DNA of 37,641 bases, taken from a virus. Taxonomy: Duplodnaviria; Heunggongvirae; Uroviricota; Caudoviricetes. Positions 1 to 37,641 of this stretch are shown one piece after another. The stretch lies in IMG/VR virus record IMGVR_UViG_3300012347_000366, positions 64,001 to 101,641 of that record; one strand, written 5' to 3'. Both the position numbers and the translations under genes were made by a program. Positions within the stretch are counted from its first letter, which is position 1, and every line of letters begins with the position of its first letter. The notes beneath the pieces were generated by a model. It was not told where the DNA came from and did no database searches. It worked only from the letters and a program-made list of their open reading frames with translations.

Positions 1-11
1 CCCTTATAAAA

Positions 12-35
12 GACAAGGAACCGAAGTTCCTTGTC
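12..35 (-). terminator. Intrinsic terminator after major capsid gene
   Basis: GACAAGGAAC/GTTCCTTGTC 10-bp stem, UUCG loop on minus strand, followed by TTTT, 7 nt after the capsid stop codon. Confidence 0.85.
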
Positions 36-42
36 ATATTAA

Positions 43-1959
43 TTACGCTACGTAACGTAGAGCGGAAACTGCACCGCCTAAGTTAGTTGTAACTTGAGTC
101 ATGCCAGTACGTAGGCTAGCTACCATAACACGACGCTGTGTTTCCACTAGGTCTTGTGTGTCAACACGCAGACCACGCTGATTACCAACCAAGAAGTTAC
201 CTGGGTTGAAACAGATAGCGCCAACGGCGTCAGCTGCTTTGTCAGCGAATTCAGCGCTTACGATAACTGGAGTGTTACCAACTGCACCGATTTGACCAGT
301 TAACAGAGTGGCTTGTTGACCAACTTTGTCTACTGTCAGGAAGTTTGTATCTTCTAGCAGGTCGTAGTAACCTTCTGTGCTTACGATGTAAACTAGTTCT
401 GCTGGATCTAGACCCCATGCACCTAGGTCACGACGCATAGCTTGCAGTTTTGCAACTGTCATTTTAGCAGCGTCAGAGATATCTAGAGTAACGGCGCTTA
501 CTGCGTCGTAAGTGGCCAGACCTTTAACTGGGTCACTGCCGGAACCTGCACCACGTAGCATAGCACGGTCAACAGCGCGAGCAACACGGCGAACCATGGC
601 GTCACGGATAACAGGCATAATAGCCAGCAAGCTGTCTTCTTCTTCTTCGTAAGCAACGTATTCGTTAGTTGCTACTTTATACGCGTTCAGAGTAATCTCT
701 TTCAATGCGTGTGTAGCGTTGCTACCAGCAGAATCAGCAGTACCGAAAGCTGTGTTAGCCATCCATGTAGCAACACCAGCTTCTGGGTTCACAGGAATAG
801 TCATCACGTTAGTCTGCATAGTGATACCACGCAGGTTAGGAGCAACAACTAAACGACGGCGAACTTCGGCTTCCATGTTTGTAGAAACTTCTAGTTCCCA
901 TGTAGCGCTTGGCAGGTGAGCACCGTACTTTTGGATCATTTGGGCACCAAACTTAGTGTCAGCCAAAGCTTTACCAGCCATCTTAGCTAAGATAACAGCC
1001 TTTTCTTTGTCAGCATAAGACATTTCACCGGCTTTGCCGTCTGTGAATTGCATACGTGATTTCTGAATAGCTTCTAATTCAGCAGCCTTCTCTTTTAGGC
1101 TAGCTTCTAGACCTGCAACAACAGATTTAGTTTCGTCAGCTTGAGCAGCGAAACGCTTTTCAACTTCGGCTAGCAGCGCTTCAGCACCAGTTGTGGTTGG
1201 TGTTGCTAGAGCAACAGCAACCTTGATTTTTGCGTCTAAGTCAGCAGCTTCTTTGTCAGCAAGTGCTTTTTCAGCAGCAGCTTTTTCTTGAGCAGCTAGC
1301 AGGGACTTAGTGGCTTGCTCAGCGGCAGCGGCCAACATTTTTTGTAGTTCTTCTGGAGTCATTTCCAATTCCTTTGTGTTATCGCTTTTTGCATCACCGG
1401 AGGCTTCTAGCCCTTTAGCTGAGTCGCTTGGGGTCGCAAATTGCATTTTGAAACTTTTAAATTCTTCGGCCGTTGAAAACGCCTTAGAAAGACTAAATAG
1501 TGTATTTTGATTAGCTGGCACAGACACAACTGATATTTCGTGTAGTTCCAGTTCTTTTACAACAAACAGCTCTAAGGCTGAATTATATTCCGCATCAACG
1601 ATACGGAAACCAATGCTAAAGGCGGTTAGCACGCCGTCTTTTACAAGATTAAAAACATCCTCAGCTGCTGCAGAAATTCTTGCTTTTACATACAAGCCTT
1701 TCTCATCGACGCGGTGATCTGTCATTCGCCCAACCGGCTCTGAGTGGTCGTGGTACGCAAGAATTACTGGATTTTTCAAGTAATTCTTAATACCCGCTTC
1801 CCACACACTGGCTGGAACAATATCGCCGTGTCTGTCAACGTCGTTGGTTGATGCGTAACCTTCAATGGTTACTGAATCAATCTTGCCGTCAGCAGTTGGT
1901 AGAGGTTCACTCTTTGTAAAAGAACTGCTAAAAAACAGTACTTTATTTTTATCTACCAT
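43..1959 (-). CDS. Fused HK97-type prohead protease + scaffold (delta) domain + major capsid protein
   Basis: N-terminal IEGYASTNDVDRHGDIV...ILAYHDH...AFSIGF...LHEISVVSVPANQNTLFS (peptidase S78 motifs); Ala/Glu/Lys coiled coil from MTPEELQ; C-terminal HK97-like capsid; internal SD+ATG at 1362. Confidence 0.92.
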   Translation of the reverse strand: MVDKNKVLFFSSSFTKSEPLPTADGKIDSVTIEGYASTNDVDRHGDIVPASVWEAGIKNYLKNPVILAYHDHSEPVGRMTDHRVDEKGLYVKARISAAAEDVFNLVKDGVLTAFSIGFRIVDAEYNSALELFVVKELELHEISVVSVPANQNTLFSLSKAFSTAEEFKSFKMQFATPSDSAKGLEASGDAKSDNTKELEMTPEELQKMLAAAAEQATKSLLAAQEKAAAEKALADKEAADLDAKIKVAVALATPTTTGAEALLAEVEKRFAAQADETKSVVAGLEASLKEKAAELEAIQKSRMQFTDGKAGEMSYADKEKAVILAKMAGKALADTKFGAQMIQKYGAHLPSATWELEVSTNMEAEVRRRLVVAPNLRGITMQTNVMTIPVNPEAGVATWMANTAFGTADSAGSNATHALKEITLNAYKVATNEYVAYEEEEDSLLAIMPVIRDAMVRRVARAVDRAMLRGAGSGSDPVKGLATYDAVSAVTLDISDAAKMTVAKLQAMRRDLGAWGLDPAELVYIVSTEGYYDLLEDTNFLTVDKVGQQATLLTGQIGAVGNTPVIVSAEFADKAADAVGAICFNPGNFLVGNQRGLRVDTQDLVETQRRVMVASLRTGMTQVTTNLGGAVSALRYVA

Positions 1960-1973
1960 AATACCCCTTTGTG

Positions 1974-3158
1974 TTATTCCTTAGCGGAGGCGGGTCGTCC
2001 TCCAGTACTAGGATTTGCGGCTGAACCTGCAATGTTTGCAGGAATTCGTAAATCATCGTTGCCAGCTTTTGGCTCGTAACGTAACTCTGTACGGGCTTCG
2101 TTAGGGCTAATAATACCACCATTTACTAATGTTGAATGGTACGCGGCAATGTCTTTTAATTCTGGCTGTAGTGCACTAACTGTTGTAGTAATAGCTTCTA
2201 CGTCGTAACCAAAGTAACGCTCTACTGCACTAATAAACTTACGGTTAATTGGAAGTACTGTTTCCAAGTAGAATAGACGTAAGTTAGGCGAGATGTTAGC
2301 GTTGTTACCACCTTGCAGCAAGATTGGCGGAACACCAATTGCTTGCATGATTTTTTCTGCATGAGTTTTGATTGAGGTATCAAAATCCATGTCTTTGAAG
2401 TTTGTTTCGGCAAGCTGATGTGGCTTTAAACCCGAATCTAAGATAACTGGACGCTTTCCACCGTTTTTAACGTTGTACTTTTGCAACCAGTAAGCAATTG
2501 TTTTTTCTTTGGCAACTTGCGATAATGTGTTATCTGTGGTTAGTACTAGTCCAAACACGGCACCGTTATCAAAGAAGTTCTCTTGGAACTTTTGCATTGA
2601 ATAAAGCAAATTGATGCTGCGATCTGCTGATTGCAGTCTGCTTGAGCCGCGATAGATGCTATCACTGGCCAGGTCTCTGAAGTAAAAAACTTCGGACTCT
2701 TTGAAATCTACAAAACCGTTGTAACGGAAACCCTTGATAAAGGTTTTTTCATCTGTTAGGATTTCTACCTTGTCTGCTGGCAGGTGATACATAAATACAC
2801 CGTCGAAGTGTACAAATGCGTTGCCTTCTAGAACAAAGTCTGTGAACAATGCTGTTCGGAAATCTTGTGCTGATTGGTACGGGTTAGGGCGGAAGTTAAG
2901 TAGTGTATTTAGCGTCTTTTGACGAATACCAGCTACTACGCCGTCATGTACTTTGTCTTTGATATCGTAATCTAACGAACTAGCGGCCGATACCAACATG
3001 CTTACGCTGCGGTTAACTGATTCCAATTTCTGGAAACTTTGAAAGTACGTTACTTTAGCGTCTGTGCCAACTTGTGTACCAGAATCTTGTGCGATTCGCG
3101 TCTGTGCTGGATTCAGCTTTGTGCGAATCCAGTCTTGAGATTTGGTGATCCAACTCAT
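1974..3158 (-). CDS. Portal protein (HK97/T5 type)
   Basis: 394 aa; GNAF, FFDNGA, PVILDSGLK, GVPPILL..GNNANI, SPNEARTEL motifs; lies between terminase and capsid genes. Confidence 0.92.
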   Translation of the reverse strand: MSWITKSQDWIRTKLNPAQTRIAQDSGTQVGTDAKVTYFQSFQKLESVNRSVSMLVSAASSLDYDIKDKVHDGVVAGIRQKTLNTLLNFRPNPYQSAQDFRTALFTDFVLEGNAFVHFDGVFMYHLPADKVEILTDEKTFIKGFRYNGFVDFKESEVFYFRDLASDSIYRGSSRLQSADRSINLLYSMQKFQENFFDNGAVFGLVLTTDNTLSQVAKEKTIAYWLQKYNVKNGGKRPVILDSGLKPHQLAETNFKDMDFDTSIKTHAEKIMQAIGVPPILLQGGNNANISPNLRLFYLETVLPINRKFISAVERYFGYDVEAITTTVSALQPELKDIAAYHSTLVNGGIISPNEARTELRYEPKAGNDDLRIPANIAGSAANPSTGGRPASAKE

Positions 3159-3167
3159 GTGTTACCC

Positions 3168-3599
3168 TTATATAAACCTAGAGAAAAATGAGTTGTGTGT
3201 AGAGGTTGGTACGGCTTTATCACCATGAACGTGCTTTTCGCGCTGCAATTCAATCCATCGCTGCTGTTTAGGTTCGGAACCTACTTGAGGAGCTTTTCCA
3301 TAAATGGCGTGTAGCGCTACATGATGCGGATTACATAGGGTGTAAACCTTGTCATATAACTCTATTTTATGCTCTTCAATAAATTCATCACGAACAGCTA
3401 AAATGCCTTCGTCAGTTGATATATCGTAACCTTTTCTATCAGCCCACGTTTCTAAAAGTATTGTGATTGAATGTAAATGATGCAGTTCTAAGTCTTTATC
3501 AGTATCGCAGATAAAGCACTGAGATTTTTTATCGTATGCTGCCTTCGCTCGGTCGCGAACCCACTTAACTGGGATACGTTTATTTGTGTTCTTGGCCAT
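3168..3599 (-). CDS. T5-type nicking endonuclease (HNH-like, Zn-binding)
   Basis: CxxC..LELHH...TLCxxHHxxLH pattern; same position between TerL and portal as the T5 nicking nuclease gene. Confidence 0.75.
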   Translation of the reverse strand: MAKNTNKRIPVKWVRDRAKAAYDKKSQCFICDTDKDLELHHLHSITILLETWADRKGYDISTDEGILAVRDEFIEEHKIELYDKVYTLCNPHHVALHAIYGKAPQVGSEPKQQRWIELQREKHVHGDKAVPTSTHNSFFSRFI

Positions 3600-3629
3600 T
3601 TTTTAATTGGACCTCTTGAGATTACTAGT

Positions 3630-3658
3630 ATTATACATGGTATGTAGAAAAAAGTCAA
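3630..3658 (-). promoter_or_regulatory. Sigma70-type promoter for nuclease/portal/capsid genes
   Basis: TTGACT-N17-TATAAT on minus strand, 30 nt upstream of ATG 3599. Confidence 0.75.
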
Positions 3659-3693
3659 TACCAGAATTTTTGTTGCAGGTCATATATTTTAAC

Positions 3694-3722
3694 TTGAGTT
3701 CAGAATCCAAAACGAGTATAAT
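3694..3722 (+). promoter_or_regulatory. Promoter of GIY-YIG gene
   Basis: TTGAGT-N17-TATAAT followed by AGGAG SD and ATG 3741. Confidence 0.75.
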
Positions 3723-3740
3723 TGAATTTTTAGGAGAAAC

Positions 3741-4322
3741 ATGGCTTCCGGAATCTATAGGCTAACCTTTTCAAGTGGCAAGTTTTATATTGGCAAATCA
3801 CTTGACCTCGAAACACGCTGGAAACAGCATTTTAATAAGTTCGCAACTGGTAAAGCTGCCAAACCCATGCAAGTAGAGTATGATCGTTGTGGACTACCCA
3901 CAACCGAGGCAATTTTCCATTGTCACCAAGATCACATTGATATCATGGAAGAGTGGTTGATTGACCAGTTTAAGTGCGGCGATATGTTAAATACCACGTA
4001 TCCCAAGCTAGATCGCACAGATGAAGTTGCAGAACTTATCAACAACAATCGCGAGCTACTCAATTTGTGTACTTGGGACCACTTGAAACTTATCTCCAAT
4101 GCCGAACAGCGTATTCGTGATGCTAGTACAGCAAAACTCGAAGCTGAAAGTGCGCTAGAAAATTACAAAGATAATGGTTATATTATTGACCAAGACTACA
4201 AGGATTTGTTAGCACTCACCAACGAGTTCAAGACCAGATACTTTGACCACAAAACTGAGCTGCAGCGATTGCAAAAGCTTGGCTGGTGGGACAGACTTTT
4301 TAATTACAAAGTATATGTGTAA
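3741..4322 (+). CDS. GIY-YIG nuclease with C-terminal coiled coil
   Basis: SGIY-x10-FYIGKS-x5-RWxQH; own promoter and SD; antisense to the late operon, overlaps TerL 3' end by 19 nt. Confidence 0.8.
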   Translation: MASGIYRLTFSSGKFYIGKSLDLETRWKQHFNKFATGKAAKPMQVEYDRCGLPTTEAIFHCHQDHIDIMEEWLIDQFKCGDMLNTTYPKLDRTDEVAELINNNRELLNLCTWDHLKLISNAEQRIRDASTAKLEAESALENYKDNGYIIDQDYKDLLALTNEFKTRYFDHKTELQRLQKLGWWDRLFNYKVYV

Positions 4323-5590
4323 AGTGCGTAACGAATAGCATCGGCCATGTGAGAATAGTCGTCATGCTTTGGGCGCTCTTTTTGCAACCCTTCTTTGGTG
4401 TCCCAGCGATACTGGTCAAACACTGCCAAGCAATGTGTACAGTGTGGTGCGACTTTTAGTCGACCTTGTGAGATTAAAGTCTGCACATAGGCAATGCCTG
4501 GTAGTACGTCCTTTTTGGCTTTGGTTGAAGCCAGGTCGTAGATATAGGCAAGGTCACTGGCAAACTGTGCTGCAGCCGAGTCAATAAATATTGTTTCCAC
4601 ACCCCACTTGGCCGATAGCTCGCGAAAAGATTCGGCGTGTTGTGCAGTGGTGGCTTCATTTTTCAAGTACTCGTCTACAATCCAAAAAGTATCCGTTACC
4701 TGGTCATAAACAATAACCACAAACGCTGTGTAATCACGATAGCCAGGGTCACAGCCAGCAATGGCTTCGCCCAATAACCCCTCCGGCACTTCACAAACAT
4801 CGGTTACATCTAGCGAATAAATTTGACCCTCAAACACTGTGAAACTGGCAAGATATTCTTGTTCAAATTCAGCTTTGCTCATTGCACGACGAGCTTCGGC
4901 AACATCCGACTCAGCCATGCGAGTGTTTTCTGTGTAATCAGCTTGTAAACTAACCCATTCTGGAAAGTTAGGGTCAAATCCGCGATTCCAAAATTGGCTA
5001 AACCAGTTGTTGCGACCACGAGGTGTGGAGATAAAAATAGCTTTAGCGTTTGGCTTGTCTAGAGTAGGTCGTAGCGCAACGTTAAACGCAGCTTCACCGT
5101 CTTCACCAAGTGCGGCCTCATCAAAAATAATCAAGTCGTAGCTGCGACCAACACATGAATCCACAGTACTCAACGAACCCATACGAATGGTAGACCCATT
5201 TGACAATTCAATGATCTTGTCTTTTAGGTTATCACGCACAATTTCCAAGTCAAAATGCTTGATTAATTTGCGTTGTAGCTCAAAACTAATACCACTAAGG
5301 TTATAGTTTGGCGACATGATTAAGACATTGCAGCCGGGTACTAAGCTGACAAGTTGTCCAACAACGTTGGCAATATAAGTTTTGCCCAAACGACGAGCTA
5401 GTGCAGCGCAAACAAAGCGATACTTGGGGTCGTTGACGGCATTGATCAGTGCCATTTGTGGGCGGTTAATGGTGTCCCAGATGCCCAATAGCTTTAAATA
5501 GTTGGTGATTGGCAGCTTGATAAATCTGCGATCGGCAGGGAATTCAACAATGTGATCTGATTCAACATCACCACGTGAAATAGTTAACAT
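4304..5590 (-). CDS. terL: Terminase large subunit
   Basis: ARRLGKT Walker A, IIFDEAAL Walker B, ISTPRG coupling motif, GCDPGY and HMADAIRY nuclease motifs; 428 aa, T5-like. Confidence 0.95.
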   Translation of the reverse strand: MLTISRGDVESDHIVEFPADRRFIKLPITNYLKLLGIWDTINRPQMALINAVNDPKYRFVCAALARRLGKTYIANVVGQLVSLVPGCNVLIMSPNYNLSGISFELQRKLIKHFDLEIVRDNLKDKIIELSNGSTIRMGSLSTVDSCVGRSYDLIIFDEAALGEDGEAAFNVALRPTLDKPNAKAIFISTPRGRNNWFSQFWNRGFDPNFPEWVSLQADYTENTRMAESDVAEARRAMSKAEFEQEYLASFTVFEGQIYSLDVTDVCEVPEGLLGEAIAGCDPGYRDYTAFVVIVYDQVTDTFWIVDEYLKNEATTAQHAESFRELSAKWGVETIFIDSAAAQFASDLAYIYDLASTKAKKDVLPGIAYVQTLISQGRLKVAPHCTHCLAVFDQYRWDTKEGLQKERPKHDDYSHMADAIRYALYTYTL

Positions 5591-6066
5591 TAAACGCCAT
5601 CTCCCGAAATCAATTTTGAAATTAGGCTAGAGTACTTTGACCCATCCAAGCCTTCGTTGATTTGCACGTTTACTTGCTTTTGCGGGCCTCCAGGTTGGGC
5701 ACGCAGTTTTTCCAGCTGAATCTCACGGTCTAATAAGTCCATGCTCATTTTATGTGATAGTGCTAGCAGCTCTGAAATATCTTTTGTCGACCCAGTGCCG
5801 GCTTCGTGCAGTTCCTGGAACTTTTGCTTGAGTAGTGCGTCCATGGCAGCACGCATTTGAAATTTGTTGTTGAAGCCTGTGTCCATGAACACCGCATCAA
5901 TGTAGGCCTTGACCTCACGGCGCTTTAAGATCTCGGCGACCAAGTCCGGTGCCAAGTCTAATTCGTGTGCAACCTTTTTGGCATCTTGCAGTTGCAGGTA
6001 ACAATTGGCCACTTCCAGGGCTTCGGGGGCAATTTGAATGGTTTGTGCGGGTAGATTTTGTTGCAT
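5590..6066 (-). CDS. terS: Terminase small subunit
   Basis: 158 aa abutting TerL; EVKAYIDAVFMDTGF..KFQELHEAGTGS resembles T5 TerS. Confidence 0.8.
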   Translation of the reverse strand: MQQNLPAQTIQIAPEALEVANCYLQLQDAKKVAHELDLAPDLVAEILKRREVKAYIDAVFMDTGFNNKFQMRAAMDALLKQKFQELHEAGTGSTKDISELLALSHKMSMDLLDREIQLEKLRAQPGGPQKQVNVQINEGLDGSKYSSLISKLISGDGV

Positions 6067-6085
6067 AGGTGTATCCTTTGGGGCA

Positions 6086-6115
6086 ATTATAGCACGAGGG
6101 GTGGTGGTGGGGCAA
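6086..6115 (-). promoter_or_regulatory. Promoter of terS-terL
   Basis: TTGCCC-N18-TATAAT on minus strand, then AAAGGA SD before ATG 6066. Confidence 0.6.
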
Positions 6116-6180
6116 GTGGGAATTTTAGGTGGGTGTGGGAGAGTGGGGACGACTTGGGCGGTTTAGGGCGGCTTAGGGTC
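6098..6180 (+). repeat. G-tract-rich segment (potential G-quadruplex)
   Basis: Nine runs of 3 or more G within about 80 nt. Confidence 0.6.
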
Positions 6181-6380
6181 GATTGCGGTGTGTTACGGCA
6201 CCGTAGGTGTTTTCGGATTTATTTCAAATAGGCCGCGTGTGGGTGGGTGGCATAGCATATGTGTAAACTTTAGTCTACTAACCGCCCCCGGTCTGTGAAC
6301 GAAAGTTTACATAGGGTAAACCCCTAGAAAATAATTGCATAAATCCTTGCATGATGCGAATTCTTTGATATAATACATAC

Positions 6381-6554
6381 ATGACAACGAAACAAGACTA
6401 CAAAGAAGCCTGCAAGGTGATCGAAGCCCGTGACCCTACAGCCTACAGCATTGTGCAACAAGATGAAAAACATTTTTCTGCGCGAGTTGGCCGTTGCATT
6501 GCTTATTATGTTATAATTGACAATCAAATCATTGGAGCTGTTTGGTATGAATAA
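6381..6554 (+). CDS. First pre-early hypothetical protein (57 aa, leaderless)
   Basis: MTTKQDYKEACKV...; ATG 6 nt after TATAAT at 6369-6374. Confidence 0.65.
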   Translation: MTTKQDYKEACKVIEARDPTAYSIVQQDEKHFSARVGRCIAYYVIIDNQIIGAVWYE

Positions 6555-6642
6555 GATTAAAGAATTTTTGGACTTGGCACTGTGCATGGGTTGCATTGCC
6601 CTTCCGTTCGTGTTATACTTTGCTTTTGTAATGAAGCCTTGA
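6547..6642 (+). CDS. Small membrane peptide (31 aa)
   Basis: MNKIKEFLDLALCMGCIALPFVLYFAFVMKP; start overlaps the upstream gene end. Confidence 0.45.
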   Translation: MNKIKEFLDLALCMGCIALPFVLYFAFVMKP

Positions 6643-6679
6643 CCCTTTCCCTAACCTTGACCTTTCAGGAGATTTTAAA

Positions 6680-7003
6680 ATGACTGCTAAAACTGTGAAC
6701 TACACCCCCGAGCAAACCGCACAAATGGTTGCTGACTACCAAGCCGGGACAACTGTTGAGACTATTGCCCAAGCACTGGGTAAAACTGTGCGCTCTGTTG
6801 TTGCCAAGCTCTCACGCGAGAAGGTTTATAAAGCTAAAACTTATGTTTCCAAGACTGGCGAGACAGTAATTAAAAAGGATGCAGTTGCCGATTACATTGG
6901 TGATGCACTGGGCTTGGGTGAAGCTGATGTTGAATCGCTAACCAAAGCAAACAAAACTGCATTGAAAGCGATTGCAGACTTTATCAAGGCTGAAAAGACC
7001 TGA
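6680..7003 (+). CDS. A2: T5 A2-like DNA-binding protein, paralog 1
   Basis: NYTPEQT..YQAG...LGKTVRSVVAKLSREKVY..KT...KKD; resembles T5 A2 (SVRSKL...AYQK...RKA); strong AGGAG SD. Confidence 0.7.
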   Translation: MTAKTVNYTPEQTAQMVADYQAGTTVETIAQALGKTVRSVVAKLSREKVYKAKTYVSKTGETVIKKDAVADYIGDALGLGEADVESLTKANKTALKAIADFIKAEKT

Positions 7004-7009
7004 TAGACT

Positions 7010-7035
7010 GTAGGGGCTTTATGCCCCTACTTTTT
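7010..7035 (+). terminator. Intrinsic terminator
   Basis: GTAGGGGC/GCCCCTAC stem + TTTTT. Confidence 0.85.
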
Positions 7036-7053
7036 CTGTGATATAATTGCATC

Positions 7054-7185
7054 ATGAACACAAATCAATACATTGTTTGGAATATGTCGGGCGCATACTA
7101 TGACGCACTCATGAATAGTTGCCCTGCTTGGGTTTGGACAGATAGCGAATTTGAAGATTATTTTCAGATGATGACAGGGGCATAA
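7054..7185 (+). CDS. Hypothetical 43-aa protein (leaderless)
   Basis: ATG 6 nt after TATAAT 7042-7047. Confidence 0.5.
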   Translation: MNTNQYIVWNMSGAYYDALMNSCPAWVWTDSEFEDYFQMMTGA

Positions 7186-7186
7186 C

Positions 7187-7303
7187 ATGAAAAAGATTTA
7201 TGAAAAAGAATACTTGAAAAACCCAGAAAAATGGGATGTTCGCTTTGTTGGGTTTGATGATGACGGTACACCGTGGGCAATGGTAAAAAGGATAAAGAAA
7301 TGA
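7187..7303 (+). CDS. Hypothetical 38-aa protein
   Basis: Fills the gap and couples to the next gene via ATGA overlap. Confidence 0.5.
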   Translation: MKKIYEKEYLKNPEKWDVRFVGFDDDGTPWAMVKRIKK

Positions 7304-7620
7304 AACAATTTATTGATTATCTCAAATTAAAAAAGCCCGTTACAATCCGGATTATTCCCCGTAAAAATTCTGAATGTGATGCCGAATATGAGGCAGAATA
7401 TACAGAACGTGGCAAACTGTGTGAGCACGTTATTACTATTTATACAAAAAATCCAACAAGGGATTTTGAGGTATTAATTGCCCATGAATTAATCCATGCG
7501 TGGCAGGAGGAAAAGAAATTAACCGAAACTCACGGGCCAGCGTTTATTAAATATGCGCGCAAAATGGAAAAAGATTTTGGTTTGCGTGAAATTTATATTG
7601 ATGGAATTGACGAAGAATAG
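7300..7620 (+). CDS. SprT-like zinc metalloprotease domain protein
   Basis: LIAHELIHAWQ...HGPAF motif (HEXXH + distal His). Confidence 0.7.
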   Translation: MKQFIDYLKLKKPVTIRIIPRKNSECDAEYEAEYTERGKLCEHVITIYTKNPTRDFEVLIAHELIHAWQEEKKLTETHGPAFIKYARKMEKDFGLREIYIDGIDEE

Positions 7621-7630
7621 AAACCAAGGT

Positions 7631-7704
7631 TTGCAAACAAAAATGAATACTTTTGTTTGCAAGTTGGCGCCAATATTATACCACATAATATTGGCCGGTG
7701 TCAA
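7631..7704 (-). repeat. Antisense promoter-hairpin module, copy 1
   Basis: TTGACA-N18-TATAAT (7704-7675), GGCGCC, then 12-bp hairpin 7631-7642/7651-7662. Confidence 0.8.
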
Positions 7705-7848
7705 GGGTTTGTGCGAAAAAACAACGAATTTAATTGTAACAGTCGCAGAAAATTGTTACACTTTATTTTGTGGAAATTAGGGAAACATGGGGACAATCAG
7801 GGAAAATCCGTGTATAATTGATACATCAACACAGAACAGAGGTTCAAA

Positions 7849-8325
7849 ATGGCAAAGATTACTAAAGTTAGCATTTACGACATGGATGGTACTATTGTTT
7901 GCAGTTTGCACAGATACCGCACAATCGTTGACGATAATGGTGAACGTATTGATTTGAATTATTGGAGAGAAAACGAATATCGCGCAATGGATGATTCATT
8001 ATTGCCATTGGCTAGCCAATATCGCCGTGATTTGCAAGATGAAAATACTTTTGTGATTATCGCTACTGCCCGTGTTTTGCGTGAAGCTGATAATACATTT
8101 ATTCGTGATATTCTCGGTGAGCCTGATTATATTATCTCACGCATGGATGGTGATACTACTTCAGGCGGTAAATTGAAAATCGCTGGTTTGGCTAAATTCT
8201 TTAATCTCAAGAATTTCAAAGATGCTGAATTTACATTTTATGAGGATAATACCACTTATTTAAAAGCGGTTTGTGACCGATTCAATATCCGTGGGGTTTA
8301 TGTCCCAAGCAAACAAGGTCACTAA
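7849..8325 (+). CDS. dmp: HAD-family deoxynucleoside 5'-monophosphatase (T5 Dmp-like)
   Basis: IYDMDGTIVCSLHR (DxDGT + S.HR as in T5 Dmp), IATAR, FYEDN motifs; pre-early position. Confidence 0.75.
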   Translation: MAKITKVSIYDMDGTIVCSLHRYRTIVDDNGERIDLNYWRENEYRAMDDSLLPLASQYRRDLQDENTFVIIATARVLREADNTFIRDILGEPDYIISRMDGDTTSGGKLKIAGLAKFFNLKNFKDAEFTFYEDNTTYLKAVCDRFNIRGVYVPSKQGH

Positions 8326-8376
8326 TATATAATCCCTTCGGGGATTATATAATCAAATTAATCTGGAGAATATATA

Positions 8377-8688
8377 ATGCTGCCAAAACACGTTCTTGAT
8401 TTTGTTATTCCTGAAATTGAACGCCGTCAAACTAAACGCGATAATACCATCACTGAATATAATAAATGCGTGGCTGAATATAAAGCACTGCCTGCATTTA
8501 AAAGATTCTTTACAAGTCACCCTGAAAATGATTATTGGCATTTTGGCGAATACTGGCTTAATGAATTAAAAGCGATTCGCCGTGAAGCTGAATATAAACA
8601 CAAAATGGATTATCCAAGAATGGACATTCCAAAAGAATGGCATAATCTTTTTTATGCGTGGGCGCAAGATAATAATATTCCGTTTTAA
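8377..8688 (+). CDS. Hypothetical pre-early protein
   Basis: 103-aa ORF with GGAG SD. Confidence 0.7.
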   Translation: MLPKHVLDFVIPEIERRQTKRDNTITEYNKCVAEYKALPAFKRFFTSHPENDYWHFGEYWLNELKAIRREAEYKHKMDYPRMDIPKEWHNLFYAWAQDNNIPF

Positions 8689-8700
8689 TTGGAGAATCAA

Positions 8701-8898
8701 ATGAAATTTGGCAAACTTGAAATCAAGGGATATAATAAAATCACATATTCTGGGCAATATATATATATGCCTCACGTTATAATCTGGAGAGCATTTTGGG
8801 CAGTTCCATATTATGTTTTAACTGTTTTGATTTATATTGTTTTGTTAATTGGTCAAGGCAAAGATACTGCCGATGATTATATTGGTAATATTCAATAA
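8701..8898 (+). CDS. Small membrane-associated hypothetical protein
   Basis: GGAG SD before ATG 8701; hydrophobic segment FWAVPYYVLTVLIYIVLLIG. Confidence 0.6.
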   Translation: MKFGKLEIKGYNKITYSGQYIYMPHVIIWRAFWAVPYYVLTVLIYIVLLIGQGKDTADDYIGNIQ

Positions 8899-8908
8899 TA
8901 CTACTTTT

Positions 8909-8985
8909 GTTTGCAAACCAAAAATGAATACTTTGGTTTGCAAACTTGCGCCAAAATTATATCATATAATTTTAGGCCGTGTCAA
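8909..8985 (-). repeat. Antisense promoter-hairpin module, copy 2
   Basis: TTGACA-N18-TATAAT (8985-8956), GGCGC, 14-bp hairpin 8909-8922/8932-8945 with a compensatory change versus copy 1. Confidence 0.8.
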
Positions 8986-9053
8986 GCTTTTTCGTATAAC
9001 TTATTTTTCGTGTGTGATTAAAAAGCAACACAATTTTGTGGTACAATGTCAGC

Positions 9054-9437
9054 ATGGACAAAAAAGCCTTATTAAAGCACTTGAAACTCGAAACTGTAAT
9101 GATTTGGGATTCACTTTGCGAAATTTATACACCTTTGGTTCACTACAATGAACCAAAAATAGAACTTAACCCTTATTTTTGGCGTTGTGCCGGTGCGTGT
9201 TTTCAAAAAGAAAACCGCATACAAATGGGTTACAAATTCTTTAAAGCTAATACATCATATTTCCATTATATGATTGATGTAATACTTCCGCATGAAATAA
9301 TCCACCAAGCGGATTATAATCTTTTCGGAGAATCTGAAAAAATTTGTGGTCACGGTGAAAAATGGTGTGAAATCATGGTACAATATGGTCTTGACGCTAA
9401 CCCGCATCATACAATGGAGATTTCAAAAAATGCTTAA
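9054..9437 (+). CDS. SprT-like zinc metalloprotease (leaderless)
   Basis: RCAGAC...VILPHEIIH...GHGEKWCEIM; ATG 6 nt after TACAAT 9042-9047. Confidence 0.75.
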   Translation: MDKKALLKHLKLETVMIWDSLCEIYTPLVHYNEPKIELNPYFWRCAGACFQKENRIQMGYKFFKANTSYFHYMIDVILPHEIIHQADYNLFGESEKICGHGEKWCEIMVQYGLDANPHHTMEISKNA

Positions 9438-9645
9438 TATCTTGAGTTGGTTTGGTACTTTTGTTTCAATTTTGGGTTCGTTTGCAGTTGCAAGCGCAAT
9501 GTTTAAAATTGGATATGTTTTGTTTACTTTTGGTTCACTTTCGTGGCTGATTGTAGCCTTTTGTAAACGTGACAAGGCATTGGGTGTACTAAATGGCACT
9601 TTTTTCTGTGCCAACTTGTTGGGAATTTACAACAACTTTTTTTAA
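9430..9645 (+). CDS. Three-helix membrane protein (half-transporter-like)
   Basis: 71 aa, three hydrophobic segments. Confidence 0.65.
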   Translation: MLNILSWFGTFVSILGSFAVASAMFKIGYVLFTFGSLSWLIVAFCKRDKALGVLNGTFFCANLLGIYNNFF

Positions 9646-9756
9646 AATAATTTTGGGTTTTTCTGGTTTTTCCGCAAAAACCTGATATAATTAATTCATT
9701 GGAGCAAAACGCTACAATCTGCGAATTCCGGCAGTATCCGGTAATGTGAGAACCAA

Positions 9757-10455
9757 ATGGCTAAAAAACAATTTTTCTGTATTCTTGACACCGAAACCAC
9801 AATGGCCGATACCGTGGCCGATTTTGCAATGATTATTGTTGACCGTGAGGGCAAAATTTATAATCAATGCGCTGTTTTAGTTGCCGGGCATTATGGCACT
9901 CACGAATTATTCCACGATAAGGCGGCCAACGATATTTGGGGTTATGCGGGTTTGGAAAAACGTAAATCCAACTATGTTAATATGTTAGATAATGGCATTC
10001 GCATGGTGGCTTCAGTTAATGCCATTAATAAATGGATTAATCAAGCCATTGGCAAATATAATCCACAATTGACTGCATATAATCTGGCATTTGATAAATC
10101 AAAATGCCTTAATACTGGAATTGATTTATCTGGCTTTACTCAAGAATTTTGTTTGTGGCAAGCCGCCGTGGGCAATATTTGCAATAAAAAACAATATCGT
10201 CAATTTGCCCTTGATAATCACGCATTTAACAAAGTTACTCAAAATGGTAATATGACGTTTCAAACTAATGCGGAAATTGTTTGTGGTTTTATTAATGGCG
10301 AGTTTATCAAAGAACCGCATACCGCATTAGAAGATGCCCGTGATTTTGAATTGCCTATTCTCAAAAGCATACTCAAAAAACGTGACTGGAAAGATAATAT
10401 CAAACCATATTCATGGCGCGATTTTCAAACCAAAAACTGGTTTGTTGCAAAATAA
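9757..10455 (+). CDS. DEDDh 3'-5' exonuclease
   Basis: ILDTETT (ExoI), AYNLAFD (ExoII), HTALEDA (ExoIII). Confidence 0.85.
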   Translation: MAKKQFFCILDTETTMADTVADFAMIIVDREGKIYNQCAVLVAGHYGTHELFHDKAANDIWGYAGLEKRKSNYVNMLDNGIRMVASVNAINKWINQAIGKYNPQLTAYNLAFDKSKCLNTGIDLSGFTQEFCLWQAAVGNICNKKQYRQFALDNHAFNKVTQNGNMTFQTNAEIVCGFINGEFIKEPHTALEDARDFELPILKSILKKRDWKDNIKPYSWRDFQTKNWFVAK

Positions 10456-10460
10456 ATAAT

Positions 10461-10483
10461 ATCAGGGGCTAATAACCCCTGAT
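10461..10483 (+). terminator. Hairpin terminator
   Basis: ATCAGGGG/CCCCTGAT stem after exonuclease stop. Confidence 0.65.
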
Positions 10484-10500
10484 TATTTGGAGATAATCAA

Positions 10501-10653
10501 ATGCGGTATTTTTATTTTTTCTTGAATATGTTATTGGTTCCTGTACATTTTATTTTGTGCATTTGTTTTTATATTCCTAATGCTTTTACAAGGGCATACT
10601 GGGAAACTCTGGAAGCAATAAAAGAAACCAAACGGATTCACGGCATTAAATAA
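10501..10653 (+). CDS. Small hydrophobic protein (50 aa)
   Basis: GGAG SD; MRYFYFFLNMLLVPVHFILCICF... Confidence 0.5.
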   Translation: MRYFYFFLNMLLVPVHFILCICFYIPNAFTRAYWETLEAIKETKRIHGIK

Positions 10654-10667
10654 TTGGAGAATATCAA

Positions 10668-10916
10668 ATGGAAACTATTGGCTGGATTGGTGGCATTTTA
10701 TTGGCATTTTGCGGATTACCTCAGGCCGTAGAATCATACAAAACAAAAAACTCTGATGGATTAACTTGGGGATTTTTGATTATGTGGGGCGTGGGAGAAT
10801 TATTTACAATTGTTTATATTATCCCAAAATGGCATTGGCCCCTGATATTTAATTATACGGCAAACATAATATTTATTTCAATAATTGTATATTATAAAGT
10901 CAGGGGTAAAAAATGA
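10668..10916 (+). CDS. PQ-loop / SemiSWEET-family membrane protein
   Basis: 82 aa, 3 TM helices, GLPQAVESYKTKNSDGLTW (PQ motif). Confidence 0.85.
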   Translation: METIGWIGGILLAFCGLPQAVESYKTKNSDGLTWGFLIMWGVGELFTIVYIIPKWHWPLIFNYTANIIFISIIVYYKVRGKK

Positions 10917-11035
10917 TTGAAACATTATTATATATACTAGACTTTATCAGTATTATGTGCATTATGATAATAATATACATAATATGGCTGATTGTATTAA
11001 AAAGATAATCCAAGCCCCATGTGGGGCTTTTGGCA

Positions 11036-11126
11036 TTTTGAAAACAAAAGTACTCACCACAAAAATGAATACTTTTGTTTTCAAAACTGCGCCAATATTA
11101 TACCACATAATTTGTGCCCGTGTCAA
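11036..11126 (-). repeat. Antisense promoter-hairpin module, copy 3
   Basis: TTGACA-N18-TATAAT (11126-11097), GGCGC, 17-bp hairpin 11036-11052/11070-11086. Confidence 0.8.
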
Positions 11127-11444
11127 GGAAAAAATGCAAATAATTTGGTTTTTGTTACAATTTATTTTTTAAAAAATCACGGTTTTTGTGGTATAATTGA
11201 TTGTGCGCGCCAAAAATTTTTGTGTACTTTTGTTTTCAGATATTACTGCAAACCCAGGTACTCAGAAATATTTTTACATTTATTTTTGTGCGCTTGCCCA
11301 AACTGGCAAAACCCGTGTATAATAGACCCTATGGCAGACAATGATCGGATTGTCTGACAAGGCAAGAAAAAATAAATTTTCTTTTTTCTTGCCAAATGCT
11401 CAAAACGTGATATAATAGAATCTTCAACAACAAAGGAAAGCAAA

Positions 11445-11780
11445 ATGGCTGAAAAGACTAGCAAAACTGTCAACTACACTCCAGAACAATCCGCTCAAAT
11501 GGTGGCCGATTATCAGGCGGGTGTCACCGTGGAAGCAATCGCTGAAAGCCTGGGCAAAACTGTCCGGTCGGTGGTGGCAAAATTGAGCCGTGAAAAAGTG
11601 TACGTGGCTAAAACCTACGTTTCCAAAACTGGCGCTCCAGTAGTCAAAAAAGATGCTCATGCTGATGCAATCGGCGCGATTCTCAAAATGACTGAGGCTG
11701 AAATCGAAAGTCTTACAAAAGCCAATAAAACGGCATTGGAAAAGATTTTCGGCGCATTGGCAAATTCTAAGCCAATCTAA
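11445..11780 (+). CDS. A2: T5 A2-like protein, paralog 2
   Basis: Long identical blocks with paralog 1 (TVNYTPEQ, LGKTVRSVVAKLSREKVY, ESLTKANKTAL). Confidence 0.75.
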   Translation: MAEKTSKTVNYTPEQSAQMVADYQAGVTVEAIAESLGKTVRSVVAKLSREKVYVAKTYVSKTGAPVVKKDAHADAIGAILKMTEAEIESLTKANKTALEKIFGALANSKPI

Positions 11781-11821
11781 TGTATAATGGGGGCTAGACC
11801 CCCATTTTTAAAGGAAACTAA

Positions 11822-12073
11822 ATGCTTTTCAATTTGCCCTCATTTGCTGATAAACCCGTGATTCTGACATTTGCCCAAATTGGCATTAATCCAAGCGATT
11901 ATAATGGCTGGACATTTGACAAAATTCGTCCAGAATATATTAATATCGCAACCGATTATATGTGCGATTTTACTGGAGATTATGATTATGAGATTTTTCA
12001 ACATTATGAATGGGAAATTGATTATCTTAATCAACTGATTAAAATTCCACGTTCTGCATTACTGGGGGATTAA
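11822..12073 (+). CDS. Acidic/aromatic hypothetical protein
   Basis: 83-aa ORF with AAGGA SD. Confidence 0.65.
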   Translation: MLFNLPSFADKPVILTFAQIGINPSDYNGWTFDKIRPEYINIATDYMCDFTGDYDYEIFQHYEWEIDYLNQLIKIPRSALLGD

Positions 12074-12074
12074 A

Positions 12075-12269
12075 ATGGCAAAATACCGCATTGTTAAAGT
12101 CGCAAGATATGAATCAGTTTATTCGATTCAAGTTAAACGCTGGTTTATATGGTGGGATATTGGTCGTGCCCTTTGCTTAAAAGATGCTGAATCTGATATT
12201 GAATGGTTCAAAAACCGTGATAAAGCGATTCGAGATAATCCCCGAGATATTGTTGTCAAAACATATTAA
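12075..12269 (+). CDS. Hypothetical protein
   Basis: 64-aa ORF followed by terminator 12273-12300. Confidence 0.65.
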   Translation: MAKYRIVKVARYESVYSIQVKRWFIWWDIGRALCLKDAESDIEWFKNRDKAIRDNPRDIVVKTY

Positions 12270-12315
12270 AATAAACCCCGATTATGTCGGGGTTTTATTT
12301 TGCCCATTATCTTTT

Positions 12316-12405
12316 GTAATACTTTTGTTTTCAGAAAAAATAAGAAACAAAAGTATTACTTTTGGCTGCGCCAAAATTATACCATAATTTTGTGGCCCGT
12401 GTCAA
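12316..12405 (-). repeat. Antisense promoter-hairpin module, copy 4
   Basis: TTGACA-N18-TATAAT (12405-12376), GGCGC, 15-bp hairpin 12316-12330/12345-12359. Confidence 0.8.
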
Positions 12406-12640
12406 GCCTTGTTACAAACTGTTACATCTGCTGTTGTTTTTTGACCACTTGGCACGATTCTTGCGCCAAAACCGGCCGGTCATAATTATACTGTACGGTG
12501 CAGTTTGTGACTGCTCAGTATAGTTTTTGACTGCACGGTCTGGTCGCTGACCATCGGGTAATTGAGTACTTTGGTACTCAGCAGGTGTGCACCTGCGCCA
12601 AAGTGGAAATCCTTTACAAGTGCAAAATCTCAGCGGTTGT

Positions 12641-12679
12641 GCGCGCCAAATTATAAGTGCGAATCCTTTAGTGTGTCAA
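12641..12679 (-). promoter_or_regulatory. Antisense promoter, copy 5 (different downstream RNA)
   Basis: TTGACA-N18-TATAAT then TTGGCGCGC. Confidence 0.7.
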
Positions 12680-12751
12680 GTGCAAATCTTTGAATTTGAA
12701 AAATTTTTTTGAAAAATGTTATAATACATTATTGATTGAAAGGAATAGCAC

Positions 12752-12883
12752 ATGACAACAGCCGATTTTTTCGCAGATTTTGACACAGAATACTATTCGG
12801 AATTTGTGGAGCACGAACTGTCGCAAATTTTCCAATGCACTATCCCACAAGACGAAAAATCTGCTCTTGATGTTCCATTCTAA
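12752..12883 (+). CDS. Acidic 43-aa peptide ending in DVPF
   Basis: AAGGA SD; MTTADFFADFDTEYYSEFVEHELSQIFQCTIPQDEKSALDVPF. Confidence 0.6.
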   Translation: MTTADFFADFDTEYYSEFVEHELSQIFQCTIPQDEKSALDVPF

Positions 12884-12932
12884 TCTTGATATAATTATTA
12901 CTTAAACAGCGCAGAAACCAACTAAAGGACAT

Positions 12933-13244
12933 ATGATGACTAAAGCAACTCAAACTAATTACACACCAGAACAAACTCAGGAACTCGTTCAAGGCTACCA
13001 AGCTGGCGAGACCGTGGAAGTTTTGGCCAACAAACTCGGCAAAACTGTTCGCTCAGTAGTGGCCAAGCTTGCACGTGAAGGCGTGTACCAAGCTAAAACC
13101 CGTGCTCAAGGCCAAGCCCGCGTGCGTAAATCGGAGCTGGTTGACAAACTTGCCCTGGCCTGCGGCGTGGCTCCAGAAGTGTTTGAATCGCTTGAAAAAG
13201 CCAACCACGATGTGCTGGAAGCACTTGTGGCACACATGGCCTGA
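12933..13244 (+). CDS. A2: T5 A2-like protein, paralog 3
   Basis: NYTPEQT..YQAG..LGKTVRSVVAKLAREGVYQAK..RKSEL..ESLEKAN. Confidence 0.75.
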   Translation: MMTKATQTNYTPEQTQELVQGYQAGETVEVLANKLGKTVRSVVAKLAREGVYQAKTRAQGQARVRKSELVDKLALACGVAPEVFESLEKANHDVLEALVAHMA

Positions 13245-13310
13245 TGGCTGTGGTTGAGGGTCAAGAAATATTGGCTTGATCCTCACAGCAAATTCAAGTA
13301 TAATATATAC

Positions 13311-13449
13311 TTAGACAGTCGGGAAGGGCTTAATGAATACCAAACGATCATATCAGTTGGTGCCCGTTCCGTAACAGCAGCCCACCCCACTAAACAGCAA
13401 TTGAATTGCAATCATCTGTGTGGCTAGTCTGGTTACAACGACTGTCTAA
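13311..13449 (+). ncRNA. Candidate 139-nt ncRNA
   Basis: Starts 7 nt after TTGATC-N17-TATAAT (13276-13304); closed by perfect 11-bp stem TTAGACAGTCG/CGACTGTCTAA; no ORF. Confidence 0.55.
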
Positions 13450-13493
13450 ATTATTCACTTGATTATATAGTAAAACTACTGTATAATAGATAT

Positions 13494-14046
13494 ATAGATT
13501 GGGTGACAGCGGCAGGGAACTACAGTACCGATAGCGTCTTAATTGTGGAGAAGTCCGAGCCACAGCCCTTAGCTCTCATAATAGAGTACTTTGACTAGGC
13601 ATAGGTTGCTAGTGTAATAATCGTGAAGGTGCAGCAAGACCGCCTCTGCAGGGGCCTTAAGTGTCTTCCACGTGGATCGAAAGCGTACAATAGAATTTGC
13701 AAAGTATTTTATTATGGGCGTTATGAGACCAACGTATTGTTGGATAACAACTTGATGACCACCGAAATATCTCTAGTGGTCGCCCACCAACCCTCTGATG
13801 AGCTGATGCAATTTCAGCGAAACTCACAGTGTCGTGTCAATTGTGCGAGTGATTCCCAACACTCCAATTGCTGCAACTGTGGGTCAGGACGAAAACCCAC
13901 GATAACGAAAACTGGTTGTAAGATTAATTTGTTGGCAATTGCTTCGGCATCTCCTAGCAAAGGTATCCTACATAAACTTAGTAGTGCTGTGGTAATGAGT
14001 AGTGCTAGTGAACAGTTACTATATAAACTGTCGCCTTATCTGGTAC
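13494..14046 (+). ncRNA. Candidate large structured ncRNA (about 550 nt)
   Basis: Promoter TTGATT-N17-TATAAT 13459-13487; GGTGACAG(13502)/CTGTCGCC(14028) end pairing; many internal hairpins; no credible ORF. Confidence 0.45.
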
Positions 14047-14093
14047 CGGCGTAAAATGGTCTTGGCTCTAGAGTGGTAGACTTATAATTACCC

Positions 14094-14347
14094 GACCCTA
14101 AGCTGTGGCAAGTCGTTAACCCTCAACCAGTCGACCCCTAAGTCGTTAAAAGCCGCTGTTTTGGACTAAATGTAAAGTCGCCTCCCTGATGTGGTGGAAA
14201 AGAGTTGGACATAACCACTCAAACAGCGTTGTCCCGCACAGACCCTAAACCGTAGCCGGTATGGCCCCCGTTACTCGTGGCCCGACCCCCAAGTCGTTAA
14301 AAGCAGTGCGCAACACTGTGAAAGCCGACAAAGCCCAAAGTCGTGAA
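14094..14347. repeat. Direct-repeat cluster (injection-stop-signal-like position)
   Basis: 22-bp repeat CGACCCC(T/C)AAGTCGTTAAAAGC at 14132 and 14283; AAGTCG at 14110, 14140, 14175, 14291, 14338. Confidence 0.65.
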
Positions 14348-14536
14348 AAATGTGGTGGGCAGCAGTGCCGAACCAATACTCAAAGTCTCACCTGATATCA
14401 GCTACAACACCCATAACCTAACAGGTGTCTAAGGTGCTATATCTTAGGGTCAAGCAGTAAGTCCAGGTGGTACCTGGCGGTTTAGTCTTGAAGCGAGCAA
14501 CTAAAAACATCAGCCCCTGCTCGAGCAGAAATGTTC

Positions 14537-14572
14537 AAAAGCCCCACACGATTCGCGGTCGGTGGGGCTTTT
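14537..14572. terminator. Bidirectional terminator
   Basis: AAAAGCCCCAC...GTGGGGCTTTT. Confidence 0.75.
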
Positions 14573-14590
14573 GTTTTGCCCAAAGCGCTC

Positions 14591-14626
14591 GGCGCCATTA
14601 TACCACAGTGCGAAACCTTGTGTCAA
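14591..14626 (-). promoter_or_regulatory. Antisense promoter, copy 6
   Basis: TTGACA-N18-TATAAT immediately followed by GGCGCC; runs into terminator 14572-14537. Confidence 0.7.
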
Positions 14627-14696
14627 GTGGGTTTTCAAAAATCTCTGACCCTAAGCTGCAGCAAATTACACAAATTGATCCCACTCACAGCACGCA

Positions 14697-14733
14697 AAAA
14701 AGCCCACTAATCGTTAGAGATTAGTGGGCTTTT
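14697..14733. terminator. Bidirectional terminator ending the leftward early operon
   Basis: AAAAGCCCACTAATC/GATTAGTGGGCTTTT. Confidence 0.8.
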
Positions 14734-14779
14734 GTCATATTAACCTAAATTATGTCGATTTAGGGTCAATTTTGTGCGA

Positions 14780-15103
14780 TTAAGTCGATTTAGGGTCAGG
14801 GTTTGGCACAGAAAGGCGCGATTCAATCAATTTAAGTACAACTTTGTTGACCTTTTCCAGCGATTCCAGCAATTCTAAATCGCAGTCGAGTAGGGTAGCA
14901 ATCCGCTCGATGTGTTCGGCTTTGCGAACCGGCACCTCGCCTCGTTTGTTAAGGTAGGTCTTTTTTTGGTAGACTCCGAGGCTGCTGAGCTTGGCAATAA
15001 TGCTGCGTTCTGGTAGGTCGAGCTGGCGAGCTATGTCACCAACGGGCACCTGAGCCTTGTAGTCGGCAACCATACGGTCAATGATTTCTTTGGTGTATTT
15101 CAT
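14780..15103 (-). CDS. A2-like protein, paralog 4
   Basis: KYTKEIIDRMVADYKA...RSIIAKLSSLGVYQKKTYLNKRG..RKAEH..LESLEKVNK aligns with paralogs 1-3. Confidence 0.75.
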   Translation of the reverse strand: MKYTKEIIDRMVADYKAQVPVGDIARQLDLPERSIIAKLSSLGVYQKKTYLNKRGEVPVRKAEHIERIATLLDCDLELLESLEKVNKVVLKLIESRLSVPNPDPKST

Positions 15104-15115
15104 GACTGTATCTCC

Positions 15116-15907
15116 TTACATCAACCAAGGCAAATCTGTACCGTCTGAGTACGATTTAGGCGGTTTTGGCGATTTAGGGTCAGGAGTTTTAAAAATTTCT
15201 GCACCTACCAGTGGTGGAGGCATTCGATCCCAATCATAGGGGTCTAAGACCATGTATTCCGATCGTAGACTAGGGTGTGCTACCCAGATTTGTGACAACA
15301 TTGTGGCTGCTAGTGCAGGAACGCTCGCATACTCTGTGTCTTTGATGCCTTTTAGACACCATTGCGAAGTAGGCTTCTGTACCTCACCCATTTTAGGGCC
15401 ACTTTTAATAGTCAAACCCTGAGTACGAATTTCAATTACTCGCTCTGACCCTAAGTTATAGCACTCGTCATCCCGCCACAACATAGCTTCTAAGAGGGCT
15501 TCGTCTACTAGCGGGCATCCTTCCTGAATATTCCACTGATTATAACCCACACCGTTGTATTTTTTCTGTGCGCATAAGATTAGTGGAACCAGTGCCGAAT
15601 AATTGGCATACTCTGGACGTGATTGTAATTTAACTAGGCTGCCGCGCTTGAGCTGGCAGGCAACACGCCACAGCCCAATATCCCAGGGCGTCACAATATT
15701 CTTTTTGGCTGTTAGCATAGGGTCGATCTTACCCTCAACTAACACTGGTGTCCAAGTAGCATAATGCGCTACAATTTGTGGTAACATCCACGAACTGTGA
15801 GCGCTTATATAATGTTCTTTGGTTGCAGCTTCTAGCTGGGTCTTGTTGAGTTTTTGGTACTCGTCAAATGGATACGCTTTAATATCCTGTGTTCTAAGTT
15901 TTAACAT
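15116..15907 (-). CDS. Hypothetical protein (263 aa) with Pro-rich tail ending DLPWLM
   Basis: Long ORF co-oriented with A2 paralog 4; no family recognised. Confidence 0.8.
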   Translation of the reverse strand: MLKLRTQDIKAYPFDEYQKLNKTQLEAATKEHYISAHSSWMLPQIVAHYATWTPVLVEGKIDPMLTAKKNIVTPWDIGLWRVACQLKRGSLVKLQSRPEYANYSALVPLILCAQKKYNGVGYNQWNIQEGCPLVDEALLEAMLWRDDECYNLGSERVIEIRTQGLTIKSGPKMGEVQKPTSQWCLKGIKDTEYASVPALAATMLSQIWVAHPSLRSEYMVLDPYDWDRMPPPLVGAEIFKTPDPKSPKPPKSYSDGTDLPWLM

Positions 15908-16212
15908 AAGGTTTCTGGTAATAGTATTGCTTTTGTAGCAAGCAAAAGGCTAGTGTGACCCTAAATCTGGGCGATCTAGAGCCTGGTGGTGAGAGGTGGG
16001 ACAAAAGTTTTGATCGATATATTTTTGCATATGCTTTAAAAACACCAAACACAATAATCCCAACTTAGCGGGTAACTTGGTCTGACTACCCGAATCAGAA
16101 AAAATATCTGCTGCTCACGCCCCCTCGCTCCGGAACTCCGCGGTGGGACTACAGCAAGAATTTTATTCAATTCGGTTGTCACCAAGTTTATATCATCTCT
16201 TAATATAACTAA

Positions 16213-16242
16213 ATTATAGCATACTAGGCAGCATATTGTCAA
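16213..16242 (-). promoter_or_regulatory. Promoter with about 300-nt leader for the 263-aa gene
   Basis: TTGACA-N18-TATAAT. Confidence 0.65.
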
Positions 16243-16299
16243 TGCCTAGATTTTTAGTGGAGGTAGCTACAAGATTTTTCTTATATCCAGGCTTCAGGA

Positions 16300-16560
16300 T
16301 TAGCCCTTGAGTAGTGCTTGTGCTTTGTTAACAATGTTGTTGCGACTTAGGGTCAAGTCAATCCAGCCCATTTGCTCAAGAACTCCGAGAATTGCAAGAA
16401 AATCTTCTAGTTCTCCGACAAGTTCTTGTTTGTTGGTAGTAGTGCGATCTGGGTGACGGTTCTGTTCACCAAAACGGTTGATTTTTGAAACCGCTTGAAT
16501 TACCTCAGCTGCTTCCTCCTGCAGCTTGCAGATTAAATATTGTGTTGGATTTGTGTTCAT
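16300..16560 (-). CDS. MazG-like NTP pyrophosphohydrolase
   Basis: KLQEEAAEVIQAVSK..RFG...N..ELVGELED motif. Confidence 0.7.
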   Translation of the reverse strand: MNTNPTQYLICKLQEEAAEVIQAVSKINRFGEQNRHPDRTTTNKQELVGELEDFLAILGVLEQMGWIDLTLSRNNIVNKAQALLKG

Positions 16561-16562
16561 GT

Positions 16563-16820
16563 TTATTCGTATGCGTGGATTAGAAAATATCCGTTACCTG
16601 CGTGGATTTGGTGTGAGCAGGTGTACTGGTAACCTTCTGGAATTTCTTCACCAGTTAGTGCCAAGTACACTTCGTGTTCAAAAGGATTTGTGTTGGTGGT
16701 TTCTAGTACTTCAAACCAACCCATGATCTTGCCATCCTGATCGTTTAAGTAGCGAAGCTTCCAGTCTTGACTGGTGAGCTTGATGGTGTTTATGCCTGGG
16801 TAAAGCTGTAGTTTAAGCAT
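16563..16820 (-). CDS. Hypothetical protein
   Basis: Start reassigned to MLKLQ, coupled to the upstream stop; ends in a TGE..P.GY.Y...Q...G.FLIHAYE pattern seen in phage proteins. Confidence 0.6.
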   Translation of the reverse strand: MLKLQLYPGINTIKLTSQDWKLRYLNDQDGKIMGWFEVLETTNTNPFEHEVYLALTGEEIPEGYQYTCSHQIHAGNGYFLIHAYE

Positions 16821-17037
16821 TCTCACTTTTTTGCTCCCATAATTTACCTTGTTGACCACAAGCTGCCCACCAGGTTTTGCGGCGTTCATCAATGCAGTCA
16901 CTGCCTGTGAAATCGGCATAGGCCAGTGCATATGCGTCACGGCGATTAACTTCTGGATTCTGACAATTTAGTTTCCAGCTACTGTGAGTTTGTTTGATGC
17001 TGTGTGTACATTCACGGCAAAGTTTAACTTTTGTCAT
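16813..17037 (-). CDS. Cys-rich hypothetical protein
   Basis: CxxC...C...C...CGQQGKLWE. Confidence 0.6.
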   Translation of the reverse strand: MTKVKLCRECTHSIKQTHSSWKLNCQNPEVNRRDAYALAYADFTGSDCIDERRKTWWAACGQQGKLWEQKSENA

Positions 17038-17344
17038 CAACAATCTCCAAGAATTTATAAAGGGTCATCTGTGTAGGGTCGTATTCTTTACCGTCAACGA
17101 TAAAACCCATGCGTTTGGTGCCATGTTCCGTTTCATACATCCACCACATCAGCCAGTCAAATAGCTCAGGGCCTAGTAGTTCGGCTACTAGTTCAGTGTA
17201 CGGACCCTCAACCGCATCAGCTAGGCCAAAGATTTGATTATCGGAGTTAATGTAAGCTAGTGCCTTACCAACAGCATCTTCGCGAGCACGTTGAGTAATC
17301 ATGGCTTGACAATAGTTGTAGGCAATTTGGTGAGTTTGTTTCAT
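17024..17344 (-). CDS. Hypothetical protein
   Basis: 106-aa ORF tiled in the leftward operon. Confidence 0.7.
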   Translation of the reverse strand: MKQTHQIAYNYCQAMITQRAREDAVGKALAYINSDNQIFGLADAVEGPYTELVAELLGPELFDWLMWWMYETEHGTKRMGFIVDGKEYDPTQMTLYKFLEIVDDKS

Positions 17345-17655
17345 TGGTTGTGCTTTCTGTAGTCTTCGGCAGCTTGCTTGGTTGAAAAGCTGTGTTGGAC
17401 AGGAATGTTGCCGAATAAGTAGTAGTCTGTGACAGCTTCAGTTGGTATGACTGTGGTTTTGGTTGGTCTACCAACGCTGCTGAAGACCCAAACTTTGGTG
17501 CCTGGTTTGACTAGCACACCGTCGGCAGTAATTGCAGTGGTTTGTGAGTCGAGTAGTGCTTGCGCAAACTGTTCCAGCTCAGCTCGTTGTAGTGGGCCGA
17601 TATTTGCCCAGTCTTGCAGTCGTGGAACCTGGTCTAGTAATTCTTTTAGTTTCAT
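17341..17655 (-). CDS. Hypothetical protein
   Basis: Start reassigned to MKLKELL, directly after the upstream stop. Confidence 0.65.
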   Translation of the reverse strand: MKLKELLDQVPRLQDWANIGPLQRAELEQFAQALLDSQTTAITADGVLVKPGTKVWVFSSVGRPTKTTVIPTEAVTDYYLFGNIPVQHSFSTKQAAEDYRKHNQ

Positions 17656-17656
17656 T

Positions 17657-18424
17657 TTAGTCCTTGATGTTGTGTGCGGCTTCGATGGCTCGGGCAAAAG
17701 CGTACAAGTGGGAAAGAGAGCTGTCACTAACACACACGGGCGACCTCACGTATGCGTCCCAAATCTCATCATCCGTCAGAGGCTTGCGCTGTGCTGGCTG
17801 CGGGGCGGCTGCAAGCATGGCTGCAAAGGTGTGACGTACACGCACAGATCTGTTTGCGAAACCTCCTGCCTCCCACGCTTCTGGACTGTCAATCTTGTTT
17901 TCGGCTTCATAGTGAGCATCACGCCCAGCCAACAGCATTTCCGATGTTGGTTCAACCGGAACCAGCTTCCATCCTTGCACGGGCGCTGGCTGCTGGGATG
18001 CCCACTCGGCTTGTGCCCACCGCCGAACAAGAGTTGAAAAGTTCCGGCCAAACATGCCAGCCGATAGGTCGTAACCCTCATCTTGTGCGTCTGCCAGCAA
18101 CGCTTCGACAATTTCACCAGCCAACGCTTGCACTGCCATACCAGGCACTTGCTCTACGGGTGCTGGCTGCTCTGCGAGTGCTTGCGAAGCGGCCGCCAGA
18201 GCAAATTGCAGCTTTAACTCGTGGCCTTGCATCCACAGAAGTTCGGCTTCTAGTTGTGTAATCCGGGCCTCTCGCTCTTGCCACAAACCTTCGTTGAACT
18301 TGACGCCCACAGGCTCTTGCTGAGCCTCTCCTCGGCCATATGCCATGCCGCCAACCCAAGCAGCATCCAAGGCAAGTTGATATTGTTCAAGGGTTTTTGG
18401 AGTTTCTGTTGCAATAATTTTCAT
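17657..18424 (-). CDS. Mosaic Ala/Gln-rich phage protein
   Basis: QPAPV, KLVPVEPTSEM, AMLAAAPQP, KPLTDDEI, FARAIEAAH segments typical of proteobacterial phage hypervariable ORFs; locally higher GC. Confidence 0.75.
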   Translation of the reverse strand: MKIIATETPKTLEQYQLALDAAWVGGMAYGRGEAQQEPVGVKFNEGLWQEREARITQLEAELLWMQGHELKLQFALAAASQALAEQPAPVEQVPGMAVQALAGEIVEALLADAQDEGYDLSAGMFGRNFSTLVRRWAQAEWASQQPAPVQGWKLVPVEPTSEMLLAGRDAHYEAENKIDSPEAWEAGGFANRSVRVRHTFAAMLAAAPQPAQRKPLTDDEIWDAYVRSPVCVSDSSLSHLYAFARAIEAAHNIKD

Positions 18425-18514
18425 TTTAATAGTTCCTGGTATCTGCGATCAACATCACGTAAATGTGCATCTAGCTTTTTCAACATCACTTCCCGTTCTT
18501 TGCCCACTAACTTA

Positions 18515-18724
18515 TTAGCCGCACTCAGCATCGAAGCGGCGTCGGAGTTCTTGGCAAGTAGGTGCGTTTTGTATTTTACATAGTTCTGCATAATAATCCT
18601 TTAAGTCTTGGGTTGTGGCATCTCGCCACACATAGCATAGGTCACCCCAACGGTCGTGATCGGTATGTAGGCGCTGCAAGATTAGCTTGCCTCGCCAGTT
18701 GGTGCGGAATTGGTAGTTTTTCAT
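18515..18724 (-). CDS. Hypothetical protein
   Basis: YQFRTNWRGKLILQR...WRDATTQDL. Confidence 0.65.
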   Translation of the reverse strand: MKNYQFRTNWRGKLILQRLHTDHDRWGDLCYVWRDATTQDLKDYYAELCKIQNAPTCQELRRRFDAECG

Positions 18725-19008
18725 GCGTGCTTTCTAAGTGGGTGATTCTCAGGCAGTTTCAATCTACCACAAGCAGGTGTACGGCAAACGCCTGGTGCAC
18801 TACACCCTGGACAAGGGTCTGCAGTGGATTCAGGTTGTTTATCTCGCTCAGACTCTAGCCGTCGTTTGTACCCTAAGGTGTAGCAAATCGTCCAGGCTTC
18901 GTTGGATTCAGTACCCTCTTTGTAGGGATTATTACATTCTCGTTTATCCATGCCTTTGCCGTATCCGGCTTCGCAAGCATCGCAAATTATAAATATTCGT
19001 GAAATCAT
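18721..19008 (-). CDS. Cys-rich hypothetical protein
   Basis: 95 aa, ATGA-coupled. Confidence 0.6.
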   Translation of the reverse strand: MISRIFIICDACEAGYGKGMDKRECNNPYKEGTESNEAWTICYTLGYKRRLESERDKQPESTADPCPGCSAPGVCRTPACGRLKLPENHPLRKHA

Positions 19009-19181
19009 TTAGACCTCACACAACGATATTTTTCAGTTTTAAGACTAAGCTGCTTTGCCGCTGCTTCGCACTTTTCCGATGCATTCATCTTGTTCTCGCT
19101 TTGGTAAAACTCACCAATAGGACGCCAATCCAAGTGACCACCACCAGCCACGATAGTATAAATCATCAAAATGTAAGCCAT
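19005..19181 (-). CDS. Hypothetical protein
   Basis: AAGGA SD before MAYILMIY; promoter at 19206-19234. Confidence 0.6.
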   Translation of the reverse strand: MAYILMIYTIVAGGGHLDWRPIGEFYQSENKMNASEKCEAAAKQLSLKTEKYRCVRSK

Positions 19182-19299
19182 AGTTATTTCCTTTAATATG
19201 TATATATTATAACACAAAAGCCAAAGCCCCTCAAGTGCGCAAACACTGAGGGGCTTGAGATTGTTGCATAAAAACAACACTTAGCAAAAGCAAACTATT

Positions 19300-19485
19300 T
19301 TATCGGCCCATTGACTCTGGGTATAGTTGCCAGCCTAGGTCACTGTTAGCTTTTTGCAGCTCCGCGACCCTAAATCGCAGCTCACAGATTTCTTCGATTA
19401 ACTGCTCGTAAGGAGTCGCCTCTCCAAACTGTTCCATGACCGCGATACGAATACCAAGTTTTTGTCGCATATTTAGTTGCATCAT
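19300..19485 (-). CDS. Hypothetical protein
   Basis: 61-aa ORF in operon. Confidence 0.55.
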   Translation of the reverse strand: MMQLNMRQKLGIRIAVMEQFGEATPYEQLIEEICELRFRVAELQKANSDLGWQLYPESMGR

Positions 19486-19631
19486 GACTCCAGGTACTCA
19501 CGCAGTTGGTGCAAGAATACACTCACACACCAGACTAGTGCGTGCCATGCTGGAATTTGTTGACCCAAGTACCATTGATACGCAAAAGACACGCAGCACA
19601 AGCCGCTAAGAATAGTTAAAAGTAGTTTCAT
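19482..19631 (-). CDS. Small two-helix membrane protein
   Basis: MKLLLTILSGLCCVSFAYQW...WHALVWCVSVFL. Confidence 0.5.
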   Translation of the reverse strand: MKLLLTILSGLCCVSFAYQWYLGQQIPAWHALVWCVSVFLHQLREYLES

Positions 19632-19632
19632 A

Positions 19633-19923
19633 TTAGTTCCAAGTTCTGTGGGCTTCAGCAACCCACTCTGTTCCATCATATTCGTGTACTGTCCAGATTA
19701 CATCATCTGGGATTATAACAATTTTAAGATGTGCACAATCTCCATTGGCCTCTTCGCCTAGTGCTTTAACTGTGGCAACAAGCCACGAACAATCTCGTGG
19801 AATGTCCGAATCGTATTCACATGGTTCCGCACCGTGTTCCTGACAAAAGCCACGATACATTTCCATGGCTTCGTCGCTTAGGCCAAATCCGCCATGTCTG
19901 GTATTAATTACAATTTGTGTCAT
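19633..19923 (-). CDS. Conserved phage hypothetical protein
   Basis: IVIN..HGGFGLS...R....LV..V..LG..ANG..A.LKIV.IP...W...EYDG.EW motif. Confidence 0.75.
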   Translation of the reverse strand: MTQIVINTRHGGFGLSDEAMEMYRGFCQEHGAEPCEYDSDIPRDCSWLVATVKALGEEANGDCAHLKIVIIPDDVIWTVHEYDGTEWVAEAHRTWN

Positions 19924-20369
19924 ACAGCTTCCAGTTTTTGTCGCAATTCAAGATAAAATGTGTGATACTTGGCCATGCGTTCCAAGTCTTTGGCAGCCAC
20001 ACCCTTGAGTCTGCGAATATCAGTGTTGTGACGCAAGTCAGCCATTTTTACTTGCATGGCATCACGATTGGCAAATACCTTGGTTTTGTACTGTTCATAA
20101 GTGTAACCACGTTCTTTGGTTAGTGCCATGATGCCTTCACAAACTCGCATACTCATACCAGCTTCTAGTAGGTCGCTGTATGTAGTATCAGTATCTTCGA
20201 TTACATCGTGTAGCAGTGCCATGCACTGCAATTCTTCGTCATCAGACTTCAAAAAACTCATGACTCGCAATGGGTGCAAGATATAAGGCTTGCCACCTTT
20301 GTCAAACTGACCATGATGTGCATTAGTTGCCAAGTGAATGGCTTTGTCAAGCATTTCGCCGCGTTTCAT
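19920..20369 (-). CDS. HD-domain small alarmone hydrolase-like (SpoT/Mesh1 HD)
   Basis: AHHGQ.DKGGKPYILHPLRV...LLHDVIEDT...VKMADLRHN. Confidence 0.85.
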   Translation of the reverse strand: MKRGEMLDKAIHLATNAHHGQFDKGGKPYILHPLRVMSFLKSDDEELQCMALLHDVIEDTDTTYSDLLEAGMSMRVCEGIMALTKERGYTYEQYKTKVFANRDAMQVKMADLRHNTDIRRLKGVAAKDLERMAKYHTFYLELRQKLEAV

Positions 20370-20614
20370 ACAGTCTCCAAGATTTTGTCTAGGGCCGAAG
20401 TCAATAGGGTATCTGGGTCACTAAATGGCCACAGGTACTTTTCAGGGCAGCCGTTGAGTTTATTATAGCTATACTGGCTATTAAGTTCGGGGCTAATAAG
20501 ATAAATGTCATCAAATTTAATACCCTCAACCGTAATAATTTTGCCATTGCAGTCACCACCAATAACGTTGGCTGGTACGCCACGAATCATACAAAGTGTT
20601 CCAGGTTTAATCAT
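20366..20614 (-). CDS. Hypothetical protein
   Basis: 82 aa; promoter at 20642-20670. Confidence 0.65.
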   Translation of the reverse strand: MIKPGTLCMIRGVPANVIGGDCNGKIITVEGIKFDDIYLISPELNSQYSYNKLNGCPEKYLWPFSDPDTLLTSALDKILETV

Positions 20615-20716
20615 AGTATATCTTTCCTAATCAATATAAATATTATAGCCCAAAAAGCAAAAAGCCACAAGTGCATTTCTGCAAATGTGGCTTAAAAGTG
20701 TTGCTAAAACGCAACA

Positions 20717-20935
20717 TTAGTTAAAGAGTTTCTGTAATTTCTGCTCCATCCAAGGAACAAATATTTTGCCTAGGACAAACCAACCAAAGCAAACATAAAC
20801 AATAGTGTCTAGCCAATTTCTGGGAATAACCCATTCAGCTAACACAATCCAAAGTGCGCTGACCAAGACCAGTGCCCAAAGTTCAAATCGTTGCACATAC
20901 GCTTGAACGCAAAATTCATGCCAAAATTGTTTCAT
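20717..20935 (-). CDS. Small membrane protein
   Basis: Two hydrophobic helices. Confidence 0.6.
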   Translation of the reverse strand: MKQFWHEFCVQAYVQRFELWALVLVSALWIVLAEWVIPRNWLDTIVYVCFGWFVLGKIFVPWMEQKLQKLFN

Positions 20936-21117
20936 GGACGGTTCCTTGGAAATGGCCAGCTGGGATTATCCTCTGGTAAACTGCCACAAGTACATTGGCG
21001 ACCTTGTTCACAGTCTTGAGTACAAAGTGAGTCGTGCTCAGAGTAGTAATCCGCTACTTTCCAGGCCCACCAAACAATGGCCGCAACAACCAGTACAATA
21101 ATAAATAAATTAGTCAT
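20932..21117 (-). CDS. Membrane-anchored Cys-containing small protein
   Basis: N-terminal TM, CTQDCEQGRQCTC. Confidence 0.55.
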   Translation of the reverse strand: MTNLFIIVLVVAAIVWWAWKVADYYSEHDSLCTQDCEQGRQCTCGSLPEDNPSWPFPRNRP

Positions 21118-21119
21118 GT

Positions 21120-21749
21120 TTAATCCCACAGAGTTTCGTAATATTTGCCAAACATCATAAAAGCGTGCTGCTTGCGAGCATTGTGTGCCTCTAGCCCAGG
21201 ATAATCAACTTTAATACGGCCAATAGACTGCATCAGGTCTTCACCAGGAACTTTTTCACCGTGGTCATAAAACTTGTCGGTTTCGTCATCAGACTTGTGC
21301 TGTGTAAAAGCCCAGATTAGTTCGTCTAGGAACCACTCGTAACGCTTGTGCAAGTTGGCATCTGAATCCCACTCATGTTCGCAACCATCACGAGCACCTA
21401 GTGCAGTTGAGCGAAGATGTTCTGGCACATCACAGTCGTCAATATAACCACTACCATGCTTGTGCTTTTTCAACTCAATTAACAGCGGCGCAATGATTAG
21501 GCTAAGAGTGTGATCTACATTCCAGTGGTCGTAACGATCAATGCGAACGTACTCTTGGCGACGCTTGTGTTTGTGTACCCAGTTACACGCTTTGGTCAGC
21601 CAGCTATCGGTTCCATCACGGTTTTCACTAAGCCAAGTGCCAAACTTGTGTACACGATCGTCGGAATACTTGTCCATCCACCAAAGAATCTTTTCAGCAA
21701 TCTGATAAGGTCCAATCCAGTTGGTGTAGGGGCCTAGTTTTACTTGCAT
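21120..21749 (-). CDS. Conserved phage hypothetical protein
   Basis: MQVKLGPY..W...VRIDRYD.WNVDHTL..II.PLL..LK...HG...D..DVPE.LR...FGKYYETLWD. Confidence 0.8.
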   Translation of the reverse strand: MQVKLGPYTNWIGPYQIAEKILWWMDKYSDDRVHKFGTWLSENRDGTDSWLTKACNWVHKHKRRQEYVRIDRYDHWNVDHTLSLIIAPLLIELKKHKHGSGYIDDCDVPEHLRSTALGARDGCEHEWDSDANLHKRYEWFLDELIWAFTQHKSDDETDKFYDHGEKVPGEDLMQSIGRIKVDYPGLEAHNARKQHAFMMFGKYYETLWD

Positions 21750-21937
21750 AAATCATCCTCTAAATTATGTTGTCTGCAAACTTCACTTACTTCTTCAAAT
21801 GTAGGCCACCGCTTGTGCTCGTCGTAGTAGTGATATGCTTCGCAGACTATACATCCACGAAAGTATTCTGGACAACGCTTGCCATAACCAAAGCCACGAC
21901 GTTGATTTGCACGACGGCGCATCTTACGTAATTTCAT
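21740..21937 (-). CDS. Hypothetical protein
   Basis: 65 aa, CxxC. Confidence 0.55.
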   Translation of the reverse strand: MKLRKMRRRANQRRGFGYGKRCPEYFRGCIVCEAYHYYDEHKRWPTFEEVSEVCRQHNLEDDLCK

Positions 21938-22254
21938 GGAAATAGCCTTAGTTGTTGGTTGATGTAGTAGTGCAAGTTTTGCCTGGCACGATCGTAAACT
22001 TCCGAAGGCTCAATCAGCTCGGGGTCTAGACCCTCAACCGCACAAGCCCAGTCCAAAAAGATATTGTCTATTTCTGAAAACATAGCTTGAGCACCTTGGC
22101 GAAACGCTTGTTTCATCCAGTAGTCACGATTTGAACCATTTTGTGGATTGCCGTACATATAAACTTGTGCACGATTTGATCCCATTTCAGGATACTGTTC
22201 GTCAAAAAACCAACGATTGAATTCGCGGTCTAAGTTAAATTTTTCACGGTTCAT
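21934..22254 (-). CDS. Hypothetical protein
   Basis: 106 aa, ATGA-coupled. Confidence 0.65.
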   Translation of the reverse strand: MNREKFNLDREFNRWFFDEQYPEMGSNRAQVYMYGNPQNGSNRDYWMKQAFRQGAQAMFSEIDNIFLDWACAVEGLDPELIEPSEVYDRARQNLHYYINQQLRLFP

Positions 22255-22508
22255 GCTTCTATTCCAAAATGTTGTTTGATCGTTTCACTTGCAATATGAT
22301 AGATTGTATATGGTTGTGTCTGCACAGGGTAGGTGTATCCATCAACCAGCCCCATACATTCTTTCACAATCAACTCGGCGAACTTTTCTTTATTGAACAC
22401 TTTCTCTGTAGAAAGAAGTTCACGCTTGCCGGCAATTCCAACCCAGTAAGGCAAACAGGGCACATTCTCCCAGCACTGTTCAGCAAGTTCTTTGATTCGT
22501 TCGTTCAT
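22251..22508 (-). CDS. Hypothetical protein
   Basis: MNERIKELAEQ...EKFAELIVKEC...IKQHFGIE motif common in freshwater phages. Confidence 0.7.
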   Translation of the reverse strand: MNERIKELAEQCWENVPCLPYWVGIAGKRELLSTEKVFNKEKFAELIVKECMGLVDGYTYPVQTQPYTIYHIASETIKQHFGIEA

Positions 22509-22714
22509 TAGTAAGCTCCTTGATGGTTGTCGCAAGCACTGGTAATATCTGTGTAGAAGTTTGACAACACTACAAGTGCATCTTTATCATCGCCATGTTT
22601 GTAGGCATTGCGAAGTGCATTACGCAAGTCGTCTAGCAAGTTGTGATATTGCACTGCATTAAGATAAATGCGTGCTTCTTCGGCGTTTTCACAGGAAATT
22701 TTAAGTTCTAGCAT
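22508..22714 (-). CDS. Hypothetical protein
   Basis: 68-aa ORF in operon. Confidence 0.6.
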   Translation of the reverse strand: MLELKISCENAEEARIYLNAVQYHNLLDDLRNALRNAYKHGDDKDALVVLSNFYTDITSACDNHQGAY

Positions 22715-22895
22715 ATTTGTTTAGTTGTTTGAGTGTTGCGAGATCAGTAACAGGCTGGTAATTGCTCTTGGCCATTGGCACAATGCAATGTTTGAACTCA
22801 CGAGCCACACGCTCACCACACGGCAAGCAGGTATGTTTGCCCAATGCCCAGCGCTTGGGGTTTACGTCATCTGAACATTTTACGCAAAAATACAT
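22701..22895 (-). CDS. Zn-finger protein (DksA/TraR-type C4)
   Basis: CVKC...PKRWALG..TCLPCGE; GGAG SD; promoter 22920-22948. Confidence 0.6.
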   Translation of the reverse strand: MYFCVKCSDDVNPKRWALGKHTCLPCGERVAREFKHCIVPMAKSNYQPVTDLATLKQLNKYART

Positions 22896-22952
22896 AGTTG
22901 ATCTCCTATCCAATAAATTATTATATAATGTCTTGGACACGAGATCAAGAGT

Positions 22953-23309
22953 TTATTTTCGCATTGCCTTGACAAGTTGGTCTGTTAAACCACGAATAAC
23001 TGCCTTATAGCTTTGAATACTGGCATTTTGGCCTGGCAACCATGCTGGTCGCAGTGCCAGTGCAAGTTCATCGTCATTGGTAATCAACACAGGTTTAACT
23101 GTGCCGTCTTTCCAGCGCAATCGTTCACAGTAAATGGTAACGATTGGTGGTGGTTCAAAATCAATTGGACCCTCAGGTGGAGTAAGCTTGAGTGGTTGTT
23201 GTACTGCCACACGCACAGCACCTTGGCGTTCCATTTGTTCCAGCAACCATAGCGGAAGATCCAATACCGTGATTGGTTCAAAGTCTTGGGTGTAGAGTAC
23301 TACGTTCAT
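22953..23309 (-). CDS. Hypothetical protein
   Basis: 118-aa ORF. Confidence 0.7.
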   Translation of the reverse strand: MNVVLYTQDFEPITVLDLPLWLLEQMERQGAVRVAVQQPLKLTPPEGPIDFEPPPIVTIYCERLRWKDGTVKPVLITNDDELALALRPAWLPGQNASIQSYKAVIRGLTDQLVKAMRK

Positions 23310-23310
23310 A

Positions 23311-23535
23311 TTACCAATATTTTCGTTTAAAATGCTCAGCTAGTTCCAACATACTGGCTTTGAAATCATCATCAGTTTCTACAAGCCTACCGTGCCAGTA
23401 AATTTCTCCTTGTGGAGTAATCTTGATAATTTCACGGTTATTAGCTTGCATGGTTAGTATGTCTGGATTAGCTGCTACAGTTAATTGCCCGTAATTTGGC
23501 GTGGGCATAAGTGTATAGTTTATTTCCATTACCAC
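23311..23535 (-). CDS. Hypothetical protein
   Basis: 74-aa ORF. Confidence 0.55.
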   Translation of the reverse strand: MVMEINYTLMPTPNYGQLTVAANPDILTMQANNREIIKITPQGEIYWHGRLVETDDDFKASMLELAEHFKRKYW

Positions 23536-24455
23536 TGTGCCTCGTTTGGGATTAGCTTACGATGTTGAATCCAGCCACGCAGGTTACCAGACCACAAGTC
23601 ACCGTTACGACTAATATGGGTAGTACCTTCTTCCCAATACTCTGGGTTATAGCCATATGTGCTATAAGGGTTCATAGGAGTAGCTTGATGCTCAACAGGG
23701 CTGGCGTGTGCTGGAGTAGATTCAATCAGTTGATGGAAAATTTTCTGAGCCTTTTCCAGTGTATCATCGTTCTTACGATACGACACTTGAGCACAGCAGC
23801 TAGCGCTGATAACATGGGCTTCATCTGCGGTGAGGTCGTCACCATGATTATCGTAGTAGCAAAGACTACCATCAACAATGCTGCGATCAGTACGAACATA
23901 AGGTACATGCCATTCTCCAGGGTGTAACAGTTGTGGTGTGCTGCTATCATAAGCTTCACGCATCTTACGTGCCAGTTCAGCAATCTCAGGCTGTGCGTCT
24001 GCATGGTCACGCAACCAAAAGAAGTTTGCCCATTCAGTGCCAGAGATAACAGTTTTCATGGTCATCCAGGGTTCGGTCACGCGATTGGCAATTTGTTTGT
24101 GCAGGCCAGCACGATCACTCATTGCCCAAGCCCAATGTAGTGCGTCTTGCATAGCACGCGTCCACATAAACTTAACATCACCCAAGTCGTTGTCTGTGAG
24201 TTCGGTTTTAGCCTGCATACCTGCTTGATTCTTGCCCCAAAACACAGGGCCTGCAGGTGCTGCTTTGATTTGCTCGTGCATGGCTTTTACAGGAATGGCG
24301 CGTGAACTTGCCGAGTTCTTTGAAAGCATACGGTGAGTATTGAGTTCTGCTAAGATAAACCGTGGATACTCAATTTCCATGGTGGTCATGCGTACGCCGT
24401 CTGGTGAAATGCTGTCGGCAACGATTCTGGCAGTAATGTTGTCTTTAAAGTTCAT
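23529..24455 (-). CDS. thyX: Flavin-dependent thymidylate synthase (ThyX-like)
   Basis: YPRFILAELNTHRMLSKNSASSRAIP, HKQIANR..EPW, HASPVEHQA motifs. Confidence 0.85.
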   Translation of the reverse strand: MNFKDNITARIVADSISPDGVRMTTMEIEYPRFILAELNTHRMLSKNSASSRAIPVKAMHEQIKAAPAGPVFWGKNQAGMQAKTELTDNDLGDVKFMWTRAMQDALHWAWAMSDRAGLHKQIANRVTEPWMTMKTVISGTEWANFFWLRDHADAQPEIAELARKMREAYDSSTPQLLHPGEWHVPYVRTDRSIVDGSLCYYDNHGDDLTADEAHVISASCCAQVSYRKNDDTLEKAQKIFHQLIESTPAHASPVEHQATPMNPYSTYGYNPEYWEEGTTHISRNGDLWSGNLRGWIQHRKLIPNEAQW

Positions 24456-24795
24456 TGGTTGTAATAGTTAGTGGTAAATAAGAATTTGGTGTGTTTGAAA
24501 ACAGGGCAAAGTGCTCGCGCTTGTGAAAAGTGTCCAAGTAGTGTTCTACAAAAAGCTGTGCTTTACCAGCAAGTTTGTAGCCACAGGCAACCAGCTCACA
24601 GTTTTCACGAATTTCATAATAACTTTGATTAGCCAAAACAGTGCCCTTCCAAATACGCTTTGACTTGGGCTTCTGGCACATCGCGTGGACACTGCCCATC
24701 AAATGCCAGATTGGGCGAATCCCACCATTGCGTTACTAACTCACGATCGCCTATCAGTGACATTAGCATTGCGTTCATGTAATCGGTTATGTTTT

Positions 24796-24975
24796 TCATG
24801 GGTTAGTACGATGAAACGTTCCACAATTTGGACAACAAAGGCCTTTGATTTTAGTGCCTTCATCTGTACGACTGGTATATTGGTCCTCATTAGGAGCGTA
24901 CAACACAATGGCAGTACAGGCATAACAAGTAAATCGTTTCATTTTAGTTTCATCAAATCCAATTACTTTAGCCAT
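24796..24975 (-). CDS. Zn-ribbon protein
   Basis: FTCYAC...CCPNCG. Confidence 0.55.
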   Translation of the reverse strand: MAKVIGFDETKMKRFTCYACTAIVLYAPNEDQYTSRTDEGTKIKGLCCPNCGTFHRTNP

Positions 24976-24976
24976 A

Positions 24977-25732
24977 TTAAACCTCAATCGTTTTAAATGG
25001 ATCAAAACCAATGCCATCGTTCATAGCAGTGTAGTAACCGTGAGGATTCGCAACCACACGAGTATCACCAAGCACGATATCAGTAGCATCATGGGTGTGT
25101 CCAAACAACCAAGTAGTATTAGACATAGTGGCGATGTACTCACCAAGATTGTTAGCAAAGTAGTCATTGATTAGGGTTGCTGCACGGAATCTGGGTGCAA
25201 TGCACTCACGAGCTGGTAAAAAGTGTGTGACAACCACAACTTTGCTGTCGCCGCGCTGTTCGTACTGATCTTTGATATAGTCAAAGTGCTCGTAGTAAGT
25301 TTTAGCGCAACGGTTAACATCAAAGTCACGAATCATGCGAAAATCGTTGATACCGCGCTTGGCTGCACTTTGACTAAAGGGATTTTCATCAAAGTTAGTC
25401 CACAGTGTACCACCAACAAAGTTGACACCGTCAATGGTCACACTTCCTGGATTTAAAAAGTGCACGTTGTCAAACTCCAAGCACTTGTTTTCCATTTTGG
25501 CATTGAACTCGTCAAAGCCGGTGCCATAGTACTCGTGGTTGCCAGGCACATACACAATTTGTGGAAAGCCTTGGTCACGAAAGAATTTGATAACGTCCAT
25601 GGTGTTGGTGCTTCCGCTAGCAATATCACCTGCAAGCACAAGCACGTCTTCGCCACGATATTCGGCAAAGCTCTGAGTTTTGTATGGCAGACGAAATTCT
25701 GTGTGTAGGTCTGATAGTAGTCTGATCTTCAT
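24977..25732 (-). CDS. Calcineurin-like metallophosphoesterase
   Basis: SDLH, LAGDI, VPGNHE, VVTHF, FGHTH motifs; promoter 25753-25781. Confidence 0.9.
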   Translation of the reverse strand: MKIRLLSDLHTEFRLPYKTQSFAEYRGEDVLVLAGDIASGSTNTMDVIKFFRDQGFPQIVYVPGNHEYYGTGFDEFNAKMENKCLEFDNVHFLNPGSVTIDGVNFVGGTLWTNFDENPFSQSAAKRGINDFRMIRDFDVNRCAKTYYEHFDYIKDQYEQRGDSKVVVVTHFLPARECIAPRFRAATLINDYFANNLGEYIATMSNTTWLFGHTHDATDIVLGDTRVVANPHGYYTAMNDGIGFDPFKTIEV

Positions 25733-25777
25733 AATTTTTTCCTTAAGCCTTTATTATAACAGATTGAGCTAAGGAAT

Positions 25778-26263
25778 TCAACTGTAAAAAATATGGTTTC
25801 CAATTACGGCCACCACCCGCTTTTTGCGATTCCAGCGTGGGTTTACTTGTTTTGTGTGGAAGTAAAGGGCTTTAAAGTCCGGCAACCTAACCGATCCAGT
25901 TAATACTGCGGCTGCAATATCCACTGCTGATTCCCAGGCTTTAACGTCCGTTACTCGTCTGCGAGATTCCAGTGTCCAAGAAAATTGACTGTGTGCATAA
26001 ACAACACCGCAAACAGTCTTGTTGAAAGTACCCGCAGCAACACGGTTTAATGTAACCTGTGCAACTGCAATCTGACCCTCAAACGGTTCACCTCGGGCTT
26101 CGTGGTATATGTTCTTGGCTAAGCAAAATATCTCTGCTTTGGGCACTTGTGTGATTGGAATTTGCTTAGCATATAAGTTTTGTGGGCGATTTACCCAGGC
26201 CGTCCCTAATGTTATAGTTGTCAATAGTGCTAGGGCCGCTATTCCGAGTTTTAATGTCTTCAT
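25778..26263 (-). CDS. Cell-wall hydrolase (SleB/Hydrolase_2 family)
   Basis: CLAKNIYHEARGE..GQIAVAQV.LNRV...SQFSW...IGNHIFY; N-terminal signal. Confidence 0.9.
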   Translation of the reverse strand: MKTLKLGIAALALLTTITLGTAWVNRPQNLYAKQIPITQVPKAEIFCLAKNIYHEARGEPFEGQIAVAQVTLNRVAAGTFNKTVCGVVYAHSQFSWTLESRRRVTDVKAWESAVDIAAAVLTGSVRLPDFKALYFHTKQVNPRWNRKKRVVAVIGNHIFYS

Positions 26264-26331
26264 TTAAGATCTCCATTATTGTGTCGAAACTCTGTTGTTC
26301 TAAGACAGTACCTTTGCCTGTATCAAGCTTT

Positions 26332-26586
26332 TCAGCTAGATGTTGTAGTAGAACTAGAATTTCGAAGCGTTTCATATTGTTGGGCAAGTTCATTTAATTG
26401 ACTTTGTAAGTTATTAGTAGCTTCATTGGCTCGCTGAACCGCATGGGATAGCTGTACGATAACATCAGCAGCTTTTATCATCAAACGATTGGGTGGATTG
26501 TTTACTTGGTAAGGGTCGTTGTCCCCATCTTGCACAGTATAACTATCTCCGTGCCGTAAACGTTGTACAAGCAGATTAATATCCAT
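26332..26586 (-). CDS. Hypothetical coiled-coil protein
   Basis: 84 aa after promoter 26618-26646. Confidence 0.55.
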   Translation of the reverse strand: MDINLLVQRLRHGDSYTVQDGDNDPYQVNNPPNRLMIKAADVIVQLSHAVQRANEATNNLQSQLNELAQQYETLRNSSSTTTSS

Positions 26587-26970
26587 AATTTTCTTTTAAA
26601 TTTATAGTCGAAGTTACATTATAACTCAAACAGTACTCCACGACAAGTCAAAATTTATATGATCTGCGCCAATACCACAAAAAATTTTGGCGTTGACGGA
26701 AAGCTACTTGGGTGCTATAATAAACCATCGAATATTATAGGTGTTTTATGACATTTAGCGAATACATTGCACGTCATGCTTACTACTCGTACTTAGAGTA
26801 TTGCAGACAAAACTATTTAAAACCTGAAGTAGACATTAAACTTACGGAGCCAAAGCTATGTGCATTGGTAAAATCTCCTGTTGACAAAACCGGTTAAATC
26901 ACTTATAATGAATGTTCGCCGACCCTATAAACCAGGGCCAAGTCAAATTGCCCGATACAAAGCTAACACA

Positions 26971-27444
26971 ATGCCTAAAACCGAAGACCTAACACAAACA
27001 CTAGAACATCAAACAGTATTTGGGGAATTTCCCACAAATGCTGATAGAGCAGCAATTAAACCAATTCCAGACAATGTACAAATCCCACCAGAAACAATTG
27101 CAGCAATCCAAAAACAGTTTGGTACAGCACTAAAGTTTGATGGTGAGAAGCTTCCACTTAACTTGCTTAGTACTGAAGCAATGAATCAAACAGCCGCAGT
27201 GCTAAAGTTTGGTGCACAAAAGTACGCAGAACACAACTGGCGCAAGGGCTTTGCCTGGAGCCGACCCTTAGCCGCAGCAATGCGACATATTACAGCTTTC
27301 AATAATGGTGAAGATCGTGACCCTGAATCGGGCCTATCGCACCTTGCTCACGCAGCCTGCTGTATTATGTTCCTTCTTGAATTTGAGAAAACCCACCAAC
27401 ACCTAGATGACCGATACAAACCAGATGTACAAGCGACTAACTAA
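26971..27444 (+). CDS. dATP/dGTP diphosphohydrolase (DUF5664-like)
   Basis: KFDGEKLPLNLL...VLKFGAQKYAEHNWRKG...AAMRHI...GEDRDPESGLSHLAHAACC. Confidence 0.85.
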   Translation: MPKTEDLTQTLEHQTVFGEFPTNADRAAIKPIPDNVQIPPETIAAIQKQFGTALKFDGEKLPLNLLSTEAMNQTAAVLKFGAQKYAEHNWRKGFAWSRPLAAAMRHITAFNNGEDRDPESGLSHLAHAACCIMFLLEFEKTHQHLDDRYKPDVQATN

Positions 27445-27640
27445 ACGCTTGTCAGGAACCCGTAAAACTCTCACAGAAGCCTGTCAAGACGCAGGCATTG
27501 ATATTGAAGATATAGACGACTACCTACTAGAAGAATACTGTAAAGAATGTTCACATTGCGGTATTTGGGGTACTGACCACAAAACTGATAGTGATGAGTT
27601 TCCTGTGTGCCGAATCTGCTTTGGCTTAGTAGGCCGATAA
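27407..27640 (+). CDS. Small Zn-binding protein
   Basis: CSHCGIW...CRIC. Confidence 0.6.
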   Translation: MTDTNQMYKRLTKRLSGTRKTLTEACQDAGIDIEDIDDYLLEEYCKECSHCGIWGTDHKTDSDEFPVCRICFGLVGR

Positions 27641-27684
27641 ATTTATATTTGATTGTGTGAGTTAGTTTTGTTATAATTGTGGCT

Positions 27685-28692
27685 ATGACATATTTTAATC
27701 AAACTATCAATCGCGTTGGCTTTGCCTGCAAAATTCAATCTGACCATGATACAGCTAATTCAGACCTGAATACCAAGTCTACAACTATCAGCTATCTTGC
27801 TCGTCAGACTCCGGACGCTGCTCGTGCCAAGCTGTGGGGTTTGCTTGACCACAATCTTAATGCGTTCTATCGTCAGCTTAAATATGTTGCTAAACTGCCG
27901 CACAATCAGCGTATGTTTCGTATCACATCAGACTTGCTGCCAGCGTATACTCATGATGACTATATGCCGTTTTATTTCCAGTCTGATGTTGTTGCCAAGA
28001 TTGAAGCTCACCTGAGTATGTGTGGCGAGTTTGCTCGTCTTCACGATATTCGCCTTAGCTTCCACCCAGGTCAGTTTTGCGTGCTTGCATCAGAAAATCC
28101 TGGCGTTGTTGAGAATTCAATTACCGAGTTCGAGTATCATGCAGACTTGATTCGTTATATGGGTTACGGCCAGAAGTTTCAAGACTTCAAGTGCAATGTG
28201 CACGTTGGCGGTAAGCTAGGCCCCAATGGTATCAAAGCTGCCATGCGTAGACTCTCACCCGAAGCACGCAACACCCTAACAATCGAAAATGCCGAGTTCA
28301 CCTGGGGTCTTGATGCCTCTCTAGAACTGGTAGATACCTGTGCACTTGTTCTTGACATTCATCATCACTGGATTAATTCAGGTGAGTACATTGAACCTAC
28401 AGATCCTCGTTTCAAGCGTGTTGTAGACTCGTGGCGCGGTGTACGTCCAGTGATTCACTATAGTGTTAGCCGCGAAGATTGCTTGGTTGACCACGACCCA
28501 ACCGTTCGACCAGACCTTAAGGCGCTAAAGTCTAGCGGTTTTACAGCTGCTAAATTACGTGCTCACAGTGACTACTACTGGAATTCAGCAGTAAATGACT
28601 GGGCCTTGACATTTAGTCCATTTGCCGATATAATGTGTGAATCAAAACAAAAAAATCTGGCAAGCACACAGCTTGTTAAACAATGCACTTAA
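27685..28692 (+). CDS. uvsE: UV-damage endonuclease (UvsE/UVDE)
   Basis: FRITSDLLP, RLSFHPGQF, EFEYHAD, NVHVGG, LTIEN, VLDIHHHW, HYSVSR, RAHSD motifs. Confidence 0.9.
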   Translation: MTYFNQTINRVGFACKIQSDHDTANSDLNTKSTTISYLARQTPDAARAKLWGLLDHNLNAFYRQLKYVAKLPHNQRMFRITSDLLPAYTHDDYMPFYFQSDVVAKIEAHLSMCGEFARLHDIRLSFHPGQFCVLASENPGVVENSITEFEYHADLIRYMGYGQKFQDFKCNVHVGGKLGPNGIKAAMRRLSPEARNTLTIENAEFTWGLDASLELVDTCALVLDIHHHWINSGEYIEPTDPRFKRVVDSWRGVRPVIHYSVSREDCLVDHDPTVRPDLKALKSSGFTAAKLRAHSDYYWNSAVNDWALTFSPFADIMCESKQKNLASTQLVKQCT

Positions 28693-28871
28693 CAACACTC
28701 GAACAATATGACAAAGCTACGGCTAGTTACTATGCAGAGTGCAATGCTGGAACCAGACGCAGCGCAATAATTACGGCTGTTAAACAGCCACATCGACCTA
28801 GCATACTCAAAAACTACACAGAAGGTATTCACCCAATGCCTTATTCAAACAGCTACTTAAATTCAAACAAA

Positions 28872-29312
28872 ATGACTAATAACACACCATTTGCAGCTGG
28901 CACTAAAAATGATTCGATCTTCAAGACTTCAGCACCTTATGCCAACCAATATCAAGGCCAAGCTCCTCGCTGGTTATTTGTTTGCAGTGCTGGACTACTT
29001 CGCAGTCCTACTGGTGCTGCTTTGGCCGTTCAGCGTGGTATTAATGCTCGCAGTTGTGGATCAAACTTTAACTATGCGCTAGTACCTTGCTCGGCCAACT
29101 TGATTAACTGGGCTGAAAAGATTGTGTTCGTTAATCGTGAAAACCTGTGGCAATTGGAAGATAACTTCCTGGGCCATAAGGAACTGCTGAAACAAATTGA
29201 GCAAAAACAAATTGTGCTTGATATTCCAGACAACTACGAGTACATGGAGCGTGGTTTGGTCAAACACTTTGAAACCGAACTGTTTGATGTATACGGCCCA
29301 GTAACCAAATAA
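28872..29312 (+). CDS. Low-molecular-weight phosphatase-like protein
   Basis: LFVCSAGLLRSPT (CX5R P-loop), LDIPDNY; start uncertain (28836 or 28872). Confidence 0.75.
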   Translation: MTNNTPFAAGTKNDSIFKTSAPYANQYQGQAPRWLFVCSAGLLRSPTGAALAVQRGINARSCGSNFNYALVPCSANLINWAEKIVFVNRENLWQLEDNFLGHKELLKQIEQKQIVLDIPDNYEYMERGLVKHFETELFDVYGPVTK

Positions 29313-29318
29313 ACATAG

Positions 29319-29394
29319 CCGTCTGTGGTCTAATGGATAAGACAAGGGTCTTCTACACCCTTAGATGTGGGTTCGATTCCTGCCAGACGGGCCA
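29319..29394 (+). tRNA. tRNA-Arg(TCT)
   Basis: Full cloverleaf, loop CTTCTAC, TTCGATT, encoded CCA. Confidence 0.95.
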
Positions 29395-29456
29395 AATTTT
29401 AATCTTGATTGATTGCCTGAATCGGCTTATAATATAGGCTGATTTGGAGAATTAAT

Positions 29457-29741
29457 ATGCTATACATTGTTTATTGTGAATCGGCCAACTATTGTGGCTA
29501 CGGTCAACATTTTGTTGTTGAAGCCCAAGACGAAGCTGAGGCAGAAGATTTGGTTCTAGAGCCTTCAGAAGAATACTTTTGCGAACAAGACCGAGACCAG
29601 CTTGAAGAAGAAGACCATGACCTAGAAGGCATGACTTTTGCCACTACTATATCTGTTGAACCTTTTGGCCCTGAACACAAATCTTGGGAATTTTACCAAG
29701 ACCCTGGCCAAGCAGAGTTTTATATCAAGGTGAATCTATGA
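29457..29741 (+). CDS. Highly acidic hypothetical protein
   Basis: 94 aa, about a quarter Asp/Glu; own promoter and GGAG SD. Confidence 0.75.
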   Translation: MLYIVYCESANYCGYGQHFVVEAQDEAEAEDLVLEPSEEYFCEQDRDQLEEEDHDLEGMTFATTISVEPFGPEHKSWEFYQDPGQAEFYIKVNL

Positions 29742-29911
29742 ACAAAACAGTATATGTTGTAACAGGCCTTGAGCTAGGCTGGGATTGTGTTGTTGGTGTT
29801 TTCGAAGATGTAGATACTGACGAACTGCGCAAATGCTTTCCAGAAGGCCAGTACGCTATTCACGAACAGACCATTGAGTCCAATCTTACTGGTTGGAGTG
29901 AAGATGAGTAA
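29738..29911 (+). CDS. Hypothetical protein
   Basis: MNKTVYVVTGLELGWDCVVGVF, ATGA-coupled. Confidence 0.6.
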   Translation: MNKTVYVVTGLELGWDCVVGVFEDVDTDELRKCFPEGQYAIHEQTIESNLTGWSEDE

Positions 29912-30233
29912 GTACACACCAGATGTTTGGGTAGTTTTAGAATTTGACGCCCCACAACTTGAGCGACCACTACGCAAAGTTTTTGCAGGCTGGTACGGTG
30001 GTTTTGCTGGGTCGAACTCCTGGAAACTTAATTCCGGTATTACTGAAGTACGTCTAGTAGATGGCTGGTGGGAGTTTGATGGGTATTCAGGTAGCACATA
30101 TCGCTGTCATCCTGACAATTACCACATGAGTTCGCTAATGCAAGGTGTCTACTCAAACTGGCTAAAACAAGCTGAAGAGCGTGGTGATACTCAGATCAGA
30201 ATTTTAACATTTGACGAAGCCACTGTTTATTGA
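29904..30233 (+). CDS. Conserved phage hypothetical protein
   Basis: YTPD.WVV...KVFAGWYGG..GS.SWKLNSGI...F.GYSGS.Y.C motif. Confidence 0.8.
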   Translation: MSKYTPDVWVVLEFDAPQLERPLRKVFAGWYGGFAGSNSWKLNSGITEVRLVDGWWEFDGYSGSTYRCHPDNYHMSSLMQGVYSNWLKQAEERGDTQIRILTFDEATVY

Positions 30234-30260
30234 TATAATATAGGCTGATTTGGAGATATT

Positions 30261-30461
30261 ATGGCAGGCTATTCACGCGACTTTTTAATCGGTGCCTTCA
30301 TGAGCCGTTATATTCATTGCACGAAAATTACCATCGAGCAACTGGTACGGCTAGAACAAATGGCAAATGATCTTTATGATCGAGTAGGTCGCGATAGCTT
30401 TCGTAGTTATGCCAGCTTAGATGCTGATGCAATCCGAGTCTATAAAAACACAGTTGACTGA
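30261..30461 (+). CDS. Hypothetical protein
   Basis: Promoter + GGAG SD. Confidence 0.7.
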   Translation: MAGYSRDFLIGAFMSRYIHCTKITIEQLVRLEQMANDLYDRVGRDSFRSYASLDADAIRVYKNTVD

Positions 30462-30502
30462 TCGTGGTTTATACTGTATAATTTGTTCTTTAAAGGGAAG
30501 TT

Positions 30503-30790
30503 ATGGCAGTCAAGTTCACATACACAGAAACCGAAACACAAGAAATTGTAGCAAAGTATCAAGCTGGTGTAGAACTTGAAGTGCTTGCCAAAGACTATAA
30601 CAAAAGCGTACCTAGTGTGCGTATGAAACTGGTAAAGCTGGGTGTATACCAAAAGGCAACTACCAAAGCTTCTAGCAAGCCTGCTGATACCGTTGTTGTA
30701 GAAAAGTCAGGCGAATTTCCCAAAACTAAGTCAGGCGTACTTGCCTACTACAAATCGTGTGTTGGCAAAGTTGGCTACAGCGATTTTTAA
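30503..30790 (+). CDS. A2-like N-terminal HTH protein, paralog 5
   Basis: FTYTETETQEIVAKYQAG...KSVPSVRMKLVKLGVYQK aligns with the first half of the other paralogs. Confidence 0.7.
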   Translation: MAVKFTYTETETQEIVAKYQAGVELEVLAKDYNKSVPSVRMKLVKLGVYQKATTKASSKPADTVVVEKSGEFPKTKSGVLAYYKSCVGKVGYSDF

Positions 30791-30897
30791 AATTATGGCT
30801 CCCGCAAGGGAGACCATATAAAAACACATACTGTTCCGCCCTCTAGTAAGGGAGATAGCGACTAGCGTTGAAGGACGGTTTAAATGTGTTTTTATAT

Positions 30898-31061
30898 GGA
30901 TCGGTAGCTTAACATGGTTAAAGCACAAAGCCGGCATACTTCCCTCTCACTCAAGACTCTCCTCTGCCGCAAGCACGAAGTTACTAGTGGCCTGAATTCG
31001 AATACATGGTTTTGGGAAGTATAATTTATGGAAGCAGGTTCGAGCCCTGCCCGATCCACCA
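30898..31061 (+). ncRNA. 164-nt tRNA-like RNA with large insert replacing the anticodon loop
   Basis: Acceptor GGATCGG/CCGATCC+A+CCA, D-stem GCTT/AAGC, T-arm GCAGG-TTCGAGC-CCTGC; insert bounded by ATACTTCCC/GGGAAGTAT. Confidence 0.8.
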
Positions 31062-31171
31062 TATTTAAACTTACTATAGTTTGTAAAACCAACGAGTGCT
31101 AATCCTCGCGCAGACTTTTAGTCTAGTGTCATTGCGTGCCGGTAGTTGGGCTTTAGTAAGTTTAAATATGG
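31059..31171 (+). ncRNA. Stem-enclosed candidate ncRNA
   Basis: Perfect 18-bp closing stem CCATATTTAAACTTACTA/TAGTAAGTTTAAATATGG. Confidence 0.55.
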
Positions 31172-31242
31172 CTTTAAAAATTTATACTTGTTTTTGTTTT
31201 ATAAATCAAGTATAATTGTTATTCTTTCAAACAAAGGCAACC

Positions 31243-31383
31243 ATGCGAGTTTTTACCAAAATTGACGGAAAGATTGCTGTATGGCAATTTGAAGGCAACG
31301 ATTACGCAGAAGCCATTAAACTGGTTAGCGGCGAATTAAGTGTTCAACATCGCGGCGCTGTGTTAGCCCTTGTAAAATATTGA
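31243..31383 (+). CDS. Hypothetical 46-aa protein
   Basis: Promoter, AAAGG SD. Confidence 0.55.
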   Translation: MRVFTKIDGKIAVWQFEGNDYAEAIKLVSGELSVQHRGAVLALVKY

Positions 31384-31658
31384 CTTGATTGTGTAGCTTA
31401 AATGCTGTATAATTAAATCTTATTCAACGATAGTACTGTTCTTGACAAAGGCTACGTTGATAGACCAGAACAATGCGAGCCGTAGTAGCCAATCAAGATA
31501 TTGCTTTAAGTAGCAGAACCTAAGGTGAGGCAGAAGCACTGGTTGGAACCTCAGATCAGCAGCTCTGAGTTATCAAAAAGCTAACGATTTCTTGTTGCAC
31601 TGGACAGAGTTACGTACTCCAGTAAATTTTGTTAGTTTGTTTCAATAAACTAACACAT

Positions 31659-31732
31659 CTCGGTGTAGTGAAATGGCATCACCCGTGCTTTGGGAGCATG
31701 AAGCGCAAGTTCGATTCTTGCCATCGAGACCA
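31659..31732 (+). tRNA. tRNA-Pro(TGG)
   Basis: Cloverleaf, loop TTTGGGA, CCA. Confidence 0.95.
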
Positions 31733-31917
31733 TATTGTTGTGACCTTTGCTAGATTCCGGTTCAGTCGCGGAGCTTTACAAGAAGAATTGGCCTTGCTTT
31801 CTAGATAAGCATTGTCTATACCTTGAATTTAGTAAATAGCAAGAAGTAATTGATCTATGTAAAACTAAGTCGATGCCTTAGCGGGCATGGTAGTAAACAA
31901 AGGTTACAACAATATGG
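31730..31917 (+). ncRNA. Stem-enclosed candidate ncRNA
   Basis: 20-bp closing stem 31730-31749/31898-31917 with one G.U. Confidence 0.5.
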
Positions 31918-32102
31918 TAATTAAGTCTATCTCAATAGTTCAAAGTCTATACGCAGACCACATGAAGAAAACATCTTATATAACATATAAAGATACTAAA
32001 GGTCATGAAATAGTCAGACAAGTTGTTGAGCAGTCTGTTACTTACAGTAAGTTCCCTGTGGCTGGAAACGGCAAGGGCTTATATGTAGATTTAGTAGTAT
32101 AA
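31914..32102 (+). CDS. Hypothetical protein
   Basis: 62-aa ORF ending just before tRNA-Leu. Confidence 0.45.
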   Translation: MVIKSISIVQSLYADHMKKTSYITYKDTKGHEIVRQVVEQSVTYSKFPVAGNGKGLYVDLVV

Positions 32103-32103
32103 T

Positions 32104-32187
32104 GCGTCAGTGGTGGAATGGTATACACGTTGGTCTTAGAAGCCAATGCCGAAAGGATTGAGAGTTCGAGTCTCTCTTGACGCACCA
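32104..32187 (+). tRNA. tRNA-Leu(TAG)
   Basis: Class II cloverleaf, loop CTTAGAA, CCA. Confidence 0.95.
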
Positions 32188-32300
32188 CAATTTAGAGATA
32201 GCGAGGTTCCATTCATGAGAACTAGCGATAAGAACAAACCCAGCGGCGTAGTCTGACTACGTATTTAAACGTTCGCTAATGGTCTTCTCTGAACTAATTT

Positions 32301-32376
32301 GGGGGATTAGCTCAGCTGGGAGAGCGGCTGCTTTGCAAGCAGTAGGTCGCAGGTTCGAACCCTGTATCCTCCACCA
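32301..32376 (+). tRNA. tRNA-Ala(TGC)
   Basis: G3.U70, loop TTTGCAA, CCA. Confidence 0.97.
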
Positions 32377-32761
32377 AAAACTAATATGACTTCTTTAAAA
32401 ATTACTCCACGATATATAGACAATCTCTGGTATCCAATCCTTGTTAAACTAGGTGGCGGGTATAAGATTGTTGAAATGCAAGGTAAAGAAGTCAACGAAT
32501 ATAACAGAAAAGTTTATGAAATCACCAGTAGTCAGAGCTGGCAATGTTAAATGCCGTGGCAAAAAGACAAAACTAATGTCTTGTTTTTGCTGTATGATGA
32601 TTGATTTTAGATGGGACTATAAGTTCCGCAAAGCCAAAGAAGAATTTTATGAAAACACGAAAACCTAGGAACCACGTTGCCTTAGCTTTGATGAAGCGTG
32701 GCGGCAGTGGTTCACATCAAAAAAGCCACAAGCAGCTTCGTGGCCAATGGAAGCGCAATAT

Positions 32762-32836
32762 GGACGTATAACTTAACGGCTAAAGTAGTGGGCTTTTAAC
32801 CTACAAATCAGAGTTCGATTCTCTGTGCGTCTACCA
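32762..32836 (+). tRNA. tRNA-Lys(TTT)
   Basis: Loop CTTTTAA; anticodon stem GTGGG/CCTAC; CCA. Confidence 0.95.
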
Positions 32837-32913
32837 TATTTAAACACACTCGTCATTGTCGGATGATAGAGGGGAGACCGAACATCTTGCCCGCGTAGTG
32901 TGTTTAAATATGG
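32834..32913 (+). ncRNA. Stem-enclosed candidate ncRNA
   Basis: Perfect 17-bp closing stem around a 46-nt core. Confidence 0.55.
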
Positions 32914-32920
32914 TATTAGC

Positions 32921-33018
32921 GAATAATATAGATACTTCACTCACCAAAACTCCGAGTACCGCAGGAAGGCTGCAAGCAGGGTTCGACTCCCAGGGCAATA
33001 CACTATATTAACTTATTC
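32921..33018 (+). ncRNA. Y-RNA-like element with T-loop
   Basis: Terminal stems GAATA/TATTC and AATATAG/CTATATT, GATACTTC motif, GGG-TTCGACT-CCC T-arm. Confidence 0.55.
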
Positions 33019-33033
33019 TATACAATTTTTTAC

Positions 33034-33125
33034 GGCTCTATAGTTTAATGGTAAAACGGCGGATTTATATCCCGTAAGCAACAGATAATTGGTTCATCTG
33101 GGTTCGAGTCCCGGTGGAGCTACCA
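33034..33125 (+). tRNA. tRNA-Ile(TAT) with long variable arm
   Basis: Cloverleaf ends and CCA; loop TTTATAT; about 22-nt variable region. Confidence 0.8.
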
Positions 33126-33130
33126 AATAC

Positions 33131-33217
33131 GGAAGATGTGTCGCAAGGTGCGACAGAGGCTTGCTAAGCCTTCGTTCAGAAATGGGCTGATAGGTTCGAT
33201 TCCTATATCTTCCGCCA
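33131..33217 (+). tRNA. tRNA-Ser(GCT)
   Basis: Class II, loop TTGCTAA, G73, CCA. Confidence 0.95.
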
Positions 33218-33223
33218 GATTAC

Positions 33224-33297
33224 GGTGTTTCTAGTGTAGTGGCAGCACTGCTGTCTGTGAAACAGTAAGCCAGGGTTCGATTCCCGGATTCACCCCA
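33224..33297 (+). tRNA. tRNA-His(GTG)
   Basis: G-1/C73, loop CTGTGAA; two U.U mismatches in acceptor. Confidence 0.85.
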
Positions 33298-33298
33298 T

Positions 33299-33374
33299 GC
33301 CGATGTAGCTCAGGTGGTAGAGCAGCGGATTGAAAATCCGTGTGTCACTGGTTCAACCCCAGTCTTCGGCACCA
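33299..33374 (+). tRNA. tRNA-Phe(GAA)
   Basis: Loop TTGAAAA, CCA. Confidence 0.95.
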
Positions 33375-33376
33375 AG

Positions 33377-33507
33377 TATTTATAAGTTTGACCCTAAGTT
33401 GGAGTGATTCTCCAATCCTTTACAAACGGCTTAATCACCCTAGTAGTTATATAGGCTACGCTATTCCCCCGAAAGCGAACCGTAGTTTGGGGTTAAACTT
33501 ATAAATA
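33377..33507 (+). ncRNA. Stem-enclosed candidate ncRNA with pseudoknot
   Basis: About 22-bp closing stem; inner TTGGAG/CTCCAA hairpin whose loop complements AATCAC at 33433. Confidence 0.55.
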
Positions 33508-33556
33508 TAGACTTGATTGTACAGCCTATTTGTTGTATAATTATTCTTTAAATACC

Positions 33557-33631
33557 ACTGCTATCGTCTATCGGTTAGGACACCGGGTTTTCAACCCGAT
33601 AAGAGGGGTTCGATTCCCCTTAGCAGTACCA
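33557..33631 (+). tRNA. tRNA-Glu(TTC)
   Basis: Loop TTTTCAA, CCA. Confidence 0.93.
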
Positions 33632-33636
33632 CACAC

Positions 33637-33711
33637 GCTGGGGTAGCTCAGCGGCAGAGCACTCGCTTGATAAGCGATAGGTCGAGGTCTCGGAATCCTC
33701 CCTCAGTACCA
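33637..33711 (+). tRNA. tRNA-Ile(GAT)
   Basis: Loop TTGATAA; non-canonical T-loop; CCA. Confidence 0.88.
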
Positions 33712-33811
33712 AATAACTTCTCCCGAAGTTACAGTCAGAACACGAGGACTATAAACGATGTGGAAGTGGGTGGAAGCCCCACACCTTTACACACACAACA
33801 CGGAGACTATA

Positions 33812-34042
33812 ATGTCCAAATCACCTTTTGAAATTCGTCTTGAAATCCTCAAGATGACCGCAGAGCTTATGCAAGCTGAGTATGAATCCAACATGGAGTT
33901 CATTACCGAAATGCAAGAAAACCTGGCTGACAAGGGTATGAACACCCAGGCTATGATTGAAAAATTCATGCCCAAGCCTTTTGACTTCCAAGAAATGCTG
34001 GAAAAGTCAAAGAAGTTTTACGAGTTTGTAAATGCTAAGTGA
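33812..34042 (+). CDS. Conserved phage hypothetical protein
   Basis: GGAG SD; SPFEIRLEILKM...KFYEFV motif. Confidence 0.75.
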   Translation: MSKSPFEIRLEILKMTAELMQAEYESNMEFITEMQENLADKGMNTQAMIEKFMPKPFDFQEMLEKSKKFYEFVNAK

Positions 34043-34046
34043 TTTA

Positions 34047-34187
34047 ATGAAGAAACTTCAGGATGTGTTTAGACCATACACATTTGAAGATTTTATTCAA
34101 GATCAAAACCCACAAACTTGGTCAGAATTAAAAGAACTAGAGCGTACTTGGTATCGTGCCAAGGACGACTTTAAGAAAATGTATTAA
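34047..34187 (+). CDS. Hypothetical 46-aa protein
   Basis: Q...EDFI..QNPQTWSELKELER.W. Confidence 0.55.
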   Translation: MKKLQDVFRPYTFEDFIQDQNPQTWSELKELERTWYRAKDDFKKMY

Positions 34188-34258
34188 CGCGGGGAGTCAG
34201 GGTAGAGGCAAGCCTCATAAGCTCCGCCTGGAAGGTTCGAGTCCTTCCCCCGCAACCA
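34188..34258 (+). tRNA. Initiator-type tRNA-Met(CAT), truncated D-arm
   Basis: CGCGGGG start, C1:A72 mismatch, loop CTCATAA, T-arm, CCA; only 71 nt. Confidence 0.75.
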
Positions 34259-34555
34259 GTATGGCCCTCTAGCAACTTCGGTTGAGCTAGTAAAAACGGC
34301 GGTTGGCCTGCCACCATATTTTGACAATAGATACGATTGCTTATCTGAGGAAACTCGCCGGTGTATCCCGTCTATGTGTGGATATAAGCACCATGCTACA
34401 TTGTCATTGCAGGCTTGTAAACAAATCAGTGCCAATACCACTGTCCTGCGTCCGTTGAAGCGAAAACAAGATGGGCTGCTCTCACGGGGTTTGATGTTTC
34501 CTGACACAAAAATAACACACAGGTACCAGTGCAGTTGCAATGATTAAGATTGCAC

Positions 34556-34630
34556 GGACATATAGCACAGCGGTAGTGCAGCGTCTTCATACGGCGTTGG
34601 TCGCTAGTTCGAATCTAGCTATGTCCACCA
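34556..34630 (+). tRNA. tRNA-Met(CAT) elongator (or Ile2)
   Basis: Cloverleaf, loop TTCATAC, CCA. Confidence 0.9.
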
Positions 34631-34763
34631 CTAAAAATTCAGACTTGTTTTGTATATCAAAAGTCTGTATAATTAATGTTTTAGCGGCAAGAACAATAAT
34701 ACAATGAACAGATTCTGAAATTTGTACTTGTTCTTGCCACTATTTTCAAGTATAATTTATACT

Positions 34764-34946
34764 TAAATTAAACACTTTGGCTATAGTGATAGAAGCCAGT
34801 TACTTCATAACTCGAGCTGTATGCCCTTGTGGCACACAAAAGGTGGTAGCCACACACTTTAAACCGTGCAAACGTCTTAGGTGATGTAGACGCTAAACAA
34901 TTCCAGAAACTGCTTTCGCAGGTTCTTAGCCAGTGTGTTTAATTTA
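34764..34946 (+). ncRNA. Stem-enclosed RNA upstream of Ro60 gene (Y-RNA candidate)
   Basis: Begins just after promoter -10 at 34751; about 20-bp closing stem; CCAGTTACTTC motif. Confidence 0.55.
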
Positions 34947-34983
34947 GGTATAGTATCTTTCTTACTTATTTACAAGGAATCAA

Positions 34984-36294
34984 ATGTCTTCTATCAATCG
35001 TGTTGTGCGTAAGCCTGCTTTTAATTCAGTGGGTACGCAAGTGTCCAATGTTAATGCAGAACGCCAGCTAAAGCGTGTTACTCTTGCAGCTATGCTGTGG
35101 GAAAAGCAGTTTTATATGGACGGTAAAACTCATGCAGAATTGGTAAAGGACCTTGTTGCTAAAGTGTCGCCTGAAAAGGTTTCTGCTTTAGCTGAGGAAG
35201 CCCGTACGAAATTCAAACTTCGTCACATTCCTCTGCTGCTTGTTCGTGAACTTGCACGTCACGGTAAAATGCAAGCAAACGCTCTAACTTCGGTTATTCA
35301 GCGTCCAGACGAAATGTCTGAGTTCTTGTCAATTTATTGGCAAGAAGGCAAAACTGCTGTATCCAACCAAGTCAAAAAAGGCTTGGCAGCTTGTTTTAAC
35401 AAGTTCAACGAATACCAGCTTGCCAAATGGAACAAGAACTCTAACGCAATTCGTTTGCGCGATGTGATGTTCTTGAGCCACCCTAAACCGCAAAATGCTG
35501 ACCAAGCTGCACTTTTTAAGCGTATTGCCTCAGATCAGTTGGAAACACCAGATACCTGGGAAACTCAACTTAGTGCGGGTGCAGATAAGTGTGGTACGTT
35601 TACTCGTCTTATGACTGAGAAGAAACTAGGTGCTCTAGCTTTCTTGCGTAATCTGCGAAATATGCGCGACAGTGGTGTATCGGATTCCCTTATCCGAGCT
35701 TATGCACAAACTGTTGACGTTAGCCGTGTTTTGCCTTTCCGCTATATTGCGGCGGCTCGTATTGTCCCACAATACGAAGACATGCTAGAATCAATGATGT
35801 TTCGCAGTCTTGCGAATCATCAAAAAATTCCTGGTAAAACCGTGTTATTGATCGACGTAAGTGGCTCAATGTTCGGTACTCCAATCTCACAAAAATCAGA
35901 TCTAGAACGATTTGATGCGGCAGCAGCACTTGCTATGTTGTGCCGTGAAGTATGTGAGACTGTTGAGATTTATAGCTTTAGTAATAATGCTGTGCGTGTA
36001 GCACCTCGTCGTGGATTTGCTCTCCGCGAAGCAATCTCTAGTTCTCAAAGTCATGGTGGAACCGCCCTGGGCGCTTCCATGAAGACTGTAGACGGCATCA
36101 GTCAATATGACCGTTGCATTGTGTTTACTGATGAACAAAGCTATGATCGCCCAGGTGCTCCTCGTGGCAAAGGTTACATTGTTAATGTGGCCAGCTACCA
36201 AAACGGAGTTAACCACCAAGCATGGACTGAGATCAATGGTTTCTCAGAAGCTGTAATTGATTACATCCAAGCATTGGAGCAGGAAGCTGCTTAA
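34984..36294 (+). CDS. rsr: Ro60/Rsr TROVE-domain RNA-binding protein with vWA domain
   Basis: LWEKQFY.DG, KLRHIPL, IQRPDE, LRDVMFLSHPKP, TWETQLS, LGALAFLRNLRNM, RVLPFRY, LLIDVSGSM, GGT, VFTDEQ, VNVASYQNG. Confidence 0.93.
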   Translation: MSSINRVVRKPAFNSVGTQVSNVNAERQLKRVTLAAMLWEKQFYMDGKTHAELVKDLVAKVSPEKVSALAEEARTKFKLRHIPLLLVRELARHGKMQANALTSVIQRPDEMSEFLSIYWQEGKTAVSNQVKKGLAACFNKFNEYQLAKWNKNSNAIRLRDVMFLSHPKPQNADQAALFKRIASDQLETPDTWETQLSAGADKCGTFTRLMTEKKLGALAFLRNLRNMRDSGVSDSLIRAYAQTVDVSRVLPFRYIAAARIVPQYEDMLESMMFRSLANHQKIPGKTVLLIDVSGSMFGTPISQKSDLERFDAAAALAMLCREVCETVEIYSFSNNAVRVAPRRGFALREAISSSQSHGGTALGASMKTVDGISQYDRCIVFTDEQSYDRPGAPRGKGYIVNVASYQNGVNHQAWTEINGFSEAVIDYIQALEQEAA

Positions 36295-36356
36295 GTTACT
36301 TACCCACGACCCAAGCCTGTAGCCAGTCAGGTGTTATAAAGGTGGGGCTCTAAGCT

Positions 36357-36453
36357 AAGGGCTTAGAATAGCATATGGTGCTCTAGTACAGTTACTTCTA
36401 TTTGGTTTGAAAACACACTGTACTTAATTTTTCCTATGTTATTCTAAGCCCTT
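36357..36453 (+). ncRNA. Y-RNA-like element B
   Basis: 19-bp terminal stem, internal loop, AGTACAGT/ACTGTACT stem, GTTACTTC motif. Confidence 0.65.
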
Positions 36454-36519
36454 TGCGCTTTTATCGGTTACTTCTAGACTTTTAATCTAACCAAATCGCC
36501 GATAATACTTATTCAAGGG
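36449..36519 (+). ncRNA. Y-RNA-like element C with tRNA-Lys anticodon-arm mimic
   Basis: TTATCGG/CCGATAA stem, GGTTACTTC, TAGA-CTTTTAA-TCTA. Confidence 0.6.
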
Positions 36520-36530
36520 CTACTTTTTAT

Positions 36531-36657
36531 TGCTTTGGCGATAGTTACAGTTTCATCATAAGTTCGATTCTTATATTACGAGCATTTCGTTATTCGCCAA
36601 GTGGTATGGCACCGGGTGTTAAACCCCGGCAAACTCTGTAACGACTAATTCCAAGCA
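36531..36657 (+). ncRNA. YrlA-like RNA: circularly permuted tRNA on a terminal stem
   Basis: T-arm 36558-74, closed acceptor 36575-93, D-arm 36596-610, anticodon-like arm 36612-29, closing stems GTTACAG/CTGTAAC and TGCTTTGG/CCAAGCA. Confidence 0.75.
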
Positions 36658-36668
36658 TTTTATTCCAT

Positions 36669-36742
36669 GCGTCCCTGGTGTAATGGCAGCACGGCGGTCT
36701 CCAAAACCGTTAGTCAGAGTTCGAATCTCTGGGGGCGTGCCA
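36669..36742 (+). tRNA. tRNA-Trp(CCA)
   Basis: Loop CTCCAAA, G73, CCA. Confidence 0.95.
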
Positions 36743-36805
36743 AAATTTAAATTTGAATCTGTTTGCAATATGGGTTATAATTATTCTTTACAGCAAGGAA
36801 TAGCA

Positions 36806-37018
36806 ATGACAGCATTAGATTCAATTTCCAAACCTCTTGTAATCATGCCAGCATATGGTAGAACTTACAAAAACCGAGAAGAAGTTGTTGAAGCCTGGAA
36901 GTCTGGAAAAGATTTCAAGGTTGTTGGCGGCCCTTACTGTTCGATCAGAGATCTAGCAAAATTAGGTTGCAGTTCAGTTTGGATTGACTTAGTTACTTCG
37001 ATGATTAGGGTTGAATAA
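36806..37018 (+). CDS. Hypothetical 70-aa protein
   Basis: Promoter + AAGGA SD; PAYGR.YK...V...W..GKDF...GGPYCSIRD. Confidence 0.7.
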   Translation: MTALDSISKPLVIMPAYGRTYKNREEVVEAWKSGKDFKVVGGPYCSIRDLAKLGCSSVWIDLVTSMIRVE

Positions 37019-37067
37019 ATTTAGACTTGTTGTATCAATCAAAACTTGATATAATTATCTTTTAAAC

Positions 37068-37153
37068 GGAGAAGATGTTCTAATGGTAGGACAGCGGATT
37101 GTAAATCCGTGGCCTCACGAGGCAAGTGGGTTCGATCCCCTCCTTCTCCACCA
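37068..37153 (+). tRNA. tRNA-Tyr(GTA)
   Basis: Class II, loop TTGTAAA, CCA. Confidence 0.93.
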
Positions 37154-37159
37154 ATTTAT

Positions 37160-37243
37160 GCGACTGTGGTGGAATGGTATACACAGCAGACTTAAAATCT
37201 GCCGCTTAATTGATTAAGGGTTCAAGTCCCTTCAGTCGTACCA
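37160..37243 (+). tRNA. tRNA-Leu(TAA)
   Basis: Class II, loop CTTAAAA, CCA. Confidence 0.95.
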
Positions 37244-37418
37244 AGGCAAATAGTATTGCTGTAGTGGCGGTACTCAACGTTTGGTAGTTTCAATGGGTGC
37301 TATAGAAACTGCCACCAATCATATCAGTTTAGTCTAGTAAGGAAAGTAAACGGAGAATGGGCAAGTAAGCGCACTCTAAAGCGCAAGCTAGATACCTCAC
37401 CGGCTAGACAATTTATCT

Positions 37419-37493
37419 GGTCTTAAAGTGTTCATGGACGCACACAGCACTGTCACTGCTGTAGAAGGGGATCGTTACCCCTTAAGACCGCCA
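37419..37493 (+). tRNA. tRNA-Asp(GTC)
   Basis: Loop CTGTCAC, G73, atypical T-loop ATCGTTA, CCA. Confidence 0.9.
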
Positions 37494-37641
37494 AATTGCA
37501 TTAGCTAGTTGAGTACTACCCTGGCATCGAGTATCTCAGGCTCTAGCAATTACCTAGTGCTACAAAACCCTACCTTAGGTCCGTGTCGTTCCGGTTAGAG
37601 CGTCCGTAACTCATCCGTTGGATACGATAAGTCCAAGCTGG

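Follow-up and report, generated by a model that had tools for sequence, protein, structure and literature searches.

Backward promoter-hairpin cassettes in the pre-early-like region of a T5 relative as possible two-way transcription barriers

Repeated cassettes whose promoters point against the surrounding genes were found in the window, the whole stretch of 37,641 nucleotides that was analysed. They are about 80-150 bp long and are built from CTTGACAC, an 18-bp spacer, TGnTATAAT, GGCGC and a perfect hairpin. Our preferred reading, held tentatively at a probability of about 0.38, is that the cassette is a portable two-way transcription barrier which produces only a short hairpin RNA. The same promoter-hairpin unit was found in at least 118 viral-contig loci, and a published account of backward promoter-hairpin cassettes was not found in the literature. 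The covariation of the -10 palindrome, the Watson-Crick hairpins with a shared core and the share of copies with a hairpin and T-run are new here, as are the match to the T5 repeat D and nick box and the nicking endonuclease homolog.

Promoters, genes and cassettes in the window

The source is an uncultured freshwater relative of phage T5 with a genome of 101,641 bases (101.6 kb), and the window holds its pre-early-like block. The window contains seven TTGACA-N18-TATAAT sites, every one of them on the minus strand; shuffled sequences predict 0.01. Six of these are CTTGACAC-N17-TATAAT sites (7704, 8985, 11126, 12405, 12679 and 14626); they fall within 7 kb of plus-strand genes and are the sole such sites across the whole genome. 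GGCGC follows TATAAT after 0-4 nt in all six and is missing from this position at the seventh site (16242). The first-pass annotation had reported these six promoters with their GGCGC boxes, and each was recovered where it had been placed. Its remark that spacers elsewhere are mostly 17 bp long agrees with the two remaining perfect promoters in the window, both of which have 17-bp spacers.

The features are as follows.

7627-7710, minus strand: cassette 1 (class A), promoter, GGCGC, palindrome and hairpin, z -5.98
8899-8992, minus strand: cassette 2 (class A), promoter, GGCGC, palindrome and hairpin, z -5.06
11010-11130, minus strand: cassette 3 (class A), promoter, GGCGC, hairpin and terminator, z -8.39
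12266-12410, minus strand: cassette 4 (class A), promoter, GGCGC, palindrome, hairpin and terminator, z -5.63
12643-12679, minus strand: cassette 5 (class B), perfect promoter and GGCGC
14537-14626, minus strand: cassette 6 (class B), promoter, GGCGC and terminator hairpin, z -3.80
12581-12632, minus strand: degenerate class-B unit without a -10 box, matching T5 repeat D, nick box and palindrome
6680-13244, plus strand: pre-early-like gene block interrupted by cassettes (family matches)
6680-7003, 11445-11780 and 12933-13244, plus strand: A2-family proteins (family matches, phrog_1725)
7849-8325, plus strand: dmp homolog (family match)
7300-7620 and 9036-9437, plus strand: SprT-like proteins (family match)
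3168-3599, minus strand: homolog of the nicking site-specific endonuclease of T5-like phages (sequence identity and gene position)

Judging by its dmp homolog and A2-family paralogs, the cassette region is a T5-like pre-early block. Family matches (A2 phrog_1725, SprT-like, dmp) show the plus-strand ORFs of 6680-13244 to be real genes, as had been assumed when the promoters were first called antisense. Each module of this block has one plus-strand TGnTATAAT promoter of its own. The phage encodes four A2-family paralogs, a label that is apt since T5 A2 and the A2-like proteins of the window share one PHROG; an A1 homolog was looked for in the source phage and was not found. All cassette promoters point toward terS, terL, portal and capsid (6066-43), and terS has its own promoter at 6115-6086.

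The cassette hairpin starts no more than about 10 nt from the stop codon of the left-hand gene, and the cassette promoter lies back-to-back with the promoter of the right-hand module. For example, the hairpin of cassette 1 (7631-7662, loop GTATTCAT) starts 10 nt past the stop codon of a SprT-like gene (7618-7620), and is preceded on its own strand by the -35 box (7704-7699), the -10 box (7680-7675) and GGCGC (7671-7667), with a -10 palindrome of 11-bp arms at 7669-7695. Cassette 2 has its promoter at 8985-8956, GGCGC at 8952-8948, a -10 palindrome with 9-bp arms (8953-8973), a hairpin at 8909-8945 with no T-run after it, and an additional direct copy of the core motif at 8902-8918. In cassette 3 (promoter 11126-11097, GGCGC 11093-11089) a long AT-rich hairpin (11036-11086) is followed by a two-way GC terminator (11012-11029), and the predicted RNA is about 90 nt. 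Cassette 4 (promoter 12405-12376, GGCGC 12372-12368, -10 palindrome 12372-12392 with 9-bp arms) has a similar order, with an AT-rich hairpin at about 12317-12363, a two-way terminator at 12273-12295 and a predicted RNA of about 100-105 nt. The claim that copies 3 and 4 have genuine terminators is borne out, as both are GC-rich and lie beyond the AT-rich hairpins.

The spacer of cassette 5 (promoter 12679-12650, GGCGC 12647-12643) contains GGATTCGCAC, the core of T5 direct repeat D. This cassette has no -10 palindrome and only a weak hairpin (z -2.0), and it stands back-to-back with a plus-strand promoter at 12696-12725. Cassette 6 (promoter 14626-14597, GGCGC 14596-14592) carries GGTTTCGCAC within its spacer and a two-way terminator hairpin at 14537-14573, from which an RNA of about 50-85 nt is predicted. 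Terminator-like hairpins end copies 1, 3, 4 and 6. The degenerate unit shows the order CTTGTA, GGATTTCCAC, TTTG, GCGCAGG and the palindrome GCAGGTG..CACCTGC (12581-12596). On the plus strand, a unit at 11168-11245 has its own promoter, directly followed by the antisense of the core motif.

The first-pass annotation had also described hairpins downstream of copies 1-4, compensatory stem changes and a AGTATTCATTT segment in copies 1-3. All three were observed, with z-scores of -5.1 to -8.4 for the four hairpins. Its placement of the -10 box in an inverted repeat holds for copies 1, 2 and 4; copy 3 has only an imperfect repeat of 5 bp with one mismatch.

The cassette family in related phages

Every related genome examined has several copies of the unit, all on one strand and in one cluster. 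In about 970 kb of related loci we found 246 unique TTGACA-N18-TATAAT sites, compared with 10, 47 and 1 sites with spacers of 16, 17 and 19 bp, and GGCGC was present at 232 of the 246. Promoter function looks to be under selection, since the six sites are perfect and unique to the region and the 18-bp spacer is in excess in related loci. By crude ORF calls, an ORF on the opposite strand faces about 78% of the copies, and the median distance to its end is 87 nt. Behind the -35 box, at 55-100 nt, there is a gene-sense TATAAT in 64% of copies and 30% of controls.

Of 193 class-A copies, 106 (55%) have a hairpin with a T-run in the next 160 nt, as do 43 of 600 control windows (7%), and in the copies these ends group around 36 nt and around 80-95 nt. 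The predicted products are therefore short RNAs of about 35-105 nt. Since more than half of the family stops at such a hairpin and T-run within about 35-95 nt, short of the upstream coding region, long antisense shut-off of genes, as once suggested, is unlikely to be the main role. The proposed multicopy promoter-hairpin family is supported: its compensatory stem variation is real, and the family is conserved in more than 100 related contigs. The A/T tract of the -10 palindrome (class A, as in copies 1-4, with copy 3 imperfect) covaries in six states, and the 0-4 nt distance from GGCGC to the -10 box is mirrored in the spacer palindrome.

A possible transcription barrier and its alternatives

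Once the DNA enters the cell, host sigma70 RNA polymerase would bind the cassette promoters very tightly and initiate RNA against the gene direction. In most copies it would stop after about 35-105 nt, at the hairpin and T-run or at the two-way terminator of the upstream gene, so the product would be a short 5'-hairpin RNA and the main effect local. Head-on polymerase traffic, together with hairpin folding in transcripts of either strand, would form a two-way barrier. Such a barrier would hold each module to its own promoter and prevent rightward pre-early transcription from reaching the injection-stop-like end. We take the GGCGC box to be equivalent to the nick box of T5, and virion DNA may be nicked there as well; for the rightward genes this would be a break in the template strand, and it would strengthen the barrier.

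This reading is favoured by the perfection of the sites, the N18 excess, the orientation, the predicted short transcripts, the strand-equal hairpins, the back-to-back layout and the pre-early location. Against a barrier, a plain terminator insulates more cheaply, and copies 3 and 4 already have one; in addition, about 45% of copies lack a T-run, and a search of metatranscriptome contigs yielded no usable evidence on the cassettes. The geometry also counts against it: a rightward polymerase would meet the promoter-bound polymerase before transcribing the hairpin, so that the two parts cannot form one composite terminator. The covarying -10 palindrome is left without explanation, as is the conserved AGTATTCA core, which is displayed on 16 different, perfectly paired stems and suggests a sequence-specific reader.

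The short RNAs may themselves be the product, a possibility that we rate below the barrier. Here the cassettes would encode a multicopy small-RNA family whose hairpin displays the core to a protein or a complementary RNA. The RNAs might act as a sponge or decoy, as lambda OOP-like antisense to the 3' ends of upstream messages, or by pairing in trans with the leader carrying the antisense motif at 11168-11245. The core, GAAAC(A/C)(A/U)(A/G)AGUAUUCA, is conserved in 74 unique copies and always in promoter sense. A strong promoter, structured RNA and terminator also make up the architecture of an sRNA gene, and several perfect promoters could yield thousands of RNAs within minutes. However, the downstream hairpins (mean z-score -4.4) are nearly perfectly Watson-Crick paired: mismatches in 143 hairpins are few and not skewed toward wobble pairs (GT 6, AC 7, other 11), and folding energy is equal between strands (90 copies favour one, 98 the other). 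An RNA under selection on a single strand does not usually look like this, and nothing therefore marks the RNA of this strand alone as the selected molecule. The core also lies in the loop of some copies and in the stem interior of others, and the hairpins of sub-clades elsewhere in the family are quite different, so any reader must change along with them. No Rfam family, CRISPR repeats included, reached threshold, which speaks against a small-RNA family and leaves the suggested CRISPR-repeat mimic unsupported.

T5 nicks are dispensable. It is doubtful that GGCGC mainly marks programmed T5-type minus-strand nicks, made by the encoded HNH nickase, with promoter and hairpin as accessories. A nick in the non-template strand at the start site might ease melting of unsupercoiled injected DNA, bound RNA polymerase might shield it, and the rightward genes might be halted by a nick in their template strand. 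The three T5 major nicks examined in AY587007 sit on GCGCAGGG, all on the minus strand. Positions 12592-12612 repeat the layout of T5 nick 1 (repeat D core, 4 nt, GCGCAGG, then a palindrome directly after), a repeat-plus-box pattern with 0 matches expected by chance, and 15 related loci hold 18 unique units of this pattern, each on the same strand as the promoters. We regard the degenerate unit as the counterpart of the T5 7.9% major-nick site and as a candidate nick site. The gene at 3168-3599, between terL and portal as in T5-like phages, encodes a protein 44% identical to the 'nicking endonuclease' of Vibrio phage 234P1 and 34-36% identical to products annotated as nicking endonuclease in coliphages and Salmonella phages, which makes it a candidate enzyme for GCGC nicks. 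These two features lend indirect support to the nicks at GCGCC that were proposed earlier. GGCGC is also retained in 60 of 70 class-B copies without a -10 palindrome and in array units without a -10 box, and TTGGCGC occurs 14 times on the minus strand and twice on the plus strand genome-wide. Outside the cassette region, however, little of this strand bias is left: the 7-mer stands at 6 to 1, and TGGCGCA shows none. Most cassettes read GGCGC(A/C) and lack the T5 RGG tail, T5 and 234P1 have the nickase yet no such promoters, and a GC-rich stretch after the -10 box can also be read as a promoter discriminator.

It is unlikely that the cassettes are multiplied injection-stop units, in which host RNA polymerase on the perfect promoters, or A2-family proteins at CTTGACAC or the repeat D core, would hold the first-transferred DNA until pre-early proteins release it for second-step transfer. 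Their confinement to the pre-early block, the repeat D core in class-B spacers and the four A2-family paralogs are consistent with this, and T5 palindromes E, G, H and I (AAATGAGAATCATT...) reappear as cassette hairpins in some relatives. Of the 45 contig ends near a promoter, 42 break just behind the last one. Nevertheless, T5 has no promoters at its injection-stop region, the cassettes lie between every module and not at a single place, and the missing A1 homolog also counts against it.

Still less probable is control by antitermination, as at lambda PR'-tR' or nut, where only a short RNA would be made early and a later phage factor at the -10 palindrome or RNA hairpin would permit leftward reading that silences the pre-early genes and feeds the late operon (terS onward) on the same strand. 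Lambda Q binds between -35 and -10, where the cassettes have a palindrome; a terminator immediately follows the strong promoter, a conserved-loop hairpin lies just past the start as in nut boxB, and all copies aim at the late genes. Yet terS has a promoter of its own, six copies up to 8.5 kb upstream across several two-way terminators are unlike known cases, and an N- or Q-like protein was not identified.

Least probable of all are recombination substrates or selfish repeats like PeSLs, which would persist by shuffling gene modules with no dedicated regulatory role and have their perfect palindromes maintained by template-switch correction: the copies of a single genome share 77-88% of their sequence, relatives arrange the genes between cassettes differently (in one of them the 9036-9645 gene follows another cassette) and quasi-palindrome correction can mimic covariation, but alignments do not break at cassettes more often than expected (38 of 605 ends, with 9.7% expected) and the exact -35, TG, -10 and 18-bp spacer kept in more than 200 diverged copies need selection on polymerase binding.

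Relation to known systems

Convergent-promoter interference and short antisense RNAs are known in phages from coliphage 186 pR/pL and lambda OOP RNA. There, too, a strong promoter faces a gene 3' end, and the outcome is a short terminated RNA, polymerase collisions head-on, or both. Each of those systems is a single locus whose regulatory targets are known, whereas the cassettes number 3-6 or more per genome, have a conserved core motif in common and overlap sequence that is mostly untranslated. GC-rich 'stringent' discriminators are found at rRNA and tRNA promoters, such as rrnB P1 (TATAAT-GCGCCACC). The cassettes likewise have GCGC directly or closely after a consensus -10, and some relatives read TGGCGCCACC. 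In contrast, their GCGC distance varies and is mirrored in the spacer palindrome, and the remaining promoter elements are consensus, so that stable and not short-lived complexes are expected.

The PeSL (promoter-early stem-loop) cassettes of T4-type phages (Arbiol et al. 2010, PMC2839356; Comeau et al. 2014, PMC4122927) likewise combine a stem-loop with a sigma70 promoter in a small unit that is repeated. Both kinds separate small accessory early genes, in a variable region whose gene modules differ among relatives. The PeSL promoter runs with the genes and drives the next ORF, whereas the cassette promoter opposes the genes and drives none; the GGCGC box and -10 palindrome belong to the cassettes, which also lack enrichment of recombination break points.

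Repeat Region 3 of T5/BF23, the injection-stop region, contains direct repeat D and palindromes E-J as well as the 7.9% major nick (GenBank AY587007 annotation; Davison 2020, bioRxiv 10.1101/866236). In T5 the nick alone is established by experiment. It shares with the cassettes the same-strand order TTG(T/A)C-GGATT(T/C)GCAC, R-GCGC(AGG) and palindromes, a position at the far end of the pre-early block and the same genes (dmp, A2 family, nickase). T5 differs in having no -10 box there and no TTGACA-N18-TATAAT anywhere, and it has one such locus per repeat, whereas the cassettes stand between every module.

Minus-strand promoter cassettes in the pre-early block

The window contains seven TTGACA-N18-TATAAT sites, all of them on the minus strand; 0.01 occurrences are expected from shuffled sequences. 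At six of the seven sites the promoter starts with CTTGACAC and GGCGC follows 0-4 nt past the -10 box, and these six are the only promoters of this type in the entire 101,641-base record. All six match the sigma70 consensus at 12 of 12 positions with an 18-bp spacer, five of them with a TGn extended -10 element, and they are distributed over 7.6-14.6 kb. The first-pass annotation described them as perfect promoters set backward among plus-strand genes, which is borne out both by the count and by the family matches of the genes. Each promoter, with its GGCGC box and hairpin, forms one cassette.

Cassettes of the window: promoter position, strand, class, element found and folding z-score
Copy 1, 7704, minus strand, class A: AT hairpin and a weak T-run; z -6.0
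Copy 2, 8985, minus strand, class A: hairpin, terminator absent; z -5.1
Copy 3, 11126, minus strand, class A: two-way terminator of the upstream gene; z -8.4
Copy 4, 12405, minus strand, class A: two-way terminator of the upstream gene; z -5.6
Copy 5, 12679, minus strand, class B: terminator absent; z -2.0
Copy 6, 14626, minus strand, class B: two-way terminator; z -3.8

The plus-strand genes around the cassettes include three phrog_1725 proteins (the family to which T5 A2 belongs), a dmp homolog at 7849-8325, dmp being a pre-early gene in T5, and two SprT-like proteins; a T5 A1 homolog was searched for and not found. To the left of the cassettes, the minus strand carries terS, terL, an HNH protein, portal and a protease-capsid fusion. 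The prohead protease and major capsid protein are apparently fused in one 638-aa ORF (window 43-1959, minus strand), and are separate genes in T5 and its Vibrio relatives. Among isolated phages, Demerecviridae of Vibrio and Aeromonas come nearest, with protein identities of 35-50% (the closest TerL, 50% identical, is from Vibrio Demerecviridae), and near-mode and distant-mode searches of the phage collection gave no DNA match to isolates. Together these results indicate that the source phage is a distant, uncultured T5 relative. DNA runs in which portions of this region occur carry the labels freshwater, sediment or plain metagenome, mostly with small shares.

A scan of IMG/VR for the full motif gave at least 118 loci, most with several copies on one strand. 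The order terL, terS and then divergent pre-early genes with cassettes is common to the related contigs (67-88% identity), and circularly assembled relatives have one cassette cluster only. Among the loci listed, which cover about 970 kb and were picked by the cassette motif itself, 246 unique perfect promoters have an 18-bp spacer and 10, 47 and 1 have spacers of 16, 17 and 19 bp, respectively. GGCGC is present on 232 of the 246. About 78% of copies in these loci face an opposite-strand ORF, the end of which lies a median 87 nt off according to a crude ORF caller. As judged from the sequences, selection demonstrably maintains each sigma70 contact and the 18-bp spacer; the fixed GGCGC, the perfect hairpin, the antisense orientation and confinement to the pre-early block are established properties of the cassette. 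No published description of this cassette class was found. A bidirectional promoter using the mirrored -10 box was considered and rejected, the sole -35-like hexamer on the other strand lying 21-22 bp off.

Class A, represented by copies 1-4 and by 193 of the 263 unique copies among the loci listed, has a -10 box that forms the right arm of an 8-14 bp palindrome, for example GCCAAAATTATA-TGN-TATAATTTTGGC. Six forms of the A/T tract that separates TATAAT from GG are seen in this class (none, T, TT, TTT, TTTT and ATT), and the palindrome centre shifts by 1 nt between copies. Covariation was assessed by tract matching and chimera controls. The exact complement of the tract was observed before ATTAT in the spacer of 168 of the 193 copies, and native arms average 10.4 bp compared with 8.4 bp in chimeras, the evidence from short tracts being partly circular because copies were assigned to class A by having arms of 8 bp or more. 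Copy 3 has an imperfect palindrome. In class B (copies 5 and 6) the palindrome is absent and the spacer contains GGATTCGCAC or GGTTTCGCAC, the core of T5 direct repeat D, which reads TTGTCGGATT(T/C)GCACA on the minus strand. GGCGC is retained in 60 of 70 class-B copies among the loci listed and also in tandem units that have no -10 box (consensus CTTGACAAGGTTTTGCACTGGCGCAG).

The left-hand gene's stop codon and the start of the hairpin are no more than about 10 nt apart, and a gene-sense TATAAT is located 55-100 nt behind the -35 box in 64% of copies compared with 30% of controls. The perfect promoter and the next module's weaker TGnTATAAT promoter therefore stand back-to-back. Between these two promoters, cassettes 1, 3 and 4 have TTGTTACA / TGTAACA boxes (7735-7760, 11152 and 12409-12426), arranged either as an inverted pair or as a direct pair with 10-bp spacing, which are a candidate operator of the promoter pair. 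Another repeat, TTAGGGTC / GACCCTAA, occurs 24 times genome-wide, far above 8-mer expectation; its copies, among them those at 14094-16355 and 6173 of the window, cluster round the non-coding region and the A2-like gene at 14780-15103. Together with the three copies of AGTCGTTAA at 14111-14300, these repeats look like iterons or operators.

Expression over 6300-14700 was checked in two freshwater metatranscriptome runs together with two further runs, one of DNA and one probably of DNA. The contigs, which are strandless and startless and derive from relatives 90-95% alike, give the cassettes no special cover, a result that speaks neither for nor against their transcription. Contigs of the two freshwater metatranscriptome runs pile up over the ORF-poor stretch 13606-14448 to a summed, strandless depth of about 140-1800; elsewhere in 6300-14700 the summed depth is mostly below 100.

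Hairpins, predicted RNA ends and transcription between modules

The 70 nt past GGCGC fold with a mean z-score of -4.4 relative to shuffles, and folding is symmetric between strands, with 90 copies better on one strand and 98 on the other. Stems of the 143 unique hairpins are mostly 10-13 bp with loops of 3-8 nt, and mostly start 5-9 nt past the first G of GGCGC. Mismatches in these stems are rare and have no G-T bias (6 GT, 7 AC and 11 other), which argues for selection or template-switch correction on DNA or on both transcripts and not on a single-strand RNA alone.

A hairpin with a T-run within 160 nt was found in 106 of 193 class-A copies compared with 43 of 600 control windows, and the predicted RNA ends cluster about 36 nt and about 80-95 nt past the -10 box. 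The AT-rich hairpins have 0-4 GC pairs, and a T-run follows them in 55% of copies when read in promoter sense, compared with 35% when read in gene sense; copies 3, 4 and 6 have canonical terminators separate from the AT-rich hairpin. Because such early stops are predicted in over half of the class-A copies, a long antisense RNA over the genes is not the designed outcome in most copies, and antisense shut-off by such an RNA, as suggested earlier, is probably not their chief function.

We tentatively propose, with a probability of about 0.38, that the cassette is a two-way transcription barrier between modules. Host polymerase would bind tightly on DNA entry, a short RNA of about 35-105 nt, beginning at GGCGC or close to it, would be made from the cassette promoter, and the effect would be local. 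Such a barrier makes sense of the promoter orientation, the location at gene ends, the immediate stop and the symmetry of the stems between strands; the -10 palindrome and the conserved core are left unexplained. If the proposal is true, this compact barrier would be a useful genetic part. A composite terminator of rightward transcription, made of hairpin plus roadblock, was rejected on geometry, as the collision would precede transcription of the hairpin.

The conserved core bears on a serious rival that is compatible with the barrier, namely that the cassettes express a functional small-RNA family. The core, GAAAC(A/C)(A/T)(A/G)AGTATTCA, was observed in 74 unique copies of the window's sub-clade, always in promoter sense, and the perfectly complementary stems on either side of it come in at least 16 different versions, among them GCCCACAGAAA, TCGCAAA, AAATGAGAAA and TTGCAAACCAAA. 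The covarying hairpin stems noted by the first-pass annotation are thus real; in copies 3 and 4 the core is located inside the stem. Other sub-clades have different cassette palindromes, and a 9-nt match at 13333, considered as a trans target of the loop, is at chance level. Only tRNAs reach the threshold of Rfam 15 in the window, the best weak matches in 6300-14800 being far below the gathering threshold with CRISPR repeats included, and a CRISPR-repeat-like RNA is therefore not upheld. Overall, a small-RNA function is rather unlikely. A plus-strand non-coding unit at 11168-11395, upstream of an A2-family gene, comprises a promoter (TTTAAA-N18-TGGTATAAT), GCGCGCC, the core in antisense (TACTTTTGTTTTC) and a long A/T-stem hairpin at about 11360-11395, and its RNA could pair with the cassette RNAs.

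Relation to the nicks and injection-stop region of T5

Programmed nicks are the other serious rival, less probable than a small RNA and likewise compatible with the barrier. Three major T5 nicks, read in AY587007, fall on CCCTGCGC (minus-strand reading GCGCAGGG). T5 has six copies of this motif; of the four on the minus strand, three are these nicks and one is in the right terminal repeat. In the window, the minus strand at 12592-12612 reads GGATTTCCAC-TTTG-GCGCAGG with an adjoining palindrome at 12581-12596, and T5 nick 1 reads GGATTTGCAC-AAAA-GCGCAGG, also followed by a palindrome. This pattern of repeat-D core and nick box has no chance expectation in the window, and 18 unique units of this type were found in 15 of the loci listed, all on the promoter strand. 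The full R-GCGC-RGG box is present only at 12592-12599 (GGCGCAGG), and the G-GCGC of the six promoters is followed by AG, AA, CA, CG or GC. Dense palindromes and repeats fill 12440-12560, between cassette 4 and the nick-like unit (CCGGCCGG; ACTGTACGGTGCAGT with GACTGCACGGTC; GAGTACTTTGGTACTC).

The repeat D core GGATT(T/C)GCAC is found on the minus strand as GGATTCGCAC in the copy 5 spacer, GGTTTCGCAC in the copy 6 spacer and GGATTTCCAC at 12603-12612. As in the T5 injection-stop region with its direct repeat D, the core keeps one orientation and lies among untranslated repeats where the pre-early block ends. Furthermore, AAATG(A/C)GAAT(C/G)ATTC.CATTT serves as the cassette hairpin in some relatives (loci L025, L070, L077 and L100). 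T5 palindromes E, G, H and I and direct repeat C, which adjoin the 7.9% nick (L125:9468-9637, the T5 record), belong to this family too. The ORF at 3168-3599 shares 44% identity with the 'nicking endonuclease' of Vibrio phage 234P1 and 34-36% with genes of T5-like coliphages and Salmonella phages annotated as nicking endonuclease; it lies between terL and portal, as in T5-like phages, and is, as named by annotation, a putative phage nicking endonuclease homolog. A GIY-YIG (homing-endonuclease-like) ORF at 3741-4322 on the plus strand sits between terL and this homolog, on the opposite strand. With the shared repeat-D/GCGC/palindrome layout and the nickase homolog, the cassettes look like promoter-bearing relatives of the T5 nick/injection-stop unit. 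TTGACA-N18-TATAAT was not found in T5 or in Vibrio phage 234P1.

A stronger version, which we regard as quite improbable, is that the cassettes are multiplied, promoter-bearing injection-stop/nick units in which a virion nick at G|GCGC and a caught host RNA polymerase would physically stop transcription and DNA entry after the first step, with A2-family proteins bringing release. The nick would fall at the start site of the perfect promoter, on the template strand of the rightward genes. If true, this would give a mechanism for the long-unexplained T5 nicks and the injection stop signal; the halt of T5-type entry after the first 8% and the purpose of the site-specific nicks are questions some fifty years old. 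In the freshwater clade, the repeat-D/GCGC/palindrome unit is joined to unmistakable host promoters and repeated between all the first-expressed modules. A silent T5 sequence feature thereby acquires a predicted, readable activity, namely polymerase binding, a short RNA and possibly a nick, all testable in vitro with E. coli enzymes and cloned DNA and with no phage culture.

A brake on DNA transfer formed by polymerase or A2 is still less likely. In the related loci L007-L124, 45 contig ends are less than 1 kb from a cassette promoter; 42 of them lie behind the last promoter, on the side away from terS, and no shared terminal sequence was found there. This position may mark the boundary of a terminal repeat, the end of a genome or a hypervariable stretch. 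A Chi-like reading of (C)TGGCGC, the orientation of which would suit RecBCD entry from the left end, was set aside, since both T5 pre-early Chi sites are on the opposite strand.

Module break points and PeSL cassettes

Antitermination toward the late operon, which the minus-strand promoters face, is placed lower again, below the barrier, small-RNA and nick readings as are the brake and recombination. A mainly recombinational role is the least probable of all: module order does differ in one related locus (L102), and alignment ends are not enriched at cassettes (38 of 605, with 9.7% expected). The PeSL cassettes of T4-type phages sit at insertion, deletion and replacement break points between relatives. 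In PeSL, a stem-loop precedes an early promoter that has the orientation of the next ORF and drives it, whereas in the cassettes described here the perfect promoter is antisense to both flanking genes and a weaker, separate plus-strand promoter drives the ORF.

What the first reader, a model, noticed from the sequence alone, without database searches (positions are those of the whole stretch)
32921..36505. Y-like mini-RNAs sharing G(T/A)TACTTC, each followed by a different anticodon-loop look-alike
Seen: G(A/T)TACTTC at 32931, 34799, 36391 and 36467, in three cases at the end of an inner stem within a terminal helix. It is followed by CACCAAA (Trp-like, 32942), TTCATAA (Met-like, 34804), TTGAAAA (identical to the Phe loop, 36407) and TAGA-CTTTTAA-TCTA (Lys loop with 4-bp stem, 36475-89). 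Known: anticodon nucleases such as PrrC and the PARIS effector cut tRNA-Lys(UUU); Ro60 binds Y RNAs and is linked to RNA repair operons. Inference: a Ro60-presented panel of anticodon decoys that soak up host tRNA-targeting defences. Only the Lys mimic has a clear stem; the others are weaker.
Basis: partly seen in the sequence, partly recalled or inferred. Interest (0 to 1): 0.75.

Follow-up and report, generated by a model that had tools for sequence, protein, structure and literature searches.

The report
Phage Y RNAs with anticodon-arm tip
The shared GUUACUUC word marks the hinge of four real small RNAs that partner a phage Ro60-type protein; one of them (and many relatives) displays a copy of a tRNA anticodon arm whose three "anticodon" letters change between near-identical phages, which fits, but does not prove, a bait for tRNA-cutting enzymes.

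Summary
G(U/A)UACUUC at 32931, 34799, 36391 and 36467 each closes a 7-bp inner helix inside a Y-RNA-type handle beside a TROVE/Ro60 gene (34984-36294). A fifth copy (36992) lies in an ORF and is chance. In 80 related viral loci the word occurs 237 times on the TROVE strand and 27 times on the other. The handle helices covary strongly.

Only one of the four "anticodon loops" is real: UAGA-CUUUUAA-UCUA (36475-36489). The Trp-, Met- and Phe-like 7-mers are expected by chance, or are conserved for other reasons.

In relatives, the segment after the hinge is often a true anticodon arm: 7-nt loop, C32-U33-NNN-A37-A38, canonical spacing to a T arm. It occurs inside a circularly permuted tRNA or alone. 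Its triplet switches (UUU/GCU/UGU/UCU/GUU) while the 71-nt scaffold stays identical.

The same family sits beside chromosomal TROVE genes in Hoeflea/Rhizobiaceae, so it is not phage-specific.

Published YrlA RNAs lack an anticodon loop, and Rfam's YrlA model does not reach its threshold here. I rate this a new variant of a known kind.

The decoy function is untested, and the idea was already floated for YrlA in 2020. This scan has noted anticodon-arm Y RNAs before on other DNA.

The parts
32912..33024 (+). Y1: Y-RNA-like unit. Handle GGUAU-(U)-AG / CU-AUAC, motif UAGCGAAU, inner helix 32925-31 with 33003-09, hinge AUACUUC 32932-38. The 64-nt module holds an 11-nt-loop hairpin, a GCAG/CUGC hairpin and a degenerate T arm (CAGGG-UUCGACU-CCCAG). 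No anticodon-type loop.
   Evidence: Absent at this site in relatives L003 and L006, and replaced by other inserts in L001 and L002.
34734..34763 (+). Sigma-70-like promoter (TTGCCA-18-TATACT) just upstream of Y2.
   Evidence: consensus match only.
34763..34947 (+). Y2: long Y-RNA-like unit. About 20-bp terminal helix (34763-82 with 34928-47), UAGUGAUAG, inner helix 34793-99 with 34910-16 (6 of 7 pairs), hinge UUACUUC 34800-06, and a 103-nt module of several hairpins. The AUAACU after the hinge is invariant in orthologs. No anticodon arm.
34984..36294 (+). TROVE/Ro60-type protein with a vWA domain (436 aa), the presumed protein partner.
   Evidence: Pfam TROVE E=3.9e-10, VWA_2, vWA_Ro60. Thermus phage phiLo Ro60 structures 9KOP/9L5Y E=8e-21 over residues 38-432.
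36357..36453 (+). Y3: short YrlB-like unit. Terminal helix 36357-75 with 36435-53, bulged U 36376, GG:CC, inner helix 36385-91 with 36418-24, hinge 36392-98. The 19-nt loop carries the conserved UUGG...UGAAAAC block.
36447..36521 (+). Y4: mini Y RNA. Its module is an anticodon-arm mimic, UAGA-CUUUUAA-UCUA (36475-89; loop identical to the phage's own tRNA-Lys(UUU) loop), followed by the conserved ACCAAAUCG. Inner helix 36461-67 with 36499-505, hinge 36468-74. Its 5' handle strand AGCCCUU (36447-53) is also the 3' handle strand of Y3.
36531..36657 (+). Same handle, but hinge UUUCAUC; permuted tRNA (T arm, capped acceptor, D arm, then a stem-loop). Its ortholog L011:4596 has UUACUUC.
34945..34975 (+). 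Scar where relatives carry a further unit, a permuted tRNA with a full anticodon arm directly upstream of TROVE. The window keeps only AGGUAUAGU fused to ...UCUUACUUAUU.
   Evidence: A contig from an RNA library has 125 extra letters between 34953 and 34959.

Best explanation
The four sites are genes for Y RNAs, the small RNA partners of the adjacent phage Ro60/TROVE protein. They belong to a large subfamily that shares one handle: a terminal helix, a bulged U, two pairs (RG:CY), an internal loop (5' YG(A/U)AG, 3' UUGUUCC-like) and a 7-bp inner helix. G(U/A)UACUUC is the hinge at the top of that handle. G closes the inner helix. UUA corresponds to the conserved YUAY/UA kink of YrlA. CUUC starts the effector module.

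The module is exchangeable. In relatives it is often a whole circularly permuted tRNA that keeps a true anticodon arm (CUUC-N as the 5' stem strand, 7-nt loop C-U-NNN-A-A, 5-nt variable loop, T arm, capped acceptor, D arm). In 'mini' forms it is the anticodon arm alone.

In this window only Y4 (36447-36521) displays such an arm, with a tRNA-Lys(UUU) loop. Y1, Y2 and Y3 carry other modules.

Inferred mechanism: Ro60 binds the handle, and the tip presents a tRNA or anticodon-arm look-alike to a protein that reads anticodon loops. The three central letters set which one. The partner I think most likely (about 1 in 4) is an anticodon nuclease or tRNase toxin, with the RNA acting as a competitive bait.

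Shown: sequence architecture, covariation, linkage to TROVE, anticodon-loop signature, triplet switching. Inferred: Ro60 binding, processing, and any effect on nucleases.
For: Linkage and strand: 237 hinge words lie on the TROVE strand against 27 on the other, in 80 loci with TROVE identity 44-94%.

A search that ignores the hinge (UNGYG + helix + 3' UNUUCY) finds 168 forward and 22 reverse-strand hits. About 70% of forward hits carry UACUUC at the hinge.

Handle covariation: 86.4% of cells paired against 53.7% in shuffles; covariation score 0.854 against 0.239 (0 of 500 shuffles); 15 of 16 pairs have double changes; slid controls score 0.15-0.23.

The protein is a Ro60: Pfam TROVE plus vWA, and the phiLo phage Ro60 structure at E=8e-21. 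That protein binds phage Yrl RNAs in vitro (PMC12135203).

Relation to YrlA: Rfam RF02553 aligns T arm, capped acceptor, UA and D arm of relative L081:3722-3823 at 42.7 bits. Its consensus 'CUAc' falls where UUAC lies.

Anticodon arm: 77 of 171 units have a stem of 4 bp or more with a 7-nt loop right after UUA (null 19.5%). 41 of the 77 have Y32-U33-N3-R37 (null 9.6%). Loop counts are C46, U60, N, N, N, A52, A50 of 77. The distance from loop end to G53 is the tRNA value of 14 nt in 26 of 44. Anticodon and T stems covary (0.811 against 0.258).

Triplet switching: Y4 orthologs read CUUUUAA, CAGCUAA, CUGCUAA, CUUGUAA and CUUCUAA on one constant stem. Between the window and L026 the neighbouring TROVE gene differs at 8.2% of bases (15.8% at third positions), the 71-nt Y4 scaffold at 0, and loop positions 33-36 at 3 of 4.

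A truncated relative (L032:3931) keeps the arm and loses T, acceptor and D.

Hughes et al. 2020 (PMC7790460) proposed that YrlA's tRNA-like domain may competitively inhibit an anticodon nuclease.
Against: There are no data on transcript ends, Ro60 binding or nucleases. The RNA-library evidence is contigs only and does not show transcription.

Rfam's YrlA and Y_RNA models do not reach threshold on any window unit.

Only Y1 has a literal CGAA in the handle.

Three of the four window units have no anticodon-type loop, so in this phage there is one arm, not a panel.

The same RNAs precede chromosomal TROVE genes in Hoeflea/Rhizobiaceae MAGs with ordinary neighbours. A purely anti-phage-defence role is therefore too narrow.

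The units used for the loop statistics were found through the hinge word and a hairpin criterion, so part of the stem pairing is by selection. Many units are orthologs, so counts are not independent events.

Column-wise tests of 'loop more variable than the rest' across divergent members were not significant (p=0.09, 0.25, 0.32).

Y3 and Y4 share one handle strand, so both handles cannot form in one molecule.

The phage has no RtcB or Rnl2-type ligase.
Confidence: 0.6

Rival explanations
1. Evolutionary relic. The anticodon arms are leftovers of the tRNA genes from which these Y RNAs arose (the dimeric-tRNA origin model cited in 10.1101/312249). They are kept only as a stable hairpin, and the central triplet drifts because nothing reads it.
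For: The permuted units look exactly like the 3' two-thirds of one tRNA followed by the 5' third of another. They lie inside dense tRNA clusters. Hairpin loops normally evolve faster than stems. 34 of 171 units have a T arm but no such arm, and 60 have neither. Column tests across divergent members were not significant.
Against: Loop positions 32, 33, 37 and 38 stay C, U, A, A across TROVE identities of 44-94%, while only 34-36 vary. Mini units retain the arm after losing the rest of the tRNA. 3 of 4 loop letters changed where 71 scaffold letters and a 15.8% third-position background predict about 0.6. NNU triplets are over-represented (28 of 41 against 35% of 506 tRNA genes, p=2e-5) and CAU is absent.
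Confidence: 0.2
2. The arm recruits or titrates a tRNA anticodon-loop modification enzyme or another housekeeping tRNA-binding factor. Candidates are the t6A37 machinery for U36-A37 loops or Tgt for U33-G34-U35 loops. The purpose would be to tether it to Ro60, or to have the RNA modified and stabilised.
For: 68% of clean loops end in U36-A37, the class of ANN-decoding tRNAs. 12 of 41 are G34-U35-N. The Hoeflea orthologs read GUU, GUA and GUG. YrlA is known to be modified by tRNA enzymes TruB and DusA (PMC4201824). Presence in bacterial chromosomes fits a housekeeping partner. The link between these loop classes and t6A or queuosine rests on my own knowledge.
Against: The set also includes GCC, UCC, CGC, GCG and GAA loops. 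Rapid switching between close strains is not expected for a housekeeping partner. No enzyme of this kind is encoded nearby.
Confidence: 0.1
3. The triplet acts by base pairing: a loop-loop or codon-like contact that guides the Ro60 particle (and a recruited exonuclease such as PNPase) to particular RNAs.
For: Ro60/Y RNA particles tether PNPase for structured-RNA decay in Deinococcus, and the phiLo phage Ro60/Yrl binds host PNPase in vitro (PMC4201824, PMC12135203). A variable triplet in a constant scaffold is how a guide would look.
Against: Three bases give little specificity. No compensating change elsewhere in the otherwise identical Y4 scaffold accompanies the switches. The complements of the common triplets (AAC, AGC, AAA) are not usual bacterial anticodons (my own knowledge).
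Confidence: 0.07
4. Not Ro60 partners at all. The units are mobile or processing elements of tRNA clusters, for example MITE-like inserts or RNase P/E processing signals, that merely co-occur with TROVE.
For: Y1 is present or absent between close relatives. The unit upstream of TROVE is deleted in this window. Units have inverted-repeat ends.
Against: Strand bias follows TROVE (237 to 27). The units also accompany TROVE in bacterial chromosomes without tRNA clusters. The handle resembles the published Rsr-binding motif and is partly recognised by the YrlA model. Within the own genome the exact word GTTACTTC occurs 6 times, 4 of them within 2.2 kb around TROVE: 3 Y units plus the chance copy at 36992.
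Confidence: 0.03

Closest known systems
YrlA, the tRNA-like bacterial/phage Y RNA (Rfam RF02553; Chen et al. 2014, PMC4201824; structure in Wang et al. 2018, 10.1101/312249)
   Same: Encoded next to, and on the strand of, a Ro60/TROVE gene. The 5' and 3' ends form a stem with a G-N-C-G-A-A-type motif. A conserved YUAY (here UUAC) sits at the junction. In relatives and in Y5 there is a T arm, a capped acceptor hairpin, UA and a D arm in permuted order. RF02553 aligns these parts of L081 at 42.7 bits.
   Different: Published YrlA 'lacks the anticodon loop', and its Ro-binding stem continues the anticodon stem. Here a self-contained anticodon arm (5-bp stem, 7-nt loop, 5-nt variable loop) sits between hinge and T arm, and the strand after the D arm (GCUAAAAUCU) is left unpaired. 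There are mini forms with the arm only. The extended hinge UACUUC and the 3' UUGUUCC are specific to this subfamily. RF02553 stays below its 69-bit threshold in relatives and finds nothing in the window units.
YrlB / Yrl1-Yrl2 type short Y RNAs (Salmonella, M. smegmatis; Thermus phage phiLo, PMC12135203)
   Same: Short stem-bulge-stem RNAs without a tRNA domain, several per Ro60 locus. This matches Y3, and in size Y4. The phiLo Ro60, the closest solved relative of this TROVE protein (E=8e-21), binds such RNAs.
   Different: No sequence match was tested against phiLo Yrl1/2. The CGAA motif is literal only in Y1 here. The tip of Y4 is an anticodon-arm copy, which is not described for those RNAs.
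Phage tRNAs that escape anticodon nucleases (T5 tRNA-Lys against PARIS AriB; commentary PMC11455837, citing Burman et al. 2024 and van den Berg et al. 2023)
   Different: Those are functional, nuclease-resistant tRNAs that replace cut host tRNAs. Y4 cannot be charged, has a canonical (presumably cleavable) loop, and sits on a Ro60 handle.

Membership tests
Y RNA (Ro60-associated small RNA) | Encoded close to a Ro60/TROVE gene on the same strand | tested here: met
   All four units lie within 2.1 kb of TROVE on the + strand. In 80 related loci the count is 237 against 27 by strand. Chen et al. used 'within 4 kb, same strand' (PMC4201824).
Y RNA (Ro60-associated small RNA) | 5' and 3' ends pair into a long stem carrying a bulge or internal loop | tested here: met
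   The handle of two helices with a bulged U shows covariation of 0.854 against 0.239 in shuffles, with 15 of 16 pairs compensatory.
Y RNA (Ro60-associated small RNA) | Conserved Ro60-binding sequence (GGUCCGA in animals; GNCGAAN0-1G in YrlA/YrlB) | tested here: inconclusive
   The family consensus is U-R-G-Y-G-(A/U)-A-G. Some relatives read GGCGAAG exactly. In the window, Y1 reads UAGCGAAU, Y2 UAGUGAUAG, Y3 UGGUGCUCU and Y4 UUGCGCUUU.
Y RNA (Ro60-associated small RNA) | Physically bound by Ro60 | not testable with these tools
   Needs RIP/CLIP or EMSA.
YrlA (Rfam RF02553) | Covariance-model score at or above the 69-bit gathering threshold | tested here: not met
   The best score in the own genome is 14.3 bits, and it falls on tRNA genes. 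There was no hit in 16 related loci, 8 bacterial loci or window 36340-36670. Relative L081 scores 42.7 bits.
YrlA (Rfam RF02553) | tRNA-like domain: T arm, closed acceptor hairpin, UA, D arm | tested here: not met
   None of the four cited window units has it; Y1 keeps only a degenerate T arm. It is present in Y5 and in 48 related units.
tRNA anticodon arm (mimic) | 7-nt loop with U33 and purine 37, closed by a stem | tested here: met
   Y4 reads UAGA-C-U-UUU-A-A-UCUA, with a 4-bp stem. This is not met by the other three cited 7-mers: one is in an 11-nt loop, one overlaps the hinge, one has no stem.
tRNA anticodon arm (mimic) | Canonical position relative to the rest of a tRNA (5-bp stem, 5-nt variable loop, T arm) | tested here: met
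   Met in relatives only. The distance from loop end to G53 is 14 nt in 26 of 44 units, and stems covary. Not applicable to Y4, which has no T arm.
Ro60/TROVE protein | TROVE (HEAT-repeat ring) plus vWA domain | tested here: met
   Pfam PF05731 E=3.9e-10, PF13519, PF25045. PDB 9KOP/9L5Y E=8e-21 across residues 38-432. The fold itself was not modelled.
Anticodon-nuclease decoy / inhibitor | Binds, is cut by, or inhibits an anticodon nuclease | not testable with these tools
Only indirect evidence exists: a canonical loop, triplet switching, and a published speculation for YrlA (PMC7790460).

The most novel reading that the evidence does not exclude
Ro60 particles, in phages and in some bacteria, carry a quickly re-targetable anticodon-arm bait. 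A constant handle docks on Ro60, and a three-letter change at the tip retunes the RNA to whichever anticodon nuclease or tRNase toxin the lineage currently faces. Ro60 (with a host exonuclease) either shields the bait or disposes of the cut product. This would be an RNA-based, specificity-switching immunity against tRNA-cutting enzymes.
Probability: 0.2. Interest if true: 0.85.

Novelty: new variant of a known kind. Interest (0 to 1): 0.6.

Why it matters
What bacterial and phage Ro60/Y RNA particles are for, and what the tRNA-like tip of YrlA binds, are still open questions. A Y RNA subfamily whose tip is a genuine anticodon arm narrows the search for the missing partner to proteins that read anticodon loops. 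The key feature is that the scaffold is frozen while the triplet changes between near-identical phages.

It also gives simple reagents. The same 75-nt RNA exists naturally with five different loops.

The permuted units keep the whole anticodon arm of the first tRNA, so they are also direct support for the proposed origin of Y RNAs from tRNA dimers.

If the partner is an anticodon nuclease, this would be a new kind of RNA counter-measure in the contest over tRNAs between phages, bacteria and toxins.

Tried and rejected
- Rfam at gathering and at E<=10 on the region: only tRNAs; no Y_RNA or YrlA.
- DNA search of 50,697 phage records, near and distant: no close relative; only tRNA matches and a 64.5% match of the TROVE gene to Ralstonia phage RsoM2USA.
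- GTTACTTC at 36992 (inside ORF 36683-37018) and at genome position 6052: no handle, so rejected as chance.
- 'Trp', 'Met' and 'Phe' loops: rejected as anticodon mimics.
- Column-wise Fisher tests of loop against the rest in three ortholog groups: not significant once divergent members are included. The pairwise comparison against the TROVE gene was more telling.
- A relaxed 3-bp hairpin definition pulled in Y3-type UUGG loops and blurred the triplet table, so I used the strict set.
- RtcB (PF01139) and Rnl2-type RNA ligase (PF09414) in the phage genome: none. Ten neighbouring small ORFs: only a dATP/dGTP diphosphohydrolase domain and a UvdE endonuclease.
- Reads: four freshwater RNA libraries hold the stretch, but only as assembled contigs. 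They give no ends, strand or proof of transcription. Parts without cover mean nothing.
- Two reviews (PMC10870794, PMC6047535) are not held, so I cannot exclude that anticodon-bearing Y RNAs are mentioned there.
- I did not build a covariance model of my own, model the protein fold, or run a complex prediction.

Full report
SETTING. The window is the last 37.6 kb of a 101.6-kb IMG/VR virus record. The region holds 16 tRNA genes on the + strand. It also holds a 436-aa ORF (34984-36294) with Pfam TROVE, VWA_2 and vWA_Ro60 matches. The closest solved relatives of this ORF are the Ro60 of Thermus phage phiLo (9KOP/9L5Y, E=8e-21, residues 38-432). That protein binds two phage Y-RNA-like RNAs and host PNPase in vitro (PMC12135203).

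THE OBSERVATION. GWTACTTC occurs five times in the window, all on the + strand between 32931 and 36999. The expectation is 1.6 for both strands of the whole window. For four of the five copies, the seven bases ending in the G of the word have a perfect or near-perfect complement downstream:
- AATATAG/CTATATT, 64 nt apart
- AAGCCAG/CTGCTTT, 103 nt apart, 6 of 7 pairs
- AGTACAG/CTGTACT, 19 nt apart
- TTATCGG/CCGATAA, 24 nt apart

Each of the four is preceded by U-N-G-Y-G at a fixed distance and followed by a U-rich UUC(Y) block and an outer helix. The fifth copy (36992) lies in a small ORF and has none of this. Nor does a copy at genome position 6052.

RELATIVES. The TROVE protein recovered 17 and then 80 IMG/VR loci, at 44-94% protein identity. 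In these the word occurs 237 times on the TROVE strand and 27 on the other, usually 2-7 copies per locus.

Because I had selected units by the word, I repeated the search without it, using UNGYG, a spacer, a 7-bp helix and a 3' UNUUCY. This gave 168 forward and 22 reverse-strand hits. About 70% of forward hits carry UACUUC right after the helix. A second hinge type, (U/G)UUCAUC, is found in about 8%.

An alignment of 39 short units with different inner helices gives 86.4% paired cells against 53.7% in shuffles. The covariation score is 0.854 against 0.239 (0 of 500 shuffles), slid controls score 0.15-0.23, and 15 of 16 pairs show double changes.

The handle is therefore real. It consists of an outer helix, a bulged U, two pairs (RG:CY), an internal loop (5' YG(A/U)AG, 3' ..UUGUU), a 7-bp inner helix, and then UUACUUC.

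RELATION TO KNOWN Y RNAs. Chen et al. 2014 define YrlA/YrlB by a GNCGAAN0-1G motif near the 5' end, a conserved YUAY, and (for YrlA) T, acceptor-like and D arms in permuted order. Wang et al. 2018 show that the UA of YUAY makes a kink. They state that YrlA 'lacks the anticodon loop'.

Here some relatives read GGCGAAG exactly, while the window units read UAGCGAAU, UAGUGAUAG, UGGUGCUCU and UUGCGCUUU. Rfam's YrlA model finds nothing above noise in the genome (14 bits). It also finds nothing in 16 related loci, in 8 bacterial loci, or in 36340-36670. On a small stretch of relative L081 it scores 42.7 bits against a threshold of 69. It aligns the T arm, capped acceptor, UA and D arm, and its consensus 'CUAc' falls at our UUAC.

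So these RNAs are relatives of YrlA with a different lower architecture. They are not members by the curated threshold.

WHAT FOLLOWS THE HINGE. In 171 unique high-confidence units:
- 77 have a stem of 4 bp or more enclosing a 7-nt loop that starts within 16 nt of UUA (19.5% in shuffled modules).
- 41 of these 77 have Y32-U33-NNN-R37 (9.6% in shuffles). Overall that is 24% against 1.9%.
- Loop counts are C 46, U 60, then three variable positions, then A 52, A 50, out of 77.
- 48 such units go on to a T loop.
- In 26 of 44, the loop end lies exactly 14 nt before G53, the spacing of a class-I tRNA with a 5-nt variable loop.

A gap-free alignment of 26 units supports both the anticodon-type stem and the T stem: 94.8% paired against 66.4%, and 0.811 against 0.258. 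The caveat is that the hairpin was a selection criterion.

These units read: hinge UUA; CUUC-N as the 5' stem strand; loop; 3' strand; AGGUC-type variable loop; T arm; acceptor stem closed by a small loop; UA; D arm; a conserved unpaired GCUAAAAUCU; then the return strand of the inner helix. That is a tRNA opened between positions 26 and 27, keeping its whole anticodon arm. In published YrlA, by contrast, the Ro-binding stem takes the place of the anticodon stem.

Twenty-nine units are minis that keep only the arm. One (L032:3931) is visibly a deletion derivative of a permuted-tRNA unit.

THE FOUR WINDOW UNITS.
- Y4 (36447-36521) is a mini: UAGA-CUUUUAA-UCUA, then the conserved ACCAAAUCG. Its loop equals that of the phage's own tRNA-Lys.
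- Y3 (36357-36453) has a 19-nt tip. The 'Phe loop' UUGAAAA lies in a block UGG-N-UGAAAAC that is conserved in the Y3 orthologs. It has no flanking stem, and RNAfold pairs its GAA with the UUC of the hinge.
- Y2 (34763-34947) has its own promoter-like site and a 103-nt module of hairpins. The 'Met loop' UUCAUAA is half hinge and half an AUAACU that is invariant in orthologs.
- Y1 (32912-33024) carries a degenerate T arm. Its 'Trp' CACCAAA lies in an 11-nt loop. The whole unit is missing at this site in close relatives.

Y-T-N-N-N-R-N heptamers start at 7.8% of window positions. Finding one within 20 nt of a site is therefore expected 80% of the time.

The window has also lost the unit that relatives carry just upstream of TROVE, a permuted tRNA with a full anticodon arm. 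It leaves a scar near 34945-34975. A contig from a freshwater RNA library carries 125 extra letters exactly there.

TRIPLET SWITCHING. Y4 orthologs on a constant UAGA/UCUA stem read CUUUUAA (window, L029), CAGCUAA (L026, L053), CUGCUAA (L031), CUUGUAA (L037/38) and CUUCUAA (L041). L056 reads CUGUUAA on a UAUA stem.

Measured against the neighbouring TROVE gene:
- Window vs L026: TROVE differs at 8.2% of bases (15.8% of third positions); the 71-nt Y4 scaffold at 0; loop positions 33-36 at 3 of 4.
- Window vs L029: 16.0% (32.3%); scaffold 0 of 71; loop 0 of 4.
- Window vs L031: 15.6% (29.3%); scaffold 2 of 72; loop 2 of 4.

So the scaffold is under strong purifying selection, and the triplet is not. 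Other ortholog groups behave the same way:
- UUCGU/ACGAG stem with UCU, UCU, GUU, UAU
- UUUUA/UAAAA stem with GUU (several), UUU, CUU, GUG, GCU

Column tests that include divergent members are not significant, however.

Among 41 clean loops, 28 end in U36 (GUU 9, UUU 4, GCU 4, UCU 3...). The figure for the 506 tRNA genes of the same loci is 35% (p=2e-5). CAU, the commonest tRNA anticodon there, is absent. Many of these units are orthologs, so these are counts, not events.

NOT PHAGE-SPECIFIC. The same handle, hinge and permuted tRNAs precede TROVE genes in the chromosomes of Hoeflea and Rhizobiaceae MAGs, at 3-5 units per locus. The neighbours are ordinary (GNAT, TPR, glyoxalase, FAD monooxygenase, ABC permeases), with no rtcBA. 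Orthologous arms there read CUGUUAA, CUGUAAA, CUGUGAA and CUUUUCA. A second unit reads CUGAAAC or CUGUAAC.

FUNCTION. Nothing here measures function.

The phage encodes no RtcB or Rnl2-type ligase. Four freshwater metatranscriptome libraries from four studies contain the stretch, including one 1305-nt contig spanning the TROVE 3' end through Y3-Y5. These are contigs, however, and DNA carry-over cannot be excluded.

The most economical reading is that Ro60 docks on the handle and the tip offers a tRNA or anticodon-arm look-alike to a protein that reads anticodon loops. Hughes et al. 2020 already suggested that YrlA's tRNA-like domain might competitively inhibit the anticodon nuclease that triggers the Salmonella rsr-yrlBA-rtcBA operon. 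T5 escapes PARIS through a resistant tRNA-Lys.

An arm with a canonical loop, a frozen scaffold and a switching triplet is what a bait in such a contest would look like. I put this at about one in four. The rivals are a relic hairpin, recruitment of a modification enzyme (U36-A37 and G34-U35 classes), and base-pairing guidance.

PRIOR NOTES OF THIS SCAN. Phage Ro60 genes with arrays of handle-sharing tRNA-mimic RNAs have been noted in several hundred other genomes. Anticodon-arm tips were noted in actinobacterial phages, Bacteroidota and another phage (e1-5430646, e1-2637774, e1-5384514). Those are unchecked AI notes and I do not use them as support. My result on this lineage agrees with them.

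In the literature I could search, I found no description of Y RNAs with anticodon arms.

Noticed in passing
window 36447-36453 (with 36357-63 and 36515-21): Y3 and Y4 are tandem and share one strand. AGCCCUU is both the 3' handle strand of Y3 (pairing with AAGGGCU at 36357-63) and the 5' handle strand of Y4 (pairing with AAGGGCU at 36515-21). The three segments change together in relatives (L008: AAGGCUU / AAGCCUU / AAGGUU). Both handles cannot form in one molecule, so this points to alternative folds or a processing order.
   Followed up: partly
window 36490-36498 and relatives (L026:5507, L056, L066, L039, L049): In the mini units the anticodon-arm mimic is always followed by AACCA(A/U), as in UCUA-ACCAAAUCG. 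This resembles a discriminator base plus CCA. The permuted-tRNA units instead have a conserved GCUAAAAUCU before the return strand. No explanation.
   Followed up: no
window 34190-34262: A tRNA-like element not called by ARAGORN or Rfam. It has the acceptor-type pairing GCGGGG/CCCCGC, a good T arm (GGAAGG-UUCGAGU-CCUUCC), an encoded ACCA end, and a CUCAUAA (CAU) loop, but no normal D arm.
   Followed up: no
window 32837-32911; L001:754-880, L003:470-590: A long hairpin directly after tRNA-Lys. Its roughly 17-bp stem changes by compensatory substitutions between relatives (AAACACACU/AGUGUGUUU here, GAGCAUAUUAGC/GCUAGUAUGCUC in L001/L003), and its interior differs. A similar long hairpin lies at 33384-33500.
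   Followed up: partly
window 34945-34975: Deletion scar of a Y RNA unit that relatives (L002, L003, L004, L011, L016) carry between Y2 and the TROVE start codon. A contig from an RNA library of a related strain has 125 extra letters at 34953/34959.
   Followed up: partly
L003:6974, L004:6307, L006:6139, L007:6625, L041:8189; own genome C1:640-1089: These phages encode a tmRNA with tags ANDTQFALVA, ANDNVFALAA and similar. Rfam calls the one in L041 a permuted tmRNA (91 bits). The record's two ends both lie inside the tRNA cluster, so a stretch that in relatives holds tRNA-Asn, a further Y unit, Gln and Arg may be missing from this assembly.
   Followed up: no
L002:181-913: Where the window has Y1, relative L002 has an insert of about 730 nt that looks protein-coding, possibly a homing-endonuclease-type insert. 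This intergenic site after tRNA-Lys is a hot spot for insertions.
   Followed up: no
L114-L117 (Hoeflea / Rhizobiaceae MAG chromosomes), about 3270-3950: Three to five Y units of the same UACUUC subfamily sit directly upstream of a chromosomal TROVE gene, with no rtcBA, no tRNA cluster and no phage genes nearby.
   Followed up: partly

What the first reader, a model, noticed from the sequence alone, without database searches (positions are those of the whole stretch)
34764..36657. Phage Ro60 (TROVE) gene embedded in the tRNA cluster and flanked by at least four Y-RNA-like elements
Seen: a complete TROVE-vWA ORF with its own promoter, one stem-enclosed RNA upstream and three tandem structured RNAs downstream, before tRNA-Trp. 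Known: bacterial Rsr/Y-RNA systems act in RNA quality control, often with RtcB, and single Ro60/YrlA pairs have been reported in a few phages. Inference: a multi-Y-RNA ribonucleoprotein system in a T5-like phage that protects, repairs or decoys for the phage tRNA pool. No RtcB or Pnk/ligase lies in this window.
Basis: partly seen in the sequence, partly recalled or inferred. Interest (0 to 1): 0.85.

Follow-up and report, generated by a model that had tools for sequence, protein, structure and literature searches.

The report
Phage Ro60 with modular Y RNAs
An uncultured freshwater phage distantly related to T5 carries, inside its tRNA gene cluster, a gene for the ring-shaped RNA-binding protein Ro60 flanked by at least five small structured RNAs that share one conserved handle; this is a known kind of RNA-protein particle in an unusually modular form.

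Summary
ORF 34984-36294 (+) is a compact Ro60: Pfam TROVE plus vWA, a sequence match to Thermus phage phiLo Ro60 (E 8e-21), and an AlphaFold model that matches every solved Ro60 (TM 0.63-0.77).

The flanks hold conserved structured RNAs: U1 (34758-34952) upstream, and D2, D3 and D4 (36357-36657) downstream, just before tRNA-Trp. I found a fifth unit at 32912-33020.

Covariation is strong. D2 has 32 pairs, 11 with compensatory changes. D4 has 30 pairs, 9 with compensatory changes.

All units share a stem-bulge-stem handle. D4 adds a circularly permuted tRNA (T arm, closed acceptor, D arm), as in YrlA.

A model built only from relatives' Rfam-YrlA-like units ranks D4 first in the window (E 2e-4). 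It finds the same family beside Ro60 in Xanthomonas-type, crAss-like and Microcystis phages.

Rfam's YrlA model itself finds nothing in the window.

The 96%-complete genome has no RtcB, RNA ligase or AAA_33-type (PNK-like) kinase domain.

Phage Ro60 with Y RNAs is published (22 phages in 2014; phiLo in 2025), and this scan has met the same pairing on other DNA many times. I class it as a new variant of a known kind.

The parts
32836..32911 (+). H0: hairpin with a 14-bp AT-rich outer stem that starts at the CCA end of tRNA-Lys. Its 3' arm resembles the 3' arm of U1.
   Evidence: Sequence; coordinates. Not tested for covariation.
32912..33020 (+). E0: fifth Y-like unit. It has the handle (UAGCGAAU, a 7-bp inner stem AAUAUAG/CUAUAUU, then GAUACUUC) plus a T-arm-like hairpin at 32977-32993.
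   Evidence: R1 model built from relatives only: 20.4 bits, E 0.003. Sequence; coordinates.
34682..34747 (+). Hairpin with a 15-bp stem followed by a T-rich tail, after tRNA-Met. It is terminator-like.
   Evidence: Inverted repeat I9, 93% complementary; fold. The simple terminator scan did not list it.
34751..34763 (+). TATAAT (34751-34756), invariant in 11 loci, and TATACT (34758-34763), conserved there too. These are possible -10 boxes for U1.
   Evidence: Alignment A1. TTGCCA-18-TATACT matches 10 of 12 positions. Consensus-level evidence only.
34758..34952 (+). U1: Y-like unit enclosed by a 26-bp outer stem. Inner handle at 34779-34806 (GGCUAUAGUGAUAGAAGCCAGUUACUUC); 3' strand at 34910-34931; covarying hairpin at 34873-34892.
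   Evidence: RNAalifold on 11 loci: 33 pairs, 9 with compensatory changes, 5 of them in the outer stem. R1: 17.5 bits, E 0.016.
34984..36294 (+). Ro60 (TROVE HEAT-repeat ring plus vWA domain with a DxSxS MIDAS motif), 436 aa.
36303..36346 (+). D1: nested hairpin directly after the stop codon. It is conserved in only 5 relatives and is the most variable part in RNA-library contigs. Its role is unknown.
36357..36453 (+). D2: mini Y unit. It has a 21-bp outer stem, an internal loop, an 8-bp inner stem, the GUUACUUC box and a small conserved apical loop. It has no tRNA-like domain.
   Evidence: 14 loci: 32 pairs, 99.1% paired, 11 pairs with compensatory changes, covariation score 0.347 against 0.129 in shuffles (0 of 500) and 0.077 or less when slid. 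R1: 15.4 bits, E 0.054.
36452..36519 (+). D3: mini Y unit. Inner stem UAUCGG/CCGAUA, the GUUACUUC box, and an anticodon-arm look-alike at 36475-36489 whose loop CUUUUAA equals the loop of the phage tRNA-Lys.
   Evidence: The inner stem covaries among loci (TATCGG, TAACAG, TAATAG, TAGCGG, TAACGG with matching partners). R1 alone is not significant: 10.5 bits, E 0.95.
36531..36657 (+). D4: YrlA-like unit. Outer stem UGCUU(U)GG/CCAAGCA; GGCGAUAG motif; inner stem GUUACAG/CUGUAAC; T arm 36558-36574; closed acceptor-like stem 36575-36593; D arm 36596-36610; extra anticodon-like hairpin 36612-36629.
   Evidence: R1: 25.1 bits, E 1.9e-4, the top hit in the window. 6 loci: 30 pairs, 97.8% paired, 9 with compensatory changes, score 0.291 against 0.107 (0 of 500).

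Best explanation
The locus encodes a phage Ro60-Y RNA ribonucleoprotein system.

**The protein.** It is a compact Ro60 ring (shown).

**The RNAs.** Five neighbouring RNAs on the same strand (E0, U1, D2, D3, D4) are paralogous Y-like RNAs. They share a stem-bulge-stem handle:
- a 5' GNYGWW-type motif;
- a 6-8 bp inner stem;
- a GUUACUUC box;
- a 3' strand of the type CUGU..CG.CUWAUUCC.

This handle has the same layout as the proposed Ro60-binding end of YrlA. That Ro60 binds it is inferred, not shown.

**The variable part.** Each unit carries a different module on the handle:
- D4: a permuted whole tRNA;
- D3: an anticodon-arm look-alike;
- E0: a T arm;
- D2 and U1: small or idiosyncratic loops.

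**Expression (inferred).** The units are probably transcribed together with Ro60 and the tRNAs and cut out of a long precursor. The long outer stems would be the likely cutting sites.

**Function (by analogy).** Each RNA would load one Ro60 ring and use its variable module to engage a host RNA enzyme. The model cases are PNPase in Deinococcus and in Thermus phage phiLo. The effect would be to redirect or block host RNA decay or an RNA-based defence during infection.
For: **Ro60 identity.**
- Pfam TROVE, VWA_2 and vWA_Ro60.
- phmmer match to phiLo Ro60, 9L5Y/9KOP, E 8e-21 over residues 38-432.
- AlphaFold model with pLDDT 82.9 and pTM 0.72. Its best Foldseek matches are all Ro60: 9kop TM 0.77, 2nvo 0.67, 1yvp 0.65, human 9nen 0.65.
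- The MIDAS residues D291, S293 and S295 are invariant in 13 homologues.

**Real RNA structure.**
- D2 and D4 covariation stands far above both controls.
- The U1 outer stem and the D3 inner stem covary.

**Link to YrlA.**
- In 6 relatives Rfam YrlA (RF02553) matches the unit directly upstream of Ro60 at 28-43 bits, E 3e-6 to 0.05.
- Model R1, built only from 10 such units of relatives, ranks the window's D4 first and also scores E0, U1 and D2.
- R1 scores nothing in the other 64 kb of the genome.

**Association with Ro60 rather than with tRNA clusters.**
- The same units flank Ro60 in Xylella phage Usme, where the 7.3-kb stretch around the gene has no annotated tRNA gene (R1 80, 49 and 47 bits).
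- They also flank it in crAss-like cr106_1 and in Microcystis phage Mvi-JY20.
- The composite handle motif occurs 58 times on the Ro60 strand and 4 times on the other strand in 135 kb of such loci.

**Synteny.** tRNA-Met, then units, Ro60, units, then tRNA-Trp in most of the 17 related IMG/VR loci whose flanks reach the two tRNA genes.

**Transcription hint.**
- Contigs from RNA libraries of three studies cover the gene.
- One 1305-nt contig bridges the Ro60 3' end, D1-D4, tRNA-Trp and tRNA-Tyr.

**Precedent.** phiLo Ro60 binds two adjacent Yrl RNAs and host PNPase (PMC12135203).
Against: - No binding, processing or end-mapping data exist for this phage.
- Rfam's YrlA model finds nothing in the window even at E 10.
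- The window lacks the canonical upstream unit (U2) that its relatives have.
- R1 scores for U1, D2 and D3 are weak (E 0.016 to 0.95). tandem tRNAs (33232-33350) and, just below, tRNA-Met score nearly as high as D4.
- Part of the 5' motif (TATAGT, GATAGT) also looks like a -10 box, so it could be DNA signal rather than RNA.
- E0, and a further unit in relatives, lie 1.5-2 kb from Ro60 among tRNAs. That fits a tRNA-operon role as well.
- RNA evidence comes from assembled contigs only. These cannot show ends, strand or level.
- The host, and hence its PNPase, is unknown.
Confidence: 0.65

Rival explanations
1. The structured elements are cis-acting punctuation of a long tRNA/mRNA precursor. They would be nuclease cutting sites, stabilisers or attenuators for the tRNA operon and the Ro60 mRNA. 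They would not be free RNAs bound by Ro60.
For: - An RNA-library contig bridges Ro60, D1-D4 and two tRNAs, so co-transcription is likely.
- The outer stems are long (26 bp in U1, 21 bp in D2), and H0 starts exactly at the CCA end of tRNA-Lys.
- E0 and a further unit in relatives sit between tRNAs, away from Ro60.
Against: - Cutting signals do not explain a sequence-conserved handle shared with Ro60 loci of unrelated phages, among them Usme, where no tRNA gene is annotated in the 7.3 kb around Ro60.
- They do not explain the full T, closed-acceptor and D domain of D4.
- The two readings are compatible: M. smegmatis YrlA and YrlB are themselves cut from one precursor (PMC4201824).
Confidence: 0.15
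2. The units are decaying tRNA genes or tRNA-dimer remnants of a fast-evolving phage tRNA cluster and have no function of their own.
For: - The T arm, D arm and anticodon-like loops are plainly tRNA-derived.
- tandem tRNAs (33232-33350) and, just below, tRNA-Met score nearly as high as D4 with R1, and Rfam YrlA's best weak match in the genome (14.3 bits) lies on the tRNA-His/tRNA-Phe pair.
- A degenerate initiator-tRNA-like element lies nearby at 34188-34258.
Against: - Compensatory changes keep every helix of D2 and D4 across loci with 71-98% identity.
- The permuted order with a closed acceptor is conserved.
- The handle is not part of any tRNA, yet it is conserved across distant phages.
Confidence: 0.04
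3. The protein works mainly without these RNAs, for example as a direct inhibitor of a host defence. Phage Bas63 gp130 counters Ppl in that way. The neighbouring RNAs would serve translation, like the tRNAs and tmRNA beside them.
For: - Bas63 gp130 is Ro60-like, lies next to tRNA genes, and its deletion matters on a host carrying Ppl (PMC11482910).
- This phage and its relatives put Ro60 in one array with tRNAs and a permuted tmRNA.
Against: - Units and the Ro60 gene lie side by side on one strand in four phage lineages.
- The similarity in layout between the handle and the Ro-binding end of YrlA points to a physical partnership.
Confidence: 0.1

Closest known systems
Bacterial and mycobacteriophage Rsr (Ro60) with YrlA/YrlB Y RNAs (Chen et al. 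2014, PMC4201824; Rfam RF02553)
   Same: - A Ro60 orthologue with non-coding RNAs on the same strand within 4 kb.
- More than one RNA per locus.
- A terminal stem-bulge-stem with a GNCGAA-type motif followed by YUAY.
- In D4, a T arm, an acceptor stem closed by a loop, and a D arm in the permuted order.
- Processing from a common precursor is plausible.
   Different: - No element of the window reaches, or even approaches, the Rfam threshold.
- D4 has no hairpin before the T arm. Instead it has an anticodon-like hairpin after the D arm, so the tRNA is opened at the variable region rather than at the anticodon stem.
- D2, D3 and U1 have no tRNA-like domain.
- The locus sits inside a tRNA/tmRNA array.
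- The genome holds no RtcB or RtcA partner.
Thermus phage phiLo phiRo60 with Yrl1 and Yrl2 (Hu et al. 2025, PMC12135203; PDB 9KOP, 9L5Y)
   Same: - A phage-encoded compact Ro60. It is the best sequence match (E 8e-21) and the best structure match (TM 0.77).
- Several adjacent Y-like RNAs with stem-bulge-stem shape.
- The phage genome holds no RNA repair genes.
   Different: - Only 23% identity.
- There, binding to the RNAs and to host PNPase was measured; here nothing was.
- Yrl1 and Yrl2 lie upstream only and were not described as tRNA-like or as sharing the GUUACUUC box.
Deinococcus radiodurans Rsr-Yrn1-PNPase machine (RYPER)
   Same: The working model is the same. The Y RNA handle binds the Ro60 ring and the variable module tethers an effector enzyme. 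Yrn1 also has a T-arm-like loop.
   Different: - It is a cellular stress system.
- Fold similarity is TM 0.67 and sequence identity 18%.
- A PNPase partner is unknown here.
E. coli phage Bas63 gp130 (PhageMaP preprint, PMC11482910)
   Same: A Ro60-like phage protein directly beside a tRNA gene array. The authors suspected that some 'tRNAs' there are Y RNAs. It has a counter-defence phenotype.
   Different: - A different phage lineage.
- No RNA partners were defined there.
- I did not compare the sequences.

Membership tests
Ro60 / Rsr (TROVE) | TROVE HEAT-repeat ring | tested here: met
   - Pfam TROVE 39.9 bits, cut-off 23.
- The AlphaFold model matches all solved Ro60 structures at TM 0.63-0.77, probability 1.00.
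Ro60 / Rsr (TROVE) | C-terminal vWA domain with a MIDAS motif (DxSxS) | tested here: met
   - VWA_2 scores 28.4 bits, above its cut-off of 27. vWA_Ro60 scores 25.9 bits, just under its cut-off of 27.7.
- D291, S293 and S295 are invariant in 13 homologues.
Ro60 / Rsr (TROVE) | Binds Y RNA on the outer surface and misfolded RNA in the hole | not testable with these tools
No protein-RNA prediction was run.
YrlA (Rfam RF02553) | Encoded within 4 kb of the Ro60 gene on the same strand | tested here: met
   U1, D2, D3 and D4 lie within 400 nt of the ORF and E0 lies 2 kb upstream, all on the + strand.
YrlA (Rfam RF02553) | Score at or above the family's gathering threshold (69 bits) | tested here: not met
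   - No YrlA match in the window even at E 10.
- In the whole genome the best weak match (14.3 bits) lies on the tRNA-His/tRNA-Phe pair; the others are 13.5 bits or less.
- Relatives' upstream units reach only 28-43 bits.
YrlA (Rfam RF02553) | GNCGAAN0-1G motif near the 5' end, then YUAY | tested here: inconclusive
   - D4 has GGCGAUAG (7 of 8), followed by UUAC.
- Its orthologue in L012 has the exact GGCGAACG, and Microcystis phage units have GGCGAAG.
- U1, D2 and E0 have UAGUGAUAG, UGGUGCU and UAGCGAAU. D3 has none.
- The equivalence of the motifs is by position, not proven.
YrlA (Rfam RF02553) | tRNA-like domain: T stem-loop, closed acceptor-like stem and D stem-loop in that order | tested here: met
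   - Met for D4 only. All three helices keep pairing, with 1, 4 and 1 compensatory pairs.
- E0 has only a T arm.
- U1, D2 and D3 lack the domain and so resemble YrlB-type or mini Y RNAs.
Y RNA (general) | 5' and 3' ends pair into a stem-bulge-stem that carries the Ro60 site | tested here: met
   An outer stem, an internal loop and an inner stem are supported by covariation in D2 and D4.
Y RNA (general) | Stable small RNA bound by Ro60 in vivo | not testable with these tools
   Only assembled contigs of RNA libraries were available. These cannot show RNA ends or binding.

The most novel reading that the evidence does not exclude
The Y RNA handle is a scaffold on which the phage displays interchangeable look-alikes of tRNA parts, above all anticodon stem-loops.

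**What was seen.**
- In 20 of 73 units from 21 loci, the hairpin right after the GUUACUUC box has a 7-nt loop of the form C-U-N-N-U/G-A-A. Shuffles give 0.125.
- These loops carry seven different 'anticodons': GUU, UGU, UUU, UCU, CUU, GCU and GUG.
- The window's D3 loop is identical to the loop of the phage tRNA-Lys.
- Among near-identical D3 orthologues, substitutions pile up at loop positions 2-4 (Fisher p 0.02).

**The reading.** Ro60-bound anticodon-loop mimics would act as decoys for, or recruiters of, host enzymes that read anticodon loops. Candidates are anticodon nucleases of anti-phage defences or t6A-type modification enzymes. The mimics would evolve quickly in an arms race.
Probability: 0.2. 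Interest if true: 0.85.

Novelty: new variant of a known kind. Interest (0 to 1): 0.5.

Why it matters
What phage Ro60 does is still open. So far there is one structural study (phiLo) and one knock-out phenotype (Bas63).

This locus and its relatives show three things:
- Phage Ro60 genes travel with arrays of up to seven paralogous RNAs.
- These RNAs keep one handle and swap their outer modules.
- The same handle recurs in crAss-like, Xanthomonas-type, cyanobacterial and T5-like phages, with scores below Rfam's threshold or no Rfam match at all.

That yields a concrete, testable RNA family and a set of natural module swaps. These can be used to ask which host enzymes the particle recruits. The family could also improve annotation of the non-coding gaps in phage tRNA regions.

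Tried and rejected
1. **Rfam on the window.** Neither the gathering-threshold search nor the E-value searches found anything beyond tRNAs. RF02553 over the whole genome gave only weak matches (14.3 bits or less); the best lies on the tRNA-His/tRNA-Phe pair.

2. **Near-identical GenBank phages.** None were found for the locus or for the first 8 kb of the window.

3. **RNA repair partners.** RtcB, RNA_lig_T4_1, RNA_ligase and AAA_33 are all absent. The RNA_lig_T4_1 search rang in no control genome either, so that one result is weak.

4. **An alternative fold of D4.** Here UCGUUAU would pair with GUAACGA, giving a tRNA without a T arm (Rfam tRNA 17.9 bits). I rejected it because the orthologue in L012 cannot form that pairing, while the closed acceptor stem covaries.

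5. **Promoter and terminator scans.** Counts were not above shuffles, so I claim no promoter.

6. **Depths in RNA-library contigs.** Ro60 stood at 1,000-16,000 against 3-200 in the upstream tRNA region, in runs of 85-104 million letters. This is hard to reconcile with DNA carry-over. But depths are per contig and summed over strains, and the runs were found with this very stretch. I use them only as a hint of transcription.

7. **A contig joint from 34617 to 36678** could be a relative lacking the whole cassette. Both ends lie in conserved tRNA arms and the depth is low, so I did not use it.

8. **Illumina adapter letters** abut contig ends at 34987, 36310 and 36655 in one run. They are too weak to call RNA ends.

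9. **Not attempted.** I did not try a protein-protein complex prediction or a second covariance model.
Full report
**Where the window lies.** The window is the last 37.6 kb of a 101.6-kb IMG/VR phage contig, rated 96% complete. The GC content is 42%.

PHROG matches identify the following:
- a tape-measure protein;
- a J-like central tail fibre;
- portal and large terminase;
- a fused head protease and major head protein;
- ribonucleotide reductase;
- SbcC;
- a family-A DNA polymerase.

The polymerase is 48% identical to those of Vibrio phage pVp-1 and related Vibrio phages of 80-129 kb, which I take to be T5-like from my own knowledge. Nothing close exists in GenBank phages. Public runs that hold the stretch are almost all freshwater. 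'T5-like' is therefore right only in a distant sense.

**The protein.**
- ORF 34984-36294 (+) codes for 436 aa.
- It matches Pfam TROVE, VWA_2 and vWA_Ro60 and PHROG 850.
- By sequence it matches one solved protein, Ro60 of Thermus phage phiLo (9L5Y/9KOP), with E 8e-21 over residues 38-432.
- An AlphaFold model built from 13 homologues has pLDDT 82.9 and pTM 0.72.
- The 13 significant Foldseek matches of that model are all Ro60 structures. They include phiLo (TM 0.77), Deinococcus Rsr (0.67), Xenopus (0.65) and human (0.65).
- The MIDAS residues D291, S293 and S295 are invariant.
- It is a short Ro60, 436 aa against the 460-532 residues modelled in those structures.
- Homologues occur in 98 GenBank phage records, all below 60% identity. 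The hosts include Bacteroides (crAss-like phages), Streptomyces, Xanthomonas, Rhizobium, Gordonia and Caulobacter.

**The RNAs in the window.** Both flanks fold far better than shuffles, with z -5.2 and -4.4.

Upstream, in order:
- After tRNA-Met comes a terminator-like hairpin (34682-34747).
- Then a TATAAT that is invariant in 11 loci.
- Then U1 (34758-34952), closed by a 26-bp AT-rich stem.

Downstream, in order:
- hairpin D1 (36303-36346);
- D2 (36357-36453);
- D3 (36452-36519);
- D4 (36531-36657);
- then, 11 nt on, tRNA-Trp.

All four units share a frame:
- a 5' motif of the type UAGUGAUAG, UGGUGMU or GGCGAUAG;
- a 6-8 bp inner stem;
- a GUUACUUC box (GUUAC in D4);
- a variable module;
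- the returning strand of the inner stem;
- a 3' motif of the type CG.CUWAUUCC, whose CC pairs with the GG of the 5' motif.

**Relatives.** I fetched 17 related loci, 61-94% identical in Ro60. Most of those whose flanks reach the two tRNA genes keep the order tRNA-Met, Ro60, tRNA-Trp.

Ten of the related loci have a full extra unit, U2, between U1 and the gene; an eleventh (L008) keeps a truncated one. The window, L002 and L007 lack U2 through a clean deletion.

U2 has a canonical T arm and D arm. Rfam's YrlA model matches it below threshold but significantly, at 28-43 bits with E 3e-6 to 0.05.

**A model that excludes the window.** I aligned ten U2 units, none from the window, and built model R1 from them.

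| Hit in the window | Coordinates | Bits | E-value |
|---|---|---|---|
| D4 (top hit) | 36531-36653 | 25.1 | 1.9e-4 |
| E0 (new unit) | 32912-33020 | 20.4 | 0.003 |
| U1 core | 34779-34927 | 17.5 | 0.016 |
| D2 core | 36371-36435 | 15.4 | 0.054 |
| D3 | 36447-36516 | 10.5 | 0.95 |

The other high hits, between D4 and U1 in rank, lie on tRNA genes or tandem tRNAs. Chen et al. warned of tRNA dimers as false positives.

R1 scores nothing in the other 64 kb of the genome.

In relatives R1 finds a further unit between tRNA-Asn and tRNA-Gln at 42-60 bits. It also finds arrays of up to seven units in L016. The window's contig breaks just before the place where that further unit would lie.

**Covariation.**
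- D2, 14 loci: 32 pairs, 99.1% of cells paired, 11 pairs with compensatory changes. The covariation score is 0.347 against 0.129 in shuffles (0 of 500) and at most 0.077 when the partners are slid.
- D4, 6 loci: 30 pairs, 97.8% paired, 9 pairs with compensatory changes. The score is 0.291 against 0.107 (0 of 500) and at most 0.049 when slid.
- In D4 the inner stem, T stem, closed acceptor stem and D stem each carry compensatory changes. The extra hairpin after the D arm covaries too (CCGGG/CCCGG, CCGGA/UCCGG, CCCGU/ACGGG).
- The D3 inner stem appears as UAUCGG, UAACAG, UAAUAG, UAGCGG or UAACGG, each with its matching partner.
- The U1 outer stem has 14 invariant pairs and 7 variable pairs, 5 of them with compensatory changes. 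An inner hairpin at 34873-34892 also covaries.

These are real RNA structures, not decayed tRNA genes.

**What D4 is.** Its order is:
1. outer stem;
2. GGCGAUAG;
3. inner stem;
4. T arm (AUAAG-UUCGAUU-CUUAU);
5. a 7-bp acceptor-like stem closed by a loop;
6. D arm (GCCA-AGUGGUA-UGGC);
7. an anticodon-like hairpin;
8. the returning strands.

This is the YrlA plan of T arm, closed acceptor and D arm (PMC4201824) with one difference. The hairpin that YrlA and U2 carry before the T arm is missing, and a hairpin follows the D arm instead. The permuted tRNA is therefore opened at the variable region.

The 5' motif is one letter from the published GNCGAAN0-1G. It matches that motif exactly in the L012 orthologue and in the units of Microcystis phage Mvi-JY20.

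**Is the family tied to Ro60 or to tRNA clusters?**
- Xylella phage Usme (44 kb) has no annotated tRNA gene in the 7.3 kb around Ro60. It carries three to four units directly upstream of the gene (R1 80, 49, 47 and 15 bits; Rfam YrlA 50, 40 and 26 bits).
- crAss-like phage cr106_1 has two to three units downstream of its TROVE gene.
- Microcystis phage Mvi-JY20 has Ro60 between tRNA genes, with two units downstream.
- The composite motif occurs 58 times on the Ro60 strand and 4 times on the opposite strand in 135 kb of such loci.
- The closest GenBank protein, from Ralstonia jumbo phage RsoM2USA, has no such unit.

The association is with Ro60.

**Expression.** Only assembled contigs could be laid.
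- Runs from RNA libraries of three studies hold the locus.
- One 1305-nt contig bridges the Ro60 3' end, D1-D4, tRNA-Trp and tRNA-Tyr.
- Depths over Ro60 are 10-100 times those over the upstream tRNAs, in runs of only 85-104 million letters.
- That is hard to explain by DNA carry-over. The tool's cautions apply, however, so I treat it as a hint of co-transcription.

**Function.**
- The genome has no RtcB, T4-type Rnl1, RNA_ligase or AAA_33-type (PNK-like) kinase domain. A self-contained repair module is unlikely.
- Published precedents point elsewhere. phiLo Ro60 with Yrl1 and Yrl2 binds host PNPase and damps its activity (PMC12135203). Bas63 gp130, a Ro60-like protein beside tRNA genes, counters the Ppl defence (PMC11482910).
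- The most likely mechanism is the general Y RNA one: the handle binds Ro60 and the variable module engages a host RNA enzyme. This step is inferred.

**A feature worth following.**
- In many units the hairpin after the GUUACUUC box has a 7-nt loop C-U-N-N-U/G-A-A. It occurs in 20 of 73 units against 0.125 in shuffles.
- These loops carry seven different central triplets.
- The window's D3 loop CUUUUAA equals the anticodon loop of the phage's own tRNA-Lys. The loop of a relative's unit equals that of its neighbouring tRNA-Asn.
- Among near-identical D3 orthologues, changes cluster at loop positions 2-4.
- This suggests that anticodon-arm mimics are displayed on the Ro60 handle. Whether they act as decoys is open.

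**Standing.**
- Phage Ro60 with Y RNAs, and several Y RNAs per locus, are in print.
- The papers I searched describe neither the shared GUUACUUC-type handle across phage lineages, nor the mini units without a tRNA domain, nor the D4 topology.
- This scan has noted the same pairing on other DNA many times: 1178 notes hold the words Ro60, TROVE, YrlA and phage, and one related phage was noted with three tandem units after the gene. Here it is a repeat.
Interest is moderate.

Noticed in passing
window 34188-34258: A tRNA-like element that neither ARAGORN nor Rfam calls. It starts CGCGGGG and ends CCCCGCAACCA, as bacterial initiator tRNA does by my recollection (this would give a C1-A72 mismatch). 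It has a canonical T arm and a CUCAUAA loop, but the D and anticodon stems are degenerate. It is 88-100% conserved in 8 relatives.
   Followed up: partly
window 34263-34555: A 290-nt insert between that element and tRNA-Met. It is present (97-98% identical over the shared part) in L004 and partly in L002; most other relatives match only a short stretch (31-59 nt) at one end, and in L012 T0 abuts tRNA-Met directly. Its fold is no better than shuffles (z +0.95). Its nature is unknown.
   Followed up: partly
G000:C1:640-1089 (start of the contig); also L004 7005-7276, L005 6338-6603, L010 6903-7212: The phage and its relatives encode a permuted (two-piece) tmRNA at the end of the tRNA array. The tag is ANDTQFALVA. 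In relatives Rfam tmRNA_permuted scores 112-116 bits. crAss-like cr106_1 also has a tmRNA 2.3 kb upstream of its TROVE gene.
   Followed up: partly
L002 5814-5923, L007 4846-4955, L012 6305-6415 and others: A further YrlA-like unit lies between tRNA-Asn and tRNA-Gln in relatives (R1 42-60 bits). Its loop CUGUUAA equals the anticodon loop of the neighbouring tRNA-Asn. The window's contig ends before this position.
   Followed up: partly
L034 (Xylella phage Usme, LR743523.1) 2294-2900; L033 (cr106_1) 4340-4675; L032 (Microcystis phage Mvi-JY20) 4398-4600: Unannotated arrays of Y-like units lie next to the Ro60 genes of cultured or reference phages. In Mvi-JY20 the Ro60 gene lies between tRNA-Leu and tRNA-Gln/Arg/Met.
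   Followed up: partly
window 27679-28692 and 26881-27444: A UvdE-type UV damage endonuclease (Pfam 2.5e-39) and a dATP/dGTP diphosphohydrolase N-terminal domain (2.7e-35) lie upstream of the tRNA array.
   Followed up: no
window 34987, 36310 and 36655: In one RNA-library run, contig ends at these places abut Illumina adapter letters. The positions fall just inside the start of Ro60, 16 nt past its stop, and in the terminal stem of D4. They may be discrete RNA ends or library artefacts.
   Followed up: no
window 36770-37018: A small ORF of about 82 aa lies between tRNA-Trp and tRNA-Tyr, with no Pfam or PHROG match. In L002 these two tRNAs are only 51 nt apart, so the ORF is an insertion.
   Followed up: partly
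window 33034-33125: ARAGORN calls a 92-nt tRNA-Ile with anticodon UAU (Rfam tRNA 54.5 bits). It is unusually long for that isotype.
   Followed up: no

What the first reader, a model, noticed from the sequence alone, without database searches (positions are those of the whole stretch)
36531..36657. Complete circularly permuted tRNA grafted on a Y-RNA stem
Seen in order: closing stems, T-arm ATAAG-TTCGATT-CTTAT, 7-bp acceptor helix closed by a GCATT loop (one U.U), 2-nt linker, D-arm GCCA-AGTGGTA-TGGC, one A, then an anticodon-like arm CCGGG-TGTTAAAC-CCCGG with GTT (Asn). This is a whole tRNA opened at the variable loop. The 5' strand has GGCGATAG, close to the Ro-binding consensus recalled for YrlA. 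Known: YrlA RNAs contain a permuted T-acceptor-D module. Inference: this copy additionally keeps an anticodon arm, so it is either an evolutionary intermediate from tRNA-Asn to Y RNA or a non-chargeable full-shape tRNA decoy.
Basis: partly seen in the sequence, partly recalled or inferred. Interest (0 to 1): 0.8.

Follow-up and report, generated by a model that had tools for sequence, protein, structure and literature searches.

The report
Phage Y RNA shaped like whole tRNA
This is a real small RNA gene just after a phage's Ro60 (Rsr) gene: a Y RNA whose tip is a back-to-front tRNA that also keeps a stem where the anticodon arm would sit. That stem carries no conserved anticodon, so the "tRNA-Asn" reading does not hold.

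Summary
Observation confirmed.

The element lies 237 nt downstream of a TROVE+vWA Ro60/Rsr gene on the same strand. It has a bulged terminal helix with GGCGAUAG, one mismatch from the published YrlA motif GNCGAAN0-1G; two relatives carry GGCGAACG, which fits it. It is a Y RNA with a tRNA-like domain.

The extra hairpin after the D arm is real (5 of 5 pairs covary). It sits one base after the D stem, like an anticodon stem, and is absent from the Rfam YrlA consensus, which does not detect this element. Its loop, however, is 5-9 nt and differs between close relatives, so GUU/Asn is chance. The D and T arms resemble phage tRNA-Gln best.

Relatives carry a canonical YrlA upstream of rsr as well as this second type downstream; in this phage the canonical one is deleted.

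Verdict: a new variant of a known kind. This scan reached a similar reading before on a related phage (e1-1879832).

The parts
34984..36294 (+). rsr: phage Ro60/Rsr protein gene (436 aa, TROVE + vWA), the presumed protein partner
   Evidence: Pfam TROVE E 3.9e-10, VWA_2 and vWA_Ro60. Matches Thermus phage phiLo Ro60 structures 9KOP/9L5Y at E 8e-21 over residues 38-432.
36531..36657 (+). The whole element: a Y RNA with a permuted tRNA-like domain
   Evidence: CM hits at 143-151 bits. Covariation across 13 homologs.
36531..36538 (+). P1 5' strand with bulged U36536; pairs with 36651-36657
   Evidence: The first 7 pairs of helix 1 (P1 proper): 6 show changes on both sides across the 13 homologs (e.g. 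UGCUU-U-GG/CCAAGCA, AGUCG-U-AG/CUCGACU), 1 never varies. The remaining 4 pairs of that modelled helix lie in the internal loop and are poorly kept.
36537..36544 (+). GGCGAUAG, the presumed Ro60-contact motif
   Evidence: One mismatch from GNCGAAN0-1G of Chen et al. 2014 (PMC4201824). L011 and L131 have GGCGAACG, which fits the motif.
36544..36550 (+). P2 5' strand; pairs with 36636-36642
   Evidence: Helix 2: 7 pairs, 100% paired, 6 with changes on both sides.
36551..36557 (+). Linker UUUCAUC: a variant of the family motif UUACUUC, holding the published YUAY; its last C lies at the tRNA position-48 place
   Evidence: Conserved 7-nt linker ending in C in all 13 homologs. G15 (36601) with C48 (36557) could form the Levitt pair; this is inference.
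36558..36574 (+). T arm, AUAAG-UUCGAUU-CUUAU
   Evidence: Helix 3: 100% paired, 2 pairs covary; the loop UUCGAUU is the same in 12 of the 13 homologs (L015 has UUCAAUU).
36575..36593 (+). Closed 7-bp acceptor-like stem with loop GCAUU
   Evidence: The four modelled pairs all covary. The loop begins GCCA in 4 homologs and GCC in 3 more, of 13.
36594..36611 (+). U8-C9, D arm GCCA-AGUGGUA-UGGC, and A26
   Evidence: Helix 5: 100% paired, 3 pairs covary. Among 438 phage tRNAs this D-arm signature occurs mainly in tRNA-Gln (4 of 6).
36612..36629 (+). Extra hairpin at the anticodon-arm position: 5 bp with the 8-nt loop UGUUAAAC
   Evidence: Helix 6: 5 of 5 pairs changed on both sides, 93.8% paired. 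Loop is 5-9 nt and not conserved.
36630..36650 (+). A-rich linker (CAAACU), P2 3' strand (36636-36642), and the 3' side of the internal loop (GACUAAUU)
36651..36657 (+). P1 3' strand, CCAAGCA
36448..36520 (+). Sister Y RNA with the same P1/P2/UUACUUC scaffold and a small apical hairpin (no tRNA-like domain)
   Evidence: R2, 34.7 bits, E 2.4e-6.
36357..36452 (+). Sister Y RNA embedded in a long hairpin; present in most relatives examined
   Evidence: Scaffold hit 36371-36439 at 21.6 bits. Conserved in 16 of the 17 loci L001-L017; L015 has a divergent counterpart. Fold z = -4.1 for the whole spacer.
36669..36742 (+). tRNA-Trp, 11 nt after the element; probably defines its 3' processing
   Evidence: ARAGORN and Rfam. 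No promoter- or terminator-like site on the + strand between the rsr stop and tRNA-Trp; one weak minus-strand promoter-like match (9 of 12) at 36684-36657.

Best explanation
The element is a phage-encoded Y RNA: the tRNA-mimicking member of a tandem set of Y RNAs that serve the phage's own Ro60/Rsr protein.

The two ends pair into a bulged helix (P1) followed by an internal loop carrying GGCGAUAG. By analogy with bacterial and Thermus-phage Y RNAs, this is where Rsr docks (inferred).

The apical domain is a circularly permuted tRNA. In order it has a variable-loop-like linker, T arm, a 7-bp acceptor helix closed by a short loop, U8-N9, D arm, A26, and then a 5-bp stem-loop at the anticodon-arm position. 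With GG in the D loop, UUCGAUU in the T loop, U8/A14 and G15/C48, it can form the tRNA elbow (inferred).

Unlike canonical YrlA, where the Rsr-binding stem itself plays the anticodon stem, here a separate hairpin fills that place. The Rsr-binding stem therefore leaves from the variable-loop side.

The hairpin is kept as a structure, not as a decoder, because its loop is free to vary. The most likely role is as the effector or tether module of the Rsr particle: it presents a full L-shaped tRNA body to host tRNA-binding enzymes such as TruB, Dus and RNase P, and/or helps couple Rsr to an exoribonuclease such as PNPase during infection.

It is probably cut out of a transcript that also holds rsr and tRNA-Trp.

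Its body most likely descends from a tandem tRNA pair of tRNA-Gln-like sequence. That would explain the permutation and the GCC(A) remnant in the acceptor loop.
For: Shown by tool results:
- Rsr gene directly upstream on the same strand.
- All six helices covary in 13 homologs.
- The same P1/P2/UUACUUC scaffold recurs next to rsr in dozens of viral loci and in cultured Xylella phage Usme and Microcystis phage Mvi-JY20.
- Members of that scaffold with standard D and T arms are recognised by Rfam YrlA at E 8e-8 to 5e-4, which ties the scaffold to the published family.
- The motif fits GNCGAAN0-1G with one mismatch, and fully in L011 and L131.
- Re-permuted copies are called tRNA by ARAGORN in 13 of 13.
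- The hairpin loop varies from 5 to 9 nt.
- The core is closest to phage tRNA-Gln.
- The acceptor loop starts GCCA or GCC in 7 of 13.
- No promoter- or terminator-like site on the + strand between rsr and tRNA-Trp.
- Contigs from four RNA libraries of one freshwater study span the element.

From the literature:
- YrlA mimics tRNA and is modified by TruB and DusA; a 7-bp acceptor makes M. smegmatis YrlA an RNase P substrate (PMC4201824).
- Dimeric-tRNA origin model (10.1101/312249).
- Thermus phage Ro60 binds phage Y-like RNAs and host PNPase (PMC12135203).
Against: - No binding, processing or expression experiment exists for this RNA.
- The RNA-library contigs could come from DNA carry-over, and all are from one study.
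- Rfam YrlA does not detect the element even at E <= 10.
- Its D and T stems differ from the 'nearly invariant' ones of canonical YrlA, so its effector may differ.
- Whether the extra hairpin stacks on the D stem, or whether P2 does and the hairpin is a side insertion, cannot be told from sequence.
- The tRNA-Gln likeness rests on short arms and on related, non-independent sequences. U1-A72/G73 points instead to tRNA-Asn in these phages.
Confidence: 0.8

Rival explanations
1. Same Y RNA, different geometry. P2 is the true anticodon-stem equivalent, as in Salmonella YrlA, and the post-D hairpin is only a lineage-specific insertion into the D-to-P2 linker with no tRNA-like role.
For: - Other phage Y RNAs of this scaffold carry small hairpins after the D arm that end in GNRA tetraloops: GAAA in L072 and L081, GCAA in L058. 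These are certainly not anticodon-like.
- Some second-type copies (L068, L053) lack the hairpin.
- Canonical relatives have a 9-10-nt A-rich linker at that place.
Against: - The hairpin follows the D stem after exactly one A in all 13 copies, and its stem is 4-6 bp, as in tRNA.
- P2 is separated from both the hairpin (5-9 nt) and the T arm (7 nt) by long linkers, which favours stacking of the hairpin rather than P2.
- All 5 pairs covary.
Confidence: 0.2
2. A genuine permuted tRNA gene (Asn or other) that is cut, rejoined or assembled into a decoding tRNA, as permuted tRNA genes are in some red algae.
For: - ARAGORN calls re-ordered copies tRNA.
- 7-bp acceptor, U1-A72, G73, and GCCA in some acceptor loops.
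- The phage record shows no tRNA-Asn, tRNA-Gln or tRNA-Thr among its 23 tRNAs.
Against: - The loop is 8 nt here and 5-9 nt elsewhere; U33 and purine-37 are not kept, and the 'anticodon' differs between near-identical relatives.
- P1/P2 with the Ro-site motif are conserved and shared with sister RNAs that have no tRNA part.
- The position is tied to rsr.
- The record is 96% complete and its tRNA array runs off both ends, so the missing isotypes may simply lie in the gap.
Confidence: 0.02
3. A decaying remnant of a tandem tRNA pair with no present function.
For: - Lies inside a tRNA array.
- GCC(A) relic in the acceptor loop.
- Some relatives lack the module: L006-L010, L012, L013, L017.
Against: - Compensatory changes in all six helices across Rsr identities of 61-94%.
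- The D-loop and the P1 bulge are invariant and the T-loop is the same in 12 of 13.
- The CM scores 55-152 bits in 13 contigs.
Confidence: 0.03

Closest known systems
YrlA (Y RNA-like A; Rfam RF02553; S. Typhimurium, M. smegmatis, mycobacteriophages; Chen et al. 2014 PMC4201824; structure in Wang et al. 2018, 10.1101/312249)
   Same: - Encoded within a few hundred nt of rsr on the same strand.
- Ends pair into a stem with a GNCGAA-type motif on the 5' strand.
- Apical domain is T arm, closed acceptor stem-loop, then D arm in that permuted order.
- tRNA-type D and T loops, U8, and a pyrimidine at the end of the variable linker.
- A 7-bp acceptor, as in M. smegmatis YrlA.
   Different: - No V stem-loop upstream of the T arm.
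- An extra covarying stem-loop directly after the D arm, which the Rfam consensus lacks.
- D stem GCCA/UGGC and T stem AUAAG/CUUAU, instead of the near-invariant GCUC/GAGC and G/C-rich T stem.
- RF02553 gives no hit even at E <= 10, while it scores canonical copies in related phages at 35-48 bits.
- In relatives it coexists with a canonical YrlA, so it is a paralogous second type.
D. radiodurans Yrn1 (Chen et al. 2014)
   Same: It was modelled with a T arm and a potential 5-bp 'anticodon arm' whose loop is not 7 nt.
   Different: [quoted passage not shown]
Thermus phage phiLo Ro60 with Yrl1 and Yrl2 (PMC12135203)
   Same: A phage-encoded Ro60 with more than one Y-like RNA next to the gene and a CGAA-type motif. 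This is the closest solved protein relative of the window's Rsr.
   Different: Yrl1 and Yrl2 lie upstream of the gene. The paper's main text never uses the words 'tRNA-like' or 'YrlA'.
Permuted tRNA genes of Cyanidioschyzon merolae and relatives (from my own knowledge, not checked here)
   Same: The 3' half lies before the 5' half, with the acceptor ends joined by a short intervening sequence.
   Different: Those are processed into decoding tRNAs with proper anticodon loops. This element has no conserved anticodon loop and is embedded in a Ro60-binding stem.

Membership tests
YrlA-type Y RNA (Chen et al. 2014 definition) | Encoded within about 4 kb of a TROVE/Ro60 gene, on the same strand | tested here: met
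   The rsr stop is at 36294 and the element starts at 36531, both on the + strand.
YrlA-type Y RNA (Chen et al. 2014 definition) | GNCGAAN0-1G motif near the 5' end | tested here: inconclusive
   The window has GGCGAUAG, with U for the second A. Homologs L011 and L131 have GGCGAACG, which fits.
YrlA-type Y RNA (Chen et al. 2014 definition) | T-like and D-like stem-loops with tRNA-type loops, separated by an acceptor-like stem-loop | tested here: met
   UUCGAUU and AGUGGUA loops with a 7-bp closed stem between them; all three helices covary.
YrlA-type Y RNA (Chen et al. 2014 definition) | Nearly invariant T and D stem sequences across YrlAs | tested here: not met
   D stem GCCA/UGGC and T stem AUAAG/CUUAU, against the RF02553 consensus GCUC/GAGC and GCGGG/CCCGC (alignment).
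YrlA-type Y RNA (Chen et al. 2014 definition) | Fourth stem-loop (V), when present, lies upstream of the T arm | tested here: not met
   There is only a 7-nt linker before the T arm. The fourth stem-loop lies after the D arm.
YrlA-type Y RNA (Chen et al. 2014 definition) | Bound by Rsr; modified by TruB and DusA | not testable with these tools
   Needs immunoprecipitation and modification mapping.
Rfam RF02553 (YrlA covariance model) | Score at or above the gathering cut-off (69 bits), or at least a significant hit | tested here: not met
   No hit at E <= 10 in 451 nt, none in the whole phage record, and none on the homolog in L003. Positive control: canonical copies beside rsr in 11 related loci (10 viral contigs and one bacterial MAG) score 35-48 bits, E 8e-8 to 5e-4, also below the cut-off.
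tRNA (functional, decoding) | 7-nt anticodon loop with U33 and purine 37, and a conserved anticodon | tested here: not met
   The loop is 8 nt here and 5-9 nt in homologs, and the triplet is not conserved.
tRNA (functional, decoding) | Free 5' and 3'-CCA acceptor ends in the gene order 5' half then 3' half | tested here: not met
   The acceptor is closed by GCAUU, and neither ARAGORN nor Rfam tRNA calls the native sequence.

The most novel reading that the evidence does not exclude
This is a second, independently derived class of Ro60-linked tRNA mimic. A whole tRNA-Gln-like cloverleaf, made by a tandem tRNA duplication, was grafted through its variable loop onto the Y RNA handle. Because the acceptor is 7 bp and the loop often begins with discriminator-G plus CCA, RNase P and 3' trimming would turn it into a two-piece, CCA-ended full-shape tRNA held on Rsr. 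That particle would act as a decoy or sensor for host factors that recognise whole tRNAs, such as synthetases, modification enzymes or tRNA-targeting defence nucleases, during infection.
Probability: 0.12. Interest if true: 0.75.

Novelty: new variant of a known kind. Interest (0 to 1): 0.45.

Why it matters
Y RNAs that mimic tRNA are known, but their effector partner and origin are still open questions. Three points follow from this variant.

- It shows that the tRNA-like tip is modular. The same phage lineage carries a canonical YrlA and a second type with different D and T stems and a retained anticodon-position arm. That argues that tRNA mimicry was acquired more than once on one Y RNA handle.
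- The GCC(A) relic in the acceptor loop and the retained arm are what the published dimeric-tRNA origin model predicts. This gives that model a concrete intermediate-like example.
- The second type escapes the Rfam model, and such RNAs are not annotated in the two cultured phages examined (Xylella phage Usme and Microcystis phage Mvi-JY20). Phage Ro60 particles with several Y RNAs are therefore probably under-counted.

Tried and rejected
- **Rfam scans.** The gathering scan of the window found only tRNAs. Permissive scans of the element found only chance miRNA and isrK hits. RF02553 on the whole record found nothing.
- **blastn against phage genomes.** A search with 36300-37300 matched only through the neighbouring tRNAs, so no cultured phage has a near copy.
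- **Isotype of origin.** Whole-length comparison of re-permuted copies with 439 phage tRNAs gave different best isotypes per copy, driven by the loops. I therefore repeated it without the acceptor and loop. The anticodon-stem pattern NCGGN is not isotype-specific (87 of 438 tRNAs), so the stem itself cannot be assigned.
- **Expression.** Only assembled contigs of RNA libraries from one study were available. They cover the element, but depth cannot rank genes, ends cannot be read, and DNA carry-over is possible. I do not count this as proof of transcription.
- **Literature gaps.** The supplements of Chen et al. 2014 (their alignments and phage table) are not held, and the 2020 Annual Review is not held. 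I therefore could not check whether a post-D hairpin appears in their supplementary figures.
- **Bacterial loci.** The loci fetched with the Rsr profile (L019-L039) gave only canonical-type or tRNA-overlapping hits, but this is a small sample.
- **Not attempted.** I sent no 3D prediction for the RNA and no protein-RNA docking.

Full report
**Setting**

The window is the last 37.6 kb of a 101.6-kb IMG/VR phage record that is 96% complete. The portal, terminase and capsid-protease genes are of tailed-phage type. The portal is about 39.5% identical to those of large (121-128 kb) Vibrio phages, the best matches, and hundreds of Salmonella and Escherichia phage records also match; I read these as T5-like from my own knowledge, in line with an earlier scan note. 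The record carries 23 tRNA genes at its two ends, 16 of them in the window.

Inside this tRNA array lies ORF 34984-36294 on the + strand. It encodes a 436-aa TROVE + vWA protein. Its closest solved relative is the Ro60 of Thermus phage phiLo (9KOP/9L5Y, E 8e-21). The finding starts 237 nt after this gene's stop codon, on the same strand, and ends 11 nt before tRNA-Trp.

The only correction is that the last loop is 8 nt (UGUUAAAC), not 7. Folding energy alone is not distinctive (z = -1.36).

I therefore collected relatives through the Rsr protein and through a DNA pattern for the T-to-D segment. A covariance model built from six copies found further copies, giving 13 distinct sequences. On their alignment:
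- 96.3% of cells pair.
- 27 of 36 pairs have changes on both sides.
- No shuffle out of 500 reaches any measure.
- Sliding the partners drops pairing to 39-46%.

All six helices are supported. In P1 proper (the first 7 pairs of helix 1) 6 pairs covary; P2 has 6 of 7, the T arm 2 of 5, the acceptor 4 of 4 modelled, the D arm 3 of 4, and the extra hairpin 5 of 5. An unfitted MAFFT/RNAalifold run gave the same helices.

**What is it?**

The same terminal architecture recurs next to rsr in dozens of viral contigs. It consists of a 5-bp helix, a bulged U, two more pairs, a 5' loop strand of the GNCGA type, an inner 7-bp helix, then (G/A)UUACUUC. It also occurs in cultured Xylella phage Usme (five tandem copies upstream of rsr) and in Microcystis phage Mvi-JY20 (two copies downstream). 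In both records these RNAs are unannotated.

Many members read GGCGAAG, which is the published GNCGAAN0-1G motif (PMC4201824). Members whose apical part has standard D and T arms are recognised by Rfam YrlA (RF02553) at 35-48 bits. The scaffold is therefore the YrlA/YrlB Y RNA family.

In the window the scaffold occurs at least four times:
- 32912-33024
- 36371-36439, inside the long hairpin 36357-36452
- 36448-36520
- 36531-36657, the finding, which is the only tRNA-like copy

**The extra arm**

Canonical YrlA has V, T, AS and D stem-loops, with V upstream of T. In the crystal structure the Rsr-binding stem continues as the anticodon stem, and 'YrlA lacks the anticodon loop' (10.1101/312249). 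The Rfam consensus line shows the closing helix immediately after the D arm.

Here there is no V stem. A hairpin follows the D stem after a single A, which is the place of a tRNA anticodon arm. The hairpin is present in all 13 copies (Rsr identity 61-94% in the ten whose Rsr was matched; L129-L131 came from a DNA-pattern search), and a weaker version is in L016.

The loop, however, is not an anticodon loop:
- UGUUAAAC in the window
- UCUUAAAC in L001
- UGUGAAAG in L056
- ACUGAUAA in L004 and L005
- GCAUA in L003 and L011
- ACAUA in L131
- CUCAUAA in L067
- CUUGUAC in L129
- CGCACAC in L130
- CUUUAAAAC in L055
- UGCAUAG in L015

Other scaffold members carry post-D hairpins with GNRA tetraloops.

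Doing so makes ARAGORN call a tRNA in 13 of 13 copies, but with seven different readings of the anticodon. The window's copy comes out as 'tRNA-???' with a 4-nt anticodon. GUU/Asn is therefore a chance reading.

**Origin**

I removed the acceptor and loop and compared the remaining body with 438 phage tRNAs from the fetched loci. The body is closest to tRNA-Gln(UUG): mean z is 0.96, and 3-9 of the top 10 matches are Gln against a 6% background. Asn is at background, z = 0.04. The D-arm signature (4 of 6) and the T-arm signature (4 of 8) are mostly tRNA-Gln.

U1-A72 with G73, on the other hand, is typical of tRNA-Asn in these phages (17 of 20). The isotype of origin is therefore not settled.

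The acceptor loop begins GCCA in four copies and GCC in three more. This looks like a discriminator plus encoded CCA followed by a spacer. It fits the dimeric-tRNA origin proposed for YrlA (10.1101/312249), and a tandem duplicate of one tRNA would yield exactly this permuted cloverleaf, including the second copy's anticodon arm.

**A second type, not the ortholog of YrlA**

Relatives L003, L004, L005 and L011 have a canonical YrlA immediately upstream of rsr (RF02553 at 35 bits in L003) as well as this module downstream, which RF02553 does not see even at E <= 10. In the window and in L001 the canonical copy's interior is deleted, leaving only its terminal helix around 34944-34975. In this phage, therefore, the finding is the only tRNA-like Y RNA.

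**Mechanism**

Shown: the structure, its conservation, and its linkage to rsr.

Inferred by analogy:
- Rsr docks on P1 and the GGCGAUAG loop.
- The tRNA-like domain forms an L-shape and is recognised by tRNA-binding enzymes.
- The 7-bp acceptor may allow RNase P cleavage, as in M. smegmatis YrlA (PMC4201824).
- The particle may recruit PNPase, as in D. radiodurans and Thermus phage phiLo (PMC12135203).

No promoter-like or terminator-like site lies on the + strand between rsr and tRNA-Trp; the only match there is a weak one on the minus strand. This suggests co-transcription and processing. Contigs from four RNA libraries of one freshwater study span the element, which is compatible with expression but does not prove it.

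**Verdict**

The element is a new variant of a known kind. An earlier follow-up in this scan (e1-1879832) reached a similar reading on a related phage. I set my scores on the tests done here.

Noticed in passing
window 36296-36345: A small conserved hairpin directly after the rsr stop: CCCAC...GUGGG enclosing CCUG-UAGCCAGU-CAGG. The loop motif GUAGYCAGYC is kept in relatives L001-L013, L016 and L017 while the stems vary.
   Followed up: partly
window 32912-33024: A further Y-RNA-scaffold member between tRNA-Lys and tRNA-Ile, 2 kb upstream of rsr. It has a T-arm-like GGG-UUCGACU-CCC but no D arm. A similar copy lies at L016:4517-4629.
   Followed up: partly
window 34764-34943: A roughly 180-nt structured RNA upstream of rsr with CAGUUACUUC at 34797-34806. 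It is present in the window and L001 but replaced by other sequence in L003-L005. It was not detected by my models.
   Followed up: partly
window 34944-34975: Remnant of a canonical YrlA. Relatives L003, L004, L005 and L011 have a full YrlA here; in the window and L001 only the terminal-helix halves AGGUAUAGUA / UCUUUCUUACUUA remain.
   Followed up: yes
window 34617-36678: Low-depth contigs in three RNA libraries join 34617 to 36678 with 26 other letters between. Some related phages therefore lack the whole rsr + Y RNA cassette between tRNA-Met and tRNA-Trp, making it an optional module of the tRNA array (tables 5 and 5c).
   Followed up: no
window 35100-36374: In the same four RNA libraries the contigs over rsr have word depths of thousands to tens of thousands, against 100-400 for neighbouring stretches. 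The tool warns that depth cannot rank genes, so this is only a hint of strong rsr expression or of many co-assembled relatives.
   Followed up: no
window 26881-27444 and 27679-28692: A dATP/dGTP diphosphohydrolase N-terminal domain protein and a UvdE UV-endonuclease are encoded just before the tRNA array. From my own knowledge, the first is the kind of enzyme seen in phages that modify their purines.
   Followed up: no
G000:C1:640-1089 (outside the window): ARAGORN calls a permuted tmRNA with tag ANDTQFALVA at the other end of the phage record, within the continuation of the tRNA array.
   Followed up: no
L134:1794-2403 (Xylella phage Usme) and L133:3893-4101 (Microcystis phage Mvi-JY20): Cultured phages carry five and two tandem Y-RNA-scaffold genes respectively beside rsr. 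None is annotated in the GenBank records. In Mvi-JY20, tRNA-Gln follows directly after them.
   Followed up: partly
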